DNA of 64,000 nt from a virus: the IMG/VR virus record IMGVR_UViG_3300045988_097913; one strand, written 5' to 3'. Numbering within the stretch: position 1 is the stretch's first letter; each line of letters starts with the position of its first letter. This document shows, one piece after another, positions 1 through 64,000 of the stretch. Position numbers and translations under genes: made by a program. The notes below the pieces were generated by a model. It saw nothing but the letters and a program-made list of their open reading frames with translations, had not been told where the DNA came from and searched no databases.

Positions 1-1
1 G

Positions 2-523
2 GTAGATGAGTATGATATAAACATGAGAGCATTAGTGGTTGGGATTGTGGAACATGAGAGTAGATTTCAGGGAAGTGTTGGAACAAAGTATAGGGGATTG
101 ATGCAGATTAGTACAAGTAAGGATGTGCTTAAATTTTTAGGTGTGAGTAAAGATGAACTATATAATGAAAAGACTAATATTAAATGTGGGGTAAAGATGC
201 TGAGGTATTATTTAGAAAAGAGCGAAGGAAATGTAGAGAGAGCATTGTGTATGTATGGATGCGGAGAGGGGAATAGTAGCAAGAGAAAAACATATTGTAG
301 ACCAAGCCAAGAGATTTATATTTTATATAAGAAGTATAAAAATTTATTTGAACAAGAAGAATATAACAATTTCTTGCTTGAAGAACTGGAAAACAGAAGC
401 TGTGAACTTGAACATCTAATTAAGGTTAGTGAAAAATGTGATAGTAAAAAGAGAAATTATTATGAAATGAGGATTAAGAGCATAGAAAATGAAATTTGTG
501 AAATCGAAAAAATGCTGGGATAA
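2..523 (+). CDS. lytic transglycosylase (SLT domain) protein, 5' end outside window
   Basis: Frame is open to the window edge. SLT motifs VEHESRF (catalytic Glu-Ser) and YRGLMQIS are present, followed by a C-terminal coiled-coil-like tail. Confidence 0.6.
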   Translation, partial: VDEYDINMRALVVGIVEHESRFQGSVGTKYRGLMQISTSKDVLKFLGVSKDELYNEKTNIKCGVKMLRYYLEKSEGNVERALCMYGCGEGNSSKRKTYCRPSQEIYILYKKYKNLFEQEEYNNFLLEELENRSCELEHLIKVSEKCDSKKRNYYEMRIKSIENEICEIEKMLG

Positions 524-527
524 GATG

Positions 528-556
528 TTGACATTAACTGCATGATGTGTTATAAT
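528..556 (+). promoter_or_regulatory. sigma-70/SigA-type promoter with extended -10
   Basis: TTGACA (528-533), 17-nt spacer, TGT-TATAAT (548-556), directly downstream of the previous stop codon. Confidence 0.6.
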
Positions 557-587
557 ACTTATAGATAAAACAATAAGGAGAGTTTGT

Positions 588-653
588 ATGTATTGTTTAT
601 TTATGTGTTTTGTGGCAATTATTGTAATGGGTATTATTTTTGGAAAGAGGTGA
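588..653 (+). CDS. 21-aa hydrophobic mini-protein (not in ORF track)
   Basis: ATG 588 lies 7 nt after AAGGAG (575-580). Translation is MYCLFMCFVAIIVMGIIFGKR, a single hydrophobic helix. Confidence 0.3.
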   Translation: MYCLFMCFVAIIVMGIIFGKR

Positions 654-657
654 ACTT

Positions 658-741
658 ATGGAGTTTCTTGTTGGTGTCTTTATACTTTCAGCTGTACTGT
701 ATTGCTTATTTGACGAAAAGGATGATTGGGGTGAACGGTAA
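658..741 (+). CDS. 27-aa hydrophobic mini-protein (not in ORF track)
   Basis: ATG 658 follows AGAGGTG. Translation is MEFLVGVFILSAVLYCLFDEKDDWGER. The stop overlaps the next start (TAATG at 739-743), suggesting translational coupling. Confidence 0.35.
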   Translation: MEFLVGVFILSAVLYCLFDEKDDWGER

Positions 742-1076
742 TGATTAGTCGTAAGGCGTTCGTAAGAGTCATGGAGGCTATTACAAAGCATGATGACTTT
801 GAAACAGCTATTAATGATGTGTTTAAGAAGTTTGATGATGATTCTAATATTATGAGTTGTAGTCTTGAGGGTGCAATTATGTACGTTATTCAAGAACAGT
901 TTGATGACCTCAAAGATGACTGGCTCGGATATCTGTGCTATGAGCGTAATTATCTTCGTGATTATGAACTTGGTGATATTCAGTTTGCGGATGGTTCTAG
1001 TCCAGAGTTGAATAACTGGTCTGATGTATATGATTTTCTTATTCGTTGTATGAATGACCATAAAACCAGAAAGTAA
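741..1076 (+). CDS. hypothetical protein
   Basis: 111-aa ORF, coupled to the upstream mini-ORF and co-oriented with the early operon. Confidence 0.55.
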   Translation: MISRKAFVRVMEAITKHDDFETAINDVFKKFDDDSNIMSCSLEGAIMYVIQEQFDDLKDDWLGYLCYERNYLRDYELGDIQFADGSSPELNNWSDVYDFLIRCMNDHKTRK

Positions 1077-1088
1077 TGGTGATGCCGC

Positions 1089-1373
1089 ATGGGTTTAAAG
1101 ATGTTATTTGATGTGCAGAAACCTGTGCGTCTACCAAGACAAGAAGTTATTGATAGATTATATAAGGAGTTTACTGTATATCAAATTAACGATATGATTA
1201 ACTCTAAGAATAAGCCAGAAACAGATTATCGGAAGTTATGCAGAAATATTGTGTCATATTATGATGCTCATGGGTATGTTTCTGAGAAGCAGAAGCTATG
1301 TCTGTGTAGATATACGGCATATAATTTTTTAGAACCGGAAAATTTATCAAAAATAGTTTCAAATAACTCTTGA
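1089..1373 (+). CDS. hypothetical protein
   Basis: 94-aa ORF. Its TGA stop lies inside the TTGACA of the next promoter. Confidence 0.5.
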   Translation: MGLKMLFDVQKPVRLPRQEVIDRLYKEFTVYQINDMINSKNKPETDYRKLCRNIVSYYDAHGYVSEKQKLCLCRYTAYNFLEPENLSKIVSNNS

Positions 1374-1397
1374 CAAACGATTTTTTCTGAGTATAAT
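1370..1397 (+). promoter_or_regulatory. sigma-70-type promoter
   Basis: TTGACA (1370-1375), 16-nt spacer, TATAAT (1392-1397). Confidence 0.5.
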
Positions 1398-1472
1398 ATT
1401 ATATAGAAACCAATCCCGACTGGTTCATGAAAAACGACTTTTATTTACAAAAAAAAACTAAGGAGAAACAAA

Positions 1473-1841
1473 ATGATTACGAAGATTTTTAACACGACTA
1501 CGGTTGCTGATGGTTCTACTGAGCGTCTGACTGTTCACACGAAGATTGGAGAGTTTGAAGTTCCGGGTAAGCGCATTACTTGTCACGTTCGTCCTCGTGA
1601 TAATGACGAGTATGATGCAGAATTTGGTAAGGCTCTTGCAAAGAAGAAGTTTGATATTCTTTCCACTGATGACCGCATCGGTCAGCACATGACTATGGCA
1701 AAGAATCTTCGTGCAATCGCCAAGAACCTGATGGATATTGCCGATAAGGAAGAGCGCATCGCAGATGATATGTGTGGCAAGATTGAAGATATGAAGTGTG
1801 CTTACGACTATTTTGTTGAAGAACATTTCCACAATAACTAA
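1473..1841 (+). CDS. hypothetical protein
   Basis: 122-aa ORF preceded by AAGGAGA. Confidence 0.6.
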   Translation: MITKIFNTTTVADGSTERLTVHTKIGEFEVPGKRITCHVRPRDNDEYDAEFGKALAKKKFDILSTDDRIGQHMTMAKNLRAIAKNLMDIADKEERIADDMCGKIEDMKCAYDYFVEEHFHNN

Positions 1842-1856
1842 TAAAGGAGAATAAAA

Positions 1857-2075
1857 ATGGAAGAAAGACACATCAATATGATTGAACCTGTAGAAGACAA
1901 GGTAAAGCATAAGCCCGAAAAGATTCTGTACTATACCTGTGTTGATTGTGGTGGCGTATTCCCTGTAAAGGAAGCAAAGATGGCAGAATGGTTTAATGCT
2001 CATGGTACATTCCCTTGTCATTGCGCTAATTGCAAGAAGCGTCGTGAGAATTTTGTTAAGAACAATAACAACTAA
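1857..2075 (+). CDS. zinc-ribbon protein
   Basis: 72 aa with CVDC...CHCANC (4-Cys/His ribbon). RBS is AAGGAGA. Confidence 0.6.
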   Translation: MEERHINMIEPVEDKVKHKPEKILYYTCVDCGGVFPVKEAKMAEWFNAHGTFPCHCANCKKRRENFVKNNNN

Positions 2076-2096
2076 TTTAACAAGGAGAATTATATA

Positions 2097-2846
2097 ATGG
2101 CAGAAGAAAAGAAGGCTCCTAATACAGTTGGTGATATTTTCAATACGCTATATTATCTTGATGCAAGTAGCCATATTGAGAAGAAGAACGGGCTGTCGTA
2201 TCTATCTTGGCCTTGGGCAGTTGCAGAAGTTTCAAAGGTATGTCCTGATTGGTCTTATGAGGTAAAGAAGTTTGGTGAGGCTCAGCTTCCTTATACTTTC
2301 GACCCAAAGACTGGTTATATAGTTTATACTAGTGTGACCATGAAGGGCGTTACTCATGATATGTGGCTTCCTGTTATGGACGGAGCTAACAAGGCCATGC
2401 GTGATGAGCCGTATCAGTATGAAGTTGCAAAATATGAGTATAATCCTCAGACTCGTCGCAAGGAAAAGACTGGCACGGAAATGAAGACCGTAGAAGTTGC
2501 TACTATGTTTGATATTAACAAGGCTATTATGCGTTGTCTCGTTAAGAATCTGGCTATGTTTGGTATTGGTCTATTTGTGTATGCTGGCGAAGACCTGCCA
2601 GAAGAAATTCCTATTGACCCTGTTGTTCAGAATGAACTAAAGGCAACTATTATCCAGATTGATGGTTTGGCAAAGAGCCTTGTTTCGGATAAAAAGATTA
2701 CTAAGCCTGAACTGATGGCTATCATTACTAAGTATCATGGTAGCGCAAACTACAATTCTATTAGTGATATTGATGTGGCAAAGAAGATTCTTGTTGACCT
2801 TGTTGCCAAGAACGAAGCATCTTCTGAAAAGAAGGACAATGCTTGA
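2097..2846 (+). CDS. single-strand annealing protein, Rad52 superfamily (DUF1071/Sak3-like)
   Basis: Motifs GLSYLSWPWA, LPVMDGANKAM, MRCLVKNLAMFGIGLFVYAGEDLPE are typical of DUF1071 annealing proteins. It sits next to SSB and a nuclease. Confidence 0.65.
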   Translation: MAEEKKAPNTVGDIFNTLYYLDASSHIEKKNGLSYLSWPWAVAEVSKVCPDWSYEVKKFGEAQLPYTFDPKTGYIVYTSVTMKGVTHDMWLPVMDGANKAMRDEPYQYEVAKYEYNPQTRRKEKTGTEMKTVEVATMFDINKAIMRCLVKNLAMFGIGLFVYAGEDLPEEIPIDPVVQNELKATIIQIDGLAKSLVSDKKITKPELMAIITKYHGSANYNSISDIDVAKKILVDLVAKNEASSEKKDNA

Positions 2847-2871
2847 CATAAGTCAAGTTTTAATATATAAT
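2842..2871 (+). promoter_or_regulatory. hairpin/terminator overlapping a promoter
   Basis: Hairpin CTTGAC-ATAA-GTCAAG plus TTTT (2842-2861). TTGACA (2843-2848), which contains the SSAP stop TGA, is followed by a 17-nt spacer and TATAAT (2866-2871). Confidence 0.45.
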
Positions 2872-2901
2872 ATATTTAACATTATAAAGGAGACTTAATT
2901 T

Positions 2902-3309
2902 ATGAATATGTTTGTTTATTCTGGTCGTTTTACTCGTGACCCTGAACTAAAGGACTCTAACGGTAATAAGTATGTATTTTTTAGTCTGGCACAGGACGTT
3001 CCTGTGAAGGATGGTGAACGTCGTCCTATTTTCCCCACTTTCACTGCTTTTGGTAAGACTGCCGAGGCTATTTGCAAGTATTTCAAGAAGGGGTCTGGTA
3101 TTGAAGTTACTGGTCATTTTGACACCCGTACTACCGAAGGTGATGGAAAGGATACAAAGATTACTCGTGAGAGTCATATTGTAGACCGTTGGGGTTTCTG
3201 CCCTGTCTCTAATGGTGGCGCAAAGGGTGAATCCGATACTCATGCAAAGAAGACAGAATCCGCTCCCGCTGATAACGCTACTTCTGGCTCTGATGACCTT
3301 CCTTTCTAA
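2902..3309 (+). CDS. ssb: single-stranded DNA-binding protein
   Basis: OB-fold N-terminus (GRFTRDPELK), flexible tail and acidic C-terminal tip SGSDDLPF (canonical SSB-Ct). Confidence 0.85.
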   Translation: MNMFVYSGRFTRDPELKDSNGNKYVFFSLAQDVPVKDGERRPIFPTFTAFGKTAEAICKYFKKGSGIEVTGHFDTRTTEGDGKDTKITRESHIVDRWGFCPVSNGGAKGESDTHAKKTESAPADNATSGSDDLPF

Positions 3310-3340
3310 GTAAAATTTAACTAAAAATAATTGATGGTTT

Positions 3341-3370
3341 TAGCCACCACCTTTCGGTGGTGGCTATTTT
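3341..3370 (+). terminator. intrinsic terminator
   Basis: TAGCCACCACC-TTTC-GGTGGTGGCTA followed by TTTT. Confidence 0.8.
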
Positions 3371-3389
3371 GTATTAAAGGAGGGAAAGT

Positions 3390-4304
3390 ATGGAAGAAGA
3401 GAAGCAAAAGAAACTACCAACTTTCTCATTTTCTAAACTAAAGAATTTTGGTGAGTGTCCAATTTGTTATTATAAAAACTACGTTTTGCATGAAAAGAAA
3501 AATGATAAAAGTGGTTTAAGTGAGTTTGGCACATTCTGCCATAAGATTCTTGAAATGTATGAGAAAGGTCAGCTTGAAATTTGGGAGATGTTATCCTATT
3601 ATCAGGATAACTTTCAAACAGAAGTTCCGTCTAGCTTTGTCGTAAAGATGTCTGATACATTTTCAAAAGACTTATATCCTTACTATTACGCAGATGGCGA
3701 GAATTATTTCACCAATTTTGAAGGATATTCAAATTGGGAGATTCTTGAATCGGAATATGAGTTTGAAATTCCTATTACTGATTACGCTCTGTTTAATGGT
3801 AAAGTTGACCTTATTGCTAGAAGTAAAAAGAGTGGTAGATTAATTATTATTGACCATAAATCTAAGTCTAAATTTAAGTCAAAAGAAGAACTCGCAGATT
3901 ATGCAAAACAGTTATATCTATATGCTTATGCAGTTCATGAGAAGTATGGTGAATGGCCTAAAACCCTTTATTTCAATATGTTCCGCAAGGGTGAATTGGT
4001 AGTTATTCCTTTTGACAAGAAAGAATATCGCATGGCTATGGACTGGGCGAAACGTACCATTGATGCCATCCTTTCTGTAAACTGGGATAATTTCAAGGTC
4101 GAAGAGACAAATAATTTTTGCGTAGAGCTTGAAGACCCTATTGTAAAAATTGAAAATCCGTACTATAATACAGATACGAAGAAATTACGGTTTGGTAATG
4201 GACACAAGAAGTATTCAGAACTTTTGGATTACAAGAATGACTTCTACGGAAGAAATCTTTGTGGTTATAAAGATAGCTGTGGACTCTGTGTAAGTCACCA
4301 ATAA
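3390..4304 (+). CDS. PD-(D/E)XK nuclease, Cas4/RecB-like with 4-Cys cluster
   Basis: N-terminal CPIC. Core is GKVDLIA...IIIDHKSKS (D...DxK), followed by a QLYLYAY (QhxxY) motif and C-terminal CGYKDSCGLC. Confidence 0.65.
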   Translation: MEEEKQKKLPTFSFSKLKNFGECPICYYKNYVLHEKKNDKSGLSEFGTFCHKILEMYEKGQLEIWEMLSYYQDNFQTEVPSSFVVKMSDTFSKDLYPYYYADGENYFTNFEGYSNWEILESEYEFEIPITDYALFNGKVDLIARSKKSGRLIIIDHKSKSKFKSKEELADYAKQLYLYAYAVHEKYGEWPKTLYFNMFRKGELVVIPFDKKEYRMAMDWAKRTIDAILSVNWDNFKVEETNNFCVELEDPIVKIENPYYNTDTKKLRFGNGHKKYSELLDYKNDFYGRNLCGYKDSCGLCVSHQ

Positions 4305-4321
4305 AAAGAGAGGGTTTAAAT

Positions 4322-6364
4322 ATGGCAGATTTGCTCGACAAAATTAAAGAAGCAGAACAAATGCTTGGAAATGAAGAACAGGCTATCGAGATTGCGAAGC
4401 TAATGAATCTTCGTAATTTTGATGAAGAGAAGCTAACGGGTTCTTCTCCATTTTCAAGCGATTCTAACCCTAGTTTTATTTGGAACAAAAAAGACCTTTG
4501 TTACCACGATTTTAGTAATGGTGGCAATTATAGCATCATCAATGCGTATATGTACGCTTATGATGAAACTTATGCACAAGCTCTAAAGCGTCTGTTTGAC
4601 CGTTGCCATATTGAATTTGATTTCAAGCGTGGCTTTGGTTATGATGAGCGTGAAAGCCTAGAGAATTATAAATTCCCTGTTGATGATTCTGTTGAAGACA
4701 ATTCTAATGCTACTGCTTATCTAAAGAAGCGTGGATTTACAGAAGAAACTATTAAGTTTTTTGATATTGGACAAACCAAAAAAGGTGACGTTCAATTTAA
4801 GTTCAAAGATATTAATGGTCGTTTAGTTGGTGTAAAATATCGTCATGCTCACGCTGTAAAGCATGGAGAGTCTAAGTATTGGTGGCAGGGTGATTGTTCT
4901 CCTTGTTATTCTCTGTTTAATATCAACAATATTGATATTACCCAACCTCTAATTGTTACGGAGGGAAATCTTGATGCTATGGCTGTATGGCAGTCTGGTA
5001 GTCACAATGTAGTGTCTATTCCGGGGGGAGCAACAGACCTAAATTGGATTAAGTATAACTTCGACTTTCTTGAGAAATTTAAGAAGATTATCCTATGGCT
5101 TGATAACGATACTGCTGGTGAAGAAGGGACAAAGAAGATTGTTCAAAAGCTGGGCGAGTATCGTTGTTATATTGTAGAGTCTCCTGATTATGCACAGGAA
5201 GCCGTTGAAGAATATTACAAGCAATTTAATCAAGAGAAACCTATTCGTAAAACAGATGCCAATAATGTAATGATTGCTATTGATGGCAGTGCAGTTCTAA
5301 AAATGATTGCCGATGCTAAAGCAGTTGATAATCCACGCATTAAGTCTCTGTTTGATTATGAGGAAATGCAACTACAAAACATCCCAAATATTTCATTCGG
5401 TGTTCGTTCTCTGAATAAAGTTCTATATGGAAATTTTGAAAGTACGTTAACCTTGATTACAGGAAAATCAGGCGAGGGCAAGAGTTCGGTGCTAAATCAG
5501 ATTTGCATTGCAGCCCCATTAGAACAAAATAAGAATGTATTTATTTATTCTGGTGAACTTCCAGCCCCTTTCCTACTTGGTAATATTTTTAGACCTCTTG
5601 CTTCTAATCGTCATATTATTGAATATGATAATGGCCCAGACCGCCCAAAGGGTTATGCAGTATCAAAACAAGCTACTGAATTAATTCGTCAGTGTTATCA
5701 TGATAACTTATTTGTATATGATGACAGCATTGAAGGAGATGAATCTTTAAGCACGGATAGTATGGGACTACTACAGCAAATGGACTACGCATACAGAAGA
5801 TATAATACAACAGTTTTCGTGATTGATAATATGATGTGTCTATCTTTGAAAGGTTGTTCAGGAGAAACAAAGCTGGAAAAACAGATTGATTTCATCAAGC
5901 AACTAAAGTTATTTACAAAACGCTATCCTGTAGAAGTTGCCCTAGTTGCCCATAGTCGTAAGCTCGCACAAGGAGAAACAGAAGTTGGTCTGCAAAGTGT
6001 AGCTGGCGCAAGCGAAATCGGAAATCTTTGTGATAGATGTATTGCCTGTAAAATCCTTCATGATGATTCAGAAGGATATAATTTTCAATTGTCTGTTGTG
6101 AAAGACCGCCAATCTGGCAAAGCTGGTAAAACCGTGAAACTCTACTACGACAATTGTTCAATGCGTATTTTTTCGGACGAACAAGAACTCGGAATGAGAT
6201 ACCGTTGGGAAAGAGAATTAGGAAGTAAAATTCACTATGATGAAAAACTAAGTAGTAGAATTGTATCTAATATCCCAGAGCTTAAATTTAATGTAATGCC
6301 AACCTTTACCTCTGAACCTGATATTCCAACAGAATCAACACAAGAACCAAATCTTCCGTTCTAA
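4322..6364 (+). CDS. bifunctional primase-helicase (TOPRIM + DnaB/gp4-like P-loop domain)
   Basis: TOPRIM motifs VTEGNLDAMA and LWLDNDTAGEEG. Walker A is GKSGEGKSS and Walker B-like is VFVIDNM. C-terminus is QEPNLPF. Confidence 0.85.
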   Translation: MADLLDKIKEAEQMLGNEEQAIEIAKLMNLRNFDEEKLTGSSPFSSDSNPSFIWNKKDLCYHDFSNGGNYSIINAYMYAYDETYAQALKRLFDRCHIEFDFKRGFGYDERESLENYKFPVDDSVEDNSNATAYLKKRGFTEETIKFFDIGQTKKGDVQFKFKDINGRLVGVKYRHAHAVKHGESKYWWQGDCSPCYSLFNINNIDITQPLIVTEGNLDAMAVWQSGSHNVVSIPGGATDLNWIKYNFDFLEKFKKIILWLDNDTAGEEGTKKIVQKLGEYRCYIVESPDYAQEAVEEYYKQFNQEKPIRKTDANNVMIAIDGSAVLKMIADAKAVDNPRIKSLFDYEEMQLQNIPNISFGVRSLNKVLYGNFESTLTLITGKSGEGKSSVLNQICIAAPLEQNKNVFIYSGELPAPFLLGNIFRPLASNRHIIEYDNGPDRPKGYAVSKQATELIRQCYHDNLFVYDDSIEGDESLSTDSMGLLQQMDYAYRRYNTTVFVIDNMMCLSLKGCSGETKLEKQIDFIKQLKLFTKRYPVEVALVAHSRKLAQGETEVGLQSVAGASEIGNLCDRCIACKILHDDSEGYNFQLSVVKDRQSGKAGKTVKLYYDNCSMRIFSDEQELGMRYRWERELGSKIHYDEKLSSRIVSNIPELKFNVMPTFTSEPDIPTESTQEPNLPF

Positions 6365-6383
6365 AATTTAACGAATAAATTAA

Positions 6384-6412
6384 TAGTGCATCTTGACAGA
6401 TGCACTATTTTT
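6384..6412 (+). terminator. intrinsic terminator
   Basis: 9-bp stem TAGTGCATC/GATGCACTA, 6-nt loop TTGACA, then TTTTT. Confidence 0.7.
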
Positions 6413-6421
6413 GTATATAAT
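6393..6421 (+). promoter_or_regulatory. sigma-70-type promoter whose -35 is the terminator loop
   Basis: TTGACA (6393-6398), 17-nt spacer, TATAAT (6416-6421). Confidence 0.55.
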
Positions 6422-6445
6422 AATAATCAGAAAGGAGTTGGTAAC

Positions 6446-9400
6446 TTGAACAATTATACGATTTACCATTGTCATACAGATATCTCTAATCTATCCGGCG
6501 CTGGTATGGATAGTGTCACCAAATATCAGGATTACGTTGCTCGTGCTAAAGAGTGCGGAATGAACGCTCTGTGCTTTTCTGAGCATGGTAACTTTTTCTT
6601 ATGGAAAAAGAAAAAGGACGCCATTGAAGCAGCAGGAATGAAGTATTTGCACGGAATTGAAATCTATGTAGCTGAGAAGCTTTGGTGGGAGACAGAAGAT
6701 AACCCAACCCCACACAAAGTCCGTGATAATTACCACTGCGTATTAATTGCTAAAAATCTCGCTGGTCTAAAAGAGTTAAACAAACTGTCTAGTATCGCTT
6801 TTAGAGAGGAACAGAGATATTACTCTCCAAGAATTACTTTCGAGCAACTTATTAACACAAGCGATAATATTATTATTACAACTGCTTGTGTTGGTGGAAT
6901 CTTATGTAAGGGAAACGAAGATATTAAAAATCGTTTTATTGAATTTTTAGCAGAACATAAAGATAGGTGCTTCCTAGAAATCCAACACCATAATGTTGAA
7001 AAGCAAAAGGAGTATAATCTTTATCTTTATGAGCTAAGTCAAAAATATGGTATCCCGCTCATTGCCGGTACTGATACTCATGCTTTGAATGATGCCCATG
7101 CGGAAGCGAGAAAGGTTTTGCAAAAATCTAAAAAGGTTCAGTTTAATGATGATGAAGCTGGATGGGATTTAACATTCAAGACCTATGACGAACTCGTAAA
7201 AGCATATCAGAGACAAAATTGTTTGCCAGAATCCGTGTATCTTGAAGCAATCCAGAACACAAATGTAATGGCAGATATGGTCGAGAGTATCACTCTTGAT
7301 ACCTCTTTTAAGTATCCAAAGGTCTTTCCAAATTCTACCGAACTTTTGCGTTCAAAACTATTCAATGAAACTTCTATTAGATATGCGATGGAGGATGGCT
7401 TTGCCCGTGAACAGGTAGTTGACCGTCTTAACGAAGAGATGGAAACGTTTATTGCAGTTGATGCAGTAGACTATATTCTTTTGCAGGAGTACATTGCGAC
7501 GTGGTGTCACAATCATGATATTTGGTGCGGCCCTGCTCGTGGCTCTGCCGCCTCTAGTCTTGCTCTATATATCCTTCATGTTACGGAAGTCAATCCTATG
7601 AAGCATAACTTTGCTTTCTGGCGTTTCATGAACAAAGATAAATATAGTTTGGCAGATGTGGATTTGGATTGGGGTAACGAAGATAGAGATAAAACTAAAT
7701 ATTGGATGCTTCACGACAAAATGGATTTCTCTAATATGCAAACTACCGAAATTATTACCTTTAACACGCTTGGCCTAAGAGGTGCTATTCGAGACTTTGG
7801 ACGCGGGCTTGAAATTTCCCTTGATACCGTAAATGAAATTTGCAACGCTATTTGTTTGGTATCAGAAGGAGAAAACAAAAAAGAGGTTATTGATGAGTCT
7901 TGGCGTAAAAAATATCCAAAACTTTTTAATTATGTAGACTTGGCACAAGGGGTTTGCACAAGTATCGGCGCTCATGCAAGTGGTGTTGTTGCCGCTAGTA
8001 CAGATGTCGATTTGGAAGCGGAGATTGGAACCTGTTATCTTAAAGGAGACGAGTACCTTGTTTCTGTTTTAAATATGAAAGAACTCGACTCCCTAAATTT
8101 TGTTAAGGAAGATGTGCTTGGGCTTACTAATATCTCCTGTATTAACAAGAGTTGCAAGCTTGCAAACATTCCAAAATTATCCGCTAAAACTGTTGATGTT
8201 AATGATGACAAAGTTTGGGAATCAGTTCGTGATGATACTTCTCTAATTTTTGAAGTCAACAGCCCTTATGGCGCGAGAACTGTTTCTCAGATGTATTCTG
8301 ATAAAGTCTGGCGCAAAATCAAAAAATCCAATCCATCTATTACTAAGTTTGACCTATTCGCTTATATTAGTGCGTTAATTCGTCCTTGCGGGAAAGAAGT
8401 TTATCCGAAAGCCGTTCAGGGTGAAGGTTATGTCTCTGGCGTAAAAGATATTGATGATTTACTTGCGAACGAAATGGGTTATCCTATCATGCAAGAATCC
8501 CAGATGTCTTTTGTACAAAAGTTCTGCGGATATACATTTCTACAAAGCGACAAGCTAAGAAAATGTGTTTCTCGTGGCTCAAAAATTCTGATGTCGGATG
8601 GCTCTCTAAAAAACATCGAAGATATTGAAATTGGAGACACCGTATGTACATTTGATAATTACGCTTGTTCTTCCAATAAAGTTATTAGTAAATATGACAA
8701 TGGTAAGAAATGTATTGTTGAAGTAAAATGTGATAGCGGGTTTAAGATTAAATGCACAGCAGACCATAGAATCTTGACACAAAGAGGCTATGTTGAAGCT
8801 AAAGATTTAACAACAAAAGATTTTGTATTTACCCCCAAAACAATCAAAAAATATAACGATGGGATTAAGAGCAACAAGAAACCCAGCAACGATACACTCT
8901 GGATGCTTGGCGCTTTAATTGGAGATGGTACAATTTACTCCAAAGAACATATAGCCCTTACAAATTCTGATATTGAAATTATTGAGAAGTTTAAAGCAAG
9001 TGTGGCGCAGGTTGGCGTTAAAGGTAATCCAGAGTTTTCTATTTTTGTAGCTAATGGAAAAACTGTTGATAAGGTGTATCAATGCAAAATTAAGAGCAGA
9101 AACTTTAAAGACTCGGTTTGGAATCTTATTATTAAATTTGGTCTAAACCATAAGGCGGCAGAAAAAGAGATTCCCGTCCAAATTCAACATTATTCCGCGA
9201 CTGAAAAACTCGCCTATTTCTTGGCTGGTATGTTCAACACTGATGGTGGTTATAATCTCGGAAGAGGAACTATTGAATATTATAGTATCAGTAAGAATCT
9301 AGTGTATCAGTTACAAGCGCAACTTTTGAAGTTTGGCATTTACTCTCAGGTCGGAATAAAAAAAGTATCTGGATACAATTACAATTCTTATATTCTTGCT

Positions 9401-10930
9401 ATTGGGGACAAAAACTCGCTTCATTCTTTTAGAGATAATATTTTATGTTATATTGTTGGTAATAAATATAATGAACTTAATAATATTATTCTCTCAAATA
9501 ACACAGGCAGATATTTTGTGCCAGAATCTTGCAAGAAAGAATTTCTAAAGTATTGTCATGATAGAAACCTATCTATGAGGGATGTTTCTCTTGAAAAGTT
9601 TGGCAGAGAAATTAGAACGACAAATGGCTATCCACTCAATATTGATGATGCAAAAGAAATGTGCTCTGCTGTTTATATGCCAGAAACGTATACCATTGTG
9701 AATAGTGACTTTATTACACAAAGGGTTATTTCTGTTTGTGATGACGGCGAAGACGAAGTATATGACATTGGTGTAGAGAACACTCACAACTTTATTGCTG
9801 ACGGAGTAGTTTGCCACAATTGTGTGGCAAAAAAGCTAGGCACGAAAGACCAATTACCGATTATTCGCAAAGGCTTTGAAGAGAACGCAAAACTAAGATA
9901 CCATCTTTCGGATGCCAAAACAGACGAAATTATGGATGTCTTTCTAAATTGCATTCTTTATGCCACTCGTTATAGTTTTTCTTCCATCCACTCTTACAGT
10001 TACGCTTACATCTCTTATGAGTGCGCTTGGCTTCGTTATTATTATCCTCTTGAATTTCTGAGTTGTTGCTTAAATGAATGGCAAGGAAATTCAGAGCGTA
10101 CAATTGAAGCGACAACTTATGCAACAAAAAAGAAAATTAAAATTCTACCCCCTAAGTTTAGACACTCTAAAGCCGAATATTTTCCTGATAAAGAATCTCA
10201 TTCAATTTACAAAGGTATTGGTTCTGTAAAATTTATGAATCAGTCTTGCGCTGACGACCTGTATAGTCTACGAGACAACCATTACAATTCCTTTGTAGAC
10301 CTACTACGAGACATTTACGAAAAGACTTCTGTAAATGCTCGTCAATTAGATATTCTTATTAAGCTAGACTTCTTTGAGGAATTTGGTAACGCGAAAGAAC
10401 TTCTACGTCTTGTTAAGATGTATGATATGTTTGGCACAGCAAAGACTTTGAAAAAAGAAAAACTAGCTAACAGTGATGTCGTAAGAGCGATTGTAGAAAG
10501 GCATTCCATCGGCGTTACTAAAGCTGGTAAGGAATCTAAATCTTATACTCAACTGGATAATAGTGCTATTATGAATGAATGCGAAACTCTAATTATGTCA
10601 TTAGGCATCAAACCAATGACTATTAAGGAAAGGGCAGAAATTCAAAAAGAATACATGGGTTATGTCGATATTGCAACTGGAAAGCAAGAGGACAGACCAA
10701 AGCTATATATCCTTGACGTTAAAACGCTAAAGTCTAAAACGACAGGTAAGACATGGGCCAGACAAATCACAGCACAAAGTATTGGTAGCGGAAAGCAGTC
10801 CAATTACACAATTACTTCTAAAAACTATCATGAAGAATTTCAAGTTGGTGATGTAATCCTCTGTAAACATCTTGAAAAACAGAAAGATTATTGGCATATC
10901 ACTAATTACGAAGTTCTAGTAAACATCTAA
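6446..10930 (+). CDS. dnaE: DNA polymerase III alpha subunit (PHP domain), precursor containing an intein
   Basis: PHP motif YHCHTDISN...FSEHGN. Pol III alpha core is GPARGSAASSLALYIL and ADVDLDW. The likely start is TTG 6446 after AAAGGAG, because the track start at 6386 lies upstream of the promoter. Confidence 0.9.
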   Translation: MNNYTIYHCHTDISNLSGAGMDSVTKYQDYVARAKECGMNALCFSEHGNFFLWKKKKDAIEAAGMKYLHGIEIYVAEKLWWETEDNPTPHKVRDNYHCVLIAKNLAGLKELNKLSSIAFREEQRYYSPRITFEQLINTSDNIIITTACVGGILCKGNEDIKNRFIEFLAEHKDRCFLEIQHHNVEKQKEYNLYLYELSQKYGIPLIAGTDTHALNDAHAEARKVLQKSKKVQFNDDEAGWDLTFKTYDELVKAYQRQNCLPESVYLEAIQNTNVMADMVESITLDTSFKYPKVFPNSTELLRSKLFNETSIRYAMEDGFAREQVVDRLNEEMETFIAVDAVDYILLQEYIATWCHNHDIWCGPARGSAASSLALYILHVTEVNPMKHNFAFWRFMNKDKYSLADVDLDWGNEDRDKTKYWMLHDKMDFSNMQTTEIITFNTLGLRGAIRDFGRGLEISLDTVNEICNAICLVSEGENKKEVIDESWRKKYPKLFNYVDLAQGVCTSIGAHASGVVAASTDVDLEAEIGTCYLKGDEYLVSVLNMKELDSLNFVKEDVLGLTNISCINKSCKLANIPKLSAKTVDVNDDKVWESVRDDTSLIFEVNSPYGARTVSQMYSDKVWRKIKKSNPSITKFDLFAYISALIRPCGKEVYPKAVQGEGYVSGVKDIDDLLANEMGYPIMQESQMSFVQKFCGYTFLQSDKLRKCVSRGSKILMSDGSLKNIEDIEIGDTVCTFDNYACSSNKVISKYDNGKKCIVEVKCDSGFKIKCTADHRILTQRGYVEAKDLTTKDFVFTPKTIKKYNDGIKSNKKPSNDTLWMLGALIGDGTIYSKEHIALTNSDIEIIEKFKASVAQVGVKGNPEFSIFVANGKTVDKVYQCKIKSRNFKDSVWNLIIKFGLNHKAAEKEIPVQIQHYSATEKLAYFLAGMFNTDGGYNLGRGTIEYYSISKNLVYQLQAQLLKFGIYSQVGIKKVSGYNYNSYILAIGDKNSLHSFRDNILCYIVGNKYNELNNIILSNNTGRYFVPESCKKEFLKYCHDRNLSMRDVSLEKFGREIRTTNGYPLNIDDAKEMCSAVYMPETYTIVNSDFITQRVISVCDDGEDEVYDIGVENTHNFIADGVVCHNCVAKKLGTKDQLPIIRKGFEENAKLRYHLSDAKTDEIMDVFLNCILYATRYSFSSIHSYSYAYISYECAWLRYYYPLEFLSCCLNEWQGNSERTIEATTYATKKKIKILPPKFRHSKAEYFPDKESHSIYKGIGSVKFMNQSCADDLYSLRDNHYNSFVDLLRDIYEKTSVNARQLDILIKLDFFEEFGNAKELLRLVKMYDMFGTAKTLKKEKLANSDVVRAIVERHSIGVTKAGKESKSYTQLDNSAIMNECETLIMSLGIKPMTIKERAEIQKEYMGYVDIATGKQEDRPKLYILDVKTLKSKTTGKTWARQITAQSIGSGKQSNYTITSKNYHEEFQVGDVILCKHLEKQKDYWHITNYEVLVNI
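8564..9820 (+). mobile_element. intein (419 aa) with LAGLIDADG homing endonuclease domain
   Basis: Starts at Cys (LRK|CVSRGSKILMSDG) with block B TADH. LAGLIDADG motifs are LWMLGALIGDGTIY and LAYFLAGMFNTDGGY. Block F/G is VYDIGVENTHNFIADGVVCHN|C with a +1 Cys. The exteins rejoin as SDKLRK-CVAKKLG. Confidence 0.9.
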
Positions 10931-10940
10931 AATTGTTTTA

Positions 10941-10971
10941 GGGCAGGGTATTGACAAACCCTGCCCTTTTT
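10941..10971 (+). terminator. intrinsic terminator
   Basis: GGGCAGGGT-ATTGACAA-ACCCTGCCC followed by TTTTT. Confidence 0.8.
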
Positions 10972-10979
10972 GCTATAAT
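10951..10979 (+). promoter_or_regulatory. sigma-70-type promoter, -35 in terminator loop, extended -10
   Basis: TTGACA (10951-10956), 17-nt spacer, TGC-TATAAT (10971-10979). Confidence 0.6.
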
Positions 10980-11004
10980 ACTTATAGAAAGTGAGGGATT
11001 ATAA

Positions 11005-11610
11005 ATGAATGTAAAATATTATATTCTTAATGGCGTTTCTACTGCTGGTAAAGATACTTTCGCTAGTTATTGTAAAGGATATGAAGATTATCTTATTCAT
11101 GTAACGCAGTTTTCTAGTGTGGATTGGATTAAGATGAAAGCAAAGCAACTTGGATGGGATGGGAATAAGGACGAAAAAGGTCGTAATCTTCTTAGCGGTA
11201 TGAAGCATCTTCTTACCGAATACAATGATGTTCCTTTTAAGAAGACCGTAGAAAATATTAGATTCTGGACTTCGATGGACGAAGATAAGACGAGTAGTTT
11301 TTTTGATGATTGTGAATGGCTTCTTGTGTTTATTGATGTTCGTGAACCAGAAGAAATTGACAAGTATAAGAAAGAGTTCCATGCAAAGACGGTTCTAATT
11401 CGTAATCCAGAAGCAGAAGCAAAAGCATCCAACGAGAGCGACATGGACGTTCTAAATTATAATTATGATTATATTATTTGGAATCGCCATGATAAAAAAG
11501 TTCTCATGGATAATGCTGATAGGTTTATTAGGTATGAATGTTTTAATGATGGAACTTATAAATATCCAATTGAAATTGACAATGGTGTGACTATTAAGTT
11601 AGGTGAATAA
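11005..11610 (+). CDS. P-loop kinase, deoxynucleoside monophosphate kinase-like
   Basis: N-terminal Walker A NGVSTAGKDT, with size and layout like phage dNMP kinases. Confidence 0.5.
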   Translation: MNVKYYILNGVSTAGKDTFASYCKGYEDYLIHVTQFSSVDWIKMKAKQLGWDGNKDEKGRNLLSGMKHLLTEYNDVPFKKTVENIRFWTSMDEDKTSSFFDDCEWLLVFIDVREPEEIDKYKKEFHAKTVLIRNPEAEAKASNESDMDVLNYNYDYIIWNRHDKKVLMDNADRFIRYECFNDGTYKYPIEIDNGVTIKLGE

Positions 11611-11611
11611 T

Positions 11612-11860
11612 ATGAAATTTAGGATTAAGTCTGTTGGTTGTTGGAATAAACCGCTCGAAGAAACATACCCTGTTCTTAACTTTTATAAGTTTGAACAGAA
11701 GACCCGTAGTGGTTATTGCTGGACTGAATATTTTGGTGAAATTGAACTTGATATACTAGGAGATTTGGTTATGCTAGAGCATAATCTTAATAAGCAGATT
11801 GTTCTTAGTAAAAACGAGTCAATCCCGGTTATTACGATTTATGATGATTATTTGGAGTAA
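11612..11860 (+). CDS. hypothetical protein
   Basis: ATG 11612 lies 5 nt after AGGTGA. The track start at 11603 (GTG) overlaps the RBS. Confidence 0.5.
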   Translation: MKFRIKSVGCWNKPLEETYPVLNFYKFEQKTRSGYCWTEYFGEIELDILGDLVMLEHNLNKQIVLSKNESIPVITIYDDYLE

Positions 11861-11865
11861 TAAAA

Positions 11866-12060
11866 ATGAATTTTGATGGAGGTAAATTTATGAAACCGAC
11901 CCAAAAACAACTTGACTTTATTGCTGATATTCAAGAGTTTGTGGGTAAGCCGTTTACAGGAACAACAAAAGAAGATGCAACAAAATATATCTCTGAAAAT
12001 ATCGAAATGTTTAAGTTGTTATCAATGGATAACTGGGCGTTAGAAAACGGCTATTTTTAA
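11866..12060 (+). CDS. hypothetical protein
   Basis: 64-aa ORF. An alternative start is ATG 11890 after GGAGG. Confidence 0.5.
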   Translation: MNFDGGKFMKPTQKQLDFIADIQEFVGKPFTGTTKEDATKYISENIEMFKLLSMDNWALENGYF

Positions 12061-12071
12061 CAGGAGGATAT

Positions 12072-12293
12072 ATGTGGGTTTATGTATTTGATGAACCTAT
12101 TCCAGAATATTTCAAAAACGGGAGACCGTATCTTTTGAGTTTATATTTTCATAAACGTTATGGGTATGAGATTAAGAGAGAAACGGATTCTGCCATTGTA
12201 TCTTGGGATAATTCATGCGGTTGTTTTCGCGAGTATACAACAAAGCTGGAAATTGATTCGAGAGATATCTCAGGATGGTGGAAAGACATTTAA
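12072..12293 (+). CDS. hypothetical protein
   Basis: 73-aa ORF after AGGAGGA. Confidence 0.5.
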   Translation: MWVYVFDEPIPEYFKNGRPYLLSLYFHKRYGYEIKRETDSAIVSWDNSCGCFREYTTKLEIDSRDISGWWKDI

Positions 12294-12295
12294 TT

Positions 12296-12565
12296 ATGAT
12301 TAATTTTATTTGGCAATTTATTAAAATTGGAATTGGCATTCTTCTAGTTCTTGGTTTGAGTTATATTCTTCGTATTTTGATTTTGATTTATAAAGCGTCA
12401 AAGAAAGCTCAAAAGAAACAGCCGTCAAATTTGCCGCTTTGTGACACTTGTGAGCACCTAAAATACAAAGATAGTAATGCAATGTTGACTTATAATTGCA
12501 ATTATAGAGCCAGTAAATTTAATAGCCCGCCAGAAATTTGTAATGATTATAAAAGGAAGCGGTGA
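12296..12565 (+). CDS. membrane protein with C-terminal Cys motifs
   Basis: N-terminal hydrophobic helix IWQFIKIGIGILLVLGLSYILRILILIY, then CDTCEH...C. Confidence 0.5.
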   Translation: MINFIWQFIKIGIGILLVLGLSYILRILILIYKASKKAQKKQPSNLPLCDTCEHLKYKDSNAMLTYNCNYRASKFNSPPEICNDYKRKR

Positions 12566-12569
12566 TTAA

Positions 12570-13022
12570 ATGAAGGAATATCAATCTGTTTTAGATACGC
12601 CAGAGTATAAACTTACCAAAATTGCAATTCATGCGGCAAGAGTATACTATGACAAAGAGACATTTGACCATGCCAAGCGTGTAGCTGATTATACTTCTGA
12701 CAACGAGGCAATTCCTATCGACATTCGTAATGAATGCTGGTGTGTTGCCCTGATGCACGACTTGTTAGAAGATACAGATTATGAGCCATACGAGTTATAT
12801 CCTGATTATGAATGTGCTTATAAAGCTCTAAGGCTTCTTACAAATAAAGGCGAAAAGTACGAAGATTATTGTGAACGTATTCATAACAGTACCAGAACAC
12901 GTTATGGACAAGTTGCGTGGTTTGTTAAATTAGCAGACATTAAAGACCATTTAATTCTGAAAGATACATTAACTGATAAGCTAAAAGAAAAATATATAAG
13001 TGGATTGAGGTATTTGCTATGA
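12570..13022 (+). CDS. HD-domain phosphohydrolase, SpoT/RelA-hydrolase-like
   Basis: H...HD...ED signature: FDHAKRVADYT and VALMHDLLEDT. Confidence 0.7.
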   Translation: MKEYQSVLDTPEYKLTKIAIHAARVYYDKETFDHAKRVADYTSDNEAIPIDIRNECWCVALMHDLLEDTDYEPYELYPDYECAYKALRLLTNKGEKYEDYCERIHNSTRTRYGQVAWFVKLADIKDHLILKDTLTDKLKEKYISGLRYLL

Positions 13023-13285
13023 TTAAACAAGAGGTCGTTTGGTACTCTGTGAAAGAAGATGGATATCCAAAAGGGTCTGTTAATGGAGGGCTTGCATTTA
13101 TAGTAAAAGATAAACAAAGTATGTACTATCATTTGAAACAAGGGACTTATAACATCCGTACAGGGAACTGGTCTGAGTTTGTAACTAGTTTATATAGCAA
13201 GAATATTGATAAAAATGTATATGAGGTACTATATTACACACCCGATTTGAATTATATTAACAGTTATTATTTTTTCAAGCAATAG
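13019..13285 (+). CDS. hypothetical protein
   Basis: 88-aa ORF with ATGA start/stop overlap with the HD gene. Confidence 0.5.
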   Translation: MIKQEVVWYSVKEDGYPKGSVNGGLAFIVKDKQSMYYHLKQGTYNIRTGNWSEFVTSLYSKNIDKNVYEVLYYTPDLNYINSYYFFKQ

Positions 13286-13352
13286 TCAAACAAACGCGAA
13301 TCTAATATTTAGAGGATAAAAGATTTCTTTCATTATCAAATGAGGTGAGACT

Positions 13353-13547
13353 ATGGCTTATGCAATAGATATAAAATTGCCGAATAATCGTTATTTTACA
13401 GAACCTTGCGTTAATTGTGGTAAATACATTCGTTATTATAAGGATGACACAGATATAAAAATAAATGAAAACGGCTGCAAATATGTTAATTGTCCTAATT
13501 GCGGGCGCCCTATTATGATTACGTTTGGAGATATAATGCTACTATGA
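13353..13547 (+). CDS. zinc-ribbon protein
   Basis: CVNCG...CPNCG pairs. RBS is GAGGTGAG. Confidence 0.55.
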   Translation: MAYAIDIKLPNNRYFTEPCVNCGKYIRYYKDDTDIKINENGCKYVNCPNCGRPIMITFGDIMLL

Positions 13548-13924
13548 CAGAACTAGAATCAAAACTTTTAATGGCAGATGCCGTTGTAGATATTATAAAA
13601 ACCTGTGAATCAAAGCAAAAAGAATTTTGGATAGAAATGCGTCGTATGCTTCTATATGCTTCCGCAGAAGAGTTTAACAAGTATTGCATGAAAATCTCGG
13701 AAGAGGATGATTTTTTTGAGAAAATGGCAAAGTTATTAATTCAAACAAATTTTGTTAAAATGATTAACGAAATTGGAAGCAGGGGTGATTTGGCAGAACT
13801 TGAAAACGATGGTATATTCGAAAGTCCTATAAAGAAAGAAAATTCTGACTTATGTCAAATTACCCACTTGACAGAGAGTAAGATTAAGAAGTATAATATT
13901 AATGGGAACAAGAATTTAGGATAG
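13544..13924 (+). CDS. hypothetical protein
   Basis: ATG 13544 overlaps the upstream stop (ATGA). Protein is helical and acidic. Confidence 0.5.
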   Translation: MTELESKLLMADAVVDIIKTCESKQKEFWIEMRRMLLYASAEEFNKYCMKISEEDDFFEKMAKLLIQTNFVKMINEIGSRGDLAELENDGIFESPIKKENSDLCQITHLTESKIKKYNINGNKNLG

Positions 13925-14051
13925 ACAAAATTATTGCCCAAGGTAAGAATTATAAAATTACTCAAAAATATTCAGAATACACAAATGATAACGACATAGC
14001 AATAGTTTATCCAAGTATTGTTAGAAATATTCCAAATAAAGACGAAGGAGA

Positions 14052-14333
14052 ATGATTATGTTTAAGAGTACCGATAAGAAGCTAGAAGAAATCGGCTTTA
14101 AGAAAGTAAGGGAAGACAAGTGGGCGGTCGTATATGAGCACTATAATGACATTTATAAATATATGCAAGTCTTAACTGTTGTTCATAAGGCAGATGGAAA
14201 CAATATTATTCTATCCTATGATAAGGATACATTTGATAAGCATTTTAAGGGTAATATTTGTGTTGGATTAACTGGATACGAAACTAAGCTAATCCTAAAG
14301 AAAATGAAACAACTTGGTTGGTATAGCAAGTAA
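14052..14333 (+). CDS. hypothetical protein
   Basis: 93-aa ORF after GAAGGAGA. Confidence 0.55.
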   Translation: MIMFKSTDKKLEEIGFKKVREDKWAVVYEHYNDIYKYMQVLTVVHKADGNNIILSYDKDTFDKHFKGNICVGLTGYETKLILKKMKQLGWYSK

Positions 14334-14344
14334 GGAGAGCAACT

Positions 14345-14530
14345 ATGTATAATATTCCACAAGAAATGATTGATGAATTTAACGAGAAAATGAAATATAT
14401 CTCAGAAAATCAATGGCGTATAGAAGAGTGTCATATTGAGATGGATACTGAAATGTGTCATATTCTTAAAAAGCTTGGGTTTGGAAAAGGTGTTGAAATT
14501 TTTGAAGATACCGAAAAATGGTACTCATAA
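14345..14530 (+). CDS. hypothetical protein
   Basis: 61-aa ORF after AAGGAGAG. Confidence 0.5.
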   Translation: MYNIPQEMIDEFNEKMKYISENQWRIEECHIEMDTEMCHILKKLGFGKGVEIFEDTEKWYS

Positions 14531-14553
14531 AATTTTGTTTTTAGGAGTGTTTA

Positions 14554-15153
14554 ATGGCTTATTCACCAGTTGGTAAATCCAAAAATAAGAAATTAGACAA
14601 TGAATCTCTCTTAGAGAATATAAGAAACGGTATTGACAAAGAGTATCGTAAAGCTACTCAGTCTGGCGATTGGAATAATTATAGTTTTGTTTATGAAGCA
14701 TATTATAATTATAGATTAAACGGTGGCAATAGTTATTACATTAAAGCTATTGTAGAAAAATACAAAAATCAATATGAAAGACAACAAAACCAGAAAAATA
14801 TCGAGACAGCACAACATGATGCTTTGCTTAATATAATTAGCGTTGCGTTAGATGGTATAAAAGATACGATAGCTGTTTCAGGTGGTTATGGTAATAAGAC
14901 ACTTGCGGAATTTGGCGGACAAGTAGATGACACCTGTTTGCTCCCAATAGCAGAGGTAGTTAAAGGGACAGAGTTAAACTATCATAATACTACAGAAACA
15001 AAGCATAAAACTTTTGAAGAAATGTCTTATGAAGAAAAAATTAAATCTGTAAATAAAGAAATTGATGATTTGCTTAACTTTATTGAGAGCTATAAGCAAG
15101 CCAGATATAATACATGGAAGGACGAATTTTACAATGGAACTAGATTGCGTTAA
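14554..15153 (+). CDS. hypothetical protein
   Basis: 199-aa ORF after TAGGAGTG. Confidence 0.55.
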   Translation: MAYSPVGKSKNKKLDNESLLENIRNGIDKEYRKATQSGDWNNYSFVYEAYYNYRLNGGNSYYIKAIVEKYKNQYERQQNQKNIETAQHDALLNIISVALDGIKDTIAVSGGYGNKTLAEFGGQVDDTCLLPIAEVVKGTELNYHNTTETKHKTFEEMSYEEKIKSVNKEIDDLLNFIESYKQARYNTWKDEFYNGTRLR

Positions 15154-15904
15154 ATGTGGTAATTGTGTCGAGCTTATGCAAAACCTTCCGCCTGAATGTA
15201 TTGATTTGGTCGTAACATCACCACCGTATGACAATCTAAGAAATTACAAAGGATATAGTTTTGACTTTGAGAATGTAGCAAAAGAACTTTACCGTGTAAT
15301 GAAAAAAGGTGGTGTTGTAGTTTGGGTCGTTAATGACGCCACAATTAACGGAAGTGAAACTGGAACATCATTTAGGCAAGCATTATATTTTAAAGATATT
15401 GGTTTTAATCTGCACGATACAATGATTTATAAAAAGACAAATCCAACCCCACAAAAATCAAACAGATACCAACCATGTTTTGAGTATATGTTTGTATTTT
15501 CAAAAGGAAAGCCTAAAACTTTCAATCCTATTATGACAGAAAAGAAATATTTAGAAAATCGCAAAGAAAAACAATATAACAAATCTGTATCTGGCGAGCA
15601 AATCAAACATGAATATAAATCTTCTTCAAACATGAAAGTTATCTCTAATATTTGGGAGTATTCTGTTGGTTTGTATAATTCTACTAGTGATAAAGAGGCG
15701 TTTGAACATCCAGCTGTTTTTCCTGAGAAATTAGCAGAAGACCATATTATCACTTGGACAAAAGAAAATGATGTTGTGCTAGACCCATTCTGCGGGAGTG
15801 GTACAACAGTAAAGATGGCAAAGATAAACCATAGACATTATATTGGTTTTGATATTTCTCAGGAATATTGTGATATTACGAACCTACGTCTGAGTAAGGT
15901 TTGA
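15134..15904 (+). CDS. DNA methyltransferase (N6-adenine/N4-cytosine, beta class)
   Basis: Motif IV is DLVVTSPPYDN and motif I is LDPFCGSGTT at the C-terminus. The likely start is ATG 15134 (MELDCVKCGN). Confidence 0.85.
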   Translation: MELDCVKCGNCVELMQNLPPECIDLVVTSPPYDNLRNYKGYSFDFENVAKELYRVMKKGGVVVWVVNDATINGSETGTSFRQALYFKDIGFNLHDTMIYKKTNPTPQKSNRYQPCFEYMFVFSKGKPKTFNPIMTEKKYLENRKEKQYNKSVSGEQIKHEYKSSSNMKVISNIWEYSVGLYNSTSDKEAFEHPAVFPEKLAEDHIITWTKENDVVLDPFCGSGTTVKMAKINHRHYIGFDISQEYCDITNLRLSKV

Positions 15905-15934
15905 TATTTTGTTTATTTTGAAAGGAGTTTTATA

Positions 15935-16474
15935 ATGCAAAATATTGAAGAGCTTAATGAGATTTACAGAAAACTACAAAAGGCTTGTGCAGATAATATT
16001 AAGTTTGCTTGTAAAGATGATTCTGTTAAATTTCCTACTAAGCGTGATGAAGATGGATGTTATGATATCTATGCACATATCACAGAGGACTTTATGATTC
16101 CGTCTCACGCTAACGAACTTGTCCCTACCGGTTTGTATAGTGTATTTGATAAAAAGTATCGTATCGCTATTCGTGAGCGTGGTTCTAACACAAAAGCAAA
16201 TATGATTGTAATGGCTGGTCAGATTGACTCTGGATATCGTGGTGAATGGTTTGTATCAATCTATAATGGTAATGACAAAGATATTATTCTGTCAAATGAT
16301 GTTGATAGAGTCTTTGACAACGGTAATGTTATTTATGTTCCTACATCAAAAGCTATTGCCCAATTTGCTGTTGAATACGTTCCAGTTATAAATCTTTCTG
16401 AAATTAGTGTGGAAGAACTACAAGAGATTGATTCTGAACGTGGAATTGGTGCTCTTGGTAGTAGTAATAAGTGA
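15935..16474 (+). CDS. dut: dUTP diphosphatase
   Basis: Trimeric dUTPase motifs are present: AGQIDSGYRGE, ERGIGALGSS. Confidence 0.85.
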   Translation: MQNIEELNEIYRKLQKACADNIKFACKDDSVKFPTKRDEDGCYDIYAHITEDFMIPSHANELVPTGLYSVFDKKYRIAIRERGSNTKANMIVMAGQIDSGYRGEWFVSIYNGNDKDIILSNDVDRVFDNGNVIYVPTSKAIAQFAVEYVPVINLSEISVEELQEIDSERGIGALGSSNK

Positions 16475-16481
16475 GGTAATT

Positions 16482-17018
16482 ATGTATAAAACTCGTATTG
16501 AAAAACTTCATAAGAATGGTGTTATCACAGATGAAGAATATGATAGTCTGGTAGATATCGGTTTTGATGATAATGGTAAGTTAAAGCCGGGTGTTTATAA
16601 GGGAAATATAGATACTCGTTATTGTCTTGGATTTGAACCGGGCAAAGAAAATCTTATCGAAGCTGTAAAAAATTCAGAACCTTGGCTTGGAGCAGAGAGT
16701 GATTACCCAGAACTATTTGGTACATACGGCATGGGCGTTTATGGCATTTGTGACTATTGGCACTGGTGGACTCTGGATAATTTAACCGAAGGAGCCATTA
16801 AGCATGGAAAGAAGCCATTGGAATCTGCAACAGAATTAGAACTTTGGAAGATGCTGGCGTTATCAAATTTATATTGGCACACAAGCTATTCTGAATGGCA
16901 TGACGAGGCAGAAAAACGTGCGCACGATTGGGAAATGTGCTATCATAAAGCAAACGGGGATTTTGATGGGTTTGATTTAAGCAAAGAAGTCCTTGACAAA
17001 ATCAAAGAACCGTGCTAA
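16482..17018 (+). CDS. hypothetical protein
   Basis: ATG 16482 follows GTGAGG. The track start at 16407 overlaps dut. Confidence 0.5.
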   Translation: MYKTRIEKLHKNGVITDEEYDSLVDIGFDDNGKLKPGVYKGNIDTRYCLGFEPGKENLIEAVKNSEPWLGAESDYPELFGTYGMGVYGICDYWHWWTLDNLTEGAIKHGKKPLESATELELWKMLALSNLYWHTSYSEWHDEAEKRAHDWEMCYHKANGDFDGFDLSKEVLDKIKEPC

Positions 17019-17038
17019 AATATTAATAAAGGAGGTCG

Positions 17039-17329
17039 ATGCAAATGTTCGACAAAGATATTAAAGATACTAGGCTAAAAACCACAGGTGTTCTAACCCT
17101 TCTTAACACACAGTTTTATCTTACTCAAATGGATTTATCTAATCTTGAGCAACTAATTCTTGTTTTAAATTCATTAAAGCGTGAAGCGGATGCGCTCTCT
17201 AATGATGGTAAAGGGGGTTCTCGTGTTATCATTTCTGGTTTTTATCTGAATGATTGGATTGATGATGCAATGACTATTTACAACGGCGCTCTTGAGTTAA
17301 TTGATGTCGTTTCTAAGGAGAAAAAGTGA
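17039..17329 (+). CDS. hypothetical protein
   Basis: 96-aa ORF after AAGGAGG. Confidence 0.55.
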   Translation: MQMFDKDIKDTRLKTTGVLTLLNTQFYLTQMDLSNLEQLILVLNSLKREADALSNDGKGGSRVIISGFYLNDWIDDAMTIYNGALELIDVVSKEKK

Positions 17330-17655
17330 TGCCAAAGATGAATGTATTTATTAGTCAACCTATGAATGGTCGTTCAACAGAAGAAATCGAGTGTGAACGT
17401 GAAGAGTTTGTTAAGGATTTAAAGAAGCATCTCGGTGAGGATATCAATATTCTTGATACAATTTTTAATTTTGTAGAAGATGTGCCATCTCTTGTTTATC
17501 TGGGTCGTTCTATTGAAGTTCTTGCAAAAGCAGACCTAGCTGTGTTTATGAATGGATGGGAAAACGCTCGCGGCTGTCGTATCGAGCATCAAGCGGCAAA
17601 AGATTACGGTATTCCTACGCTTGAGCTAAATGGCTTCTGGTATCCTTGTACCTAA
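17326..17655 (+). CDS. DUF4406 / nucleoside 2-deoxyribosyltransferase-like protein
   Basis: VFISQPMNG...ADLAVFMNGWENARGCRIEH pattern resembles the DUF4406 family. The assignment is tentative. Confidence 0.4.
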   Translation: MMPKMNVFISQPMNGRSTEEIECEREEFVKDLKKHLGEDINILDTIFNFVEDVPSLVYLGRSIEVLAKADLAVFMNGWENARGCRIEHQAAKDYGIPTLELNGFWYPCT

Positions 17656-17676
17656 AAGTTTAAAACGCAAAAGAAA

Positions 17677-17706
17677 AGAGAGACGTATCGAAAGATACGT
17701 CTCTCT
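17677..17706. terminator. bidirectional intrinsic terminator between convergent arms
   Basis: 13-bp stem AGAGAGACGTATC/GATACGTCTCTCT with a GAAA loop. An A-run lies upstream and T residues downstream. Confidence 0.8.
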
Positions 17707-17717
17707 TAATATATTGG

Positions 17718-18656
17718 TTAAACTGTTAAAAGCTTTTTCCAAGTATTTTTTTGTGCTGTTAGTTCTCCATCAACTACACATCCGTGGTCTTTTTGGAATC
17801 GCTTTACAGCACTATCAAATTTAGCACCAGCAATGCCGTCAGCATTGCCACAATCATATCCAAGATAATTCAGATACTCTTGTAATGGTTTTACAACTGC
17901 GTGTCTTCTATTTTTGGTTTTGCTAACAGTGATTGTCGCTGCAATTGTTTTTCTTCCGGCAATACCGTCTGTGGTTACACAGAGAGCAGATTGAATTTGT
18001 TTGATATAGTCTTTTTGGGCTTTAATATTTGGCTGACCGCCAAAGAAAGATTCTTCAATAATTTTATCACAATCTAATCTATTGAAACCCGGAATTTTCA
18101 TTGGGTTAGAACTTGAATATTGCCATAGTACAACATTCTTTTTATAAGAATAGTCACTCGCGTAATGTGCAACCCAGACAGGATAGGGTAGCTGGCTCAT
18201 ATCCAAATTGGTTTTGAGCCAGCTAGAAGAAGCGTATATACCAGCTTGTTTGCCAGATGCAATAATGGCATCACAGAAGCCCTTCGCTGCCTCTGTTCTG
18301 GATTTAACAGAGATTGCATCTGCTCTACCATCATGCTCTTCGTTGCTAAATTCCGAATCAAACCAAATGCCAAGTGTAGCGCCTTGATAATATTCGCTGT
18401 TAATCATAGCATTAGCTTCTTCAATTCCCTCTTGCTTATTGATAGCTTGAGAGAAGAAATATAATCCATACGGAATATTATATTGTTGACATTTAAAAAC
18501 ATTGTAAGCGATACAATTATCAAGCTTTATAGCACCGTTGCCATAACCACGATATCCGAAACGAATAATAATTCCAGTCAGGTTATCTCTGAAATATTGC
18601 CATTGCGAATCAGTGATTTTACCCTGAGCATAAGAAACGTCTACAATATTTTTCAA
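17718..18656 (-). CDS. endolysin: GH25 muramidase + two PG_binding_1 repeats
   Basis: GH25 pattern VDVSYAQG...IIRFGYRG...LYFFS...WFDSE...VWVAHY. C-terminal DGIAGRKT and DGIAGAKFDSAVKRFQ peptidoglycan-binding repeats. Confidence 0.85.
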   Translation of the reverse strand: MKNIVDVSYAQGKITDSQWQYFRDNLTGIIIRFGYRGYGNGAIKLDNCIAYNVFKCQQYNIPYGLYFFSQAINKQEGIEEANAMINSEYYQGATLGIWFDSEFSNEEHDGRADAISVKSRTEAAKGFCDAIIASGKQAGIYASSSWLKTNLDMSQLPYPVWVAHYASDYSYKKNVVLWQYSSSNPMKIPGFNRLDCDKIIEESFFGGQPNIKAQKDYIKQIQSALCVTTDGIAGRKTIAATITVSKTKNRRHAVVKPLQEYLNYLGYDCGNADGIAGAKFDSAVKRFQKDHGCVVDGELTAQKNTWKKLLTV

Positions 18657-18694
18657 TAAATCACCTCATTCTTAAGTAATAATTTAATGTATTG

Positions 18695-19540
18695 TTACAA
18701 TTGAATAGTTAAGTTTAAGCCAAAAATATAATATGTGTAATCTTTTCTGTTAAGGGTAGTCCTCCACGCATCAGTATTGACGGATGCTTTAAGTTCGAGT
18801 CCAGAGTCTGTTTTACGAATTAGTGCGTTATCACTATTCCACCTTCCTTCAACCACATTTTCACCAAATTTCGCTACAAGGTCGCTACACTTTGTAAATA
18901 CATTTGGGACTCCAGCAACAGGAAGAAACGTACCAGAAAAAGAGGAATAACTACTTTCATTGGTAATGAGTTCATGTAAAATCCTATTCTTTGATGCCGT
19001 CTGTTTGCCATTGTATGTAGTATTAAGATAAATAATACCTATTGCATCGTATTGTTTAGAAACAGGAATTTGCAATGGAGTAGCGTATACATTTGCGTTA
19101 TTTCCAACATAAAAACTATCATATTCTACAGTATATGGCAAAATAGAAGAAGAAATAAAAGAAGGTTTATTTAATATATTGTCCCATTCAATTTTTTTGT
19201 TTACATCAGAAGTATTGTCTACGTTATTAAGACCGATAACATCTTTTGTTATATTTACGGTTTTAGCTTCACCACCATCATAGTTAGCAAGCTCTGTTCC
19301 ATTTCCTTGGATTGTTAAGGCGTTTGGGTTTTTGATAGAATCTGGTTTATTTGTTATTTCATTCCATGAATACACTTTATTGTTTATTAAATCTAAAAGC
19401 TCTTTGTATGCGTTGTCGATTTTTGTCCAGTTACTATTAGTGTAATCAAAAATATTGTTAAACCACTCTTTTGCAAGTACAGCAGAGTCTGCGACAGCAT
19501 TATATAATTTTAGTTTTAAATTTGTGGATTCTTTTGGCAT
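18695..19540 (-). CDS. tail fibre protein
   Basis: Contains the fibre motif IGLNNVDNTSDVNK. It sits in the distal tail gene cluster. Confidence 0.55.
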   Translation of the reverse strand: MPKESTNLKLKLYNAVADSAVLAKEWFNNIFDYTNSNWTKIDNAYKELLDLINNKVYSWNEITNKPDSIKNPNALTIQGNGTELANYDGGEAKTVNITKDVIGLNNVDNTSDVNKKIEWDNILNKPSFISSSILPYTVEYDSFYVGNNANVYATPLQIPVSKQYDAIGIIYLNTTYNGKQTASKNRILHELITNESSYSSFSGTFLPVAGVPNVFTKCSDLVAKFGENVVEGRWNSDNALIRKTDSGLELKASVNTDAWRTTLNRKDYTYYIFGLNLTIQL

Positions 19541-19555
19541 TATATCACTCCTTTT

Positions 19556-20344
19556 TTATTCTACGCGTGGCACTTTTTTATACATAATATCATAAATAGT
19601 TTTATCATTCAAAACTTCATCACCAATTGTGTTGCCTTCGCTAAGACGAGAACTAGTAAGTGTAAATTGGCCAAGAGTTTCTTGAGCATTATCGGCAACA
19701 CTAACTATATCACCAATAGTTCTTGGATAAGTATCGTAAATAATTGTTTCAGATATGGGCGGGGTTTTAAATGTGATTTTTGTTGTGGCAGTGCTCGATA
19801 CAAGAGTAACGCCAATTAAATCATTTTTAAATTTAAATGAATGTCTTAGACCGTCAACCTTAAAAATGCCAAGTGTTGTTTGTATTACATCTTTAAATTT
19901 AAGGGTAAATATTGGTTTTCCCCAATAGAACATATATGTATCTAAAATATTTGATTTAAATTTAATTCTATTTACGAATCTGCCAACAAATTGTATAACT
20001 ATAAAATTCTCTTTTATTATAGCGCTAAAATTAAATTTTAGCAACAAGTCGCGTAGCCATGCGTAAGATACATCCAAGTCTGGTATTTTGATTACAATTG
20101 GTGCAATATAGTGGTTTGGTAAATACTCTATCACTTTATCTGTTAGAAGAATTTCATCAACTGGCTTTATTATTGTCATATTAGAATCAGCTGATTCTTT
20201 TACTTTAGCGTATTTTTTTTCACTATATAGAGACATATTTTTATCTCTATCACATATTTTTATTTTAATAGGTAATAGATTGATTTTTTCTTGGTTTTTA
20301 AAATCGAAAAGTTTTATTTTGATTGGAGGTAACAATTTAAACAC
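19556..20344 (-). CDS. hypothetical structural protein
   Basis: 262-aa ORF in the tail cluster. The start is uncertain (TTG 20335 fits the GGAGGTG spacing better). Confidence 0.5.
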   Translation of the reverse strand: MFKLLPPIKIKLFDFKNQEKINLLPIKIKICDRDKNMSLYSEKKYAKVKESADSNMTIIKPVDEILLTDKVIEYLPNHYIAPIVIKIPDLDVSYAWLRDLLLKFNFSAIIKENFIVIQFVGRFVNRIKFKSNILDTYMFYWGKPIFTLKFKDVIQTTLGIFKVDGLRHSFKFKNDLIGVTLVSSTATTKITFKTPPISETIIYDTYPRTIGDIVSVADNAQETLGQFTLTSSRLSEGNTIGDEVLNDKTIYDIMYKKVPRVE

Positions 20345-20355
20345 CTCCGTTATCG

Positions 20356-20784
20356 TTACGCATTTTCTAGGGAGAAGATTGCTCCACCGGCTTTAATAAT
20401 AAGTTGAGAGTTTACGGTTAGGACTCTTGCATTCGCAAAGTTACCCCATATTTCACAGGATGAACCTGTTGCACTACTGGACAAAAAGAAATATGGAACA
20501 GTAATTTGATTGCCACCAGTAATTTCTGGCATACTAATAGCGATTTTGTTAGATACAAAACTAAGTGGATATAAAGAGTTATATGTTGGAACTGTAAATG
20601 TGTTTTGGTCATTTGTAAGTCTTGCCCGAGAATATCCTGCATTTGTTGGTTCTCCGTCAACCGGTATTACACCATCTGTAATAGCTTTGGTAGACAAACC
20701 AAAATACCAAACTGCCGGAGTGGTATATTCTTGTCCACCAAAAATTTCTGCATTGATTTTATTTGCAAAAGCTTTTGAAATCAT
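20356..20784 (-). CDS. hypothetical structural protein
   Basis: 142-aa ORF in the tail cluster. Confidence 0.5.
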   Translation of the reverse strand: MISKAFANKINAEIFGGQEYTTPAVWYFGLSTKAITDGVIPVDGEPTNAGYSRARLTNDQNTFTVPTYNSLYPLSFVSNKIAISMPEITGGNQITVPYFFLSSSATGSSCEIWGNFANARVLTVNSQLIIKAGGAIFSLENA

Positions 20785-20795
20785 GCTATACCTCC

Positions 20796-21230
20796 TTAAT
20801 TATAGTCGTCGATTTTCTGTTTAAAAATCAGAAAACCTTGTGCACGTCTAAATTCTTTTTGATTATTCCCATCTTCAAAATCATAATATAAAACAATTTG
20901 TTGCACATATTTACCAAATGTTAAATTGGCTGTCATTGCACTGTCAAGATTTACATAAACAATGTTTGTATCAGTGTCAATTGATACGTTTCCGTTTTGA
21001 GGGTCGTTTACGTCTGATTTAAGTTCAATAAGAGGCGCTTGATATTGTCCGTATGGACACAGTTGCCATTTAACGTATGTTTGGCTATTATTTGTTTTTC
21101 TTAATGTTATGACATCTCCGTTAAAATCTATGAATTGAAATGGAATTGTAATTGTATCTCCTTGAAAAAATTCTATATCGTCAATCTGTTGAGAAAATGA
21201 TTTAAATTGAGCAGACTCAATCCTCTCCAT
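20796..21230 (-). CDS. hypothetical structural protein
   Basis: 144-aa ORF in the tail cluster. Confidence 0.5.
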   Translation of the reverse strand: MERIESAQFKSFSQQIDDIEFFQGDTITIPFQFIDFNGDVITLRKTNNSQTYVKWQLCPYGQYQAPLIELKSDVNDPQNGNVSIDTDTNIVYVNLDSAMTANLTFGKYVQQIVLYYDFEDGNNQKEFRRAQGFLIFKQKIDDYN

Positions 21231-21519
21231 CGTCTGTCACCTCTTTTTTAATACGCTTTGGTTTTGGTTTTTGAATATCCACAGGGATAATCCCTTGATT
21301 ATTTTGTGCTTCTGCAATTGCAGAATTTGTAAATTCTTTAATCTGTTGTTCGATTGCGCTATGGATATCTTTTTCATAAGTATCAATCTTTTTTTCAAGC
21401 TCTGTAAGAGCGTCCATGCAATTTGCTAAAGTTCTTAGATTGCTATAACCAGATACAGAAATAGCATTTAGAGCTTGTTTAATTTTTTCTGCTAAAGAAA
21501 TCAATTCTTCCTTATCCAT
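21217..21519 (-). CDS. hypothetical coiled-coil protein
   Basis: 100-aa helical ORF downstream of Tal. Confidence 0.5.
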   Translation of the reverse strand: MDKEELISLAEKIKQALNAISVSGYSNLRTLANCMDALTELEKKIDTYEKDIHSAIEQQIKEFTNSAIAEAQNNQGIIPVDIQKPKPKRIKKEVTDDGED

Positions 21520-21530
21520 ATTTACTCCTT

Positions 21531-24500
21531 TTATCCTTTGGTAAGAACCGTATAATTCTTACCATCAATTGTTATAGTTTGCCAAGACAACGTATCGTTT
21601 TCAGAAATAACAAATTTGCTATGAATATCTGATTTAGAATAATAATTTTGTGTCAAAGATGCTTGGGAGACAAACTTACTATCCGATTGCGTAGATGTAT
21701 AATAATCTGACATATCAGATTTTAACTGATACGCTTCCAACTCTTTTTTTGTGTCATTCCATGTTTTATAATCATCTAAAGCGATTTTATTGATATAGAG
21801 ATTATCTAATGTCTTATTATTTTTAACAATTTGTTCAGAAACATAAGATGTTAAATGGTTTTCATATACAATATTATATCCAGCTTTATATATATCATTT
21901 AACATTGTATCAATAGTTCTTCTGGAATAATAATTCCAAATTCCACGCCATCCGTCTGTATCTTTTCTGCCAACTAGATTTAAGATAGCAATGTATGGGC
22001 CAACCCAGAAAAATTGTAAAAGTGCCCATGCGGCTTCAAAAAACCCGCCAGATAAACCTTCACCGGCATCCTCCACAACGCCGTCTTTGCCGGATGGCGG
22101 TATAGGGTTTGACGGTTTTGGAACTTCTGTGCCACCGAGGTTAAGTCCAGAAACTTTCATGTGACCATCTGCTGTTAATTCAAATATCGGGTCTCCGTTA
22201 TCATCTTTTACAATAGAAGCCATTGTACCATTATTTCCGTCTATAATATATCCAACAGTAGTTCCGTTACCTACTGTTATAATACCGCCATTAATTGTTA
22301 AATTTCCGTTTCCGTCAACTTGGAAAACATCTTTATCACCAGAGCCGGTTCTTTTAATAATATCAATACCAGCGTCAGGGCTTAATCTAATCTCCATAGA
22401 ATCATTGCTAATAACCATACCGCCTTCATCTACGATAAAATTATTAGCGCTATTAGAGATGATTAAATTATTACCCATAATGAGTTTGCCGACAATACTA
22501 TCAGCAATTAATCCCCAAGAGTCTTTGCCTTCTTCGTCTGTAATTTTTCCAAAGACAGCTTTTGTAGTAGCCCATCCGTCATCTGTAAAACAAATTTTAT
22601 TATTTGTAATCCATAGTTGCTCTGGACTAAAACCATTTACATTATTATCTTCACTGGATTTCTTTCTACCTTTAATACCGTAACTACCAAATGTAAAGTC
22701 ATTATCTGTTGTTGCTTTGATAGATTGGTTAGCAGCAATCAAAGCAGTTTTAGTATATCTTGTAACGCTATCAATCGTTCCGTTTGTAACAGGTTGAGAA
22801 ACGGCTGTGAGTAAAGAGCCAACGCTAGAAACTGCACTGGTAGTTTCGTTGTGAAGCTCAGCAAACGTATAAACATCATTAGAGATTCTAAACCTATTAC
22901 CAAATGTCATTGAAAAATTATCTGGGTCATCATAATTGATTTCCATTTCTTGTAAATATGGATATACCCAGTTATCATCTTCCAATTGGATATTTAAGAT
23001 AGAACCAAATAGATTACCTTTCTTTTTTTCGATAGAAGTTAGTTGGTCAATAAATGGTTTGAATTTTTCTATAAATAAAAAGTTGGTACTTTCTAATTCA
23101 AAAGAAAACCTTGGTTGACTAACCACCTTTAGTTTTTTATAACCAGCATCTACGAGTTGTTGTGCAACATAGATGTCATCCATAATAACATCATCTTGCT
23201 TTAATTCGGCAATAGTTTTAACTACGATATTACCAGATGCCTCAACAACTTGAACTTTCGTAGATTCATCAGAATAATCTTTTGTCTGCATACCATCTGT
23301 TACGATAAATGTATCATCAGAAAAACTGCCCTCAATAAGGAACGGGTCTAGTTCTAGTTTCTCTGCATCTGTGAAATATGAGTCAAAAGAATACTGGGCT
23401 ACAATCTTATCTCTTTCTTTTTGAATTGCTTCAATTTCTTTCGTTAGAGCATCAATAGAATAAATAGTTTCAGTTCCGCTTGGTGTTATCTCGTGATTTT
23501 TTACTTCTTTTGCTACGCCTTTACCATTTGCTATAAGTGTTGCATTTGATGCAACGTTATAGTCTGCGTTGATTGGATTCTCTTCACTTGAAGTTAAAAC
23601 AAAATCTTCTTTTCTGGCAGAGTATAATTTCCCACCTGTTTTAAGAATATTTAAGTTAGCTTCACAAGCTTGAGAATAATTTTTCCAGTACGCATATCTT
23701 GTTACAGTATGAGTATCGTCTGTCGTGTAGGTCGCAACTTGGTAGTAATCTACTATGGTATACCCATTCTTTTTTGCTTCACCGTAAGTAACATATCCCT
23801 GCTTTTCTATGAGAAGTGGTGTCCATTTGGCGTAAACGAGAAGTTTGTCAACTTCTGAATACTCTGTATACAAAGACATATTTTGTTGTGCTGTATCATA
23901 ATATGTCTGCATTTGGTTTAGAGCTGCTTGTTGGGTTAGGAGTAAAAGATTAAATCTCTTCTGTAAAGAAGTCCAACTACCATAAGAAGTCTCACTCTTA
24001 TCATAGATTGCTTCTTTACTTGCCTTTTCCCAATCAAGAACCTTCCTCTTTAAATCATTATTCGTAATCCATTCATTATAGTTTTCATAATAATTGGTTG
24101 CGTTTTCATCAAGAACACCAGTGTAATAATCAAGACAGAAAAGTTTCTTTGTACCATTTGGATTGACCTTAGCAATAGTTAAATTTTCTGCACCGGAAAC
24201 ATTGATAACTGTATAAATATCATCGGATAGTTCGCTTACAGTTGCGTTTTTTACAAGGTTATCAAAACTTAAAACGATATTTGTGTTTTTAATAACTTCC
24301 GTTGTATCATAAGCGTTAATGGTATAGTTTTCGTTATCAAATACAAATAAAGCCTCGTAAGATTGGGAAACTTCGTTCGTTAGAAACCCGTACAGTCCTT
24401 TATCTGTTTGGCTAAAAGAACGAGATTTAGATTTAAGAGAATCGCTTACATATCCAATAGACCACTGTGGGGCAATCGCAACTAATTGATGCAACAATGA

Positions 24501-24971
24501 TTTTTCTGGTTGTTGCTCTCTATAAAAAAAGTAATTACTAGTAATTACTTTTGTGTTGTCTACATTCCCGTCATCGTTATCAGTTTTATTATTTTCTATA
24601 TATGTATCTTTTACGGTTGTTACAAACGTAAGATTAATTCCTTTGTTATTTAACAAATATTCTGCCGAATATGCAGTAATAGTTTTATTTGGAACTTTAT
24701 CTTCAAAAGATTCTTCGTCGTTTACAATAGTAAAATAACCAAACCCATCAATATGCAAAAGCTTGCTTTTTTTAACTTTATCATAAAATGGGTTTTTCTT
24801 GCTGTCTATTTTTTTATAAATTTTAAAGCTGGCTTCTGAACAAGACCCCCATTTAGGAGAAATTACTAATTCAGAAATATTTGATAGAATATTAGTTACT
24901 TTTTTATTTGGTCTACATAATTCTATAAGAGGATATTCATACCTCTTATTTAAATCAAAAGTAAAATTAAT
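21531..24971 (-). CDS. tail-associated protein (Tal / phage minor structural protein)
   Basis: More than 1000 aa, immediately after Dit. The track ORF starts at TTG 24758, but the same frame is open and protein-like for 71 more codons up to ATT 24971. Confidence 0.7.
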   Translation of the reverse strand: MNFTFDLNKRYEYPLIELCRPNKKVTNILSNISELVISPKWGSCSEASFKIYKKIDSKKNPFYDKVKKSKLLHIDGFGYFTIVNDEESFEDKVPNKTITAYSAEYLLNNKGINLTFVTTVKDTYIENNKTDNDDGNVDNTKVITSNYFFYREQQPEKSLLHQLVAIAPQWSIGYVSDSLKSKSRSFSQTDKGLYGFLTNEVSQSYEALFVFDNENYTINAYDTTEVIKNTNIVLSFDNLVKNATVSELSDDIYTVINVSGAENLTIAKVNPNGTKKLFCLDYYTGVLDENATNYYENYNEWITNNDLKRKVLDWEKASKEAIYDKSETSYGSWTSLQKRFNLLLLTQQAALNQMQTYYDTAQQNMSLYTEYSEVDKLLVYAKWTPLLIEKQGYVTYGEAKKNGYTIVDYYQVATYTTDDTHTVTRYAYWKNYSQACEANLNILKTGGKLYSARKEDFVLTSSEENPINADYNVASNATLIANGKGVAKEVKNHEITPSGTETIYSIDALTKEIEAIQKERDKIVAQYSFDSYFTDAEKLELDPFLIEGSFSDDTFIVTDGMQTKDYSDESTKVQVVEASGNIVVKTIAELKQDDVIMDDIYVAQQLVDAGYKKLKVVSQPRFSFELESTNFLFIEKFKPFIDQLTSIEKKKGNLFGSILNIQLEDDNWVYPYLQEMEINYDDPDNFSMTFGNRFRISNDVYTFAELHNETTSAVSSVGSLLTAVSQPVTNGTIDSVTRYTKTALIAANQSIKATTDNDFTFGSYGIKGRKKSSEDNNVNGFSPEQLWITNNKICFTDDGWATTKAVFGKITDEEGKDSWGLIADSIVGKLIMGNNLIISNSANNFIVDEGGMVISNDSMEIRLSPDAGIDIIKRTGSGDKDVFQVDGNGNLTINGGIITVGNGTTVGYIIDGNNGTMASIVKDDNGDPIFELTADGHMKVSGLNLGGTEVPKPSNPIPPSGKDGVVEDAGEGLSGGFFEAAWALLQFFWVGPYIAILNLVGRKDTDGWRGIWNYYSRRTIDTMLNDIYKAGYNIVYENHLTSYVSEQIVKNNKTLDNLYINKIALDDYKTWNDTKKELEAYQLKSDMSDYYTSTQSDSKFVSQASLTQNYYSKSDIHSKFVISENDTLSWQTITIDGKNYTVLTKG

Positions 24972-25896
24972 AGTAACTCCCCCCTAATCGTTTAGCGCTT
25001 TGATAAATAATATACATATAATCGGCAACGCCGTAAACGGAAATTGTATTCATACCGCGAGGAATTTTTAAGAATTTCTTATTAAATTTTGTAAATATTT
25101 CTTCATTTGGGTTTCCATTTAATGTCATAATACAGCTATCGTTATCAAGGTATACAACATCGTTTGCCAATAATCCAGTAAAATTTGTTGTTACATTATA
25201 GTCTAATGATTTTGAAATATATGTTACTGGTAGATTGTTCATTTTACAATATGATACGCATTGATTATATGTTGAATTATTTAACAAAATAGTATTGTCA
25301 ATAGAGACCATGTATTTCCCTTCGCTATAATGTTTTACATTAATGCTAAAATTTCCATTATTAGCCATGTGGAATTTTAGTATAGGTTTCATAAGTTCAT
25401 AGTCGTCTGAGTAGTTTTCAAAAATAATTTTATCTGTTTTTGTTACATCTGGATTTAAAATGTATTTCTGGATTCTCTCAAATTCATGAGCGTATGGAGC
25501 ATCACATTCAACAGTAGCAGAAACGCCACGATAACCATCTGCATAAATAAGGTCTTCATTTAAATGAATAATACAGTTGTAATAAAACCTATCAAAATTA
25601 TCTGCACAAATTTGTAGTTGCTCATAACCAACAGGAGCGGTTAACCAATTTTTTAGGTCTGTCAATTCATAAATGTCAACTGCTTGGTCGTAAACTATTT
25701 CAATATCAAATTGTAGTACATCGTTATATTCTGTATCAAGATATTGTTTTGTTGGTTTTCTTCTGATTGATGCTGTAACCAAACTCTTGTCGCAACCAGA
25801 AGGTCTATTGGTATAAGAGTTGTCAATAAACACCAAAGAAACATTGCGCAACTCGCTTTGAACGCCGTTGAAAATAAAAGGGTATCCCATCGGCAT
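24967..25896 (-). CDS. distal tail protein (Dit)
   Basis: 309 aa, immediately downstream of the tape measure gene (canonical position). RBS is GGAAGGTG. Confidence 0.65.
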   Translation of the reverse strand: MPMGYPFIFNGVQSELRNVSLVFIDNSYTNRPSGCDKSLVTASIRRKPTKQYLDTEYNDVLQFDIEIVYDQAVDIYELTDLKNWLTAPVGYEQLQICADNFDRFYYNCIIHLNEDLIYADGYRGVSATVECDAPYAHEFERIQKYILNPDVTKTDKIIFENYSDDYELMKPILKFHMANNGNFSINVKHYSEGKYMVSIDNTILLNNSTYNQCVSYCKMNNLPVTYISKSLDYNVTTNFTGLLANDVVYLDNDSCIMTLNGNPNEEIFTKFNKKFLKIPRGMNTISVYGVADYMYIIYQSAKRLGGSYY

Positions 25897-25968
25897 TAAT
25901 AATCACCTTCCTTATAAAATAACGCCGACTTGTTAAGCACGCTTAATAGTATCGGCAATTTAACAAAA

Positions 25969-28900
25969 TTATATTGTTGCTGCTTTTATGTTTTTATAAC
26001 CACCAAGTCTAGTTTGGTTATTAATTGTTCTAAGGACTTTGTTTACAATATTATCTGCCTCTTTCTTCAAGGAGTTTACAGTAGAAGCATCTGCATCACC
26101 CTGAATGTTAATCGGCATAGAGATATTGATAGAAGAGTTATCGGAGCTAGAATATGTTCTGGTGTTCACTCTTGTGGATTTAACAGCAGTATCCACAGCG
26201 CTACCGAATGGACTACCTGTAAATCTATTGCTACTAGAGGATGGTGTTGCATTGTTTGCCCATGTAGGAACAACTGCTTCACCAACTTTTAGAATAGATA
26301 CAGTTTCGTCATTACCAAGCCCCAGCATTTTATCAAGCATTGGGTTCTGCTTCTTAACGTAATCAGAACCAGAGTGGTGCTTACCAAATATTGCCTTACC
26401 AATACGATATAAGCCATACCCGGGAATCATCATCTTGGTAAAATTAAGCAGTGTACCACCTAGTTTTTGACCAAAATTCTTGTCTCTGTTTTTCCATAAT
26501 GCTATCGTATCTTTCCAATAAGTACCTACTGAGCCAATTGCGTTAGCACCGCCAATAACAACAACTCCCGCAGTACCAAGAGTACCTAGTAATCCAGCAC
26601 CGCCAGCAGCAGTAGCAGCTGCGCCGCCAGCGGCGGCTCCGGTTGCACCAGCAGTTCCTCCAATACCAAGTAAACTACCGATTCCTTTTCCAAGAGATGT
26701 AACGATACCACCTATACCGGATAAGAGTTTGCTTCCTCCTTGTATAACCATGCTTACAACTTGGCTTGCAACATTACCTAAATTAGATATAATCCCGCTA
26801 CCAATGTTCCCAAGAGAGCCAAGTGAATTTATACCATACTGAGTTAATCGCTGAATAAATCCAACGCCACTATTAAATACGGTGTTTATTCCATTTAAGA
26901 CAACAGAACTAATTCCTTTTGCTCCATTTGCAAATTTTTGGATTATGCCTCCACCAGACGATGCCATATCATTTATGACCTTACTAAAGGTTTTGCCTGT
27001 ATTTGCAAATGATTTTTCGGTTGCTTTGCCAATATCTTTTAGGCTCTTATAAGCTTTCTTAATATCCCCTGTTACATCAGAATCTATCCCAGAACCAAAT
27101 AGTTTATTGTATCCTGTGAGCAATTTTGTTACAGTATCGCTACCGGTATTAATTAGTGCTTTGCTAATTAAATTTTTAACTAGGTCACTACTAAGAATTT
27201 TAATAAATGTATTGAAACCATTTTCGATATTTCCTAGAGTAGTCTCAAATTGTTTCTGAGCATCTTGCAAAGTTTGTTTTTGCGCTTCTATAGCTTTCTT
27301 TTCTGCTTCTATTGTCTTTTCATATTCTGATTTTTCTTTATCAAGAGCATCAATTTTTATATCGTAGTCGTTATCCTTTTGCCAATCAGAAAGGTCTTTT
27401 TCTTTTTGTGCTCTTTCATCAAGAAGTTTTAAACGCTTGGCTTGTGCTTCTGCTGAGTCGTCATATTGCAGTTCCATCAATTGAGCATCAATATCCGCAA
27501 TAGATTTATTCTTTTCGGCAAGTTCATCAGCGTTATCCATCTCTTCTTTTTGAAGTTTTAGGAGTTCTTTTTGCTGGTCAATTTTGTCTTCAAAAGCATC
27601 TTTTTGGTCATCGAGTTCATCAGAAATCTTATCAAGGTTATCAATCTGAGCATCATATCTGTCAGAAATCTTACCTAACATATCAAACAGGAAATCACCT
27701 GCTTTTTCAAGCAAGTCGATTGCCGTATCAATCATATCTTCGATTTCATCTTGTAATGCTTTGATATTCTTAGAAGCGTCATCATATAGGTCTTGTTGGG
27801 CATCATCAAGTGTACCAGTAGACTTTAGTAAGGCGTTTATAACAGCTTCCACCTGTTTTTCTACTGATTCTCCGCTAATATCACCAAGGTTTAACGCTTC
27901 TGCCATAGCAGCTCTGTAATCTGCGTCATTGGTGATTTTGTCAATAAACTTCTGATAATCAGCTTTTGCTGCATTCAGTGCTTCGTCAGAACTCCAAGCG
28001 CCATAAATACCATTTTTATATTTTTCTATAACAGCCTTAGCAGAACTTAAATCTTCTTTAGCTAGATTCTTTAGAAGTTTTTGGTACGATTCTTGAATCG
28101 TACCAGCTTGTTTTTGCCATAGCGTTGTTAGCTCTTGAATTTGTTTTTCAACTGGCATATTGCTTATATCAAGATTAAACGCATCAGCTAGAACTTTTCT
28201 GGCTTTTGGGTCGTTTATAACTTCATTTAAGATTTTGTCATATCTGTCTTGGAACTCTTTGACGACAGTTGGGTCATCCCAGTTAGCATTCTCAGAATAC
28301 AGCTGTACAATACTCTTTAGGTTTTGAACTTTTTCTTTGATTGCACTTTCAAATTCTTTTGCAGCTTTATCAGCGGCAGATGTACCAGAAGAGCCAGATT
28401 TCCCGGAAGACTTGCTTTTTGGAGGTGTATAAGTTAGTCCAGCTTTTTGTAATTTGGTTAAAGCATCTAATTGCTCTTGTAAATCGTCCTTGGTCTCTTG
28501 CGCTTGCTTTCCTTGTTGCTCAAGATAATATTTTGTTTTTTGCTGTCCACGATATGTGTCCAAATCCGTCGCAGAGACCTTTTCTCCTGCGTCTATTCTT
28601 TTTTGGATAAGCTTACCAAGAGCAATCATTTCTTGCTCTATTGCTTTTATTCTTTTTTTTGTTTCATCAATCACAGACTGCGTTTGTGTTATTTGTTGTT
28701 TTTTTGTTTCAATAGCTGTATTAAAATAACCATTCGATAAATCTTGAAGAGAATCAATATTTATTCTAATATGCCCATTTTCTACAGTAAGCGCACTAAC
28801 AAGAGACGGTTCTTGCTCAATTAGTTTCTGAACTGTGGCGACACTAAGTTCGCCCTTTTCTTTCATTTCGCTATATGCCGCATTTAGAATCTCTTGTTTC

Positions 28901-30430
28901 TCTGTGACATTTGCAACGGTAGAAATATAATCCTTCATTGCCTCGTCTTGAGTAACGAGAGCATTTGTTGCCTCGGTAGTCCAGTCTGCAACCTGTTTGG
29001 AAGTTAATTCAAATATTGCTTGATTAACTTGCCCATACATTTGCTGGAACTTCGTAAGGAGTTCTTGCGTTAAATTGTCAATGTTTAAATCATTGACATC
29101 AATATTCATAGCTTGCGCCCAAGCTGCTTTTATAGAATCATCAGAATTTAGAATTTGTTGTGCAAATTTATTTGCATACGCTTCTGCCGTCTTTTGCCCG
29201 GCTTCGTCACCAGCTTGGACAGCTTCTTGTAACTTATCAGAAATACCAGAAGTGTCAATCAAATTTTTGACTTTAATTGTTTCAAAATTAGACGGGTCAA
29301 GCGCTAGGTTAACCGTGTCAAGTTGCTCTTGAAGCATCTTATACACGTCAGAACTTGTATCCCCAAGATTTTGTAAAGTTTGCATATCTTGAAGAATTGT
29401 TAATTTCTGATTTTGTAAAGCAAGTGTTTGAGCGTCCATCTGAGAATTAAGTTGTTGTAACCTAGTCGCATAATTCTCATCTGTTTTATCGAGATTTTGT
29501 TTTTCTTTGTTTAGCTGGGCAATATTCGCAAGGAGCTGATTGACGCTTGCCGATTCTGCGTCATAAAGTCTTGGTGCGATACCCACAAAAGAAGACTGAT
29601 ATTCTTCAACAGACTTATTATCGCCATATCTTGATTTAATTTCTCCCTGAGTTTTTTCTTTTGATACGGCTTTATTCGCCTCATTAACATCATTTTGCGT
29701 TTTCTGAATTTCTTTTAGGACATCAAGTTGTTCTTGAAGGTTCTCTTTTTGTTGCTCATCTGCTAATGTTAAAGTACCTTTAGAGTTGATTTCTGAGATT
29801 TGTTTGTTAATTTCAGTTATTTTATTATTTGTCTCATCAAGGTTCTGTTGGCTCTCTTGCAAGGCTTCATTTGCTTTTTTGACTTGTGCATCTGGTTGAG
29901 CATCTTTCCAAGCGTTCCATGCAACTTTCGCAACAGCTCCAATGGCGGTAATGGCTGCTACTACACCCCATATTGGTACTGCAACAGAACCTATTGTAAA
30001 TAATGTTGTATTTAGCGCCCCAATCGCACTTGTGGCAGTTATCGCAAGACTTGGAAGTTGCCCAATTAAATTGGATGTCTCCCATATATTTTTAAATATA
30101 TTGCCTGCAAAAGCTGTTGCTAAAGCAACACCGAGAGCTTTAATTAGTGGACTTAAAACTGGAATTTTATTTAGTAGAATATTTAGAATTTCTACGACTT
30201 TGGACAAACCATCGTATGCTAATGCAAGGGTTCTATCAAGGTTAGAATCCTGTGCAAATTGTTGAACACTTGCGGTTAATCTATTTTGTGCAGCTTCAAG
30301 AGATTCGTTGTAGACCGTCATCTTTTCAGCAGCAACACCGTTTGCATTTTCTGCAACACTAGTCGCTTCTAGGACACGGTTATAGTCCTCCATAGCAGCA
30401 ATAAAGACGTTGCGCTGTCTTGTGCCCGCC
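25969..30430 (-). CDS. tape measure protein, exon 4
   Basis: Frame is open upstream of the track ATG: (V)AGTRQRNVFIAAMEDYNRV continues the TMP core. Long coiled coil with a Gly/Ala-rich segment near the C-terminus. Confidence 0.8.
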
Positions 30431-30616
30431 CAATCTGTTACTTTTGTGACCTATTATTAAAATAGGCGAGAACGGTTCTCCTTAAAAGTGTCTTTACACT
30501 TGACCGCTCTTCTATAAGTTTCCTTATAGTTCAGACTATATTTTCATCCTTATACAACAAAACACATCCCAACAATAAGAGATGTGTTTGATATAAGGAG
30601 CATTCCTCCTTAGTCG

Positions 30617-31543
30617 TTACGATGCAATATTTTTAATAAGGTCTTTGTAATTATATTTGATAACTTCGTTATCTAATTCAATGTAACCTCTGTCACAATA
30701 GAAATAGATTACTTTACACCCATCGTTAAATTTAACAAGAGCAAAATCTTTTAGGCGTTCTAGTATATCATTTTCCGGTAGTTTATCCTTGTCTAGCACG
30801 AAAATGATTTGATAGAAGCCGTTGTCTCTGATAGTATCAATTCTATTTTTTTCTTTAGTATTAAATTGTTCTTGCGTCATTTTGCCAAGAACAACATCGA
30901 GATTATGTCCAGAGCCATTTATCTCAATATCTAATTTATCAGATTCAACGTAAATATCAAAAAGATATTTTCCAATCCTATGATTTATAACTCCATTATA
31001 TAAGTCTGCTAAATACTTCTGGCAGTAACTATATAATCCATTATCACCTTGCATAGACTCCATTTGTTTTTTAGCAAATTCATCTACTTTCATAGGGTTA
31101 TCCTCGCCATATCTTTCGATAAGTGTTTTGATTCTTTTGCTATTTATTTCTTTGTTCAAAATTGGATTTTCACATCCGTATCTTTGAATATTTGTTGCTC
31201 TTGCTTTATCTCTAATATCCTGTGATTGCATTGGGTTGTCTATGTTATACCGCTCCTTAAATGTATCTTTTGCTTTAAGATGACGGCAATGCACACAAGC
31301 GTCCGTTCTGGGTTTTCCTAAAGATTTATCTAACGATACGTTTCTTGTATAACAAGAATATGTAATGTTATATTCCTCTCCACAATAATCACATTTTACA
31401 GAGACTTTTACCGTACTTTTTGGTGTTAAATCCTCAACAGGGACTTGTATTTCATCAAACATTTTTACATTATATCCGAGTGATTTATAATGAGACATAG
31501 AATGGTTGTTTACTTTTACTTTAACGAATTTCGTCAAAAGCAT
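30617..31543 (-). CDS. intron-encoded homing endonuclease-like protein
   Basis: ATG 31543 follows AGGAGGTGG. Contains a 4-Cys finger (CDYC...CVHC) and three ~23-aa repeats with an RYG-x-(D/E)NP core. C-terminal DIYVE...IEINGSGHN resembles a Vsr/PD-(D/E)XK-type nuclease. Confidence 0.7.
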   Translation of the reverse strand: MLLTKFVKVKVNNHSMSHYKSLGYNVKMFDEIQVPVEDLTPKSTVKVSVKCDYCGEEYNITYSCYTRNVSLDKSLGKPRTDACVHCRHLKAKDTFKERYNIDNPMQSQDIRDKARATNIQRYGCENPILNKEINSKRIKTLIERYGEDNPMKVDEFAKKQMESMQGDNGLYSYCQKYLADLYNGVINHRIGKYLFDIYVESDKLDIEINGSGHNLDVVLGKMTQEQFNTKEKNRIDTIRDNGFYQIIFVLDKDKLPENDILERLKDFALVKFNDGCKVIYFYCDRGYIELDNEVIKYNYKDLIKNIAS

Positions 31544-31565
31544 ATAATACCACCTCCTATTACTT

Positions 31566-31593
31566 ATTATAATCAATATTTTATATTTGTCAA
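31566..31593 (-). promoter_or_regulatory. sigma-70-type promoter inside intron C
   Basis: On the minus strand: TTGACA (31593-31588), 16-nt spacer, TATAAT (31571-31566), upstream of the endonuclease RBS. Confidence 0.55.
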
Positions 31594-31717
31594 GACCTAA
31601 AACAAAAATATTGTTATCTCGGTATTCCCTTATTTATACAAACTTAGGGTTCACCGATATAGGAATGTTGTAGTGTTATAAACACCTACGAATTACTTCG
31701 TATTGTGGCTACTTAAA

Positions 31718-32181
31718 ACCACATAAGCCAACTGGTTCTGTTCAAGAGTGCTCATGTTATTCCATTTTGCACCGATTTCATCAAGAACCGTGCCAATTTC
31801 ACGCATTTTACCGTTTGTATCAACTAGGGTAATTCCATATTTGGATAGAACTTTATCTGCGTCATTGATTGTGTGGGTTATACCTTGCTCATCAACGAGG
31901 TCATCCAAATCTACTTTTGCCGTGATTTTTGATATACGCGAGATGATACTCTGCCAAGCAGACCCGATAACTTCTGGTGCTTGTCGAGTCTTTTCCTCAG
32001 AAATAGTAATTAGACCAATTAGTTTATCAAGCCCTACCCCTGCTTGTCCAGCAGAACTAGCAACTTTCTGTAATGCCGTAGAGATTTCGCCTGTGCTGGC
32101 AGCGTAGGAAAGGTCTACTTGCACAAGTTTGTCTACGATTTTGCTTGTATCATCTACAGCTACATTATAGGATTTTGTAAT
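31718..32181 (-). CDS. tape measure protein, exon 3
   Basis: ITKSYNVAVDDTSKIVDKLVQVDLSYAASTGEISTALQKVASSAG...EQNQLAYV is the TP901-type TMP core. The 5' boundary has an alternative at 32195. Confidence 0.75.
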
Positions 32182-33653
32182 CTTTGTATTGACGGCAGTT
32201 CGTTACTCTGTCGTTGTTATTTATAGAATTTTTCTCCTGTGTCAATATTTATTCCATAATAGACACAATTTGATTCTTTTAGCTTTGTAAATGCTTCATT
32301 CTTAATTTTATATAAATAATTATCATTTGGAAGTTTGTCTGTCTTTGAAATTATTTCAAATTCTTTATAACCATTATCAAGGAAGACCTTTCTTCTCAAC
32401 TCTTCGTGTTCATCAAATCCTTCTTGCGTCATTTTGTTGTATGTTACACGAATATTATGCCCAGAACCAGAATACTCGATATAAATATGTTCGTCTTCAA
32501 ACAAAATATCCGCCAAATATCCGAACATTGGAGCATTTATTTCACCGCCATATAACTTCCATAAATAAATTTGTTCAGAAGAAGTCATTGCTCCATTAAT
32601 GCCATATCTTTCATCTCTTGTTTTTAAGGCACGATTTCTAATTTCTTCATTTTGCATTGGATATTCAGTCCCATATCTTTCAAGAGTTGTTGCTTTTGCC
32701 TTTTGCATAATTTCTTCTTTCAATAACGGATTCTCAACGCCATATTTTTCTAAACAAGTATTTTTAATCTTATTCTTTATTTGTTCCGAGTGCATTGGAT
32801 GATTACAACCATATTTTTTCTGCATTGTTTCAAGCGTTTTCTTGTGTACTTCGTCTGACTGTAATCCACATACGCTTCCATATTTTTCAAGATTTGTTGC
32901 AACCACTTTTTCTCGCACAAAATCTAATTGAGAGACATATTCTTTTCCATATTTAAACATAACAGATTCTTTTCTCTTCTGATTGATACAACCTTGGTTA
33001 CTGCAACAATCTTTTGGATAATTTTTTCTGTGGGTTGCGTAAGAATAATATGCGACAGTGTAATTTGCTCCACAATAATCACATACTACATTAACGCTAC
33101 ATCTTGCCCATCTTGATACATCAGAAATATTTACTTGAATATACTCATTTATTTTAGCGTCATATCCCAATCTTTTGTATCTTTTGACATTAGAACCAGT
33201 ACATAAAATTGATACCATTTTAGAAACTAATATACAAAACACCACCTTAGATATACATAACTCTATAAATAACACTCGCACTTTTATGCGAGAATAGACT
33301 ATATCTTCATCTTCATAAAGAAGAGTTTCCCATTTCGATTTAAAGGGATTTCACCTACGCTTAACGATTTGCGCCCTACTTCTATTGCATCTTTTGAATG
33401 CCACGGAATAGTCGTTGAACCTTATCCTTAAATATTGTATCATAAATTATTTTGATAGTAAAGAGTTTTAATAAATATTTAAGAATCTTGGCTGCGGATT
33501 ATCCAATCTTTAACTATTTTACTATACTGAGGTAATTATTCTCACCGCCATCTATATTTCTATGATGGTTTAGTTGTTAAAGCTCTAAGGAGTTTCCCGT
33601 CAATTAAAGAAATAAATTATTGTATATATCACTATATACCCTGCCTAAAATCA
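32182..33653 (-). mobile_element. group I intron B (about 1472 nt) with endonuclease ORF
   Basis: Minus-strand P AATTGACGGGAAAC (33605-33592), Q AATCCGCAGCC (33500-33490), R GGTTCAACGACTA (33421-33409), S GAAGATATAGTCT (33308-33296). P1 is CUGCU/GGCAG with U.G at the splice site. Confidence 0.75.
32217..33218 (-). CDS. intron-encoded homing endonuclease-like protein (paralogue of 30617..31543)
   Basis: Same architecture as its paralogue: CDYC...Cys finger, six (K/R)YG-x-x-(N/H/Y)P repeats, and C-terminal LFEDEHIYIEYSGSGHN. The start is uncertain (ATG 33218 chosen). Confidence 0.65.
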   Translation of the reverse strand: MVSILCTGSNVKRYKRLGYDAKINEYIQVNISDVSRWARCSVNVVCDYCGANYTVAYYSYATHRKNYPKDCCSNQGCINQKRKESVMFKYGKEYVSQLDFVREKVVATNLEKYGSVCGLQSDEVHKKTLETMQKKYGCNHPMHSEQIKNKIKNTCLEKYGVENPLLKEEIMQKAKATTLERYGTEYPMQNEEIRNRALKTRDERYGINGAMTSSEQIYLWKLYGGEINAPMFGYLADILFEDEHIYIEYSGSGHNIRVTYNKMTQEGFDEHEELRRKVFLDNGYKEFEIISKTDKLPNDNYLYKIKNEAFTKLKESNCVYYGINIDTGEKFYK

Positions 33654-33762
33654 AGCAGTGAGTTGGTCAGTCGCCTCGCTTGCGTCTAATTGACCAACAA
33701 CAGCCAACGTAGTTGACTGCTTTAGCATCTCCATTGCTTCTTGAGCATTATAACCCTGTCTT
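33654..33762 (-). CDS. tape measure protein, exon 2 (109-nt micro-exon, not in ORF track)
   Basis: Encodes (L)RQGYNAQEAMEMLKQSTTLAVVGQLDASEATDQLTA, the missing TMP core segment. It is flanked by stop codons in its frame. Confidence 0.8.
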
Positions 33763-34120
33763 CAATTTGTTACTCTTAATAATCGCCACTTATCAAAAGA
33801 TTCCATATAGGATTTTCTATGTATTTCTACATAAGTTCTGACTATATCTTTACCATAAAGGTATCTCCCGTTTCAGAGCACTCGCCCTTACAATTAGTCG
33901 ATGAACCTTACTCTTAAATATTATATCATATCTATTAAAATATTTCAATAGCTTTATTATAAATATTTAAGAATCTTGGCTGCTGATTATCCAATCTTCG
34001 ATTATTTTACCATGCCTGAATGATTAGTTCAGCCATTATTATATCACTATAATAACTTGGTTATCAAAGCTCTAAGGACTTTCCAGCAATTAGAGAGATT
34101 TTACTTGACCTAGACATTTA
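33763..34120 (-). mobile_element. group I intron A (358 nt, ORF-less)
   Basis: Minus-strand P AATTGCTGGAAAGT (34091-34078), Q AATCAGCAGCC (33988-33978), R GGTTCATCGACTA (33907-33895), S AAAGATATAGTCAG (33851-33838). P1 is CUUGGCU/GGUCAAG with a terminal U.G. The intron ends ...AGTAACAAATTG. Confidence 0.8.
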
Positions 34121-35688
34121 AGCCAAGCATCTGCACCCTCTGCAACTGTGGTCGTAGTAGTGCCAAGTTGCTTTGCCAATTTAGTATAACTATCAGCCAA
34201 CGCCACAGTATCTTCATAGCTACCCATTGTAACCATACGAACCTGTGTCATGGCTTCGTTCATATCATAAATTGCAGATGTAAATTCGCTAGTGATTTTG
34301 TTGATGGCTTCCATAGCCACCCGATACTTAATAAAATTTTCTACACTAGATTGAACGGAGTCAGAAAGAGACTTTTGCCCTTCTTTATGTGTTTCTAAGG
34401 TTACATTTGCTTGTCTGAGCGCATCTGTAACTTGTTCCGTCTGGTTTTCTTGATTTTTTTGAACGACAACAAACTGAGCCGTTCCGCTTGTGCTAGCTTG
34501 TACCTCAACTCCGTATTGTTTTAGTGTAGAGACAAGACCGCTCATTGCAGTTTGAGTATCTTTGTATGCTTGAGTATCTTGTTTTCCTTGTGATTCAAGA
34601 GTTTGCAAAGTCTGATATTGCTTTACATACTCCTTAATGGTACTCAGAAGTTTCTGGTCTTTGGCTTTTGCATTTGTAGCATCAAGAGATGTGCCAACAT
34701 TTTTTACAGCCTTTTCAACCTTATCAATATTTTCTTTTGCCTGAACGGCGCTTGTTGCTGTTTTGTCAAAAGTTAATTTACCAGTTGTTTGGTCAATAAC
34801 AAGACCATATTGTTTCATTTCAAAAACAATATTTTGAAGCTGTTTTTCTAGCTCTTGATAATACGCAGAACCTTTTTGACCGCTTGTTTCTGCCTGAGTT
34901 ATTTTAGCCTGAACAGACTGATATTGATTCAACAAACTAATACTATTTGTTAGATTAGTATTATCCTTTTCCGCAACGGCTTGATTTTGTAGATTTTGTT
35001 TATAGACATTTCTTTTGGCAATAAGCTCTTGTTCTGCATTGGCAATATTTTGTTTAGCTACCGTGTTTTGTGTGCTTAACTGTTTCTCTAATTCTTGCCG
35101 CTCTGTGGCGAGTTGTGTCTTCAACGAGGTGTAATATTGGACATTAACAGAATTACCTTGCTGTTTAGCATCCATTATCTTCGTCTCATACTGGTATCTC
35201 TTCTCAAGATTTTGTATAATTTCTTTTTCAATTTGACTTTGTTCTTTTGTTTGTTCTGCACCAGAATAAGTGGACGAAGATGTTCTTAGTTGCTCATATT
35301 GCTTTCTTATATTTATTACTTCTTGAAGACTGCCAGCGGCCTTTATACTTTCTGCTTCTGCAACGTCTATCGCATCTTTTATGCTTTGTTTTAATGTTAT
35401 TACTGTTCCATTTGCATCTTTGAAAGACGAAGTAATATTAGACCCAGCCCGTTTGACACTTCCTCCGAGGCTTTCAACTAATTTTGCTACTTCATTTATA
35501 TCGTCTTTTTTGAAGTTCTTCGGGAAAGAAAAGCCTTTACCCATTGCTTCGCTTACTTGCGACGATATTTTTTCTGCAACCTCTTTTAGCTCTTCTTCTA
35601 AATATTTTGCACTGTCTGTTACATTTTTAGTATCAAACTCAGGCGTAATTAGAAAGCTAAAAATATCGCTTTGAGATTTATTTGCCAT
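34121..35688 (-). CDS. tape measure protein, exon 1
   Basis: Coiled-coil N-terminal region ending ...LAKQLGTTTTTVAEGADAW(L). The track ORF reads through into the intron (KCLGQVKSL-stop). Confidence 0.8.
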
Positions 35689-35700
35689 TTACCCACCTCC

Positions 35701-36327
35701 TTATTTCTTATGCCTCTTTGTGTCTCTGCTAACAGAAAGACCGCCAGCAACGCGATGTTTGATAGTGGTATCTTTGAAGTATTTCTTCATATAAGCCGCA
35801 ATCTCTTGTCTCGCCCTACCAGTAAGAAGATTAGAAAGTTCATCGTTGACACCCTCACCAATGCCATTGGTTAAAGCATGACCATAAGGAGAATACCACT
35901 CACCATTCATTATGTAGTCGTACAACCCTTCTGTAAATTTCTTATTGTCAAAACCGTTGTGAGCGTCAAATTGTGGAGTTTGACCGGGACTATATGGACG
36001 AATGACACGTTTGAGCTTGTCCCAATCGCAGTAAATTCTAATTTGATTTGGTGTACCATGTTTATCAATGATAGTATAACTAATAGTCGCTAGAAAGCCG
36101 CCTTGTTCTGCTAATCTTTCATAATAAGGAGATTCAGAAGTATCATCGTAAAAATACTTTTTTATATATTCCTTAATTTTTTTGACTCCTTCTTGAGCAA
36201 TCGTCATTAGGATATTCTTAGCAGCTCTTTCATAATCATCAGCAAAATTATCATTAATTTTATCAATTTTATTCCAAATTGCTACTTGGAGCTTTCTGTT
36301 ATCAACTGACGGCTTCGCCATTTGCAT
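35701..36327 (-). CDS. hypothetical protein upstream of the tape measure gene
   Basis: About 208 aa with its own GGAAGGTG RBS. Confidence 0.5.
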   Translation of the reverse strand: MQMAKPSVDNRKLQVAIWNKIDKINDNFADDYERAAKNILMTIAQEGVKKIKEYIKKYFYDDTSESPYYERLAEQGGFLATISYTIIDKHGTPNQIRIYCDWDKLKRVIRPYSPGQTPQFDAHNGFDNKKFTEGLYDYIMNGEWYSPYGHALTNGIGEGVNDELSNLLTGRARQEIAAYMKKYFKDTTIKHRVAGGLSVSRDTKRHKK

Positions 36328-36970
36328 CACCTTCCGGCTTAGAATATTTCTCCTTTAATTTCTTATCTGCTTCTTCCATAGCAGACTTACGCATACCGTC
36401 CATTAGTTCCTTAACGGCAGGGTTGGAATATGCCATTACATCTTCTATGAAGTCTTTATTCTTCTTGGTACTTAGCTTCTTAAATACCTTATCAAGAGCA
36501 TCAATCTTGTCCTGAGTAATATTATTATCAATAGCACCCTTAATGATATTCATGGTGTTAATTTCATTGATACCAGAAGCCTTTTCAAAAGAGTCCATAA
36601 ATTTAACACAGTCATTACCAATTGCTAGTTTTAAATAACGGTCAAACTCAGTTTCAACCATAATGTCGTAATATTCGGGAGACTTATCTTCTTTTGCAAC
36701 TTCAATATCGGTATATTTAAGAAGAATGTCAAACAAGACGTGCATATCATAACGCATAAATACGAGTTCAATATCTAGTTTATTGTTTAGAATCTCAGCA
36801 ATTTCTTCTGAGAAGATTTCATTAATCTTGTGGATATAAGCGTACTTATTACCAATAGAAATATAATTAGTAATATTAATATTCTCAAAGAGCCAACTGT
36901 CAAGAGCCTCTTTGTCAATTAACTTGTTTTGAAGCTGCTTTAGTTTATCAATAACAGTCTTTAGTGTCAT
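36302..36970 (-). CDS. putative tail assembly chaperone
   Basis: 222-aa acidic helical protein in the position normally held by the chaperone upstream of TMP. Assignment rests on position only. Confidence 0.35.
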   Translation of the reverse strand: MTLKTVIDKLKQLQNKLIDKEALDSWLFENINITNYISIGNKYAYIHKINEIFSEEIAEILNNKLDIELVFMRYDMHVLFDILLKYTDIEVAKEDKSPEYYDIMVETEFDRYLKLAIGNDCVKFMDSFEKASGINEINTMNIIKGAIDNNITQDKIDALDKVFKKLSTKKNKDFIEDVMAYSNPAVKELMDGMRKSAMEEADKKLKEKYSKPEGDANGEAVS

Positions 36971-36990
36971 AATTTCAACTCCTTTAATCC

Positions 36991-38037
36991 TTAAATATCG
37001 CTCAAACTACCAGTTTTGATATCTTGTTTAATACCATTTTCATCAAAATAATCACCGAGAGAATCTGCAACGTCTAAATCACAATAAGTGGATGTGAGGT
37101 CTCCTGACCAGCCTACAAGCGCAACAACAACATCATTAGGTAGTTTTGCTTCCTTCATCATAGTAACATATCTATGTCTACAGCAGTGACTATAGAAATC
37201 AACCCCCATAAAACTTGAGATAGTTCTACAAATACTATCTGCCGTTGAAATAGTTGCCTGACGATAAGTACCGTCATCGTTCTTTACGATGAATAACCAT
37301 TCGCTTTCAATGTTATTTTCTTTACGATATTTCATCCAAAGGTCATAGTACGGCTTAAACTGTTTAATAAATGTAAACTTGTTAAGTAATTTACCTTGTT
37401 TACCACGACCCTTAGTACGAATTTGTTCTGGTGTCTTATACATACAGCCATAAACAATATCTTTATCAGTAAACCAATCTGCCTTAAATTGGACTAATTC
37501 TGCCTTTCTTGCGCCGCAGTTCACAGCAAGAGCAAGATAGCAAGCCGCCTGATACCGTTTAGCGGCAACCAATTTATCAAGACAATCTTGAATCTGCTCT
37601 TCGCTCATAACAGTTTTTTCACGAACCAACTGCTTTACAGGAGTTTCCAGCTTAACAACAATATTTCTAAAATCAGGAAACTCATCATCAAGAACATTTT
37701 CAATATAATCTGACATAGAAGATAGAGATGATTTAATAGTAGAGATTCTATTACTAGACCATCCCATTTCTGTAATTGCATAATTAAAGAAACTAACAAG
37801 TTGCCGCTTCTTCAAATCCACAAAGAACGTGTCTTTATTATGCAAATAATTCCAACAGAAGAACAGACGAATCATTTGTTCATATTGATAAATCGTCTGT
37901 GGAGAACGCCCGCCAGTAGTTTTATATGCAAGATAATCTTTCAACAGGTTCTTATTATCTTCGTTAACTTTTGTCCAAATTTCTTCTGTGTAAATTCTAT
38001 TATATACAGTTTTTCTTCCCAATTTCGTCACTTCCAA
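36991..38037 (-). CDS. tyrosine recombinase (phage integrase family)
   Basis: SAM-like N-terminal domain. Catalytic region is ...GARKAEL...HCCRHRYVTMM...LVGWSGD...TSTYCD (R, HxxR, W/H, Y). Confidence 0.75.
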   Translation of the reverse strand: MEVTKLGRKTVYNRIYTEEIWTKVNEDNKNLLKDYLAYKTTGGRSPQTIYQYEQMIRLFFCWNYLHNKDTFFVDLKKRQLVSFFNYAITEMGWSSNRISTIKSSLSSMSDYIENVLDDEFPDFRNIVVKLETPVKQLVREKTVMSEEQIQDCLDKLVAAKRYQAACYLALAVNCGARKAELVQFKADWFTDKDIVYGCMYKTPEQIRTKGRGKQGKLLNKFTFIKQFKPYYDLWMKYRKENNIESEWLFIVKNDDGTYRQATISTADSICRTISSFMGVDFYSHCCRHRYVTMMKEAKLPNDVVVALVGWSGDLTSTYCDLDVADSLGDYFDENGIKQDIKTGSLSDI

Positions 38038-38551
38038 TCTTATCTAATAACTTTGCTACATCATAGCTATAATATTTTTTCTTTAATTTTTTATCTATTT
38101 GAACAGCACCATACGCAATACAGTCCTGAATATTTATTGAAACCTTAGTTGATTCTTTTTTAAATTTATTGAAATCTTTGATACTCAAGAAATAAGTTCC
38201 ATCATTTCTAAAGTCTAACACAAAACCACATATACAATTACAATACTTATTATACTCAGTAAGAGCTTGAATTTGATGCCAATGGATTTCTCGTTTAGTA
38301 GGATTTTCTTTCGTTGGTTTCTCACGTTCGAAAGAAAAGCTCTTCTTGTCTGTTGATTTTAGTTCCAGACAATACATACAAGGAGTTTTGAACAAGATAA
38401 AGTCAAACAGAGATTTCATAGAAAATCTTGTTGACCTACTATCTTGTCCAAAACCACTTGCGCTATCATGCAGTCTAATTACTGCCACATCTTTAGGAAT
38501 ACTCTCTTTGAACTTCTGTTCAAAAATCTTTCCAACATTCGTCAATATCAA
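38000..38551 (-). CDS. recU: RecU-like Holliday junction resolvase (PD-(D/E)XK)
   Basis: FEQKFKESI..., SLFDFILFK...LELKST (D...ExK) and HWHQIQAL resemble RecU/PrfA. Confidence 0.55.
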   Translation of the reverse strand: MILTNVGKIFEQKFKESIPKDVAVIRLHDSASGFGQDSRSTRFSMKSLFDFILFKTPCMYCLELKSTDKKSFSFEREKPTKENPTKREIHWHQIQALTEYNKYCNCICGFVLDFRNDGTYFLSIKDFNKFKKESTKVSINIQDCIAYGAVQIDKKLKKKYYSYDVAKLLDKIGSDEIGKKNCI

Positions 38552-38942
38552 TCACCGGCTTCTCACCATTTTCAGTAAAGAAGTATTCATTACGATTACT
38601 CTTAACAACATTATTCAACATTAAATCCCAGTATGGAATCTCATGTGGAATAATGGTTCTTGACAGGTAATAGTTAATTGTGCTATACTTTTCAAGACGA
38701 TACATGGGGTCAGGCAGATTAAAACAATATTGTTCATAAACAATAATAAAGCGTAGCATGATATTCTTGTTAAATTGTAGATATTCTACAAGGGTATCGT
38801 CTGCGAATGTTAGCGTGAAACTATTTTCTTGATTATCAACACAATGATACAACGATTTTACATTAATCATTGTAGAATCAAATACACCAATTAGCCGCTC
38901 GTGTGTAACATCTTTAATATAAAGTTTGAAACATTTCTCCAT
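38520..38942 (-). CDS. hypothetical protein
   Basis: The likely start is ATG 38942 (MEKCFKLY). Confidence 0.45.
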   Translation of the reverse strand: MEKCFKLYIKDVTHERLIGVFDSTMINVKSLYHCVDNQENSFTLTFADDTLVEYLQFNKNIMLRFIIVYEQYCFNLPDPMYRLEKYSTINYYLSRTIIPHEIPYWDLMLNNVVKSNRNEYFFTENGEKPVIDIDECWKDF

Positions 38943-39124
38943 GTTTTTATCCCTTTCAATCCAAAAGTCTGTAAACAACCACAACCCACCCTTAAAATCC
39001 CCGTGTTTACAGCACTTTATTTAGCAATAAAATTTCACTTTCATGAACATACATCTAAAATAGAAAATGAGTTAAAAATCCATAAATATACAGATAAATA
39101 ACTCATTTTCAAACGTTCTATAAT

Positions 39125-39559
39125 TTAAAGCTTAATTTCATGTTTTGAATTTTCAGTACCAGTCTTCTTCTGGGTAGGGGTACGATTAGAAGTTTTAGAC
39201 TTCATTTCATTTAGTTCTGATACATATTTATTAATTTCTTTCATTTCATTGCACGGAACAACAAAATATCTAAAATCGTCCGGGGTACGAGTTACCCCAT
39301 CATGACAGTCAAACTTGCCAAGTTCTAGGTCATAACCAATAATATCAACAAAGATATCAGAGTTAGCAAGTTTACCTCTTAGTAAAGTCTTCATTTTTTC
39401 TCCTTCGATAATTACTGGTTGCAAGTTTCCATTGTTCATTATACTTTTGCGAAAGCAATCCTCAGAACAATAGGAGTTTTTATATGAGCCAACAGAAACA
39501 CAAGCCAGACAAACATAATATGAGCGTCCACAGTATGCACAAATTCTATTATGTTTCAT
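39125..39559 (-). CDS. zinc-ribbon protein
   Basis: CAYCG...CLAC...C..DC near the N-terminus. Confidence 0.5.
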   Translation of the reverse strand: MKHNRICAYCGRSYYVCLACVSVGSYKNSYCSEDCFRKSIMNNGNLQPVIIEGEKMKTLLRGKLANSDIFVDIIGYDLELGKFDCHDGVTRTPDDFRYFVVPCNEMKEINKYVSELNEMKSKTSNRTPTQKKTGTENSKHEIKL

Positions 39560-39573
39560 TTCTTACACCTGAT

Positions 39574-39903
39574 TTATTTGTTGAATGCGTCTCCGACCTT
39601 GCCCTTTTGGTTATCAAGTTCTTCAACAGCGCCCTCAATTAAGGCGTCAATAATAACGCTGTCTTTAATGCCAACATTATTAAGCATATCCTTTACCCAC
39701 TGTTTCTTAGTTTCTTTAGGAATTTGACTTGTGGACGCCATCTTTTCAGCTGCATTTACAAAATATTTTACAACATGATATAGACCAATCTGCTTTAGCC
39801 AAGGGGTAACAGCGGGGATGACAGACTTGCATAGATATGCAAAACAACCGGCAATAATAATACGAACTAAATTAACAATAATAGGAGTTAGAATTTCCAT
39901 CAT
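39574..39903 (-). CDS. holin (LL-H-like)
   Basis: N-terminal hydrophobic helix ILTPIIVNLVRIIIAGCFAYL and a C-terminal amphipathic IDALIEGAVEEL, as in LL-H family holins. Confidence 0.55.
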   Translation of the reverse strand: MMEILTPIIVNLVRIIIAGCFAYLCKSVIPAVTPWLKQIGLYHVVKYFVNAAEKMASTSQIPKETKKQWVKDMLNNVGIKDSVIIDALIEGAVEELDNQKGKVGDAFNK

Positions 39904-39930
39904 AATAATACATCCCTTTCTATACGTTAT

Positions 39931-41554
39931 TTACTGTATTGCTACTGTGTCGTGATGACCATCACCGTATGTAACTTTAAGTGTATTTTCACCAGACAAT
40001 TCAATTTTTGTGATATAAGTAGCAACTATTTGTTGACCATTAGAATCACGATTCGCTCTTTCTGCCATTGTATCGCTTCCGGTAATAATGGCAGTGTATT
40101 GAGCATTGTGTATTTCGCTTCCGGCATCGGATATTGATTTGTAACACTCTACAGAACTTCCCCTTGTATCTTCCGTAGTGTTGTCAACTTCTTCTGAATC
40201 AACAAGAATCCATGTTCTCTTAATAAAACCACGAGATTCAGACGCAAACGCTCTAATTGTGGTAGAAGCGTAGGAAGATTCAATCTTCACAAATACATCA
40301 GCGTAGGTTGCATTGATTGTATCATCAACTGCAATCTGAACAAAGTCTGTTGATAGATTATTTCTAGCAAGCCACTTTACTTCAACGCCAGACCTAGCAC
40401 CTGTGCCATTAGTTCTCATTGCGATTCTGCAAATACCAAAACCACCACCAAGATATCCCTGAGAAATATATAGTGTTGTTGACCAGTCTTTATAATTCTC
40501 AGAAGTTAAATCAATTCTTGCAATACGATGGTATGGATAATTATTCTGGTTTCCAACTTTTGCATTACATGAATAAAAACCAACGTCTGCTTTTGAATCG
40601 TCTGAACCATCATATTTATAATTTAACACAACATCTGTACCGCCAGATACAGTTCTTTCTTGTGACAATTTTGAAGCCGCTGTTGCTGTACTCGCATTTC
40701 CAATAAAACCGTTTCTGTTAATTAAGAAATGCTTGTCCTCTAGGTCAATACTTAGCTCATGAGAACCGGTTTTGCTATACATAACTACACCATTATCATG
40801 ACCGCCATCAAAATGGATTTTATTTTCTTGATATAGCATAACAGCTGTATCAGAAACGCCCAGATTATTATTCAACATAATGCAATCAGAAGCGGAAAGT
40901 GTTAATGTATTTTCTTCTGGGCTAAATATAGATACAAAACCATTATTACCACCTTCAAATTTAAGCATAGAGAACTTACCAGAGGTTGAATCTGGATTAG
41001 CTAATGTTAAACCGGTCTTGTCAATCCTAGCGACACCATTTATATCGTCGCCATCAACAACATTCCAAGAAAAAAGACCGCCATTTTCAACTGTAAAATC
41101 TTGGTATGGAGTTCCGTTCATATAACCAGAGCTAATGGCACTTGTCATCTCAGGGGCTCCGTTTTTTGTACTGTAAATTGTAAGTCCGCCATAAGGGGAA
41201 CCAGAACCATCTTCGTTTACAAGTTCGACAGATACATTATTGTGCTTATTTTCTAAAGATATATAGCTTGGATTTGCAACGAAATAGGTAGAGCCATTCG
41301 TGCTGAACTGTATATTTTTATCACTATAAATATCTAGGTTATTATTTGAGTTTTGACTAAATTTAGATACATTTGAATTTTTTTTGAGATACAATGAGCT
41401 ATCGTCTAATGTTGCATCACCTGTTAGAGTACCGCCAGATAAAGAAAGATACTCTTTTTGTGCATCAATTTTTCGGAGGTATAGAGAATCGGCAAGTTGA
41501 ACATATATTTTTGCCAAACCTACGTTTATTTTTTTTACTTAAATCGTAAGCCAT
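39931..41554 (-). CDS. tail fibre protein, frame broken at an A8 tract near the 5' end
   Basis: Fibre motif LSLSGGTLTGD. ATG 41554 with a strong RBS AAGGGGGA gives MAYDLSKK. The main frame (track start TTG 41517, no RBS) is reached only by dropping one A of A8 (41529-41536). Confidence 0.65.
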
Positions 41555-41616
41555 GTAATCCCCCTTTCTATAATATTGCTTATATTTTATTGTTTATATA
41601 TGTTTGTTTTTATGCC

Positions 41617-42208
41617 TTATAGTCCACGCATCCAGTTCTCGATAATGGTACTACGGTACTCATGCGCCCGCAGACCCGGATGGTCGTTATAGAGGGCAAG
41701 TTTAAAGGCGTCGTTGCGCAACTGCTTTGCCGTAGGGCTGACATTCGTGCGTCCCCGCAGCCGGATGCCGCAAGTCCATATCTTGTTTATACCGTTCGGG
41801 TTGATGCCTTCCCATGTGCAGTTCACAAACCGGATGTTTTTGCATCCCTCTAGCACCATGTTCGCGCCCTTCCAAAAAATCACGTTCCGAACTTCCAGAT
41901 TTTCAACGTTGTTGACGATAATCTCAAAGTACTTGTACTTTTTATTTCCACCGTCAACAACACAATTATCACGGCTTAGGGCTCTTATTAAAGCTTCCGT
42001 ATCATCTGTTTCGCCATCGCCAATAGCACCAAATTGTTGAGGGTAAATAATAGGAGTATTATCCCCCCCCATTATCTTCAATATCTTTTATTTTATTCTG
42101 TATTTCTTCAATGTTCGTACTATTTTCTGATATTCCTTGTTCAAAATGTGCTAGATGAGCTTGATTTAAAATCTGACCATTTTTAATATTTAATTTTTTA
42201 TAAGGCAA
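41617..42208 (-). CDS. tailspike-like protein with pectate-lyase-type motif, frame broken at a G8 tract
   Basis: TTG 42208 follows GCGAGGTGA and gives (M)PYKKLNIKNGQILNQAHLAHFEQGI...DNGGG-stop. The next frame continues GGDNTPIIYPQQFGAIGDGETDDTEAL (Pectate_lyase_3-type signature). Confidence 0.55.
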
Positions 42209-42235
42209 ATAGTTCACCTCGCATTTCAATAATAA

Positions 42236-42272
42236 TAAAAAATGTAGGTAACGCAAATACGTTACCTACATT
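42236..42272 (-). terminator. intrinsic terminator after the major tail gene
   Basis: Minus strand: AATGTAGGTAACG-TATTTG-CGTTACCTACATT followed by a T-run. Confidence 0.75.
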
Positions 42273-42285
42273 TAATCGCAAAGAA

Positions 42286-43140
42286 TTACTCCTCGTCAGT
42301 ATCAATAATAATAGAATACAGGTCGTCAGATTCACAACCAGCAACAAACTCCATAGAGATATTGTGTACTGCGGGGTCACCGTCAGCAGACAAATCCCAT
42401 GTCCAGTTGCCATCAATCTGAGCCATACCATGAACGATACAAGGATACAGGCTGCCGTCGCAAATATCTGCAACTAGACCATAGGCAGTTACTAGTGCGG
42501 TATCAGGCATTGTATTGGTCTTGATGTTAATACGCTGTGCCACTGCCTTAGACTTAATAGTATAAGCCATGGATAGCTTAGTACAGCCAAGGGTCTGAAC
42601 CATTGTAGTTACATCGGTTTCATCAAGAGTAATCTTAGCCTTTTTAATCTCGCTAGATGTAACTTCTGGGGTATAGCTAAACTTCCCAGAAGAAGTGGTG
42701 TCGTCCTCTGTTAGAACCTTTACATAGTCACCATCTTTTTGAGTACCATAAATAGTACCGATATACCGAGTTGCGCCAGTCTTTTTTACAGCGGGCAAAG
42801 TCAAATCATACACGGTAGTGCCTTCCTTTAGGTCAATCTGAACATACTTAGTATAAGTAGTTTCACCCATAACAACGTCAGTACCATTCTGTGCTGCAAG
42901 CACATCAGTATTCCAAGTTGCATTTTCAATATTAAAGGTGGCGTGCTTTGAGTGCCCAAAGCCACGACCGATATAGGAGTTACCCTTGCCGCCACTAGGG
43001 TACACCATCTCTTGTGTATTCTCAATACTAGAAGTCTTGCAATGCTTTAAATATCCGATAATGCTCTCATCAGATGGCTTCTGCATTAGAATCTCATACA
43101 CCTGTTGAATAACAAAGTTCTTAGGTGTTCCTTTTGCCAT
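42286..43140 (-). CDS. major tail protein
   Basis: 284 aa, higher GC than its neighbours. It follows the connector genes and is followed by a terminator. Assigned by position and composition. Confidence 0.55.
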   Translation of the reverse strand: MAKGTPKNFVIQQVYEILMQKPSDESIIGYLKHCKTSSIENTQEMVYPSGGKGNSYIGRGFGHSKHATFNIENATWNTDVLAAQNGTDVVMGETTYTKYVQIDLKEGTTVYDLTLPAVKKTGATRYIGTIYGTQKDGDYVKVLTEDDTTSSGKFSYTPEVTSSEIKKAKITLDETDVTTMVQTLGCTKLSMAYTIKSKAVAQRINIKTNTMPDTALVTAYGLVADICDGSLYPCIVHGMAQIDGNWTWDLSADGDPAVHNISMEFVAGCESDDLYSIIIDTDEE

Positions 43141-43161
43141 AACTATTTCCTCCTTAAATAA

Positions 43162-44046
43162 TTAACTTTCATTATTTATAATAGAAGACCAATGAATTTT
43201 ATTTATATCAATCGGGGTTTTCTTTGTGTCAATACACCCGGAGTGTAAAGCATCCATTGTATTTCTATAATTGTCAGCTTGAATATATCTGAAATACGAA
43301 TCATAAATCACATATATAGGTTTGCTGAAAAGTTCTTCGTATGAAAATATTTTAAAAGTTACGAGACAAGATAATATACATTGAAAATCTTCTTGTTCTT
43401 TATCTCTACTTTTATTTTTTCTTGCCTCGTATTCTCTTTCTTCGTAGTTTCTCTGTAAGATTACTTTTTTTGCTTTTTTGGTAGCACCTTTAAGAAATTC
43501 ATATTTAGGATGAATCCAATTTATATCTCTTAAATATTCTACCAATATATGATAAGTCTGTTCGTTAAATTTAACAGAATCAGACTCTATATATAACTTA
43601 TCATTTTCACATTTAACGCTCAAAAGGAATATTTGTGTGTTTTCTCCAATGGTTCTACCTAATACAATCCACTTACCGTCCAAATTTAGAAAGTAATTAA
43701 GCGCATTAGACATATCATTATTGATAACAATACACTCTTCGTCATTTTCTGAGACAAGTTCACCATCTCTAATAAAAACATTGTTTGATGTACTATCTGA
43801 TAGGCATTCTTGAATAAAAAAATCATATTCAGACTTAATATCTTCGTACCATATTTTATTTTCAACCCATAAAATATCAGCAATATCTTTCGACTGTGTG
43901 ATAATGAGAGTCAGATTTTTCATATATTCACTATAAACATCTTTTTCCCCAACGTCGCTAAATAATTTATTAACTTTTGGGTGTTCTACATATACGTTTT
44001 CTGCTAATTTTAGCGGTCTCCCGCTATACAACTGTAAAGCGTTCAA
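43162..44046 (-). CDS. hypothetical head-tail/neck protein
   Basis: 294-aa ORF in the connector region. Confidence 0.45.
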   Translation of the reverse strand: MNALQLYSGRPLKLAENVYVEHPKVNKLFSDVGEKDVYSEYMKNLTLIITQSKDIADILWVENKIWYEDIKSEYDFFIQECLSDSTSNNVFIRDGELVSENDEECIVINNDMSNALNYFLNLDGKWIVLGRTIGENTQIFLLSVKCENDKLYIESDSVKFNEQTYHILVEYLRDINWIHPKYEFLKGATKKAKKVILQRNYEEREYEARKNKSRDKEQEDFQCILSCLVTFKIFSYEELFSKPIYVIYDSYFRYIQADNYRNTMDALHSGCIDTKKTPIDINKIHWSSIINNES

Positions 44047-44657
44047 TTTTTTAGAATAAATTTAGGTAGTAGATTTGTAGAACCACCATCACAACCAATT
44101 GTGCTGTTTAGTGTTAGTTGATATTGAAGCTGCAAACCATTAAAATAACCATTATAATAACGACGTTGAAATCCTATCAGGCTCATACGTCCGGGAGAAA
44201 AGTCTTCCAACCTTTTGTCATTAATGATTGCATCAATTTCATGCACGATATCGTAAAGACGATAAGCTATCGGATAGTCGGGATTATCAGACAGAATAAC
44301 ACTTTGTTCATCGTGAACTACCACATCAACACACACAATAACTTTTTTATACTGCGCAACTTCTGTGGTGTAACCACCATTAAGTGTTACAGTTAAATAT
44401 GTTTTTTGGTCTAATTTTGCGTCAGGAATATGCTCTAATGGATAAATATGAACGTCTGTGCATTTATCTAGGTCTTGCCCCATATAAACAAGATTATTTA
44501 CACCACCAATTCTCTCTATTTCTTCTTCGAAAGAAGTATCAAGATACGGTGATTTATTCCTTTTATAACAGGTTAAAAGCCTAACTAAACGCTCACTTCT
44601 TAGAAGTCTGTTATAAATAACTGCAAATACAATAGGACTAAGTTCTTCGTAATACAA
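44043..44657 (-). CDS. hypothetical head-tail joining protein
   Basis: 204 aa, ATGA-coupled to its neighbour. Confidence 0.45.
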   Translation of the reverse strand: MYYEELSPIVFAVIYNRLLRSERLVRLLTCYKRNKSPYLDTSFEEEIERIGGVNNLVYMGQDLDKCTDVHIYPLEHIPDAKLDQKTYLTVTLNGGYTTEVAQYKKVIVCVDVVVHDEQSVILSDNPDYPIAYRLYDIVHEIDAIINDKRLEDFSPGRMSLIGFQRRYYNGYFNGLQLQYQLTLNSTIGCDGGSTNLLPKFILKN

Positions 44658-45659
44658 TTAAATAACACCTCCTAATTTAATCTCAAATGTTTTTACTAGC
44701 ATACCATCTTGATAACAATCAACAATAAGGGGATTGTTGCTTTTATGATAGTTTTTAATTTTAAAGCTATTATTGGTAAATGTGAATGAATAATAATCTT
44801 CTGAAACTGTTTTATCTTTGTTACATTTAAACGTATAGTTGTTCTCATCGAAAACAAACGTTTTAGAGCCATTCAAAAGAATAGTAAATTCTTCTGGCTC
44901 TTTTAGCTCTTTATCATCATTAGCCAAATCGTTCTTCGGATTGTCTGCCACATTGTAATTTTCAAAGTCTGCATAGAATTTTAACAAGCCCGGATTATCT
45001 TGAAATGTGTTCATATTTAAGAAATTGACAAATTGTCTAATCTTATATGTTACACCATTTAACATAAAACGAGTATTAATTCTATACTGGCTTGTCCAAT
45101 CATTATACTGGCAAACAACTTCAATTTTGTCTTTGGCTACATCAATAACTTCTGATGTAGAAATCTGGTCTTCAACAATTTTGTATTCGATATAGCATGG
45201 TTCACAATGAATTGTTTTTTCGTCCTCTGCTAGAGTATTAATCGTATTATTACAACGTCTAACATAAACACTGGATGAACTCTTGCGAATATTATCACGC
45301 GAATATATAATCCAGATATTATCGTCGAAGAAATACCTTTGTCCTAGCTTTGGTCTATAATCCAAATCTTTATAAATTAATTTCTTATAGTCATCGTTTA
45401 CACGCTGACCGGTTTTAGCATCAACGAGTGATGTAATACGGATATCTATTTTATTAAATAGTTCTTCTCTTTTTTCTTCATTAGTTATAATTGTCTCAAG
45501 ACCATCTGAGCCAAACTCTTTCTCTTCCCATACATCGTCCCACCAAGTAGACGCATTCTCAAAGACTTTATCAACCGTGTCTTGAAGTTGGTTTCTCCAT
45601 CTTTGAGCAGGGTGTTTATTAACATTCATAAAAGTATCATAGTATGACATATATATCAC
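44658..45659 (-). CDS. hypothetical structural protein
   Basis: 333-aa ORF in the connector region. Confidence 0.45.
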   Translation of the reverse strand: MIYMSYYDTFMNVNKHPAQRWRNQLQDTVDKVFENASTWWDDVWEEKEFGSDGLETIITNEEKREELFNKIDIRITSLVDAKTGQRVNDDYKKLIYKDLDYRPKLGQRYFFDDNIWIIYSRDNIRKSSSSVYVRRCNNTINTLAEDEKTIHCEPCYIEYKIVEDQISTSEVIDVAKDKIEVVCQYNDWTSQYRINTRFMLNGVTYKIRQFVNFLNMNTFQDNPGLLKFYADFENYNVADNPKNDLANDDKELKEPEEFTILLNGSKTFVFDENNYTFKCNKDKTVSEDYYSFTFTNNSFKIKNYHKSNNPLIVDCYQDGMLVKTFEIKLGGVI

Positions 45660-45958
45660 CTAGCCTTTTTGACCAGAGAGATACAATGGAACACTAGTCG
45701 TTTAACCTCTGAATGTTCAATGGGTACTTGCGAACCCTCAAGAATACTAACAACAGAAAGGAAATTTACAATACCGAACATATTGTATAACCCGTTAAAT
45801 TCTCTTGTTAATCTCTTAATGTAAGCAGTATACCCAGAATAATCATTTATAGCTTCACAATCCTCAAAAATTCCAAGAATTGCAAATAATTTATTAATTA
45901 CAGATTGTTTATACTCTTGAATTTCTTTGTCAGAAAAATTAATCCCATTAAAGTCCAT
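45656..45958 (-). CDS. hypothetical protein
   Basis: The likely start is ATG 45958 (MDFNGINF). Confidence 0.45.
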   Translation of the reverse strand: MDFNGINFSDKEIQEYKQSVINKLFAILGIFEDCEAINDYSGYTAYIKRLTREFNGLYNMFGIVNFLSVVSILEGSQVPIEHSEVKRLVFHCISLVKKAR

Positions 45959-46499
45959 AGTTTCCCACCGCCCACTCAGCAAATGGGGTATTCTTTAAAC
46001 CATAGTTTATAATTTTCTGATTTGTCTTTTCTCTCCATCTATCTGCATAATTTGCTTTCTCTTTCAAATTATTAGAAGCGGATTCACGCTTAAAGTCAGT
46101 ATCTTGCAAACCACCAAGTTGAGTAGTGTCAGAAATTATAAAATCAAGCCAACATTGAACCATTAAATCTGAAAGAATAGTCTTTTCTGTTAATGTCAAT
46201 GTGTCGTTAAATTCATATTCTCCTAATTCATTTTGATGATATTGTTCAATATCTTTCTGACAATTTATAAAAAGCGGAATAGCTCTTAATAGAAAATACA
46301 TAAGCAAATCATCTGCTGCTTCTGGATTATCATTAAATAGTCGTTTCAACTCGTAATCCTGTAATGAAATCAGAAATAATTTATAAATCTCGTTAAAATT
46401 TGTACCAGAAGGTTGTGTTTGCTCTGGTGGAGCGTCTGGTTCTTCAACAGGCTTATCTTCTATTTCATCATCAAACAGATTAATATTGTTCAATCCCAT
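45948..46499 (-). CDS. hypothetical head-tail connector protein
   Basis: 183 aa, downstream of the capsid genes. Confidence 0.45.
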   Translation of the reverse strand: MGLNNINLFDDEIEDKPVEEPDAPPEQTQPSGTNFNEIYKLFLISLQDYELKRLFNDNPEAADDLLMYFLLRAIPLFINCQKDIEQYHQNELGEYEFNDTLTLTEKTILSDLMVQCWLDFIISDTTQLGGLQDTDFKRESASNNLKEKANYADRWREKTNQKIINYGLKNTPFAEWAVGNYGL

Positions 46500-46525
46500 T
46501 CACCGCCTTTCTTATTTAAAATAAT

Positions 46526-47155
46526 TTAAGCAAGTGAGCGAATAGACTCTGCACGCTTACTAATATCTACGGAACACAGCTTATTAATCAAATTAACCTT
46601 GTTATAGTCTACGTTCTTGCCATCAACAATCTGATGAGCAACACGATTTGCTACTAGGCTTTTCTGATAATCACTTGCGTTCTCAATTAAGGTTTTTACC
46701 TTGTCATCGGAATAACTGCAAATATTTTCAATATCCTTATACTTAATAATATTGTTATAAGCATAAGTCATACCGAGAAAATAAACAGCACTTGCATCCT
46801 CAATTTCAAAGTATCCTTCTTCCGCAAACTTGTGATTTATATTCACAATTTGAATCAAGTCACGATATAACACACGATTTTCGTCACCGTACTTATTAAA
46901 AGTAACAAAGCGTCTATCCCCATAAGCAAGATTAAGAGTCCCATTAAACAGACTGCGAATACGAATGCTCTTTCCGTCCTCTGGTTCTGTATAATCTTCT
47001 TCGGATGGGTTATCCTCGTGTGCAACTGCAACAGATTCATTTTGAGCAGAGGAAGTAGAAAAACCGCGTAGTGTAGCAAGAATCTGACCAAGCGTACCCT
47101 GCATTTCTGACATACCTTTTTCAAGGTTTTCAATTCTCTGTGTATTGGTTGCCAT
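46526..47155 (-). CDS. hypothetical protein
   Basis: 209-aa ORF after the capsid terminator. Confidence 0.5.
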   Translation of the reverse strand: MATNTQRIENLEKGMSEMQGTLGQILATLRGFSTSSAQNESVAVAHEDNPSEEDYTEPEDGKSIRIRSLFNGTLNLAYGDRRFVTFNKYGDENRVLYRDLIQIVNINHKFAEEGYFEIEDASAVYFLGMTYAYNNIIKYKDIENICSYSDDKVKTLIENASDYQKSLVANRVAHQIVDGKNVDYNKVNLINKLCSVDISKRAESIRSLA

Positions 47156-47189
47156 TTTATACCCCTTTCAATCCTTATGAATAATATAT

Positions 47190-47213
47190 ACCCTACTCCC
47201 AAAAGAGTAGGGT
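47190..47213 (-). terminator. hairpin/attenuator after the capsid gene
   Basis: ACCCTACTC-(6 nt)-GAGTAGGGT immediately downstream of the capsid stop. The T-run is weak. Confidence 0.45.
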
Positions 47214-47237
47214 AATTATTCAAAATTTAACAATCAA

Positions 47238-48329
47238 TTAGCTGACGGTGATGACACCAGCAATAGCGTTGGTAATGACACCGATACCCCAGCTCTTGTT
47301 AATGGTAGTATTGGTTGTTAGGTCTGCGTCTGCATTGCTATCAACAGTGTTAGAGGTAGTAGCACCCTCTAGGCACAGCTTAACAGGCTTCTGAGCAGAG
47401 GGGCTAATGACATAAATCTTATCATCAGGCAGAGCCAGCTTGTACTGGTCAGCAGCGGCATAATCGGCATACTGAGGCATAACCATTACATCAGTACCAT
47501 AAATGTTGGAGATATAGCCAACACGAACGTAATCGGAATCAACCATCATACGCAGATTAGCAGACTGAGGAAGTAGGTCATGAACAGCACTCATAGTACC
47601 CATCAGAATAGCGGGAGCACGGTTATAAGCAGAAACAGTCTGAATCAGCTTGATAACGCTCTTGTCAGCTAGACCAGCAACGTGTAGAGCCTCTGCGCCA
47701 TTGTCCTTAACATCATCCATGGCGGTAGCAAATGCTAGAGCAATTTCCTTGGTTAGTTCTGCTTCCATAGACAGAACAGCCTTCATCAGGAAACGAGCCA
47801 TAGATTCCTTGCCACACAGAGCCTTGTACTTATTGGAAGAAACAGAAATATTGTGGTTGAAGGGGATGATGGAACGCTGACCAATATCTTCACGCTGGAA
47901 CTCAGTATTACGCTGATTCCGACCAGCCTTGGAGACAATAAACAGGTCGTTAGACTCAACATCAAACTTAAAGCTATCACCAATAGCGCCATTACGCATT
48001 TCGGTGTAGACACTGGTAGTACGGTCTACAAAATCAGGTAGAACCATATCAATGGCTGCATCAATAACGGCCATGTATGCCCACTGGAAGGTGGGATTCT
48101 TAGCCATCATCTCAATGGAGGCAAAAGAATTATTGAAATCCAGACCAGATAGCTTCTTAACTTCTGCCATCAGTAGGTCATTAATCTTCTTCTCCTTCTC
48201 GGCAAAAGAGATAGAGGTGTCAACAGGGCCGTCGTACTGACCACGCTGCTTTGCATAGTCATTAAAATAATCCTTAATCTTTACTTCGGCAGTCATATCG
48301 CCGGAGAAAGCTAGAGTCTTCTCATTCAT
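47238..48329 (-). CDS. major capsid protein
   Basis: 363 aa, higher GC than its neighbours, positioned after protease/scaffold and before the connectors. Confidence 0.6.
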   Translation of the reverse strand: MNEKTLAFSGDMTAEVKIKDYFNDYAKQRGQYDGPVDTSISFAEKEKKINDLLMAEVKKLSGLDFNNSFASIEMMAKNPTFQWAYMAVIDAAIDMVLPDFVDRTTSVYTEMRNGAIGDSFKFDVESNDLFIVSKAGRNQRNTEFQREDIGQRSIIPFNHNISVSSNKYKALCGKESMARFLMKAVLSMEAELTKEIALAFATAMDDVKDNGAEALHVAGLADKSVIKLIQTVSAYNRAPAILMGTMSAVHDLLPQSANLRMMVDSDYVRVGYISNIYGTDVMVMPQYADYAAADQYKLALPDDKIYVISPSAQKPVKLCLEGATTSNTVDSNADADLTTNTTINKSWGIGVITNAIAGVITVS

Positions 48330-48358
48330 AGTATTATTCTCCTTTTCTTAAAATATCA

Positions 48359-48904
48359 TCAAGCTACACAGACAACAAACTTGTAAGCGGTAACTGCCTT
48401 CTTAACTAGGTTGCCATCGCCAATGTGAGCGGTAGTAGCACCCAGTGCCTTTAGATACATACCAGCAGCGGGAGCGGTAGCCTCAGCCTGTGCTTTTAGG
48501 GTGAACTTAGTAGCATCAGGAATTAGGAACTTTGCAGTAGCCATTGCAGTTGCATTAGCTGTGCTAGGAACAATAGTAAGAACATCGTCTTCAATTAGCT
48601 TGAAAGCATCAATAGGATGACCCTTGATATTTACGAAGTCGCGGATATTGTTATCAATACCCTTTAGCTCAGTGCCATCGGGTAGAGTAGTAATAACGAC
48701 TTCGGGGCTAGATGCCATCCATAGATTCTTTGCGTCTGCGGCAGGCTTGCCAGCCTTCCAAACAATCTTGCTATCAGCATCGGTAGAATACTCACTTAGA
48801 GCAAAAACTGCACCGTTGGGTACATCCTCTTCGCATACGACAGTACGGTTCCAGTTATCAACATTTAGAGCCGCATAGCCGTTCTTAATTAGAACATCAT
48901 ACAT
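48359..48904 (-). CDS. capsid-associated protein (decoration/scaffold-like)
   Basis: 181 aa, higher GC than its neighbours, directly upstream of the capsid gene. Confidence 0.4.
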   Translation of the reverse strand: MYDVLIKNGYAALNVDNWNRTVVCEEDVPNGAVFALSEYSTDADSKIVWKAGKPAADAKNLWMASSPEVVITTLPDGTELKGIDNNIRDFVNIKGHPIDAFKLIEDDVLTIVPSTANATAMATAKFLIPDATKFTLKAQAEATAPAAGMYLKALGATTAHIGDGNLVKKAVTAYKFVVCVA

Positions 48905-48934
48905 AGTAAAATTTCCTCCTAAAATTAATAATTT

Positions 48935-50599
48935 TTAATTGTCCCAAATGGAACCAGTAGATTTCTTCTTCTCTCCATAAGGTAGACCAATCTTGTGAAT
49001 GTTGCCAGAGGGAGCACTAACTCGGTCAAACTCTGCGGCTTTTACCATGTTACTCCATGCGGCTACACTATCATATTCGCTAAATTTAGCGATATAAGCA
49101 TTACGTTCATCCTCAGACATTTCAACACCCTTTTCAGAGATTTCGTCTAGGACTTCACACATCTTAACCATATTAGCTTCTTGCTTTTCTTTTTCTTCTG
49201 CTGCAAACTTAAAAGCCTTTAATTCATCATAATCAGACATGGCCTCAAATTTAGCCATATATGCTTCGTTATCCTTTTTCAACTTTTCATTTTCAGCGGT
49301 TAGATTAGAAATTTCAGACATAGCTTCTTCAAGAGACATATTTTCCTTATTGTCATCATCGTCCTTGTCAGACTCATCATGACGCTCATCGGAATCATCA
49401 TCTTTATCGTCTTCATCGTCAGCCATTTTCTTGTCACTGCCCATTTCAGTTTCGCAAGATTCTGTGATGGTTTCGGTTTCGCAAGCCTCTTCAACCTTTT
49501 CCTCGGTCTTTTCTTCGGTTGCTTCTGCCTCTTCGACCTTTGCTTCCTCTTCCTTTTCAGGTTCAGTAGCTTCGGCTTCTGTTACTTTCTTCTCTTCTTC
49601 CACGTTTTCACCCTCGTCCTGTTTATAATCTTCTGCAAAATATTGGTTAAATTCCTCTTCTGAGAAACCAAATTCTGCAAAATTTTCAGTATCTAAACCA
49701 AGTTCATGATAATGTTTCAACAGGTGAGATTTAACATCTCCCTTAACAATGCCTTGCTGTGCCGCTCTTGAGAATGCAGCTTGCAGACCATCTTTATGAA
49801 CAACAAGTTTGCCATCACGAATAACGTGATGAGGATACTTGAATTTAGTAATCTCATAATCATTATCAGAAAAATCACCAATCAAATATGCTTCTTTTAG
49901 CAAGGACTTTGCATTAGACGCTTCTGTAATTGGTTTGAATAGCTTCTGACCGGGATTAGACCACTCGCCACTTGTAGCGGCTTCTTTAGAATTATCAATA
50001 GAAATTTTGTCAGCAAAATTTTCTTTAATATAATTTTCTTTATCCTCAGAGAATTTCATAAGCTGAACATTGCTTCCTTTACAAGCCTCTGCAACTTGGT
50101 CTGACAAAATAGTAATAGCTTGATATTTCCAGCTATAAACATCTGGCTTATCAAATAGGCCATTATCTTGATAATCAGTAGTGGTCATTTCAACAGATAC
50201 TTTCTTTCTGTCATTAGAACTATGAATAATATCAACAATATTTTTGGAATAGTTTTTCCAAATAAGAGCTTTAATAGTCAAGAAATTCTTGTCTCGCTCT
50301 TCATCATATTCAAAGGTGACAGGATTGTTTTCAGAGTAAACAAACCCAACCGGGATTTCTGCCTTAGAGTGAGTACCAATACCGTCATCATTCCAATCAG
50401 TAAACTCAACTACAACAGGAACATTATAAATAGTATTAGCAGTCATTTTAAGAGAATCGAAAGAAATTGGCTGAGTGTGACTATTCTCTTTTTCTGCAAA
50501 TGCACGAATCTTAGTGATAGCAAATCTATCATCATCTTCAATAACATTTACGTCGTCAATACCAAATGTGAAATATAAACTTTTATTCTCCAATCTCAT
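48935..50599 (-). CDS. prohead protease-like domain fused to an acidic coiled-coil scaffold-like region
   Basis: N-terminal GTHSKAEIPVGFV...KKVSVEM resembles HK97-family protease motifs. The middle is extremely acidic (E/D/K) low complexity. The likely start is ATG 50599 after AAGGGGGTG. Confidence 0.45.
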   Translation of the reverse strand: MRLENKSLYFTFGIDDVNVIEDDDRFAITKIRAFAEKENSHTQPISFDSLKMTANTIYNVPVVVEFTDWNDDGIGTHSKAEIPVGFVYSENNPVTFEYDEERDKNFLTIKALIWKNYSKNIVDIIHSSNDRKKVSVEMTTTDYQDNGLFDKPDVYSWKYQAITILSDQVAEACKGSNVQLMKFSEDKENYIKENFADKISIDNSKEAATSGEWSNPGQKLFKPITEASNAKSLLKEAYLIGDFSDNDYEITKFKYPHHVIRDGKLVVHKDGLQAAFSRAAQQGIVKGDVKSHLLKHYHELGLDTENFAEFGFSEEEFNQYFAEDYKQDEGENVEEEKKVTEAEATEPEKEEEAKVEEAEATEEKTEEKVEEACETETITESCETEMGSDKKMADDEDDKDDDSDERHDESDKDDDDNKENMSLEEAMSEISNLTAENEKLKKDNEAYMAKFEAMSDYDELKAFKFAAEEKEKQEANMVKMCEVLDEISEKGVEMSEDERNAYIAKFSEYDSVAAWSNMVKAAEFDRVSAPSGNIHKIGLPYGEKKKSTGSIWDN

Positions 50600-50635
50600 G
50601 TCACCCCCTTTCAATGTCAAATTTAACATATATTA

Positions 50636-50896
50636 TTACTCCATTAGACCAGCCTTAATCAGGTCGTCCACTAGAGAATTGTAAGCGCTCTTTAGAGTAG
50701 CAATTGTAACATTACCATCTAGCTTATCGTGGTGCGCAATCTTAGGCGCATCAATTACATTAGTGACGTTCTGCACATTGGTAGTAGAACCGCCACATTC
50801 ATCAATAGCGTCAGAAATAGCCTGACCGACATTTAAAGACTGAGTTAGACCATTAGAGCTATTTAGAGCCTTAATCACTTCTTTAGATAGTGCCAA
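50636..50896 (-). CDS. hypothetical protein
   Basis: 86-aa ORF between portal and protease. Confidence 0.5.
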   Translation of the reverse strand: MALSKEVIKALNSSNGLTQSLNVGQAISDAIDECGGSTTNVQNVTNVIDAPKIAHHDKLDGNVTIATLKSAYNSLVDDLIKAGLME

Positions 50897-50910
50897 TTAT
50901 ATCACCTCGT

Positions 50911-52578
50911 TTACTCGTTAAATTCCTGTTTGAGTTCATTAGAACCCCTAGCCCAACTTGCTTCCGTAGACTCAGAATCACTCTCAGGTTTTGGTGGTCT
51001 ACCAACGCTACCTTTAGTAAGAGGATTCTCTGGTGGTTTTGTTGTTGTGCCAGTACCAGTTCTAGTTTGCACAGGGGGAGCCAGATATTGATTTAGAGGA
51101 ATAATCATTCCTTTTACATCAAAACAACTCTTAGAAATTTGTAGATGCCTTGTGTACTCGAAAATATTCATATCGTTGCAACGAGCAGCGAGTTGCATAT
51201 CTACGAATCCTATCTTAGAAAAATCATTGAATAGTGCTTTACGTTCTGCCTTTTGGTCTGGAACATTTTCGTCATGGAAACGAATTTTAAACTTATATTT
51301 AGTGGTTCGTTGATTGATGAAAAACTCCATGAAATTAGCAAACATTGGATAAAGCGCTTCAATGGTGTTATTATCAATTGCGGATGCAAGTTTAGACTGG
51401 TGGCTATTCAGCTTTTCAGTACCAAATAGAGCTTCACTAGAAGCAATACTTTGCTTAACAACAGAACTTGCATAATCAACGTCTGAATTAGTGTTTGAAG
51501 TGCTAAAGTCTACTGCCTTAACATCATCAATAGGCAATACAGCCAAACCAATCTGACTATTCAATCCTTTACGAGCAACACCTAAAAATTTACCAATCAT
51601 CTCAGGGGTCATATTAATAGAGTTAGCAACTTGACCACTTTTCTGTTCCTTGTTAAATCCAAGGATACCAACCAAAATTTTAGAAGCATCAATAAAGTAT
51701 TTATCCTGTTGCAGACCTCTAACAACTGGTTGAAAACTTGCGTTTCCAAGAATACCCGAATAATAAGGTAAAATAGTTGCTAGTTCAGGGTCTAATTTAA
51801 AGCACCAGAACCCGTTCTCAGGAGACGTTTGTTGCCAATGCCCAAACCCAGTGTTTCTTGATTGTAAGCGTCTTGCAGGGTCGTATGGTTTAGCAAAATT
51901 CTTCTGGATACGATTTAACATACGCTTAAAGATTGGCGGATACATATCTATATCAACACCATCCATATTAATAAACCAGTTCATATCGAAATCAAATAGG
52001 TATCCATAATCAAAACGACCTGTAATTTTACAAAACTGTTTAGGCAGCTCTTGAATAGTATATCTATCTCCCTCATCACGAAGGACTCCGAACATTACAC
52101 CTTGCCTAAAACACTGACGCAAAGCAGTTGCAAATTCTGCTCGATAATCGAATCTATTGCAAAAATCATCTACAATAGCCAAGTCTTTCTTAAATTCTTT
52201 AGACTTTAGTTCAGATTCTTTTGTAACATTGATTGGGTCGAAAGTAAGGTTAAATGCGGCTAGGTTTGGAAGATATTGTGTCATCCGCTTAAAAGACATA
52301 TTTGTAATTTCAAGCGTCTGGGCATAATTAGAAAGGATTTCTTCTGAATCTTTTGCGTTTTTTAGAGCGTTTTCAATTTCTGTAACAGTTGTGTCTACTT
52401 GTGTTAAATTAATATCCTTTAACCGTCTATTAACAGCGTCGGGTGTATTATAATCGGCGCTTCTATAACTACGGTTGTAAGAATCAGAAAAATTCATGAA
52501 ATAATCATACGCATTTAGAACATCATTAACCTGTTTCTCAGACAACGTTTCTTGTTCAGTTTTCTTTTTTCTTGGCAA
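50911..52578 (-). CDS. portal protein
   Basis: About 555 aa, immediately downstream of TerL. The likely start is TTG 52578, 6 nt after GAGGTG. Confidence 0.6.
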   Translation of the reverse strand: MPRKKKTEQETLSEKQVNDVLNAYDYFMNFSDSYNRSYRSADYNTPDAVNRRLKDINLTQVDTTVTEIENALKNAKDSEEILSNYAQTLEITNMSFKRMTQYLPNLAAFNLTFDPINVTKESELKSKEFKKDLAIVDDFCNRFDYRAEFATALRQCFRQGVMFGVLRDEGDRYTIQELPKQFCKITGRFDYGYLFDFDMNWFINMDGVDIDMYPPIFKRMLNRIQKNFAKPYDPARRLQSRNTGFGHWQQTSPENGFWCFKLDPELATILPYYSGILGNASFQPVVRGLQQDKYFIDASKILVGILGFNKEQKSGQVANSINMTPEMIGKFLGVARKGLNSQIGLAVLPIDDVKAVDFSTSNTNSDVDYASSVVKQSIASSEALFGTEKLNSHQSKLASAIDNNTIEALYPMFANFMEFFINQRTTKYKFKIRFHDENVPDQKAERKALFNDFSKIGFVDMQLAARCNDMNIFEYTRHLQISKSCFDVKGMIIPLNQYLAPPVQTRTGTGTTTKPPENPLTKGSVGRPPKPESDSESTEASWARGSNELKQEFNE

Positions 52579-52608
52579 ACATCTCACCTCGCTTTCTATA
52601 AAAATAAT

Positions 52609-53140
52609 TTAACCAAAGAACGTCCAATCTAATAGACTGTTAGTTTCTTGTTTGTTAATATACTGGTCTTCTAGTAACTTGGCGTACCAAAGACCATAAG
52701 CCAAAGACATAACACGGTCTTTACGATTCCCAGCTTTTTCCTTTAGGTTAATATAGCCCTGAGTAACCACCTGTTCCAAACTAATTGCCTCATCAACAAG
52801 CCGATTAGTTTGTACATAAGGATTCATAAGACGTTTCTTTAAATCCTCGTCTTCAATCTTATAATACTGATAGTTCTTCATCATATAATCAAGACCCTCT
52901 TGACTATCAACAAGTAGATTAACTCGCCCATCAGTAATCAAATCACGCATATTACTGAACATAGCAGACTTCAACTGGATTGGAGTTTTAACAGAATAAA
53001 TTACAGGAACCGCATTTCTATCAATAGTGCGATTAACCATTTTAATATCTTCTGGGTTAACCACTGTCCACGCTGGGTAAGTAACGCCACGATTTTCATC
53101 ATAGGTTTCTGTAGTGGCATAGTCAAAAATAGAAATACCT
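52609..53140 (-). CDS. terL: terminase large subunit, exon 2 (nuclease domain)
   Basis: Frame is open upstream of the track start: (V)GISIFDYATTETYDENRGVTYPAWTVVNPED... continues ...ILDTQG from exon 1. Confidence 0.75.
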
Positions 53141-53401
53141 CATTTATTATCTTTAGAGCTTTTTATCTCTAAATTCTAATACTTATTATTCGCATTAGTT
53201 TAGCATATCTTTTCATCCTAAATTTAAATAGGAGTTGCGGACTCTTGGAGATGTTATATTCTATAAATAGTTTCAATCTCTATGCGTTGTGTGTGTTATA
53301 TATATTATTATATAACTTCCACTCTGATTGGCATTCCAGCCTTCCAGTTTTCTTCCGCAATACTTAATTATATATTACTATATAATTGGCGCAAGCATTT
53401 C
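53141..53401 (-). mobile_element. group I-like intron in terL (261 nt, ORF-less)
   Basis: P1 is GGCGU/GCGCC with U.G at the splice site, and the terminal G is at 53141. Internal 7-bp pairing TTGCGGA/TCCGCAA (P4-like) and an S-like AAGATATGCTA are present. I could not complete the full fold by eye. Confidence 0.65.
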
Positions 53402-54645
53402 ACGCCTTGTGTATCAAGTATCATGTAATCGCATTCAAACTCATAAAATAATTGTTTCATTCTCTTAGTTTGAGCGATTGAGTTTAGACCGTGCATACTA
53501 TCTGCGTATGGCACAATAATTGTATATCTTCCACTATCAGGAATTAACCTAATAATAAAAAATGCAGTATTGTCGTTCTTGCTAGATTCAATAACAGCAA
53601 CGTCCATACATAGTAACCTAATTTCATTAGGTAGTTTTTCTTGATAGTAAGGATATTTTTCTCTACAATCTTTATACTGAATATACTCTTCATCAGACAT
53701 ACAGCAGAATGCCTTAGAGTTAGTTCTAACTCTATCCATCATTTTATATGTGAAATAAGAATTACCAGTGCCACGTTCAGGTATACAGTTATATTCTGCT
53801 TGCAAAATATTTATATTTTCGAGGTTGGACTTGAAAGTGTCTTCAACCTTCTTTTTACTTATAAACCCATTTTTAACACCAAGAACATAACTAACAACTG
53901 TTGCACAATAATCTCTATTACCGTCCGTCATCCAGTCTATATAATCCTCAAATGTTTTATAAGACCATTCATCAGCTCGTCTGATAGAAGATAGATAAAC
54001 TTTCCTTAATTCTTCTTTTTTATATTCTTCTGCTCGTTCTTCTCTTGTTAAATCAAGATACCTTGGTTTTCTTGGGTCGGAAAGCATTGGGTCAAAAACA
54101 CGAGTAATTACTTCTTTTTCTGTACGAACAAATTCATCAACAATAAGTATGTTTGCGCGTAACCCCAATGCATTTTCACTGTACGTCGCAGTAAAAATTG
54201 TAGAACCATTTTTGAACGGAACTTGACATTCATTAACGCCAATCTTAATCTCATCAACTTTGATTTCCTGTTCTAGGTTCTTACTCATTCGCATATACTC
54301 GTAAATCTTCTTAACGAATTGTTTACTCTGTGATTTAACAGGACAAACAACAAGAATTTTGAGACCGGGATAAAGAATCGCCATTTGGCAACAGAAATCT
54401 AACGTCAGAGAAGATTTCGCTATGCCTCTGCTTCCTATAAATATATAGTTTGCTGTATTATTCATTTCCCAAATTAAAACTTTTTGAAAATCATACAATG
54501 GCAAACCTAGATATTCAGTAATAAATCTTTGAGGATTTGCTCTCCAATATCCAACCCATGCTTCAAAATTTTCATTGTATTGCTCTTGAAGTGTAGCACG
54601 TTTTTTCTTTAGTCTTCGGATTGTGATTTTGTCTGACTCTGACAT
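53402..54645 (-). CDS. terL: terminase large subunit, exon 1 (ATPase domain)
   Basis: Walker A is IGSRGIAKSS and Walker B is ILIVDEF. The exon ends ...CDYMILDTQGV, and the track ORF reads through into the intron (KCLRQLYSNI-stop). Confidence 0.8.
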
Positions 54646-55664
54646 TCTTCATCACTCTCCGTTCCAAGAAGTTGAGCCTTACCCTTTTCAATTATATCAA
54701 TACTCCAAGGTTCAAACTCCTTTTCAAATTTTTCAACATATTTATTATTTTTACCCAAAGCCCTTGCAGTACAACCAGCAAATGCATCAAATAACAAATT
54801 AACATTATCTACATCTGCCAATTCAGGGTCAGCTTTTTTAACAGGTCTGAATGTTTCAATATCTTCAATACGCTGACCAACAACCTTAGAATTTTGCACA
54901 GCTCTATTTTGTTTTTCAAGTAAGCCACCATTATTCATAAGTGAAGTTAGAGCGTTTAGTTTCTTTGTAACATCTTCACCATGTTCACGAGCTTTATTAA
55001 TATCAAGAGTTTGATAACAAATCTGTCTAACAATAATATCAATATCTTTGGTGTCAATTTGACCCAGTTTAGACTCCCAATCCATATATTCATTTTGAAG
55101 ATATGCTAGGTCATCATTATCAAATCTTCCCCAAACACTTTGTAGGTATGCTGTACTAAATTCAATGTCTTCGTAATTGTCGTCGTCACCAAGTTCACCA
55201 GTAACTTTCTTAGGACGTTTAATCTTTGTATAGACATCGTAGTTACTAAGACCTTCGATATTGTTTTCACCCTGAGAATCGTCAAAGCTCGAACCCCAAC
55301 CATTTTTATCTGCGAATGCAAGATTCTTTAGATAAATTGGTAATAGGTTTTCTTCTCCACTTAACACAGAGTTTTCATTCTGAGATTCTTTCATAGCCGC
55401 CAAATATGCTTGGTGAATGTACGGAATATCAATTTTTCTACAAGTAAAATAAATAGCGAGGTTTGTATTGCCATTGTATTTTACCAAGTATTCTTTATAA
55501 ATAGACTTGACACAATCCTTACAATATGGTATCTTATTAAAGAACTTATGATATTCATCTTTTGTGGCATTGAAATTATTTTGAACTCCACAGCCACAAC
55601 TAATGCAAATCAGTTTCTTTTTCGTCTCTTCTCCGATTTGTTTCCCCTTTTTAGCAATAGCCAT
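54609..55664 (-). CDS. putative terminase small subunit (zinc-ribbon N-terminus)
   Basis: Directly upstream of and overlapping terL. N-terminal CISCGC...CKDC. Assigned by position. Confidence 0.4.
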   Translation of the reverse strand: MAIAKKGKQIGEETKKKLICISCGCGVQNNFNATKDEYHKFFNKIPYCKDCVKSIYKEYLVKYNGNTNLAIYFTCRKIDIPYIHQAYLAAMKESQNENSVLSGEENLLPIYLKNLAFADKNGWGSSFDDSQGENNIEGLSNYDVYTKIKRPKKVTGELGDDDNYEDIEFSTAYLQSVWGRFDNDDLAYLQNEYMDWESKLGQIDTKDIDIIVRQICYQTLDINKAREHGEDVTKKLNALTSLMNNGGLLEKQNRAVQNSKVVGQRIEDIETFRPVKKADPELADVDNVNLLFDAFAGCTARALGKNNKYVEKFEKEFEPWSIDIIEKGKAQLLGTESDEECQSQTKSQSED

Positions 55665-55676
55665 GTAACCACCACC

Positions 55677-56852
55677 TTAATCCAAACGGATAATATTTAT
55701 AGATTCATAGGGATTATCAGGAGTGACAATATACATAGTCTGGGAAGGGTGGGAAGTAATACGCAAAGACTTGGCATAATTATCTGTACCACAAAGAGAA
55801 CCATTCATAAAAACCATAGTCCCATCAACCTCTTTAGATTCTACATGGTGTTTATGCGCAATAAACATCGCATCATAGAACTTGTGGGTTAAAAGCGTCA
55901 TATTCTGAACTATATCATGAATGCTATCTTTGTCTCCATGAGAGCCTAGATAATTCCAGTTATAAATACTAAATGTTAAAATATCATTATCAAATTCGTT
56001 CTCATTAATATGAATATTATGTACATAGCGCAGAGCGGCCTTTAGATACCAATCAACAAGAAGAGAAAAATTTTCATTTTGCAAGCTATCATATTTATTA
56101 GCCATACAACGAGAATGATTATCAATAACAGAATAATATTCAATATTACAATGTTGAGAAAGCCCATTTAGAAACTCTGCCAAAGCATTAGAAACTTCCA
56201 TTACTTGTTCAATAACATTCTTACGATTCTCAATCCGAATAGTATTATGAATATACCCAGAAATAGCATCGTTTAAATTAATAACATACAGAGTACCAAT
56301 CTTTTCAGAATAAATCTTCTTAACAACTGCGTCAAAAAGTTTGGTCATGCGCTCATGGAAGATTTCAGGATTGTATTTATTAAGATAATTATCAGTTACC
56401 ATACCATAATGGAAATCAGATAGGCACAAAATAGCACTCTTCTCAGTTGATGAAAAGTTACTTTTATTATCATTAAATTCCAAATGGTTCTTGATAACAT
56501 AATCGGATATGTCCTGTTTGAGCATATCAAAACGAGCAATCTTATTAACGTCACGGTTAAGTGCTGCTCTATAATCACGCATCTTGACAGTTTCTAATTT
56601 TACATCTAGTTCTTTGTCCATTAATTTATCCATTTGTTCAGACGGGTCTTTGTTTTTTTGATAATCCATTCCGTCAATGAACGCCATATAATATTTACGA
56701 TAAGCGCTTTCGTCTTTTCTAACACCAGTAGCTTCGAACATAAGGTCACAAATCTTAGTCCAGCTAATACCATAGATATCTTTATTCATGGCTAAACGCA
56801 AACCATATTCCTTATCGGTTTCGTCTTTATGTTTCAGTAGACTATCTTCCAT
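55677..56852 (-). CDS. calcineurin-like metallophosphoesterase-like protein with N-terminal HTH-like region
   Basis: Degenerate motifs in order: LSDFHYG (DxH), NLNDAISG, IDNHSR (GNH-like), GSHGD, IAHKHH (GHxH-like). The likely start is ATG 56852 after AAAGGAG. Confidence 0.45.
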   Translation of the reverse strand: MEDSLLKHKDETDKEYGLRLAMNKDIYGISWTKICDLMFEATGVRKDESAYRKYYMAFIDGMDYQKNKDPSEQMDKLMDKELDVKLETVKMRDYRAALNRDVNKIARFDMLKQDISDYVIKNHLEFNDNKSNFSSTEKSAILCLSDFHYGMVTDNYLNKYNPEIFHERMTKLFDAVVKKIYSEKIGTLYVINLNDAISGYIHNTIRIENRKNVIEQVMEVSNALAEFLNGLSQHCNIEYYSVIDNHSRCMANKYDSLQNENFSLLVDWYLKAALRYVHNIHINENEFDNDILTFSIYNWNYLGSHGDKDSIHDIVQNMTLLTHKFYDAMFIAHKHHVESKEVDGTMVFMNGSLCGTDNYAKSLRITSHPSQTMYIVTPDNPYESINIIRLD

Positions 56853-57062
56853 GTTATCTCCTTTCACTCCGAATAATTCCTTTAATTTCTCGATGACTTT
56901 ATTGCCATCGTTACTACCCTCAAGTATATCTACTCAAGGATAGTTGCCATAGCAATAAACATTTAAAATCAAAGATACTGTATAATACCATAGTATTATC
57001 CCAATACCTTCAATATTTATCGTCGCTGTTTAACGACCTCTAGTCCCTTCGCCCAGCATCAT

Positions 57063-57428
57063 TTAACGGGAGGTTTTTGGTTTTGTGTTTGCAATTTTCC
57101 AAACAATCTTTTCCTTCCAATGTGTCTGATTCTGCTTATAAATATCATTTATAAACTCGTCCACATCTGCAATCTCATTTTCATCTTTTAGTTTCTGTGC
57201 CATTGCCATTGCGGTTGATAAGTCATACTCATGGTGAGCAAGTTCTTGGTTCGCAAATTCTTTAAATTTAGAGAACGCAGAAGAATCTTCCATGTGGGCC
57301 ATCATTTTTTGATAATGTTCTGCCATTTCAAGTTCTTCCATAGAATACTTGATTAATTTCTGAATAATAAATTTCGATTCATTTACAGTCATAATAATCA
57401 CCGTATAAATTAAATTAAAATAATTCAT
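57063..57428 (-). CDS. hypothetical helical protein
   Basis: 121-aa ORF. Confidence 0.45.
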   Translation of the reverse strand: MNYFNLIYTVIIMTVNESKFIIQKLIKYSMEELEMAEHYQKMMAHMEDSSAFSKFKEFANQELAHHEYDLSTAMAMAQKLKDENEIADVDEFINDIYKQNQTHWKEKIVWKIANTKPKTSR

Positions 57429-57443
57429 ACAATGTTATAAAAT

Positions 57444-57477
57444 AAAACAAGACCAGTTATACAACTGGTCTTGTTTT
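57444..57477 (-). terminator. intrinsic terminator after the recombinase gene
   Basis: 15-bp stem AAAACAAGACCAGTT/AACTGGTCTTGTTTT with a 4-nt loop and T-rich flanks on both strands. Confidence 0.75.
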
Positions 57478-57485
57478 CTATGCGT

Positions 57486-58490
57486 TTATTGAATGTATTT
57501 TTTGTGACTTGTTTTTACATTATTCTGGTCAACCTTTGCATAAATCATAGTTGTTGCAACATTTGAATGACCAAGAAGCCTCTGAATCTCTGTAACATCC
57601 ATACCGCGCTGCAATGCCATTGTTGCCGTAGTATGACGAATTAAGTGTGGGTATACTCTTCTCTGAATACCAGACTTCTCACCAAGCTCACGAACAATCT
57701 TTTCAATGCCAGCTTTAGTGAGGCGATTATGAGGACTACGTTCCGAAATAAATAAAGCATCGTTATTATCAAGGCGAGAGTTTAGATAATTATTGAGAGC
57801 AATAGCAGAATGTGCAGACAAATAAGAAACTCTATGTTTGCTACCCTTACCAAAAAGTTGTACTTCGCCTTTAGCAAAATCAACTTCTTGTTTATCAAGT
57901 TTTATAAGTTCGTCAACACGACAACCTGTACTATAAAAAACTTCAATAATAGCTTTATCTCTTTTTGTCACACACGCTTCACGCAACTGTTCAAGTTCAT
58001 AATCTGACAATGGTACTCTCTGTCTGCGTTCATACTTAATAGGCTTTACAACCAGCATAATATTCTTCTCAATATATCCTTCACCAGATGACCAAGAAAA
58101 GAAGCTATGAAGGGCGCTACGAATACTATCAAGGGTACGATTAGAGACACCATGCTCTTTTTGATATGTATATAAATATGCGCGAACGTCGTTAGCCGTA
58201 ATTTCTCTCAACGGTTTATTAAGTATCTTAAAGAAATGATTTAACCGTAGCATATAAAGACTCAGCGTTTTATCACTAGAGCCTTCAATTTTTTTACACA
58301 CAAAAAACGCTTCGTAACATTCCGGCAGATAACCTTTATAAGGAATCATATTCTCACCGGCTGGCTCTACTTTATAATGTCTTAATACCTCGGATAACTC
58401 TCCGCGAATCATATTGGCATTATCAACCGACAGTTTGTTCGCTACACAAGACAAAAACTGGTCTACCAAAATCGTTGCATAATCTTCCAT
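57486..58490 (-). CDS. tyrosine recombinase, XerC/XerD-like
   Basis: Catalytic region is ...GCRVDEL...HLIRHTTATMALQRGMDVTEIQRLLGHSNVATTMIYAKV (R, HxxR, H, Y). Confidence 0.85.
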   Translation of the reverse strand: MEDYATILVDQFLSCVANKLSVDNANMIRGELSEVLRHYKVEPAGENMIPYKGYLPECYEAFFVCKKIEGSSDKTLSLYMLRLNHFFKILNKPLREITANDVRAYLYTYQKEHGVSNRTLDSIRSALHSFFSWSSGEGYIEKNIMLVVKPIKYERRQRVPLSDYELEQLREACVTKRDKAIIEVFYSTGCRVDELIKLDKQEVDFAKGEVQLFGKGSKHRVSYLSAHSAIALNNYLNSRLDNNDALFISERSPHNRLTKAGIEKIVRELGEKSGIQRRVYPHLIRHTTATMALQRGMDVTEIQRLLGHSNVATTMIYAKVDQNNVKTSHKKYIQ

Positions 58491-58501
58491 ATATTTTTCT
58501 C

Positions 58502-58545
58502 CTTTATTTACTTTGTGTCTTTATTATAGCACAAAGTAAATAAAG
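58502..58545. repeat. perfect 16-bp inverted repeat with 12-nt spacer
   Basis: CTTTATTTACTTTGTG (58502-58517) and CACAAAGTAAATAAAG (58530-58545). It lies 11 nt upstream of the recombinase ATG and abuts its RBS. Confidence 0.8.
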
Positions 58546-58598
58546 TGCCAATATGCGTAAAGCAAAAATATCAAAAAATTAATCAACTAAAGCTTCCT

Positions 58599-60890
58599 TT
58601 AGCTATCCAAATTTATTTCACGGTCTTCTCCAACGCCAGCCCTTATACATTTAATTTTTCGATTATCGTAATCAACAAATACCAAATCAAACGAGCAATC
58701 AGCTTTATAGCTCTGATTATTGCCGCAATCAAGAGTGGCAATAATCGGGATACCGCTGTCAACAAGCGTATAATCGGCGTGGCTATGACCAGCCAACATA
58801 AATTCCACCCGTCCTGTAGCATCAACGAAGTTATAGTTTTTTCCGTTCACGCTAATTTCGCTTCGCCGGTTATATGCAGAAGAAATTTGCAGTAAAAGCC
58901 TCGTTAAAGGCTGCACGTCATCCGGCACAGCGCCGGTCGGAATTGTCCGGTAGGAATAGATGTGCACAGCGATTGCTACATGGTCAAATCGCTCTTTCGT
59001 TAGATTTTCAGCAAACCATGCTGCCTGCTCGTATCCGTAATTGTTATCGTAGGTAAGCGCCTGATTCTCTATGCCGGTATCAAAGCAGTAAAAATGAGTG
59101 TTTACTCCCTTGAAATCGTAGTAGGCACGTCCTGTATCTCTGTACCACAAATTACGGATAGCCACCCGGCTTAAACGTGTTGTATATCTTTCGCTATTAG
59201 CATCTTTTTTGCCTTGATAGTTCGTGTCATGGTTCCCAACCAACATATAGAGGTTATCGAACATTGACCGACGGATGCCGTCAATATAGCCCATCTTATA
59301 GCAAGCCATTTCTGGGACATCGTTATTGCCAAGCCAATCTCCACCGCACAAAACGAAGCTTGTTGGTGTGCTGTTATAGTATTTTTGGATTTGCGAAACG
59401 TACTCTTCCATCATAGGTTCACTACCAATGTCAGTATGCGCAGTAAAGAGATGTGGGTCTGTAAACCATAAGAACGCCTCGCATCGATTGACTGTCACAA
59501 CATTATTTATTTCATCTCCGTTAAACAGTGAAGAATATCTTTTGCAGACTGTGTAAAAATCTTTTGCACCTGTGTGATAAGAAGCGTTGAAATCCTCTCT
59601 TTGAAATTCATCAGATAGCAGATAACTGTCTTTTTTATCGTTATAGTCGCTTGTAGCATAACTTTCGAGAATTTTACCGCCATATCGATTATAATAAACC
59701 CAATACAAAACAACAAAATTATCCGGTCTAGCGTTAAGTGTATTTTGAACCTCAAAGGACATACTATCCAAATTAAACCCAAATCGTTTTTCACCGCCAT
59801 TAAGGTTTATGCTAAATGTTTTACTGTCTGCATCCCACAATGCATAAGTGCTACCAATTTTAGCAGCAATATCCTCGAACGTATACGTTATCCGGCTTTT
59901 ATTTTTAAAGTTTGCGATATATAACACATTATCGCCTGTCAAAGCAAATCCGTTAGCGTCCATACGTTCTATTTTTGTACTGTTTGTAAGTATTACATCA
60001 AAATCGTGCGCACTTAAAAAGCGCACTGTATTTGATAGCGGATTGACAAGTTCCGCATAGTGTGCTGCGCAATCTTCAAAAATTTTACCGCCATATTGAT
60101 TATAATAAACCCAGTATAGAGATAAGAAACTGGCTGAACGTTTATTAACAATTGACGCTGTTTGTACTTTTCCAGTCAAAAGGTCAACCCCGAATTGCTG
60201 TTCGCTTCCTAAAGTCAAAGTAAATGTTTTTGTATTCTCATTCCACGTTGTGACATCGGGAAGTTCAGACGCAATATCAGAGAAGTTATATTCGATTCTA
60301 CGTTGATTTGAAAGGTTTGAAAGATAAAAACCGGAAGAACCAGCAATGGTAAATCCATTGTTGGTTGCGTTTGGTAATTTCGAATCCTTAAATATAACAA
60401 CGGCATCAAAGTTGTTAGTATTAACTATATCTTCCTTTATCTGACCAATTTCGTCTCCTGTAATTTTTGCATCAGCTGCCTTGCCAGACTTAGTTAAGCT
60501 ACTATCAACAACTTCTGTCTCGGTAGAAGTTCCATCATTCTTAGTAACTTTTAGTTTGCCTTCTTCAAAATCGGCATTATTCACAGCAGTATTTGCCTTA
60601 GTAGAGATATCGCCAAAATCAGTTGTCTTGCCAGAAAAATACCATGCGGTTCCATTCCAAGCATAGTTGCCCTCACCGTTAGTACCATCACCATCTGTTA
60701 CATAATAAAAATCACCAATATTATTATTAGAAGTAGGTAGAGCGCTATATGTGGTAGTTCCTTTAAAATTTAAGCCGCTAACAATATCAGATTTATTAGC
60801 TTTCTTATTATCTAGTTCTTGAATAGACTGCCTTGCTTTAATATCTTCAAGTTGAATATTATTTATGGTTCTAATTTCATTATATGCCAT
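58599..60890 (-). CDS. tail fibre-like protein with C-terminal metallophosphoesterase domain
   Basis: N-terminus is MAYNEIRTINNIQLED...FYYVTDGDGTNGEGNYAWNGTAWYF. There are two ~137-aa tandem repeats. The C-terminus has WFTDPHLF, CGGDWLGNND, LVGNHD, AGHSHADY. Confidence 0.65.
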   Translation of the reverse strand: MAYNEIRTINNIQLEDIKARQSIQELDNKKANKSDIVSGLNFKGTTTYSALPTSNNNIGDFYYVTDGDGTNGEGNYAWNGTAWYFSGKTTDFGDISTKANTAVNNADFEEGKLKVTKNDGTSTETEVVDSSLTKSGKAADAKITGDEIGQIKEDIVNTNNFDAVVIFKDSKLPNATNNGFTIAGSSGFYLSNLSNQRRIEYNFSDIASELPDVTTWNENTKTFTLTLGSEQQFGVDLLTGKVQTASIVNKRSASFLSLYWVYYNQYGGKIFEDCAAHYAELVNPLSNTVRFLSAHDFDVILTNSTKIERMDANGFALTGDNVLYIANFKNKSRITYTFEDIAAKIGSTYALWDADSKTFSINLNGGEKRFGFNLDSMSFEVQNTLNARPDNFVVLYWVYYNRYGGKILESYATSDYNDKKDSYLLSDEFQREDFNASYHTGAKDFYTVCKRYSSLFNGDEINNVVTVNRCEAFLWFTDPHLFTAHTDIGSEPMMEEYVSQIQKYYNSTPTSFVLCGGDWLGNNDVPEMACYKMGYIDGIRRSMFDNLYMLVGNHDTNYQGKKDANSERYTTRLSRVAIRNLWYRDTGRAYYDFKGVNTHFYCFDTGIENQALTYDNNYGYEQAAWFAENLTKERFDHVAIAVHIYSYRTIPTGAVPDDVQPLTRLLLQISSAYNRRSEISVNGKNYNFVDATGRVEFMLAGHSHADYTLVDSGIPIIATLDCGNNQSYKADCSFDLVFVDYDNRKIKCIRAGVGEDREINLDS

Positions 60891-60909
60891 CTGATTACCT
60901 CCTATTTGC

Positions 60910-61566
60910 TTACACAGTCTTAATTGTTAAATTACCATTTGTGGCGTCAAACGAAGCTTTCATTGACATATCTTTAACAATAGTAATATAATTATTAATC
61001 TCAGTTCTCAAGGCTTCCATGTCTTCTAGCCACTTATCAAGAATGTTTGCGTATCTATTAAGAGAAGACGATGTTACATCAAGAGTATTGAGGACTGGTA
61101 GTGCTTTTGACAAAGTATTAAAACTATAAGAGAATTTATTATTATCTCCAATAGAATAAAACCTTACGGCAAAAGCAACTTCTGCCGACTTAAAAGTAAC
61201 TTCGTGGCTTATTGTCCATCCGAAAATAATTTTCCCCGGAACGCTTGTAATATCAATATCTGTAATAACATCTACACCAATAGGGCTATTAGACTGAACC
61301 TCAGAAGTGTCCGCATACTGTACAACAATTGTATGCTTAGACAAATCTTCTGCATCAAAATATCTGTCAATTTCAAAATAAATTGTTTCTGCATTTGCAT
61401 CGTTTTTTACAGCAAGAAAAGTAAATTCATCTGGAATTGTAATTTTTCTTGAATCAGAATCAATAATAAATCTTGGCTCATCAGATGGAATCTGTGTCAG
61501 TTTTGTAATAGTTCCATCTTGAAGCTGTTTTAATTTATCCATATATTCACTTGCAGATGTCCTCAT
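60910..61566 (-). CDS. hypothetical protein
   Basis: 218-aa ORF in the fibre-like cluster. Confidence 0.5.
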   Translation of the reverse strand: MRTSASEYMDKLKQLQDGTITKLTQIPSDEPRFIIDSDSRKITIPDEFTFLAVKNDANAETIYFEIDRYFDAEDLSKHTIVVQYADTSEVQSNSPIGVDVITDIDITSVPGKIIFGWTISHEVTFKSAEVAFAVRFYSIGDNNKFSYSFNTLSKALPVLNTLDVTSSSLNRYANILDKWLEDMEALRTEINNYITIVKDMSMKASFDATNGNLTIKTV

Positions 61567-62051
61567 TTTAAATTACACCTTTCTATATCATTTAAAACAT
61601 TTATATTTATATTACTTAATTCAACAAACTTATTGTAAACACTAAGCATCTTTTCGTAAGTTGCACTAGAAATTTTATTAAACTTCTCAACCATATAAAT
61701 AGAAGCTTTAAAGTTGTACTGTTCGTTTATAATTTTGACATTAACTTTATCAGAAATAAATGTTTTCCCATTTTCTAAATTAATCCCAAAAATCTGAACA
61801 CTGCAATTTCCGTTTTTTAATTTAACAGGATAATATTCAACTTTATAACTATAAGACAATCTCTTTGTGGAATTTATTTGTTTTAATTCGAGTATTTCAA
61901 GCTGTGTGCTTTGCTGAATTACAATAAATAAACTATAACTATAAAATTGTTTTGAAATATAAAAAACAATTTCGTCAAGACCAACAGGGTTTGTATCCTG
62001 TCTTACGCTCGTATCACTACCGTCATAACTAATTTCTAACATAGCACACAT
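61563..62051 (-). CDS. hypothetical protein
   Basis: 162-aa ORF, ATGA-coupled. Confidence 0.5.
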   Translation of the reverse strand: MCAMLEISYDGSDTSVRQDTNPVGLDEIVFYISKQFYSYSLFIVIQQSTQLEILELKQINSTKRLSYSYKVEYYPVKLKNGNCSVQIFGINLENGKTFISDKVNVKIINEQYNFKASIYMVEKFNKISSATYEKMLSVYNKFVELSNININVLNDIERCNLK

Positions 62052-62066
62052 CCTTTCTTTTTATTA

Positions 62067-62264
62067 TTATGCCAAAACAGTATTAATAGAAAACTCTTCT
62101 GTGTGACCATCGCCATAAGTCAATACAATCTTACCATTAGAAATCTGTTTAATACTAAAAATAGCCTTAGACAAGATTTCTGTTTTAAATTCTTGTAACT
62201 CTTTTCGTGTAGAGGCATCTTCCAATGGAATATCATTAATCGTTCGAATAACTTTTTCTTCCAT
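62067..62264 (-). CDS. 65-aa fibre-like mini-protein
   Basis: N-terminal VIRTINDIPLED matches the 58599..60890 N-terminus. C-terminal IVLTYGDGHTEEFSI matches the 39931..41517 C-terminus (LKVTYGDGHHDTVAI). Confidence 0.5.
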   Translation of the reverse strand: MEEKVIRTINDIPLEDASTRKELQEFKTEILSKAIFSIKQISNGKIVLTYGDGHTEEFSINTVLA

Positions 62265-62267
62265 ATC

Positions 62268-62738
62268 TTACTCCTTCTTCTCAGGTGGGACAGTAGGCAA
62301 GTCCATAATCTTTTCTCTAACAGATGGTATCATGCCATTTCCGTGTAATGCCGTATAGCTCTCAAACATATGTTGAAAACTTTCCAAATCATTAACAGAA
62401 ATCCACCCCTTTACTTCATAGCAGTTATGGTATGTCCTTAACATAGCATCCCGAAGCATATCTCTGTCTGCTTGCGAGTTCTGCCTCTGTTGTTCCTTTA
62501 AGGATTTTACATCGTCAAACAAAGAATTTATTTTGGCATTTTGAGAAGAAATAATTTCATACTGCTCATCGTTTTGTTTAGAAATTTTTTCGATTGCCTC
62601 TTTGAGTTCTTTTCGTTCTTGTCTGTTGTCTTTTAATGTTTCATCCTTCTTATCATAGTGCCTTTTTACAAAGAACAAAAGGATTCCAGATACACCAAAA
62701 GTAGAGCAGATATTAATGATAATTTGTAGTATACCCAT
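62268..62738 (-). CDS. membrane-anchored coiled-coil protein (BhlA/holin-like N-terminus)
   Basis: N-terminal TM helix ILQIIINICSTFGVSGILLFFV followed by a charged coiled coil. Confidence 0.45.
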   Translation of the reverse strand: MGILQIIINICSTFGVSGILLFFVKRHYDKKDETLKDNRQERKELKEAIEKISKQNDEQYEIISSQNAKINSLFDDVKSLKEQQRQNSQADRDMLRDAMLRTYHNCYEVKGWISVNDLESFQHMFESYTALHGNGMIPSVREKIMDLPTVPPEKKE

Positions 62739-62866
62739 TTATATTCAACTACTTTCTATAATATTTTAACCCCTTTTATCCCTCGTTGCTCAGTCAATCT
62801 TTATTTTTTATGTGTCAGAGCCGTCACACATCATTTAGTCTATATTATTTTACAGATAAGACAAGA

Positions 62867-63091
62867 CTAATGTTTATCATCTTCAAGTATACATTTCAAA
62901 AGACAAATAATGGTTTTCTCATTTTCGTTTATTTCATTTAATAGAGAAACAATTTTTTTATTTTCCGAGATATTATCAAGATTTAACTTATAAGACTTCC
63001 CAGAATAATTCAATAACAATGAAGCAATAATCGTATCTGCGACACCAAGGGCATCTAGTCCACCTAATTCTGCATTAGTATTAAGAATCAT
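62867..63091 (-). CDS. hypothetical protein
   Basis: 74-aa ORF, ATGA-coupled to the upstream ORF. Confidence 0.45.
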   Translation of the reverse strand: MILNTNAELGGLDALGVADTIIASLLLNYSGKSYKLNLDNISENKKIVSLLNEINENEKTIICLLKCILEDDKH

Positions 63092-63354
63092 TTGACGCCA
63101 CCACCCAGCAGTTTAATTATTTCAATATTTTGTTCTTCTATAATCTTTAATTCAGACAATAATTTTTCAAGCAACATATTCGTTTGTTCGTCAAGTTTAT
63201 TTTCAATATGTTGGTTTTGCTTGATTAGCTCTGTATTTAACTGAGATGATGTCGCACCTTTAGTCGCTTGATAAACATTTATAAATTGACTAATGTTTGC
63301 AGCTCCTGATATTAAATCAGAATTTGCTATTGTTGCTAAATCATTTATAATCAT
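63088..63354 (-). CDS. hypothetical protein
   Basis: 88-aa ORF. Confidence 0.45.
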   Translation of the reverse strand: MIINDLATIANSDLISGAANISQFINVYQATKGATSSQLNTELIKQNQHIENKLDEQTNMLLEKLLSELKIIEEQNIEIIKLLGGGVK

Positions 63355-63394
63355 ACGACCACCTCACAAAAATAGTCGTACAATTATTTTTATG

Positions 63395-64000
63395 TCATTT
63401 AAAAATTACTATCCACGATGAACGAGCTTCTAATCTTTTTAGATTTATAATTTTAGGCGTTTTAAAACCTTTCGGCATATAAGAAAAATCGGATTTATTA
63501 CCATCTATATCCATAAGTATTGCATATCCAGTAGAAAGCCTTCCTTTTATAAAATATTCTTTACCAAAATATCTCACCTTATCAAACTTTCTGAACCCCT
63601 GAATTTTACACGTTGGAATGCGCTGCTCAGAACGAACTCCCTTAGTCTGTTGAAAATCCCCATCTGAAACACATTTCTTTTTGTATAAATTGCATCTTAC
63701 GCTAAATTTATTTCCATGTGTTGCAATAACACAAGCGTCATAAAAATGCTCTTTATCTACTCCAAGTTTTAGACGATTTGCCTTTGTTATATAACCAAAA
63801 GTTTCAATTGCTTCCGGGTAGATTCTAAATAATTGTTTACGAATACTATTCATCTGTGTAGCATATTTTAGATTCCCTTTGACCTTACCTTCTAATTTAA
63901 GACTAATTTTACCACTATGCAACGCCTTATGGCAAGTATGACAAAGTGTAATCAAATTACTTTCTTCGTCTGAACCATGTTTGCTGCGAAACACAATATG
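63395..64000 (-). CDS. HNH endonuclease, 5' end outside window
   Basis: Frame is open to the window edge. HNH core is H-IVFRSKHGSDEESNLITLCHTCHKALH. Confidence 0.75.
   Translation of the reverse strand, partial: HIVFRSKHGSDEESNLITLCHTCHKALHSGKISLKLEGKVKGNLKYATQMNSIRKQLFRIYPEAIETFGYITKANRLKLGVDKEHFYDACVIATHGNKFSVRCNLYKKKCVSDGDFQQTKGVRSEQRIPTCKIQGFRKFDKVRYFGKEYFIKGRLSTGYAILMDIDGNKSDFSYMPKGFKTPKIINLKRLEARSSWIVIFK

What the first reader, a model, noticed from the sequence alone, without database searches (positions are those of the whole stretch)
25969..35688. Tape measure gene split into four exons by three group I introns
Three separate minus-strand ORFs plus one unannotated 109-nt segment are consecutive pieces of a single TP901/PhageMin_Tail-type tape measure protein:
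- ...TVAEGADAW(L)
- RQGYNAQEAMEMLKQSTTLAVVGQLDASEATDQLTA
- ITKSYNVAVDDTSKIVDKLVQVDLSYAASTGEIS...EQNQLAYV
- (V)AGTRQRNVFIAAMEDYNRV...

With the junctions proposed here, the exons (1568+109+464+4462 nt) sum to 6603 nt, which is 2200 codons plus a stop with no frame break. Every 5' junction follows a U that can pair with G in a P1 helix a few nt downstream, and every intervening sequence ends in G. The intervening sequences of introns A and B carry recognisable group I P, Q, R and S elements in canonical order; in intron C only R- and S-like elements are clear. Each track ORF dies a few codons after its junction.

Staphylococcus phage Twort orf142, with three self-splicing introns, is the classical precedent. 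A triple-intron tape measure gene has not, to my knowledge, been described.
Basis: partly seen in the sequence, partly recalled or inferred. Interest (0 to 1): 0.9.

Follow-up and report, generated by a model that had tools for sequence, protein, structure and literature searches.

The report
Three self-splicing introns split tail gene
A gut phage's tail-length ("tape measure") gene is cut into four pieces by three group I introns, two of which carry homing-endonuclease genes; the reading is correct, but the same layout has already been shown by experiment in Vibrio phage ICP1, so this is a new example and not a new phenomenon.

Summary
On the minus strand, exons 35688-34121, 33762-33654, 32181-31718 and 30430-25969 (1568+109+464+4462 = 6603 nt) join into one 2200-codon ORF. 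Single unbroken matches to PF10145 and TIGR01760 run across the junctions.

Rfam RF00028 (group I intron) scores above its curated threshold for intron A (75.1 bits) and intron B (65.8 bits). Intron C is missed in the window because a 308-aa endonuclease gene sits in its P6 loop. An ORF-less ortholog in a related contig matches the full model at 39.5 bits (E 1.7e-8).

The decisive evidence is comparative. Related IMG/VR and GenBank phage contigs carry uninterrupted alleles at each of the three sites, and these match the predicted spliced junctions (60/60, 58/60 and 52/60 nt). All three introns have a U.G pair at the 5' splice site in P1 and a terminal G.

The novelty claim fails. Barth et al. 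2023 showed by RNA-seq and RT-PCR that the ICP1 tape measure transcript has four exons and three introns. Tourasse & Kolsto 2008 described group I introns at three tape measure sites in Bacillus prophages. Splicing here is inferred, not measured.

Verdict: real, well supported, a new member of a known kind. Interest is low to moderate.

The parts
34121..35688 (-). Tape measure exon 1 (1568 nt, aa 1-522 plus 2 nt of codon 523)
   Evidence: ORF 34090-35688. It ends at the U of ...TTGGCT that forms the U.G pair of P1. Intron-less alleles continue directly into exon 2 (L006, 60/60 nt).
33763..34120 (-). Intron A: group I intron, 358 nt, no ORF
   Evidence: Rfam RF00028 75.1 bits, E 3e-17, full model 1-253. 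P1 is CUUGGCU/GGUCAAG with a U.G pair, and the intron ends in G. It is absent precisely in L002, L003, L004, L006 and L018. L019 also lacks it by tblastn. L014 and L016 carry the same intron with a 270-aa endonuclease ORF.
33654..33762 (-). Tape measure exon 2 (109 nt, 36 aa, RQGYNAQEAMEMLKQSTTLAVVGQLDASEATDQLTA)
   Evidence: It lies in frame only after splicing. A TGA sits immediately upstream in the unspliced frame, and there is no own start or ribosome-binding site. It is contiguous with exons 1 and 3 in L002, L003 and L018.
32182..33653 (-). Intron B: group I intron, 1472 nt, ribozyme core at the 5' end (to about 33275) and the endonuclease gene downstream of P9
   Evidence: Rfam RF00028 65.8 bits, E 1.9e-14. 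P1 is CUGCU/GGCAG with a U.G pair, and the intron ends in G. It is absent precisely in MT835481.1/L001 (window 32182-33654 missing, flanks adjacent) and in L002, L003, L007-L011 and L018. L019 also lacks it by tblastn. Its core is about 77% identical to intron A.
32217..33233 (-). Endonuclease gene of intron B. AUG at 33218; a possible AUA start at 33233, 8 nt after the Shine-Dalgarno sequence AAGGTGG at 33248-33242
   Evidence: Pfam DUF7487 E 2.6e-29. PHROG 12131 'homing endonuclease' E 4.5e-45. AlphaFold model with pLDDT 89.6. The only high-probability Foldseek PDB match is the Vsr endonuclease, 1cw0_A, prob 0.94, TM(target) 0.54. Invariant residues are a Cys4 cluster and D258/E269/G272/G274/H275. 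Some homologs carry PF04480 (DUF559). The start codon is uncertain.
31718..32181 (-). Tape measure exon 3 (464 nt)
   Evidence: ORF 31693-32124 plus in-frame upstream sequence. It is contiguous with exon 4 in L004, L005 and L006.
30431..31717 (-). Intron C: group I intron, 1287 nt, endonuclease gene inserted in the P6 loop
   Evidence: There is no Rfam hit in the window. The ORF-less ortholog L017 6467-6676 matches RF00028 over the full model at 39.5 bits, E 1.7e-8, below the gathering score of 50. Helices read from the sequence are P1 UGUGGU/GCCACA, P3 CAUUCCU/AGGAAUG, P4 UCGGU/ACCGA, P6 CAAUAUU/AAUAUUG and P7 GACUA/UAGUC, and the intron ends in G. Window versus L017 shows compensatory changes in P2 and P6. 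The intron is absent precisely in L004-L006.
31566..31593 (-). Promoter-like site inside intron C, upstream of its endonuclease gene (TTGACA-16-TATAAT, 12/12), followed by the ribosome-binding site AGGAGGTG
   Evidence: It is the best-scoring site of the consensus scan. The ribosome-binding site was read from the sequence. Function is inferred only.
30617..31543 (-). Endonuclease gene of intron C (308 aa from the AUG at 31543). Its last codons overlap the 3' strand of P6
   Evidence: Pfam DUF7487 E 2.7e-13. PHROG 12131 E 8.1e-22. The C-terminal domain gives a weak DUF559 hit, E 0.032. It aligns with the intron B endonuclease family.
25969..30430 (-). Tape measure exon 4 (4462 nt including the stop codon)
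   Evidence: ORF 25969-30393 plus in-frame upstream sequence up to the junction. A minor tail protein gene follows downstream at 21531-24758.

Best explanation
The region encodes one 2200-aa TP901-family tape measure protein. Its conserved PhageMin_Tail domain is interrupted by three mobile group I introns.

**Proposed mechanism.**
1. The tail operon is transcribed through the whole 9.7-kb region.
2. Each intron folds into a group I ribozyme. P1 presents the 5' splice-site U.G pair.
3. An external guanosine attacks the 5' splice site.
4. The intron's terminal G then defines the 3' splice site.
5. The exons are ligated into a continuous mRNA.

**Mobility.** Introns B and C each carry a gene for a homing endonuclease. 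The protein has a zinc finger, DUF7487 repeats and a C-terminal Vsr-like nuclease domain. During mixed infection it presumably cuts intron-less tape measure alleles and copies the intron into them by recombinational repair. Intron A is an ORF-less relative of B, about 77% identical in the core, that has lost its endonuclease gene or never gained one.

**Shown here:**
- the exon-intron coordinates;
- the ribozyme cores;
- the U.G and terminal-G splice signals;
- the existence of precise intron-minus alleles;
- the endonuclease family and fold.

**Inferred:**
- that splicing actually occurs;
- that the endonucleases are active;
- that the internal promoter is used.
For: **Continuous gene after splicing.**
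- Conceptual splicing gives one ORF of 2200 aa.
- PF10145 matches residues 503-711 in a single stretch, E 6.1e-28. This spans junctions A and B; junction C, at codon 714, lies just beyond it.
- TIGR01760 matches profile positions 10-346 of 349 in a single stretch, E 6.1e-38, across all three junctions.

**Ribozyme cores and splice signals.**
- RF00028 is above its gathering score for A and B. For the ORF-less ortholog of C it gives E 1.7e-8.
- P1 hairpins with a U.G pair and a terminal G are found at all three introns.

**Intron-less alleles.**
- Intron-less alleles at each site reproduce the predicted junctions: A 60/60 nt in L006, B 58/60 in L003, C 52/60 in L004.
- The insertion and deletion end points are exact in MT835481.1.
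- Each intron is present in some of the 19 related contigs and absent from others, as expected for mobile elements.

**Independent assemblies.** Orthologous introns are 97-99% identical across contigs from different assemblies.

**Endonuclease genes.**
- PHROG 'homing endonuclease' matches.
- A confident structural model whose nuclease domain resembles Vsr.
- A conserved D...E-x-x-G-x-G-H motif.

**Insertion sites.** The sites fall on the most conserved tape measure motifs, WLRQG, LT(A/S)..KGY and AGxRQ, as is typical of homing introns.

**Experimental precedent.** A tape measure gene with three introns was shown in phage ICP1 (PMC10448857). [quoted passage not shown]
Against: - There is no RNA or protein evidence for this phage. 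Splicing is inferred from sequence only.
- Intron C gives no Rfam hit in the window, and its ORF-less ortholog scores below the curated threshold (39.5 versus 50 bits).
- P10 pairings are convincing only for intron A (AGACA/UGUCU). They are weak for B and C.
- The intron B endonuclease gene has no well-placed AUG. The AUG used by gene callers in relatives is AUA in the window.
- The Foldseek E-values for the Vsr match are weak (0.24-0.54) because the whole multidomain model was searched. No PDB sequence match was found.
- Host and lifestyle are unknown.
Confidence: 0.9

Rival explanations
1. Partly dead introns and a gene in pieces. One or more introns no longer splice, intron C being the most likely. 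The tape measure protein would then be made as separate polypeptides that assemble non-covalently, for example an N-terminal product ending at ...AYVVLSSHNTK* and a C-terminal 1474-aa product starting at the ATG at 30393.
For: Intron C has no Rfam hit in the window. Exon 4 contains an in-frame ATG 37 nt after the junction. Split phage genes that remain functional around endonuclease insertions are cited in the literature (reference list of PMC10448857).
Against: - All core helices, the U.G pair and the terminal G of intron C are intact. They are 97-99% conserved in L001, L007 and L011, and show compensatory changes against L017.
- The ORF-less ortholog matches the full RF00028 model.
- No purine-rich ribosome-binding site precedes the ATG at 30393.
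- Exon 2 (36 aa) has no start codon or ribosome-binding site.
- Intron-less alleles encode one continuous protein.
Confidence: 0.05
2. Splicing occurs but is incomplete or alternative. Exon skipping between the homologous introns A and B is one possible form. The region would then yield truncated tape measure isoforms as well as the full-length protein, adding a regulatory layer.
For: Introns A and B are about 77% identical in their cores and are separated by only 109 nt. [quoted passage not shown]
Against: Skipping exon 2 (109 nt, not a multiple of 3) would shift the frame and truncate the protein. The P1 guide sequences of A and B are specific to their own 5' exons. No data support isoforms.
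Confidence: 0.04
3. Assembly artefact or chimeric contig. On this view the intervening sequences were inserted by mis-assembly of metagenomic reads.
For: The window and its relatives are metagenome assemblies.
Against: The same introns occur at the same nucleotide positions in many independently assembled contigs, including a GenBank record from a different study. The boundaries coincide with ribozyme splice signals and preserve the reading frame.
Confidence: 0.01

Closest known systems
Vibrio phage ICP1 tape measure gene (Barth et al. 2023, NAR Genom Bioinform, PMC10448857)
   Same: [quoted passage not shown] Homing-endonuclease genes sit in some of the introns, and endonuclease content varies between isolates while the splice junctions are kept. 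Splicing was shown by RNA-seq and RT-PCR.
   Different: ICP1 belongs to a different phage lineage with a Gram-negative host. Its tape measure gene was not among the tblastn matches to this domain at E <= 1e-10. Its endonucleases are HNH-3 type, whereas those here are DUF7487 plus a Vsr-like domain. Homology of the introns or of the insertion sites was not tested.
TMP-IVS1/2/3 group I introns of Bacillus cereus-group prophages (Tourasse & Kolsto 2008, NAR, PMC2504315)
   Same: Group I introns at three positions of a large tape measure gene of low-GC Gram-positive (pro)phages. Closely related introns sit at two different sites with diverged P1 (IVS1 and IVS2 are 80% identical; A and B here about 77%). 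Presence or absence of the introns and of their endonuclease genes varies between strains.
   Different: In the strains described there, no more than two introns occur in one gene; here there are three, and four in relative L017. Bacillus phage tape measure domains are only 25-30% identical to this one. Whether the insertion sites are homologous could not be tested.
Staphylococcus phage Twort orf142 (Landthaler & Shub 1999, PNAS)
   Same: A phage structural gene with three self-splicing group I introns. The citation was seen; the details come from my own knowledge.
   Different: It is a different gene, described as a tail tube subunit in PMC5526547, in a different phage family.
I-Bth0305I / 'EDxHD' Vsr-like homing endonucleases (Taylor et al. 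2011, NAR, PMC3239194)
   Same: A phage group I intron-encoded endonuclease with an N-terminal DNA-binding region and a C-terminal Vsr-like nuclease fold. The intron B endonuclease model resembles Vsr.
   Different: No direct sequence or structure match to I-Bth0305I was obtained. The conserved motif here is D...E-x-x-G-x-G-H, and the N-terminus is a Cys4 finger plus DUF7487 repeats. Family membership is not established.

Membership tests
Group I self-splicing intron (Rfam RF00028) | Conserved catalytic core (P3-P9 with the P, Q, R and S elements), scored by a covariance model | tested here: met
   Intron A scores 75.1 bits and intron B 65.8 bits against a gathering score of 50, both over the full model. 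For intron C the result is partial. There is no hit in the window because a 0.97-kb ORF lies in the P6 loop. The ORF-less ortholog scores 39.5 bits, E 1.7e-8. All helices were identified by hand.
Group I self-splicing intron (Rfam RF00028) | The 5' splice site follows a U that forms a U.G wobble in P1 with an internal guide sequence | tested here: met
   The pairings are A CUUGGCU/GGUCAAG, B CUGCU/GGCAG and C UGUGGU/GCCACA. The P1 hairpins appear in unconstrained folds.
Group I self-splicing intron (Rfam RF00028) | The last intron nucleotide is G (omega-G) | tested here: met
   The 3' ends are ...AAATTG|...ACAAAG| and ...AGATTG|. The 1-nt ambiguity at C is resolved by L017.
Group I self-splicing intron (Rfam RF00028) | Precise removal restores an uninterrupted host gene | tested here: met
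   The spliced ORF has 2200 aa. Natural intron-less alleles match the predicted junctions at 60/60, 58/60 and 52/60 nt.
Group I self-splicing intron (Rfam RF00028) | Guanosine-initiated self-splicing of the RNA | not testable with these tools
   This needs in vitro transcription with GTP labelling, or cDNA from infected cells.
Subgroup IA2 (typical phage group I introns) | Extra P7.1/P7.2 pairings between P7 and the 3' strand of P3 | tested here: inconclusive
   Rfam alignments show insertions of 22 nt (A) and 74 nt (B) between GACUA and the 3' strand of P3. This is compatible with P7.1/P7.2, but the structure was not modelled. Intron C has no such insertion (GACUAAGGAGGAAUG), so its subgroup is left unassigned.
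TP901-family phage tail tape measure protein (TIGR01760 / PF10145) | Match to the family profiles above their curated cut-offs, as one continuous domain | tested here: met
   TIGR01760 scores 130.7 bits against a cut-off of 28.8, covering profile positions 10-346 of 349 in one stretch. PF10145 scores 98.5 bits against a cut-off of 33.2, covering profile positions 2-196 of 201.
TP901-family phage tail tape measure protein (TIGR01760 / PF10145) | Position in a tail morphogenesis module, with a very long coiled or helical protein | tested here: met
   The protein has 2200 aa. Minor tail protein genes follow downstream (PHROG 6211). The two small upstream ORFs are unannotated, so tail-chaperone identity was not shown.
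Vsr-like ('EDxHD', I-Bth0305I-type) homing endonuclease | C-terminal nuclease domain with the Vsr fold | tested here: inconclusive
   The model has pLDDT 89.6. Foldseek gives 1cw0_A at prob 0.94 and TM(target) 0.54, and 1vsr at prob 0.75, but with E 0.24-0.54. The intron C endonuclease gives a weak DUF559 hit, E 0.032. Some homologs carry PF04480 or are named Vsr endonuclease by their source.
Vsr-like ('EDxHD', I-Bth0305I-type) homing endonuclease | Detectable homology to I-Bth0305I and its E-D-x-H-D motif | tested here: not met
   No PDB sequence hit was found with either the single sequence or the profile. I-Bth0305I is not among the Foldseek hits. The conserved residues here are D258, E269, G272, G274 and H275.
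Vsr-like ('EDxHD', I-Bth0305I-type) homing endonuclease | Cleaves the intron-less allele near the insertion site and promotes homing | not testable with these tools
   Only indirect support exists: each intron is present in some related contigs and absent from others.

The most novel reading that the evidence does not exclude
The window shows one state of an unusually dense and polymorphic intron hotspot. The evidence is:
- At least six distinct insertion sites (A, B, D, C1, C2, E) lie within about 600 nt of the conserved tape measure domain.
- At least two ribozyme lineages occupy them.
- Three endonuclease families occur in them: Vsr-like, LAGLIDADG and HNH.
- One gene carries up to four introns, with a 26-nt mini-exon (L017).
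- None of the 20 alleles examined is intron-free.
- One intron type found in relatives (C2) ends in A where every other intron here ends in G, according to comparison with intron-less alleles.

If this picture holds, the lineage would be a natural system for watching intron and endonuclease gain, loss and swapping in the human gut. It might also reveal a non-canonical 3' splice site.
Probability: 0.5. Interest if true: 0.45.

Novelty: new member of a known kind. Interest (0 to 1): 0.3.

Why it matters
**Annotation.** Gene callers split this tape measure gene into three or four "proteins" plus unexplained gaps. The protein database holds many such fragments, ending exactly at the splice sites. 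Tail-length inference, protein clustering and taxonomy of these gut phages are distorted as a result.

**Biology.** This is a further, well-documented case showing that the conserved domain of TP901-type tape measure genes is a preferred landing pad for group I introns and homing endonucleases. It has natural intron-plus and intron-minus alleles at every site. Those alleles could be used directly as substrates to test homing and endonuclease specificity.

**Limit.** It does not open a new question. Tape measure genes with three introns (ICP1) and tape measure group I introns (Bacillus prophages) are already published.

Tried and rejected
**Searches that found nothing or failed**
- Rfam on the window, at gathering and at permissive E-value thresholds, finds nothing for intron C. 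The large ORF in P6 explains this; the ORF-less L017 copy is detected.
- The genome-contig scan for prophage relatives or a host found none. As a result, the host stays unknown, and homology of the insertion sites with the Bacillus IVS1-3 sites could not be tested.
- GenBank phages hold only one close relative, MT835481.1, which is unannotated. All cultured phages are at most about 30% identical in the tape measure domain.
- PDB sequence and profile searches for the endonuclease gave only noise. Structure prediction followed by Foldseek was needed to see the Vsr-like domain.

**Readings considered and rejected**
- Inteins. The inserts carry stop codons in frame and have RNA cores.
- Free-standing endonuclease cassettes or a gene in pieces. 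Exon 2 has no start codon, and the ribozyme signals are intact.
- Mis-assembly. Many independent contigs share the same arrangement.
- Shifting junction C by 1 nt. The L017 ortholog excludes this.

**Left unresolved**
I could not find a consistent 3' splice site for the C2 intron seen in relatives.

Full report
**1. What is in the sequence**

All features lie on the minus strand. The ORF listing returns three tape-measure-like ORFs: 34090-35688, 31693-32124 and 25969-30393. Two ORFs of 354 and 319 aa lie between them.

The segments are 35688-34121, 33762-33654, 32181-31718 and 30430-25969. The joined sequence translates to 2200 aa with a single terminal stop. The junction peptides read ...EGADAW-L-RQGYN......TDQLTA-ITKSYN... 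and ...LAYV-V-AGTRQRN....

In the unspliced sequence each upstream frame ends within 0-9 codons of its junction.

The spliced protein matches PF10145 (PhageMin_Tail) in one stretch, residues 503-711, E 6.1e-28. This stretch spans junctions A and B; junction C, at codon 714, lies just past it. A 385-aa segment covering all three junctions matches TIGR01760 (tape_meas_TP901) in one stretch, profile positions 10-346 of 349, E 6.1e-38.

A minor tail protein gene follows downstream at 21531-24758.

**2. Are the intervening sequences group I introns?**

*Introns A and B.* Rfam RF00028 is the only family reaching its gathering score anywhere in the 64-kb window, and it does so twice. The hits are 34175-33817 (75.1 bits, E 3e-17) and 33662-33275 (65.8 bits, E 1.9e-14). 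Both are on the minus strand and cover the full model. They correspond to introns A and B. Their alignments show the canonical elements:
- P4/P5: AAUUGCUGGAAAG.UCC in A and AAUUGACGGGAAAC.UCC in B
- Q: GGAUAAUC(A/C)GCAGCC
- R: GUUCA(U/A)CGACUA
- S: AAGAUAUAGUC

*Intron C.* It gives no Rfam hit even at E <= 10. The reason is visible in the sequence. The core is split by about 0.97 kb carrying a promoter-like site, a ribosome-binding site and an ORF, all sitting in the loop of P6 (CAAUAUU...AAUAUUG). Around the insert I can read these pairings:
- P1 UGUGGU/GCCACA
- P2 UACGAAG/UUCGUA
- P3 CAUUCCU/AGGAAUG
- P4 UCGGU/ACCGA
- P5 CCCU/AGGG
- P7 GACUA/UAGUC
- J8/7-P7 AAAAUAUAGUC
- a long P8 and a P9 hairpin

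These come and from the ORF-deleted fold.

A related contig, L017, carries the same intron without the ORF. There RF00028 matches the full model at 39.5 bits, E 1.7e-8. That is below the curated cut-off of 50 but far from chance. Comparing the window copy with L017 shows pair-preserving changes. In P2, C-G becomes U-A. In P6 the helix has an entirely different sequence that still pairs (CAAUAUU/AAUAUUG versus UUCUUGU/ACAAGAA).

*Chance.* The S-element motif ARATATAGTC occurs exactly three times in the window, once in each intron, against 0.56 expected.

**3. Splice sites**

Each 5' exon ends in a U that pairs with a G of an internal guide sequence 8-11 nt into the intron. The P1 hairpins form spontaneously in minimum-free-energy folds of 35-nt windows. 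Each intron ends in G. A plausible P10 pairing (AGACA/UGUCU) is seen for intron A only.

**4. The comparative test**

This is the strongest evidence.

*First relative.* megablast found one GenBank relative, MT835481.1, an unannotated phage contig from a human faecal sample, 93% identical. It contains introns A and C but lacks window 32182-33654 exactly. The flanks are adjacent and read TDQLTA|ITKSYNV.

*IMG/VR relatives.* A protein-guided scan of IMG/VR returned 18 further loci. I mapped the spliced protein and 60-nt predicted junctions onto them. Uninterrupted alleles exist at every site:

| Site | Loci with the predicted ligated junction | Best match to the junction |
|---|---|---|
| A | L002, L003, L004, L006, L018 | 60/60 nt (L006) |
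| B | L001, L002, L003, L007-L011, L018 | 58/60 nt (L003) |
| C | L004, L005, L006 | 52/60 nt (L004) |

L019 also has no intron at A or B by tblastn.

The differences from the predicted junctions fall at synonymous positions.

*Other combinations.* L012 and L013 carry introns A and B plus a different intron near site C, so three-intron alleles are not unique to this contig.

*Junction C.* It has a 1-nt ambiguity that does not alter the protein.

*Protein database.* The database independently shows the same picture. Fragments cover 19-20%, 28-29% or 69-70% of the query, so they end at sites A, B or C.

*Conserved motifs.* The three sites fall on the most conserved motifs of the domain: WLRQG, LT(A/S)..KGY and AGxRQ. 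Some tape measure fragments only 33-38% identical to this protein start or stop at the same places.

**5. The intron ORFs**

Both ORFs match Pfam DUF7487 and PHROG families annotated as homing endonuclease.

The family is very large, with more than 3400 hits. Some members carry PF04480/DUF559 or are named very-short-patch-repair endonuclease by their source.

An alignment of 28 members shows an invariant Cys4 cluster, tandem KYGxxNP repeats, and a C-terminal D...E-x-x-G-x-G-H motif.

An AlphaFold model built from this alignment is confident, with mean pLDDT 89.6. Its only high-probability PDB neighbour is E. coli Vsr: 1cw0_A with prob 0.94 and TM(target) 0.54, and 1vsr.

The nuclease domain is therefore Vsr-like, as in the I-Bth0305I "EDxHD" homing endonucleases (PMC3239194). 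No direct match to I-Bth0305I was found, so I do not claim family membership.

The intron C gene is preceded by a perfect TTGACA-16-TATAAT and by AGGAGGTG.

The intron B gene has a good Shine-Dalgarno sequence 8 nt before an AUA. That AUA aligns with Met1 of the homologs. The next AUG lies 15 nt further downstream.

**6. Mechanism**

The best explanation is the standard one: co-transcription with the tail genes, three guanosine-initiated self-splicing reactions, and translation of a 2200-aa tape measure protein. Introns B and C would spread by endonuclease-mediated homing. Intron A would be a passenger, or a copy that has lost its endonuclease gene. L014 and L016 carry intron A with a 270-aa endonuclease of the same family.

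Splicing, endonuclease activity and promoter use are all inferred.

**7. Comparison with what is known**

- Tourasse & Kolsto 2008 described group I introns at three sites (IVS1-3) in the tape measure gene of Bacillus cereus-group prophages. They found closely related introns at different sites and different introns at one site (PMC2504315).
- Barth et al. 2023 state that the tape measure gene is "frequently interrupted". [quoted passage not shown]

What is new here:
- the phage lineage, which is uncultured, from the human gut, about 35% GC, and has no cultured relative above about 30% identity in the tape measure domain;
- the endonuclease family;
- the richness of the presence/absence polymorphism.

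**8. Side observations in relatives**

- L017 has four introns. Removing 241, 1281, 283 and 273 nt restores an ORF of at least 2188 aa. A 26-nt mini-exon lies between the last two introns.
- L019 has an additional site (D) between B and C.
- The intron C core carries a LAGLIDADG-type ORF in L009 and L010 where the window has the Vsr-like one.
- A different intron type (C2, related to A and B) lies 7 nt downstream of site C and carries an HNH-type ORF.
- For C2, comparison with intron-less alleles implies a terminal A where a G is expected. No alternative G-terminated site gives the conserved protein. I could not resolve this.

**9. Verdict**

Confidence that this is a tape measure gene interrupted by three group I introns is about 0.9 or higher. 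The finding is a new member of a known kind. Interest is about 0.3. It is useful for annotation and as material for homing studies, but it would not surprise specialists.

Noticed in passing
L014 6471-7017 (also L002, L003, L008, L012, L013, L015, L016, L018 near locus position 6470-8180): A second intron type, 'C2', lies 7 nt downstream of the window's site C. It is Rfam-positive (53.9-55.8 bits) and related to introns A and B. It has a good P1 (CGCCGGU/GCUGGCG). Comparison with intron-less alleles places its 3' end after ...AACAAA, so the terminal base would be A and not the universal G. Alternative G-terminated sites either delete three conserved residues or leave stop codons in all frames.
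   Followed up: partly
L017 4382-7058: A relative's tape measure gene carries four group I introns of 241, 1281, 283 and 273 nt. A 26-nt mini-exon (AGCCGGAACGCGTCAGCGAAATGTTT) lies between the last two. Removing all four restores an ORF of at least 2188 aa. That is more introns than in the window or in the published ICP1 and Twort cases.
   Followed up: yes
L019 6418-6732 and 7117-8704: This locus has a further insertion site (D) between sites B and C, at residue 587/588 of the spliced protein. It also has two Rfam-positive cores in the site C region. Together with A, B, C1, C2 and E, this makes at least six insertion sites within about 600 nt of the tape measure domain.
   Followed up: partly
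L009 7279-8016, L010 (same), L002 7149-8141, L014 3589-4401: Endonuclease genes are swapped within conserved intron cores. The intron C core holds a 245-aa ORF with LAGLIDADG-like motifs (LGGLLGD, WWMDDG) in L009 and L010. The C2 intron holds a 330-aa HNH-type ORF. Intron A holds a 270-aa DUF7487/Vsr-like ORF in L014 and L016. The family assignments were made by eye from motifs only.
   Followed up: partly
window 33216-33290 (minus strand): The AUG that opens the longest intron B ORF in eight relatives lies in the P9 loop and is AUA in the window. In all copies a strong Shine-Dalgarno sequence (AAGGTGG) sits 8 nt before another AUA, and that AUA aligns with Met1 of the homologs. This suggests a non-AUG start or attenuated translation of the endonuclease.
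   Followed up: partly
window 36991-38551 (minus strand): A tyrosine-recombinase/integrase-like ORF (348 aa, PHROG 1, E 1.9e-26) overlaps a Holliday-junction-resolvase-like ORF (183 aa, PHROG 843). They sit immediately upstream of the two small ORFs that precede the tape measure gene, inside what should be the structural module. The arrangement is conserved in MT835481.1.
   Followed up: no
proteins P0015, P0103, P0054 (alignment): Tape measure fragments only 33-38% identical to this protein begin or end at the same sites. P0015 begins at ...EW|LRQG (site A). P0103 begins at MKGY, just after site B. P0054 ends at ...AIAGK (site C). This suggests that the same conserved motifs are interrupted in much more distant phages.
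   Followed up: no
window and L001-L019, tape measure domain: None of the 20 alleles examined is free of introns. The N-terminal third of the tape measure protein is highly divergent between contigs (30-55% aa identity). The intron-bearing domain is 84-100% identical, which is compatible with homogenisation of the flanks by repeated homing.
   Followed up: partly

Follow-up and report, generated by a model that had tools for sequence, protein, structure and literature searches.

The 64,000-nt stretch of viral DNA analyzed here (IMG/VR record IMGVR_UViG_3300045988_097913; hereafter, the window) carries on its minus strand a gene for the large subunit of the terminase (terL), which is interrupted at positions 53141..53401 by a 261-nt element with the features of an ORF-less, IA1-like group I intron. 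Judging from the sequence, we consider it very likely that this intron self-splices along the guanosine-initiated two-step path and that its removal would restore a 591-aa TerL protein. An ORF-less group I-like intron within terL had been proposed in a preliminary description, and the proposal was borne out by an exact insertion relative to intron-less alleles, a P1 helix with a U·G pair at the splice site, a P10 helix, a terminal G, a P3/P7 pseudoknot and covariation among relatives. The group I intron is real and probably self-splices; its catalysis and its tertiary contacts are what we infer from this fold.

In the list of open reading frames, the 5' ORF of terL (53368..54645) specifies 425 aa and ends with ..CDYMILDTQGV-KCLRQLYSNI-stop. 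The 3' frame, running from 53139 to 52609, reads GISIFDYATTETYDENRGVTYPAWTVVNPED.. and is open for 75 nt upstream of its called start, the GTG at 53064, which is the first start codon in that frame. When 53402 is joined to 53140, the two frames form a 1776-nt ORF for a 591-aa TerL with an uninterrupted ..ILDTQGV|GISIFD.. sequence. Exon 1 (53402..54645, minus strand) comprises codons 1-414 and two nucleotides of Val415, including the Walker A (SRGIAKS) and Walker B (ILIVDE) motifs as well as the beginning of the nuclease domain, and exon 2 (52609..53140, minus strand) extends from the last nucleotide of codon 415 to the stop. A comparison with uninterrupted TerL homologues, suggested in the preliminary description, supported the joined frame: the spliced protein aligns end to end with 23-24 such homologues, all of which have D406, D411, G414 and G416 near the junction. 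Ahead of the called GTG at 53064, exon 2 encodes a conserved stretch of 25 residues (GISIFDY..YPAWT), of which G416, D429, R432, Y436, P437 and W439 are invariant among 23 uninterrupted homologues.

For the spliced TerL, Pfam returned only sub-threshold matches, with Terminase_6C, an RNase H-like nuclease, covering aa 354-492. The intron splits codon 415 between the invariant Gly414 and Gly416, inside the weak Terminase_6C region, and not at the boundary of the ATPase and nuclease domains. A single TerL sequence gave no match in a phmmer search of the PDB; a profile was needed, and that of 24 TerL homologues aligns to the ATPase of T4/RB49 gp17 including both Walker motifs (E 8e-4). PHROG terminase large subunit families match TerL at 1.7e-7 and 1.1e-6, the gene downstream is a portal gene (PHROG match 3.7e-43), and nr lists relatives under the name 'large terminase'. 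On these sequence matches, the interrupted gene is assigned as encoding a TerL composed of a Walker A/B ATPase and a C-terminal nuclease, with the portal gene adjoining. The neighbors of terL in three intron-less loci (L053-L055) contain the Pfam domains YonJ_N, YonG_N and YonD_N, indicating that the phage is SPbeta-like.

The spliced TerL was used as a query against ~5.8 billion proteins. Uninterrupted 591-aa proteins were found at 98-99% identity (P0001-P0004), and full-length relatives reach down to 42% identity. The databases also hold many shortened 425-aa gene calls, one cluster of which has 280 members; one such entry in nr is named 'large terminase'. Intron-less alleles (P0001 and loci L053-L055; 99% protein identity) read ..GATACGCAAGGAGT|AGGTATTTC.. 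or ..GATACGCAAGGAGT|AGGTATTTCTATT.. across the junction, and include ..CAAGGAGTAGGTATT... The DNA of L053-L055 corresponds to exon 1 of the window joined directly to exon 2, a sequence that only this 261-nt deletion can give; the boundaries of the intron are therefore unambiguous. The splice from 53402 to 53140 proposed in the preliminary description thus matches the intron-less alleles exactly, with no duplicated bases left at the junction, and the expected ligated product reads ..CAAGGCGU|AGGUAUUUC.., or in its longer form TGATACACAAGGCGT|AGGTATTTCTATTTT. The intron has a GC content of 29%, compared to 34% for the exons. As the largest ORF inside it encodes only 35 aa, it is counted as ORF-less. 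One 73-kb contig (L022, IMGVR_UViG_3300045988_065120) shows no difference across the compared segment of the intron with its 30-nt flanks, and viral collections yielded ~17 nearly identical contigs that contain the intron.

The elements that the preliminary description had listed, namely P1 GGCGU/GCGCC, G53141, an AU hairpin, UUGCGGA/UCCGCAA, GCAUA/UAUGC and AAGAUAUGCUA, are all present, and they rise above chance in that the minimum free energy (MFE) z-score is -3.7 and all helices covary in relatives. In the following, intron nucleotide 1 is 53401 and all elements lie on the minus strand. P1 (53388..53406), as read from the sequence, pairs the exon bases GGCGU (53406-53402) with the guide GCGCC (53392-53388, nt 10-14), which places U53402 opposite G53392 as a U·G wobble at the 5' splice site. 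The exon-2 strand of P10, AGGUAUUUC (53132..53140), pairs over 9 bp with intron nt 1-9, GAAAUGCUU (53401-53393). P2 is the hairpin AAUUAUAUA/UAUAUAAUU (53366..53387, nt 15-23/28-36) with the GNRA loop GUAA, and its 3' strand contains the UAA stop (53370-53368) that ends the exon-1 frame. GNRA-type L2 loops (GUGA, GAAA, GCAA) were also seen in seven of the eight displayed members located outside site 2 of terL, the insertion site of the window.

The 5' strand of P3, UUGCGGA (53354..53360, nt 42-48), shows double changes at all 7 pairs among relatives, and its 3' strand, UCCGCAA (53235..53241, nt 161-167), closes the P3/P7 pseudoknot. Between them, P4 CUGG/UCAG (nt 55-58/75-78), J4/5 AA, P5 GGC/GCC (nt 61-63/70-72) with loop UGGAAU, and J5/4 AA occupy 53324..53347, with P4 and P5 both present in the MFE fold. 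They are followed by P6 GUG/CAC (nt 80-82/109-111) and the AU-rich P6a hairpin (nt 86-93/100-107) at 53291..53322. J6/7, (A/G)CAAC in the family and ACAAC in the window copy, leads into the 5' strand of P7, GCAUA (53281..53285, nt 117-121). The P7.1/P7.1a arm (53248..53280) consists of P7.1 GAGAU/AUCUC (nt 122-126/150-154) and P7.1a CUA/UAG (nt 132-134/139-141), reading GAGAU..CUA-UUUA-UAG..AUCUC with the conserved internal loops UGAAA and AAUAUAAC, and a conserved joiner, CCAAGAG, comes after it. The P8 hairpin CUCCUA/UAGGAUG (53214..53234, nt 168-173/182-188) has one bulged U. J8/7 AAAAGA and the S-like 3' strand of P7, UAUGC (nt 195-199), occupy 53203..53213, and P9 CUAAUGC/GUAUUAG (nt 204-210/220-226) and P9.1 UUUAGAG/CUCUAAA (nt 229-235/244-250) occupy 53152..53198. 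P9 and P9.1 are 98-99% paired in relatives and the P9.1 loop, AUAAAAAG, is conserved. L9 comprises 9 nt in the window copy, and many relatives have GAAA there. The intron ends at the omega-G (G53141, nt 261), which closes the conserved tail GAUAA(C/U)AAAUG; a ..UG| 3' end was found in all 13 relatives with hand-assigned boundaries.

As predicted from the sequence, the helix order is that of a canonical group I intron: P1, P10, P2, P3, P4-P6, P7, P7.1/7.1a, P8, P9 and P9.1, with the P3/P7 pseudoknot. The preliminary description could not fit the canonical P-Q-R-S order by eye, since the 33-nt P7.1/P7.1a arm lies between the R-like element and P3' and sets the two far apart; once this hairpin, a feature of subgroup IA, is recognized, the order fits. 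UUGCGGA/UCCGCAA is P3 and GCAUA/UAUGC is P7. Assignment of the former to P4, considered for its likeness to the canonical UUGCGGG, was rejected, as the helix encloses the 5' strand of P7 together with the P7.1 arm and covaries as P3. The first pair of P7 is G-C in 104 of 114 sequences and, by analogy with known structures, is the putative guanosine-binding pair; J8/7 AAAAGA and J6/7 CAAC are conserved and similar to the canonical R and S elements. In the scheme of Michel and Westhof, an extra P7.1/P7.1a arm between P7 and P3' marks subgroup IA1. This arm is present in the window intron, with helices 97-100% paired and covarying in relatives, and on the basis of the arm and of homology to an intron classed as IA1 by its authors, the window intron is assigned as IA1-like.

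The MFE fold of the 261 nt has a free energy of -52.2 kcal/mol and recovers every nested helix. The weak points are the bulged U of P8, the short P4 (4 bp) and P5 (3 bp), and several helices that are nearly pure A-U; A-U helices are weak evidence in a single sequence, so the structural support comes from the relatives. We constructed a covariance model, R1, from nine ORF-less members (226 positions, 52 pairs; P7 left out). R1 gave 136 matches in 100 loci, with one full copy only in the window, at 235.7 bits, the highest score seen. When pairs were counted across the 136 relatives in an alignment fitted to R1, except at P7, 94.2% of 6465 cells were standard pairs, in contrast to 61% in shuffles and 33-43% with slid partners, and the covariation score was 0.627 compared to 0.05-0.09 for the controls. 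Changes on both sides were seen for 55 of 57 pairs in 11 helices, with P7.1 and P7.1a paired at 99.7% and 96.8%, respectively. P7, which was not modeled, is 96% paired with 3 covarying pairs, and its variants are GCAUA/UAUGC (65), GCGUA/UACGC (18), GACUA/UAGUC (13), GAGUA/UACUC (5), GCGCA/UGCGC (1) and GCUUA/UAAGC (1). Covariation upholds the core of P3, P4-P6, P7, P3', P8 and P7' with the P3/P7 pseudoknot.

Group I introns are excised along a two-step path that a guanosine initiates, and the path envisaged here is this standard chemistry. The terL gene would be transcribed with the intron inside, and translation of exon 1 would halt at the UAA ten codons into the intron, in P2. The RNA would fold into the P3-P8 core with its P3/P7 pseudoknot, and the guide GCGCC would pair with exon GGCGU so that the splice-site U lies in the U·G wobble of P1. 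A free guanosine, held at the first G-C pair of P7, would then attack after U53402. The neighboring guide bases, GAAAUGCUU, would hold exon 2 (AGGUAUUUC) in P10, G53141 would enter the G site, and the 3'-OH of exon 1 would attack after G53141, yielding a ligated mRNA for the 591-aa TerL.

The guide varies with the exon across the insertion sites of 13 relatives compared. The pair at the splice site is U·G in 12 of the 13, over at least 7 exon contexts, the exception being L045 with C opposite A. At the site of the window, L043 and the corresponding copy of L001 (GenBank MT835481) have P1 GGGGU/GCCCC instead of GGCGU/GCGCC, a synonymous Gly change in the exon that is compensated in the guide, and L043 retains the P10 of the window (AGGUAUUUC/GAAAUGCUU). 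At other sites, P1 and P10 are GGUAU/AUGCC and AUUCGU/AUGAAU in the L001 copy at site 1 (read by eye), GCCU/GGGC and AAAACC/GGUUUU in L006, GGU/GCC and AAAGA/UCUUU in L037, and UGGU/GCCG and AUUUCU/AGAAAU in L013. P10 has at least 4 bp in seven of the 13 relatives, re-matched to each exon (L001 site 1 and L033 read by hand), and between L016 and L013 both exon and guide have changed at the corresponding P10 position. The automatic P1 finder, which selects the longest helix, took the P2 region in L001 site 1, L033 and L028; these were re-read by position homology. In the divergent TerL genes of L013, L016, L038 and L039 the intron lies 4 nt downstream, after the Gly416 codon, and this shifted insertion reuses the guide GAAAU.

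We weighed self-splicing against three other explanations. The one that survives best, though still very unlikely, is a decayed and catalytically dead intron whose folds are kept by descent only, leaving terL a pseudogene or dependent on a helper. The lack of an endonuclease ORF, the bulge in P8 and a U in the 3' tail where the usual base of the family is C (GAUAAUAAAUG vs GAUAACAAAUG) would be consistent with decay. However, the window copy has the top model score of 235.7 bits with all helices intact, and both exon frames are intact at 98-99% identity to the intron-less alleles. Moreover, the ~17 near-identical intron-bearing viral contigs and the many 425-aa calls, with 280 members in one cluster, are more than one would expect if the insertion were lethal to a gene that packaging requires.

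Highly improbable, in our view, is a TerL that is naturally split and assembles from two polypeptides into an active terminase. Gene callers do give 425-aa and 151-aa ORFs, and many 425-aa 'large terminase' entries exist in public databases, yet the break falls within the nuclease fold and interrupts a codon that has an invariant glycine on either side, and 99%-identical alleles are uninterrupted. No start codon precedes the first 25 residues of the downstream frame, among which are invariant positions, and no GGAGG-like ribosome-binding site was seen before GTG 53064 when the sequence was read by eye. Furthermore, the sequence between the two ORFs is a conserved structured RNA and not a spacer. 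Ribosomal bypassing or another class of element (group II intron, small ribozyme, MITE) is hardly credible: a search of the 801-nt region against Rfam gave no match to any family at E<=10, but with 261 nt the insert falls short of the size of a group II intron, the guide pairing in P1 and P10, the terminal G and the pseudoknot topology are those of group I, R1 finds both RF00028-positive introns and a published IA1 intron, and the junction with intron-less alleles is exact with no duplicated bases. Self-splicing of a group I intron is thus the reading we retain.

The preliminary description had suggested a check of the locus with the Rfam group I model, and this search found nothing: cmscan of the 801-nt locus at E<=10 gave no matching family, RF00028 included, and RF00028 gave no relevant match on 12 loci of the family at E<=1. 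At the gathering threshold, cmscan of the whole window detected only two other introns, both in the tape-measure gene. The RF00028-positive introns L144 (99.5 bits) and L131 (87.7 bits) nevertheless contain the same P7.1 element and P9/P9.1 domain, with the P7.1 arm set by the Rfam alignment as an insertion between P7 and P3', and R1 scores them at 87 and 119 bits, respectively. On the Bacillus plasmid pBWB404, R1 identified 28586-28791 (150.9 bits, E 1e-40), just upstream of a CDS that starts at 28795 and is the downstream piece of a tape-measure gene. This match is probably the published IA1 intron TMP-IVS3b, as that is the sole group I intron reported on pBWB404 in PMC2504315. RF00028 misses the pBWB404 region as well (E<=10), and blastn against plasmids did not reach the Bacillus introns, whose sequence identity is too low. 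According to the authors of PMC11878797, phage introns are poorly represented in the Rfam and GISSD models. Given that R1 finds both the RF00028-positive introns and the pBWB404 IA1 intron that RF00028 misses, and that PMC11878797 reports the model to be incomplete, we attribute the silence of RF00028 to a gap in the model rather than to the failure of a defining feature. This gap appears to stem mainly from the altered pairs in the middle of P7 and from the miniature P4-P6.

A megablast of terL against GenBank phages returned one record only, the unannotated human-gut phage MT835481 (L001), whose terL is the same gene and is interrupted by two copies of the intron. In the copy at the site of the window (site 2), a 289-aa ORF (L001 4221-5090) that matches HNH, HNH_2 and DUF7487 in Pfam takes the place of the P8 hairpin. 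The second copy, at site 1, is 80% identical and ORF-less, and lies four codons upstream of ILIVDE, the Walker B motif. L024 and L030 have a site-1 copy with a ~1 kb insert in addition to an ORF-less site-2 copy, and L046 and L027 have the site-2 copy only, with an endonuclease gene in P8. Presence/absence polymorphism was observed at the identical site among near-identical terL genes, and the alleles form a series: empty (L053-L055), ORF-less (the window and ~17 loci), HNH-bearing (L001, L046 and L027) and with an extra copy (L001, L024 and L030). The series fits the usual cycle of gain and loss of intron and endonuclease. The window intron contains no intron-encoded homing endonuclease, its largest ORF being 35 aa, and consequently cannot home by itself; it may be mobilized in trans by the HNH-bearing sister copies at the same site, and we propose that the window copy persists by vertical descent and recombination.

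The marks of the lineage are P7 GCAUA/UAUGC, a miniature P4-P6, the conserved P7.1/7.1a arm and the P9.1 loop AUAAAAAG. The core motif AATCAGAGTGGAAG..CAACGCATAG was found in 51 viral contigs and also in 14 genome contigs (Bacilli MAGs, Gemmiger, Lachnospiraceae, Ruminococcaceae and others). The motif of the P7.1 arm alone was found in at least 120 viral contigs, which include introns with canonical ..CAGCAGCCAAG..GGUUCAACGACUAG and GAAGAUAUAGUC cores as well as intermediates. Tentatively, and with the odds against it, we suggest that these belong to a very large and largely unannotated IA1-like clade in gut Bacillota phages, crAss-like phages and others, unseen by Rfam annotation, which may reach new sites, even within one gene, by guide retargeting (for example, through reverse splicing) and not only by endonuclease homing. 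Retargeting is suggested by the 80%-identical paralogues at two sites of terL and by the 4-nt shift that reuses the GAAAU guide.

The biology of the element is as expected, and what it offers in practice is better annotation and the exposure of a gap in detection. The gene is recorded as a shortened 425-aa 'large terminase' plus an orphan ORF, and recognition of the intron restores the 591-aa packaging enzyme. Three PHROG families labeled 'unknown function' align to portions of TerL only and resemble such fragments. Since RF00028 misses an IA1-like phage lineage that, itself or as close relatives, is represented in the motif scans by 51 and at least 120 viral contigs, surveys based on Rfam undercount phage introns. 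In addition, the complete series of alleles (empty, ORF-less, HNH-bearing, and with a second copy in terL) is available for studying gain, loss and retargeting of introns and endonucleases.

The helix order and the pseudoknot of the window intron are shared with the introns detected by RF00028, i.e., the two in the tape-measure gene of the window, L144 and L131. The J6/7-P7 and J8/7-P7' segments are similar, reading ..CAACGACUAG and GAAGAUAUAGUC in the RF00028 introns and ..CAACGCAUAG and AAAAGAUAUGCU in the window intron. The two groups differ in the two middle pairs of P7 (GCAUA/UAUGC in the window intron vs GACUA/UAGUC), and the P4-P6 domain of the window intron is much smaller, lacking the AAUUGCGGGAAA..UCCGCAGCCAAG consensus. 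The introns in the terL and DNA polymerase genes of Bastillevirinae (PMC11878797) are likewise IA-type group I introns that interrupt terL, and splicing of some of these terL introns has been confirmed experimentally. Some Bastillevirinae genes contain two or three introns, and HNH ORFs are often located in a loop. They belong to another phage subfamily and to other intron clades, and are set beside the window intron by description.

The closest published relatives are the IA1 introns TMP-IVS3a/b and term-IVS1, described by Tourasse and Kolsto in 2008 from prophages of the Bacillus cereus group (PMC2504315). TMP-IVS3b was classed there as IA1 and as a homologue of term-IVS1, which interrupts a prophage terminase gene and differs in its P1. 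The same report, in which we saw neither RT-PCR nor a test of splicing in vivo, describes retargeting of these introns in terminase and tape-measure genes via changes in P1 and the guide, the existence of both ORF-less and endonuclease-bearing versions, and the common occurrence of stop codons in P1 or P2. The window intron differs from the Bacillus introns in its host, an SPbeta-like human-gut phage in contrast to a lambda01-like Bacillus prophage, and in its insertion site, codon 415 of another TerL family; furthermore, its P2 hairpin, capped by a GNRA loop, has no counterpart in the pBWB404 copy. Nevertheless, the two share P7 GCAUA/UAUGC, the P7.1 loops, the GAUAACA tail, the joiner (CCACGAG in pBWB404) and the GAUAAAAAGC loop of P9.1, and the targets are again the large terminase and the tape measure. 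The window intron thus belongs to a phage intron family that has been known since 2008.

Introns of the lineage of the terminase (terL) intron were found at more than one position within terL. The human-gut phage MT835481.1 (L001) carries a second copy at 2988-3251, 80% identical. In this phage and in two further loci with relatives, L024 and L030, the second copy is located four codons upstream of the Walker B motif, with a guide sequence that is re-matched in full to the new position. The copy of MT835481.1 is without an ORF; in L024 and L030, the 5' part of the copy carries about 1 kb of inserted sequence. A smaller displacement was observed in four divergent TerL genes (L013, L016, L038 and L039), where the same lineage lies 4 nt downstream of the site used in the window, after the Gly416 codon; here the GAAAU guide is reused against the same exon bases, AUUUC. 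The P8 of these four introns holds an insert of about 0.9 kb, which is presumably an ORF. The L016 locus additionally gave a match to the abiF RNA with 48 bits.

The splice site itself varies in one family member, L045 (9356-9674, minus strand), the P8 of which is extended. The last exon base is C, not U, and the guide base opposite is A (UGGGC/ACCCA), which suggests that a C·A pair replaces the U·G wobble.

Within the window, the tape-measure gene (25969-35688, minus strand, as are all features of this region) is split into at least three ORF pieces, at 34090-35688, 31693-32124 and 25969-30393. Two group I introns, both matched by the Rfam group I model RF00028, lie between tape-measure pieces: the one at 33817-34175 scores 75 bits, the one at 33275-33662 scores 66 bits. 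The region also contains two endonuclease-like ORFs of 354 aa (32217-33281) and 319 aa (30617-31576), the N-termini and repeats of which are similar to the DUF7487 part of the HNH protein encoded in the terL intron of MT835481.1. The covariance model built from ORF-less members of the terL-intron lineage (R1) gave a weak match at 30486-30592 (16.7 bits, E 0.005), comprising an S-like GAAAAUAUAGUC followed by a hairpin capped by GAAA; RF00028 at E ≤ 1 reported nothing at this position. A third tape-measure intron probably has its 3' end here and the 319-aa ORF in its body.

Among the loci with relatives, 3033-7756 of L057 (IMGVR_UViG_3300025087_000044) is, as judged by the model, an unusually intron-dense stretch, because at least nine R1 matches fall within about 5 kb. 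At another locus, L036, a cluster of 13 tRNA (RF00005) matches was observed at 3115-4647, and all but one exceed the gathering score.

The PHROG families 15503, 26582 and 24618, all three labelled 'unknown function', match TerL (aa 10-220, 251-575 and 365-581, respectively) much more strongly than the PHROGs annotated as terminase, and they look like families assembled from fragments of intron-split terL genes.

A blastn search of GenBank phages and plasmids with the window's terL intron gave matches mostly in unannotated DNA (hits H3-H19). Since these include the Yersinia jumbo phage phiR1-37, the crAss-like phages cr128_1 and cr111_1, Staphylococcus phage vB-SscS-F1, Clostridium phages CS266P1-4 and Clostridioides difficile plasmids of about 130 kb, sequence similarity suggests that unannotated introns of this lineage occur well outside gut Bacillota phages.
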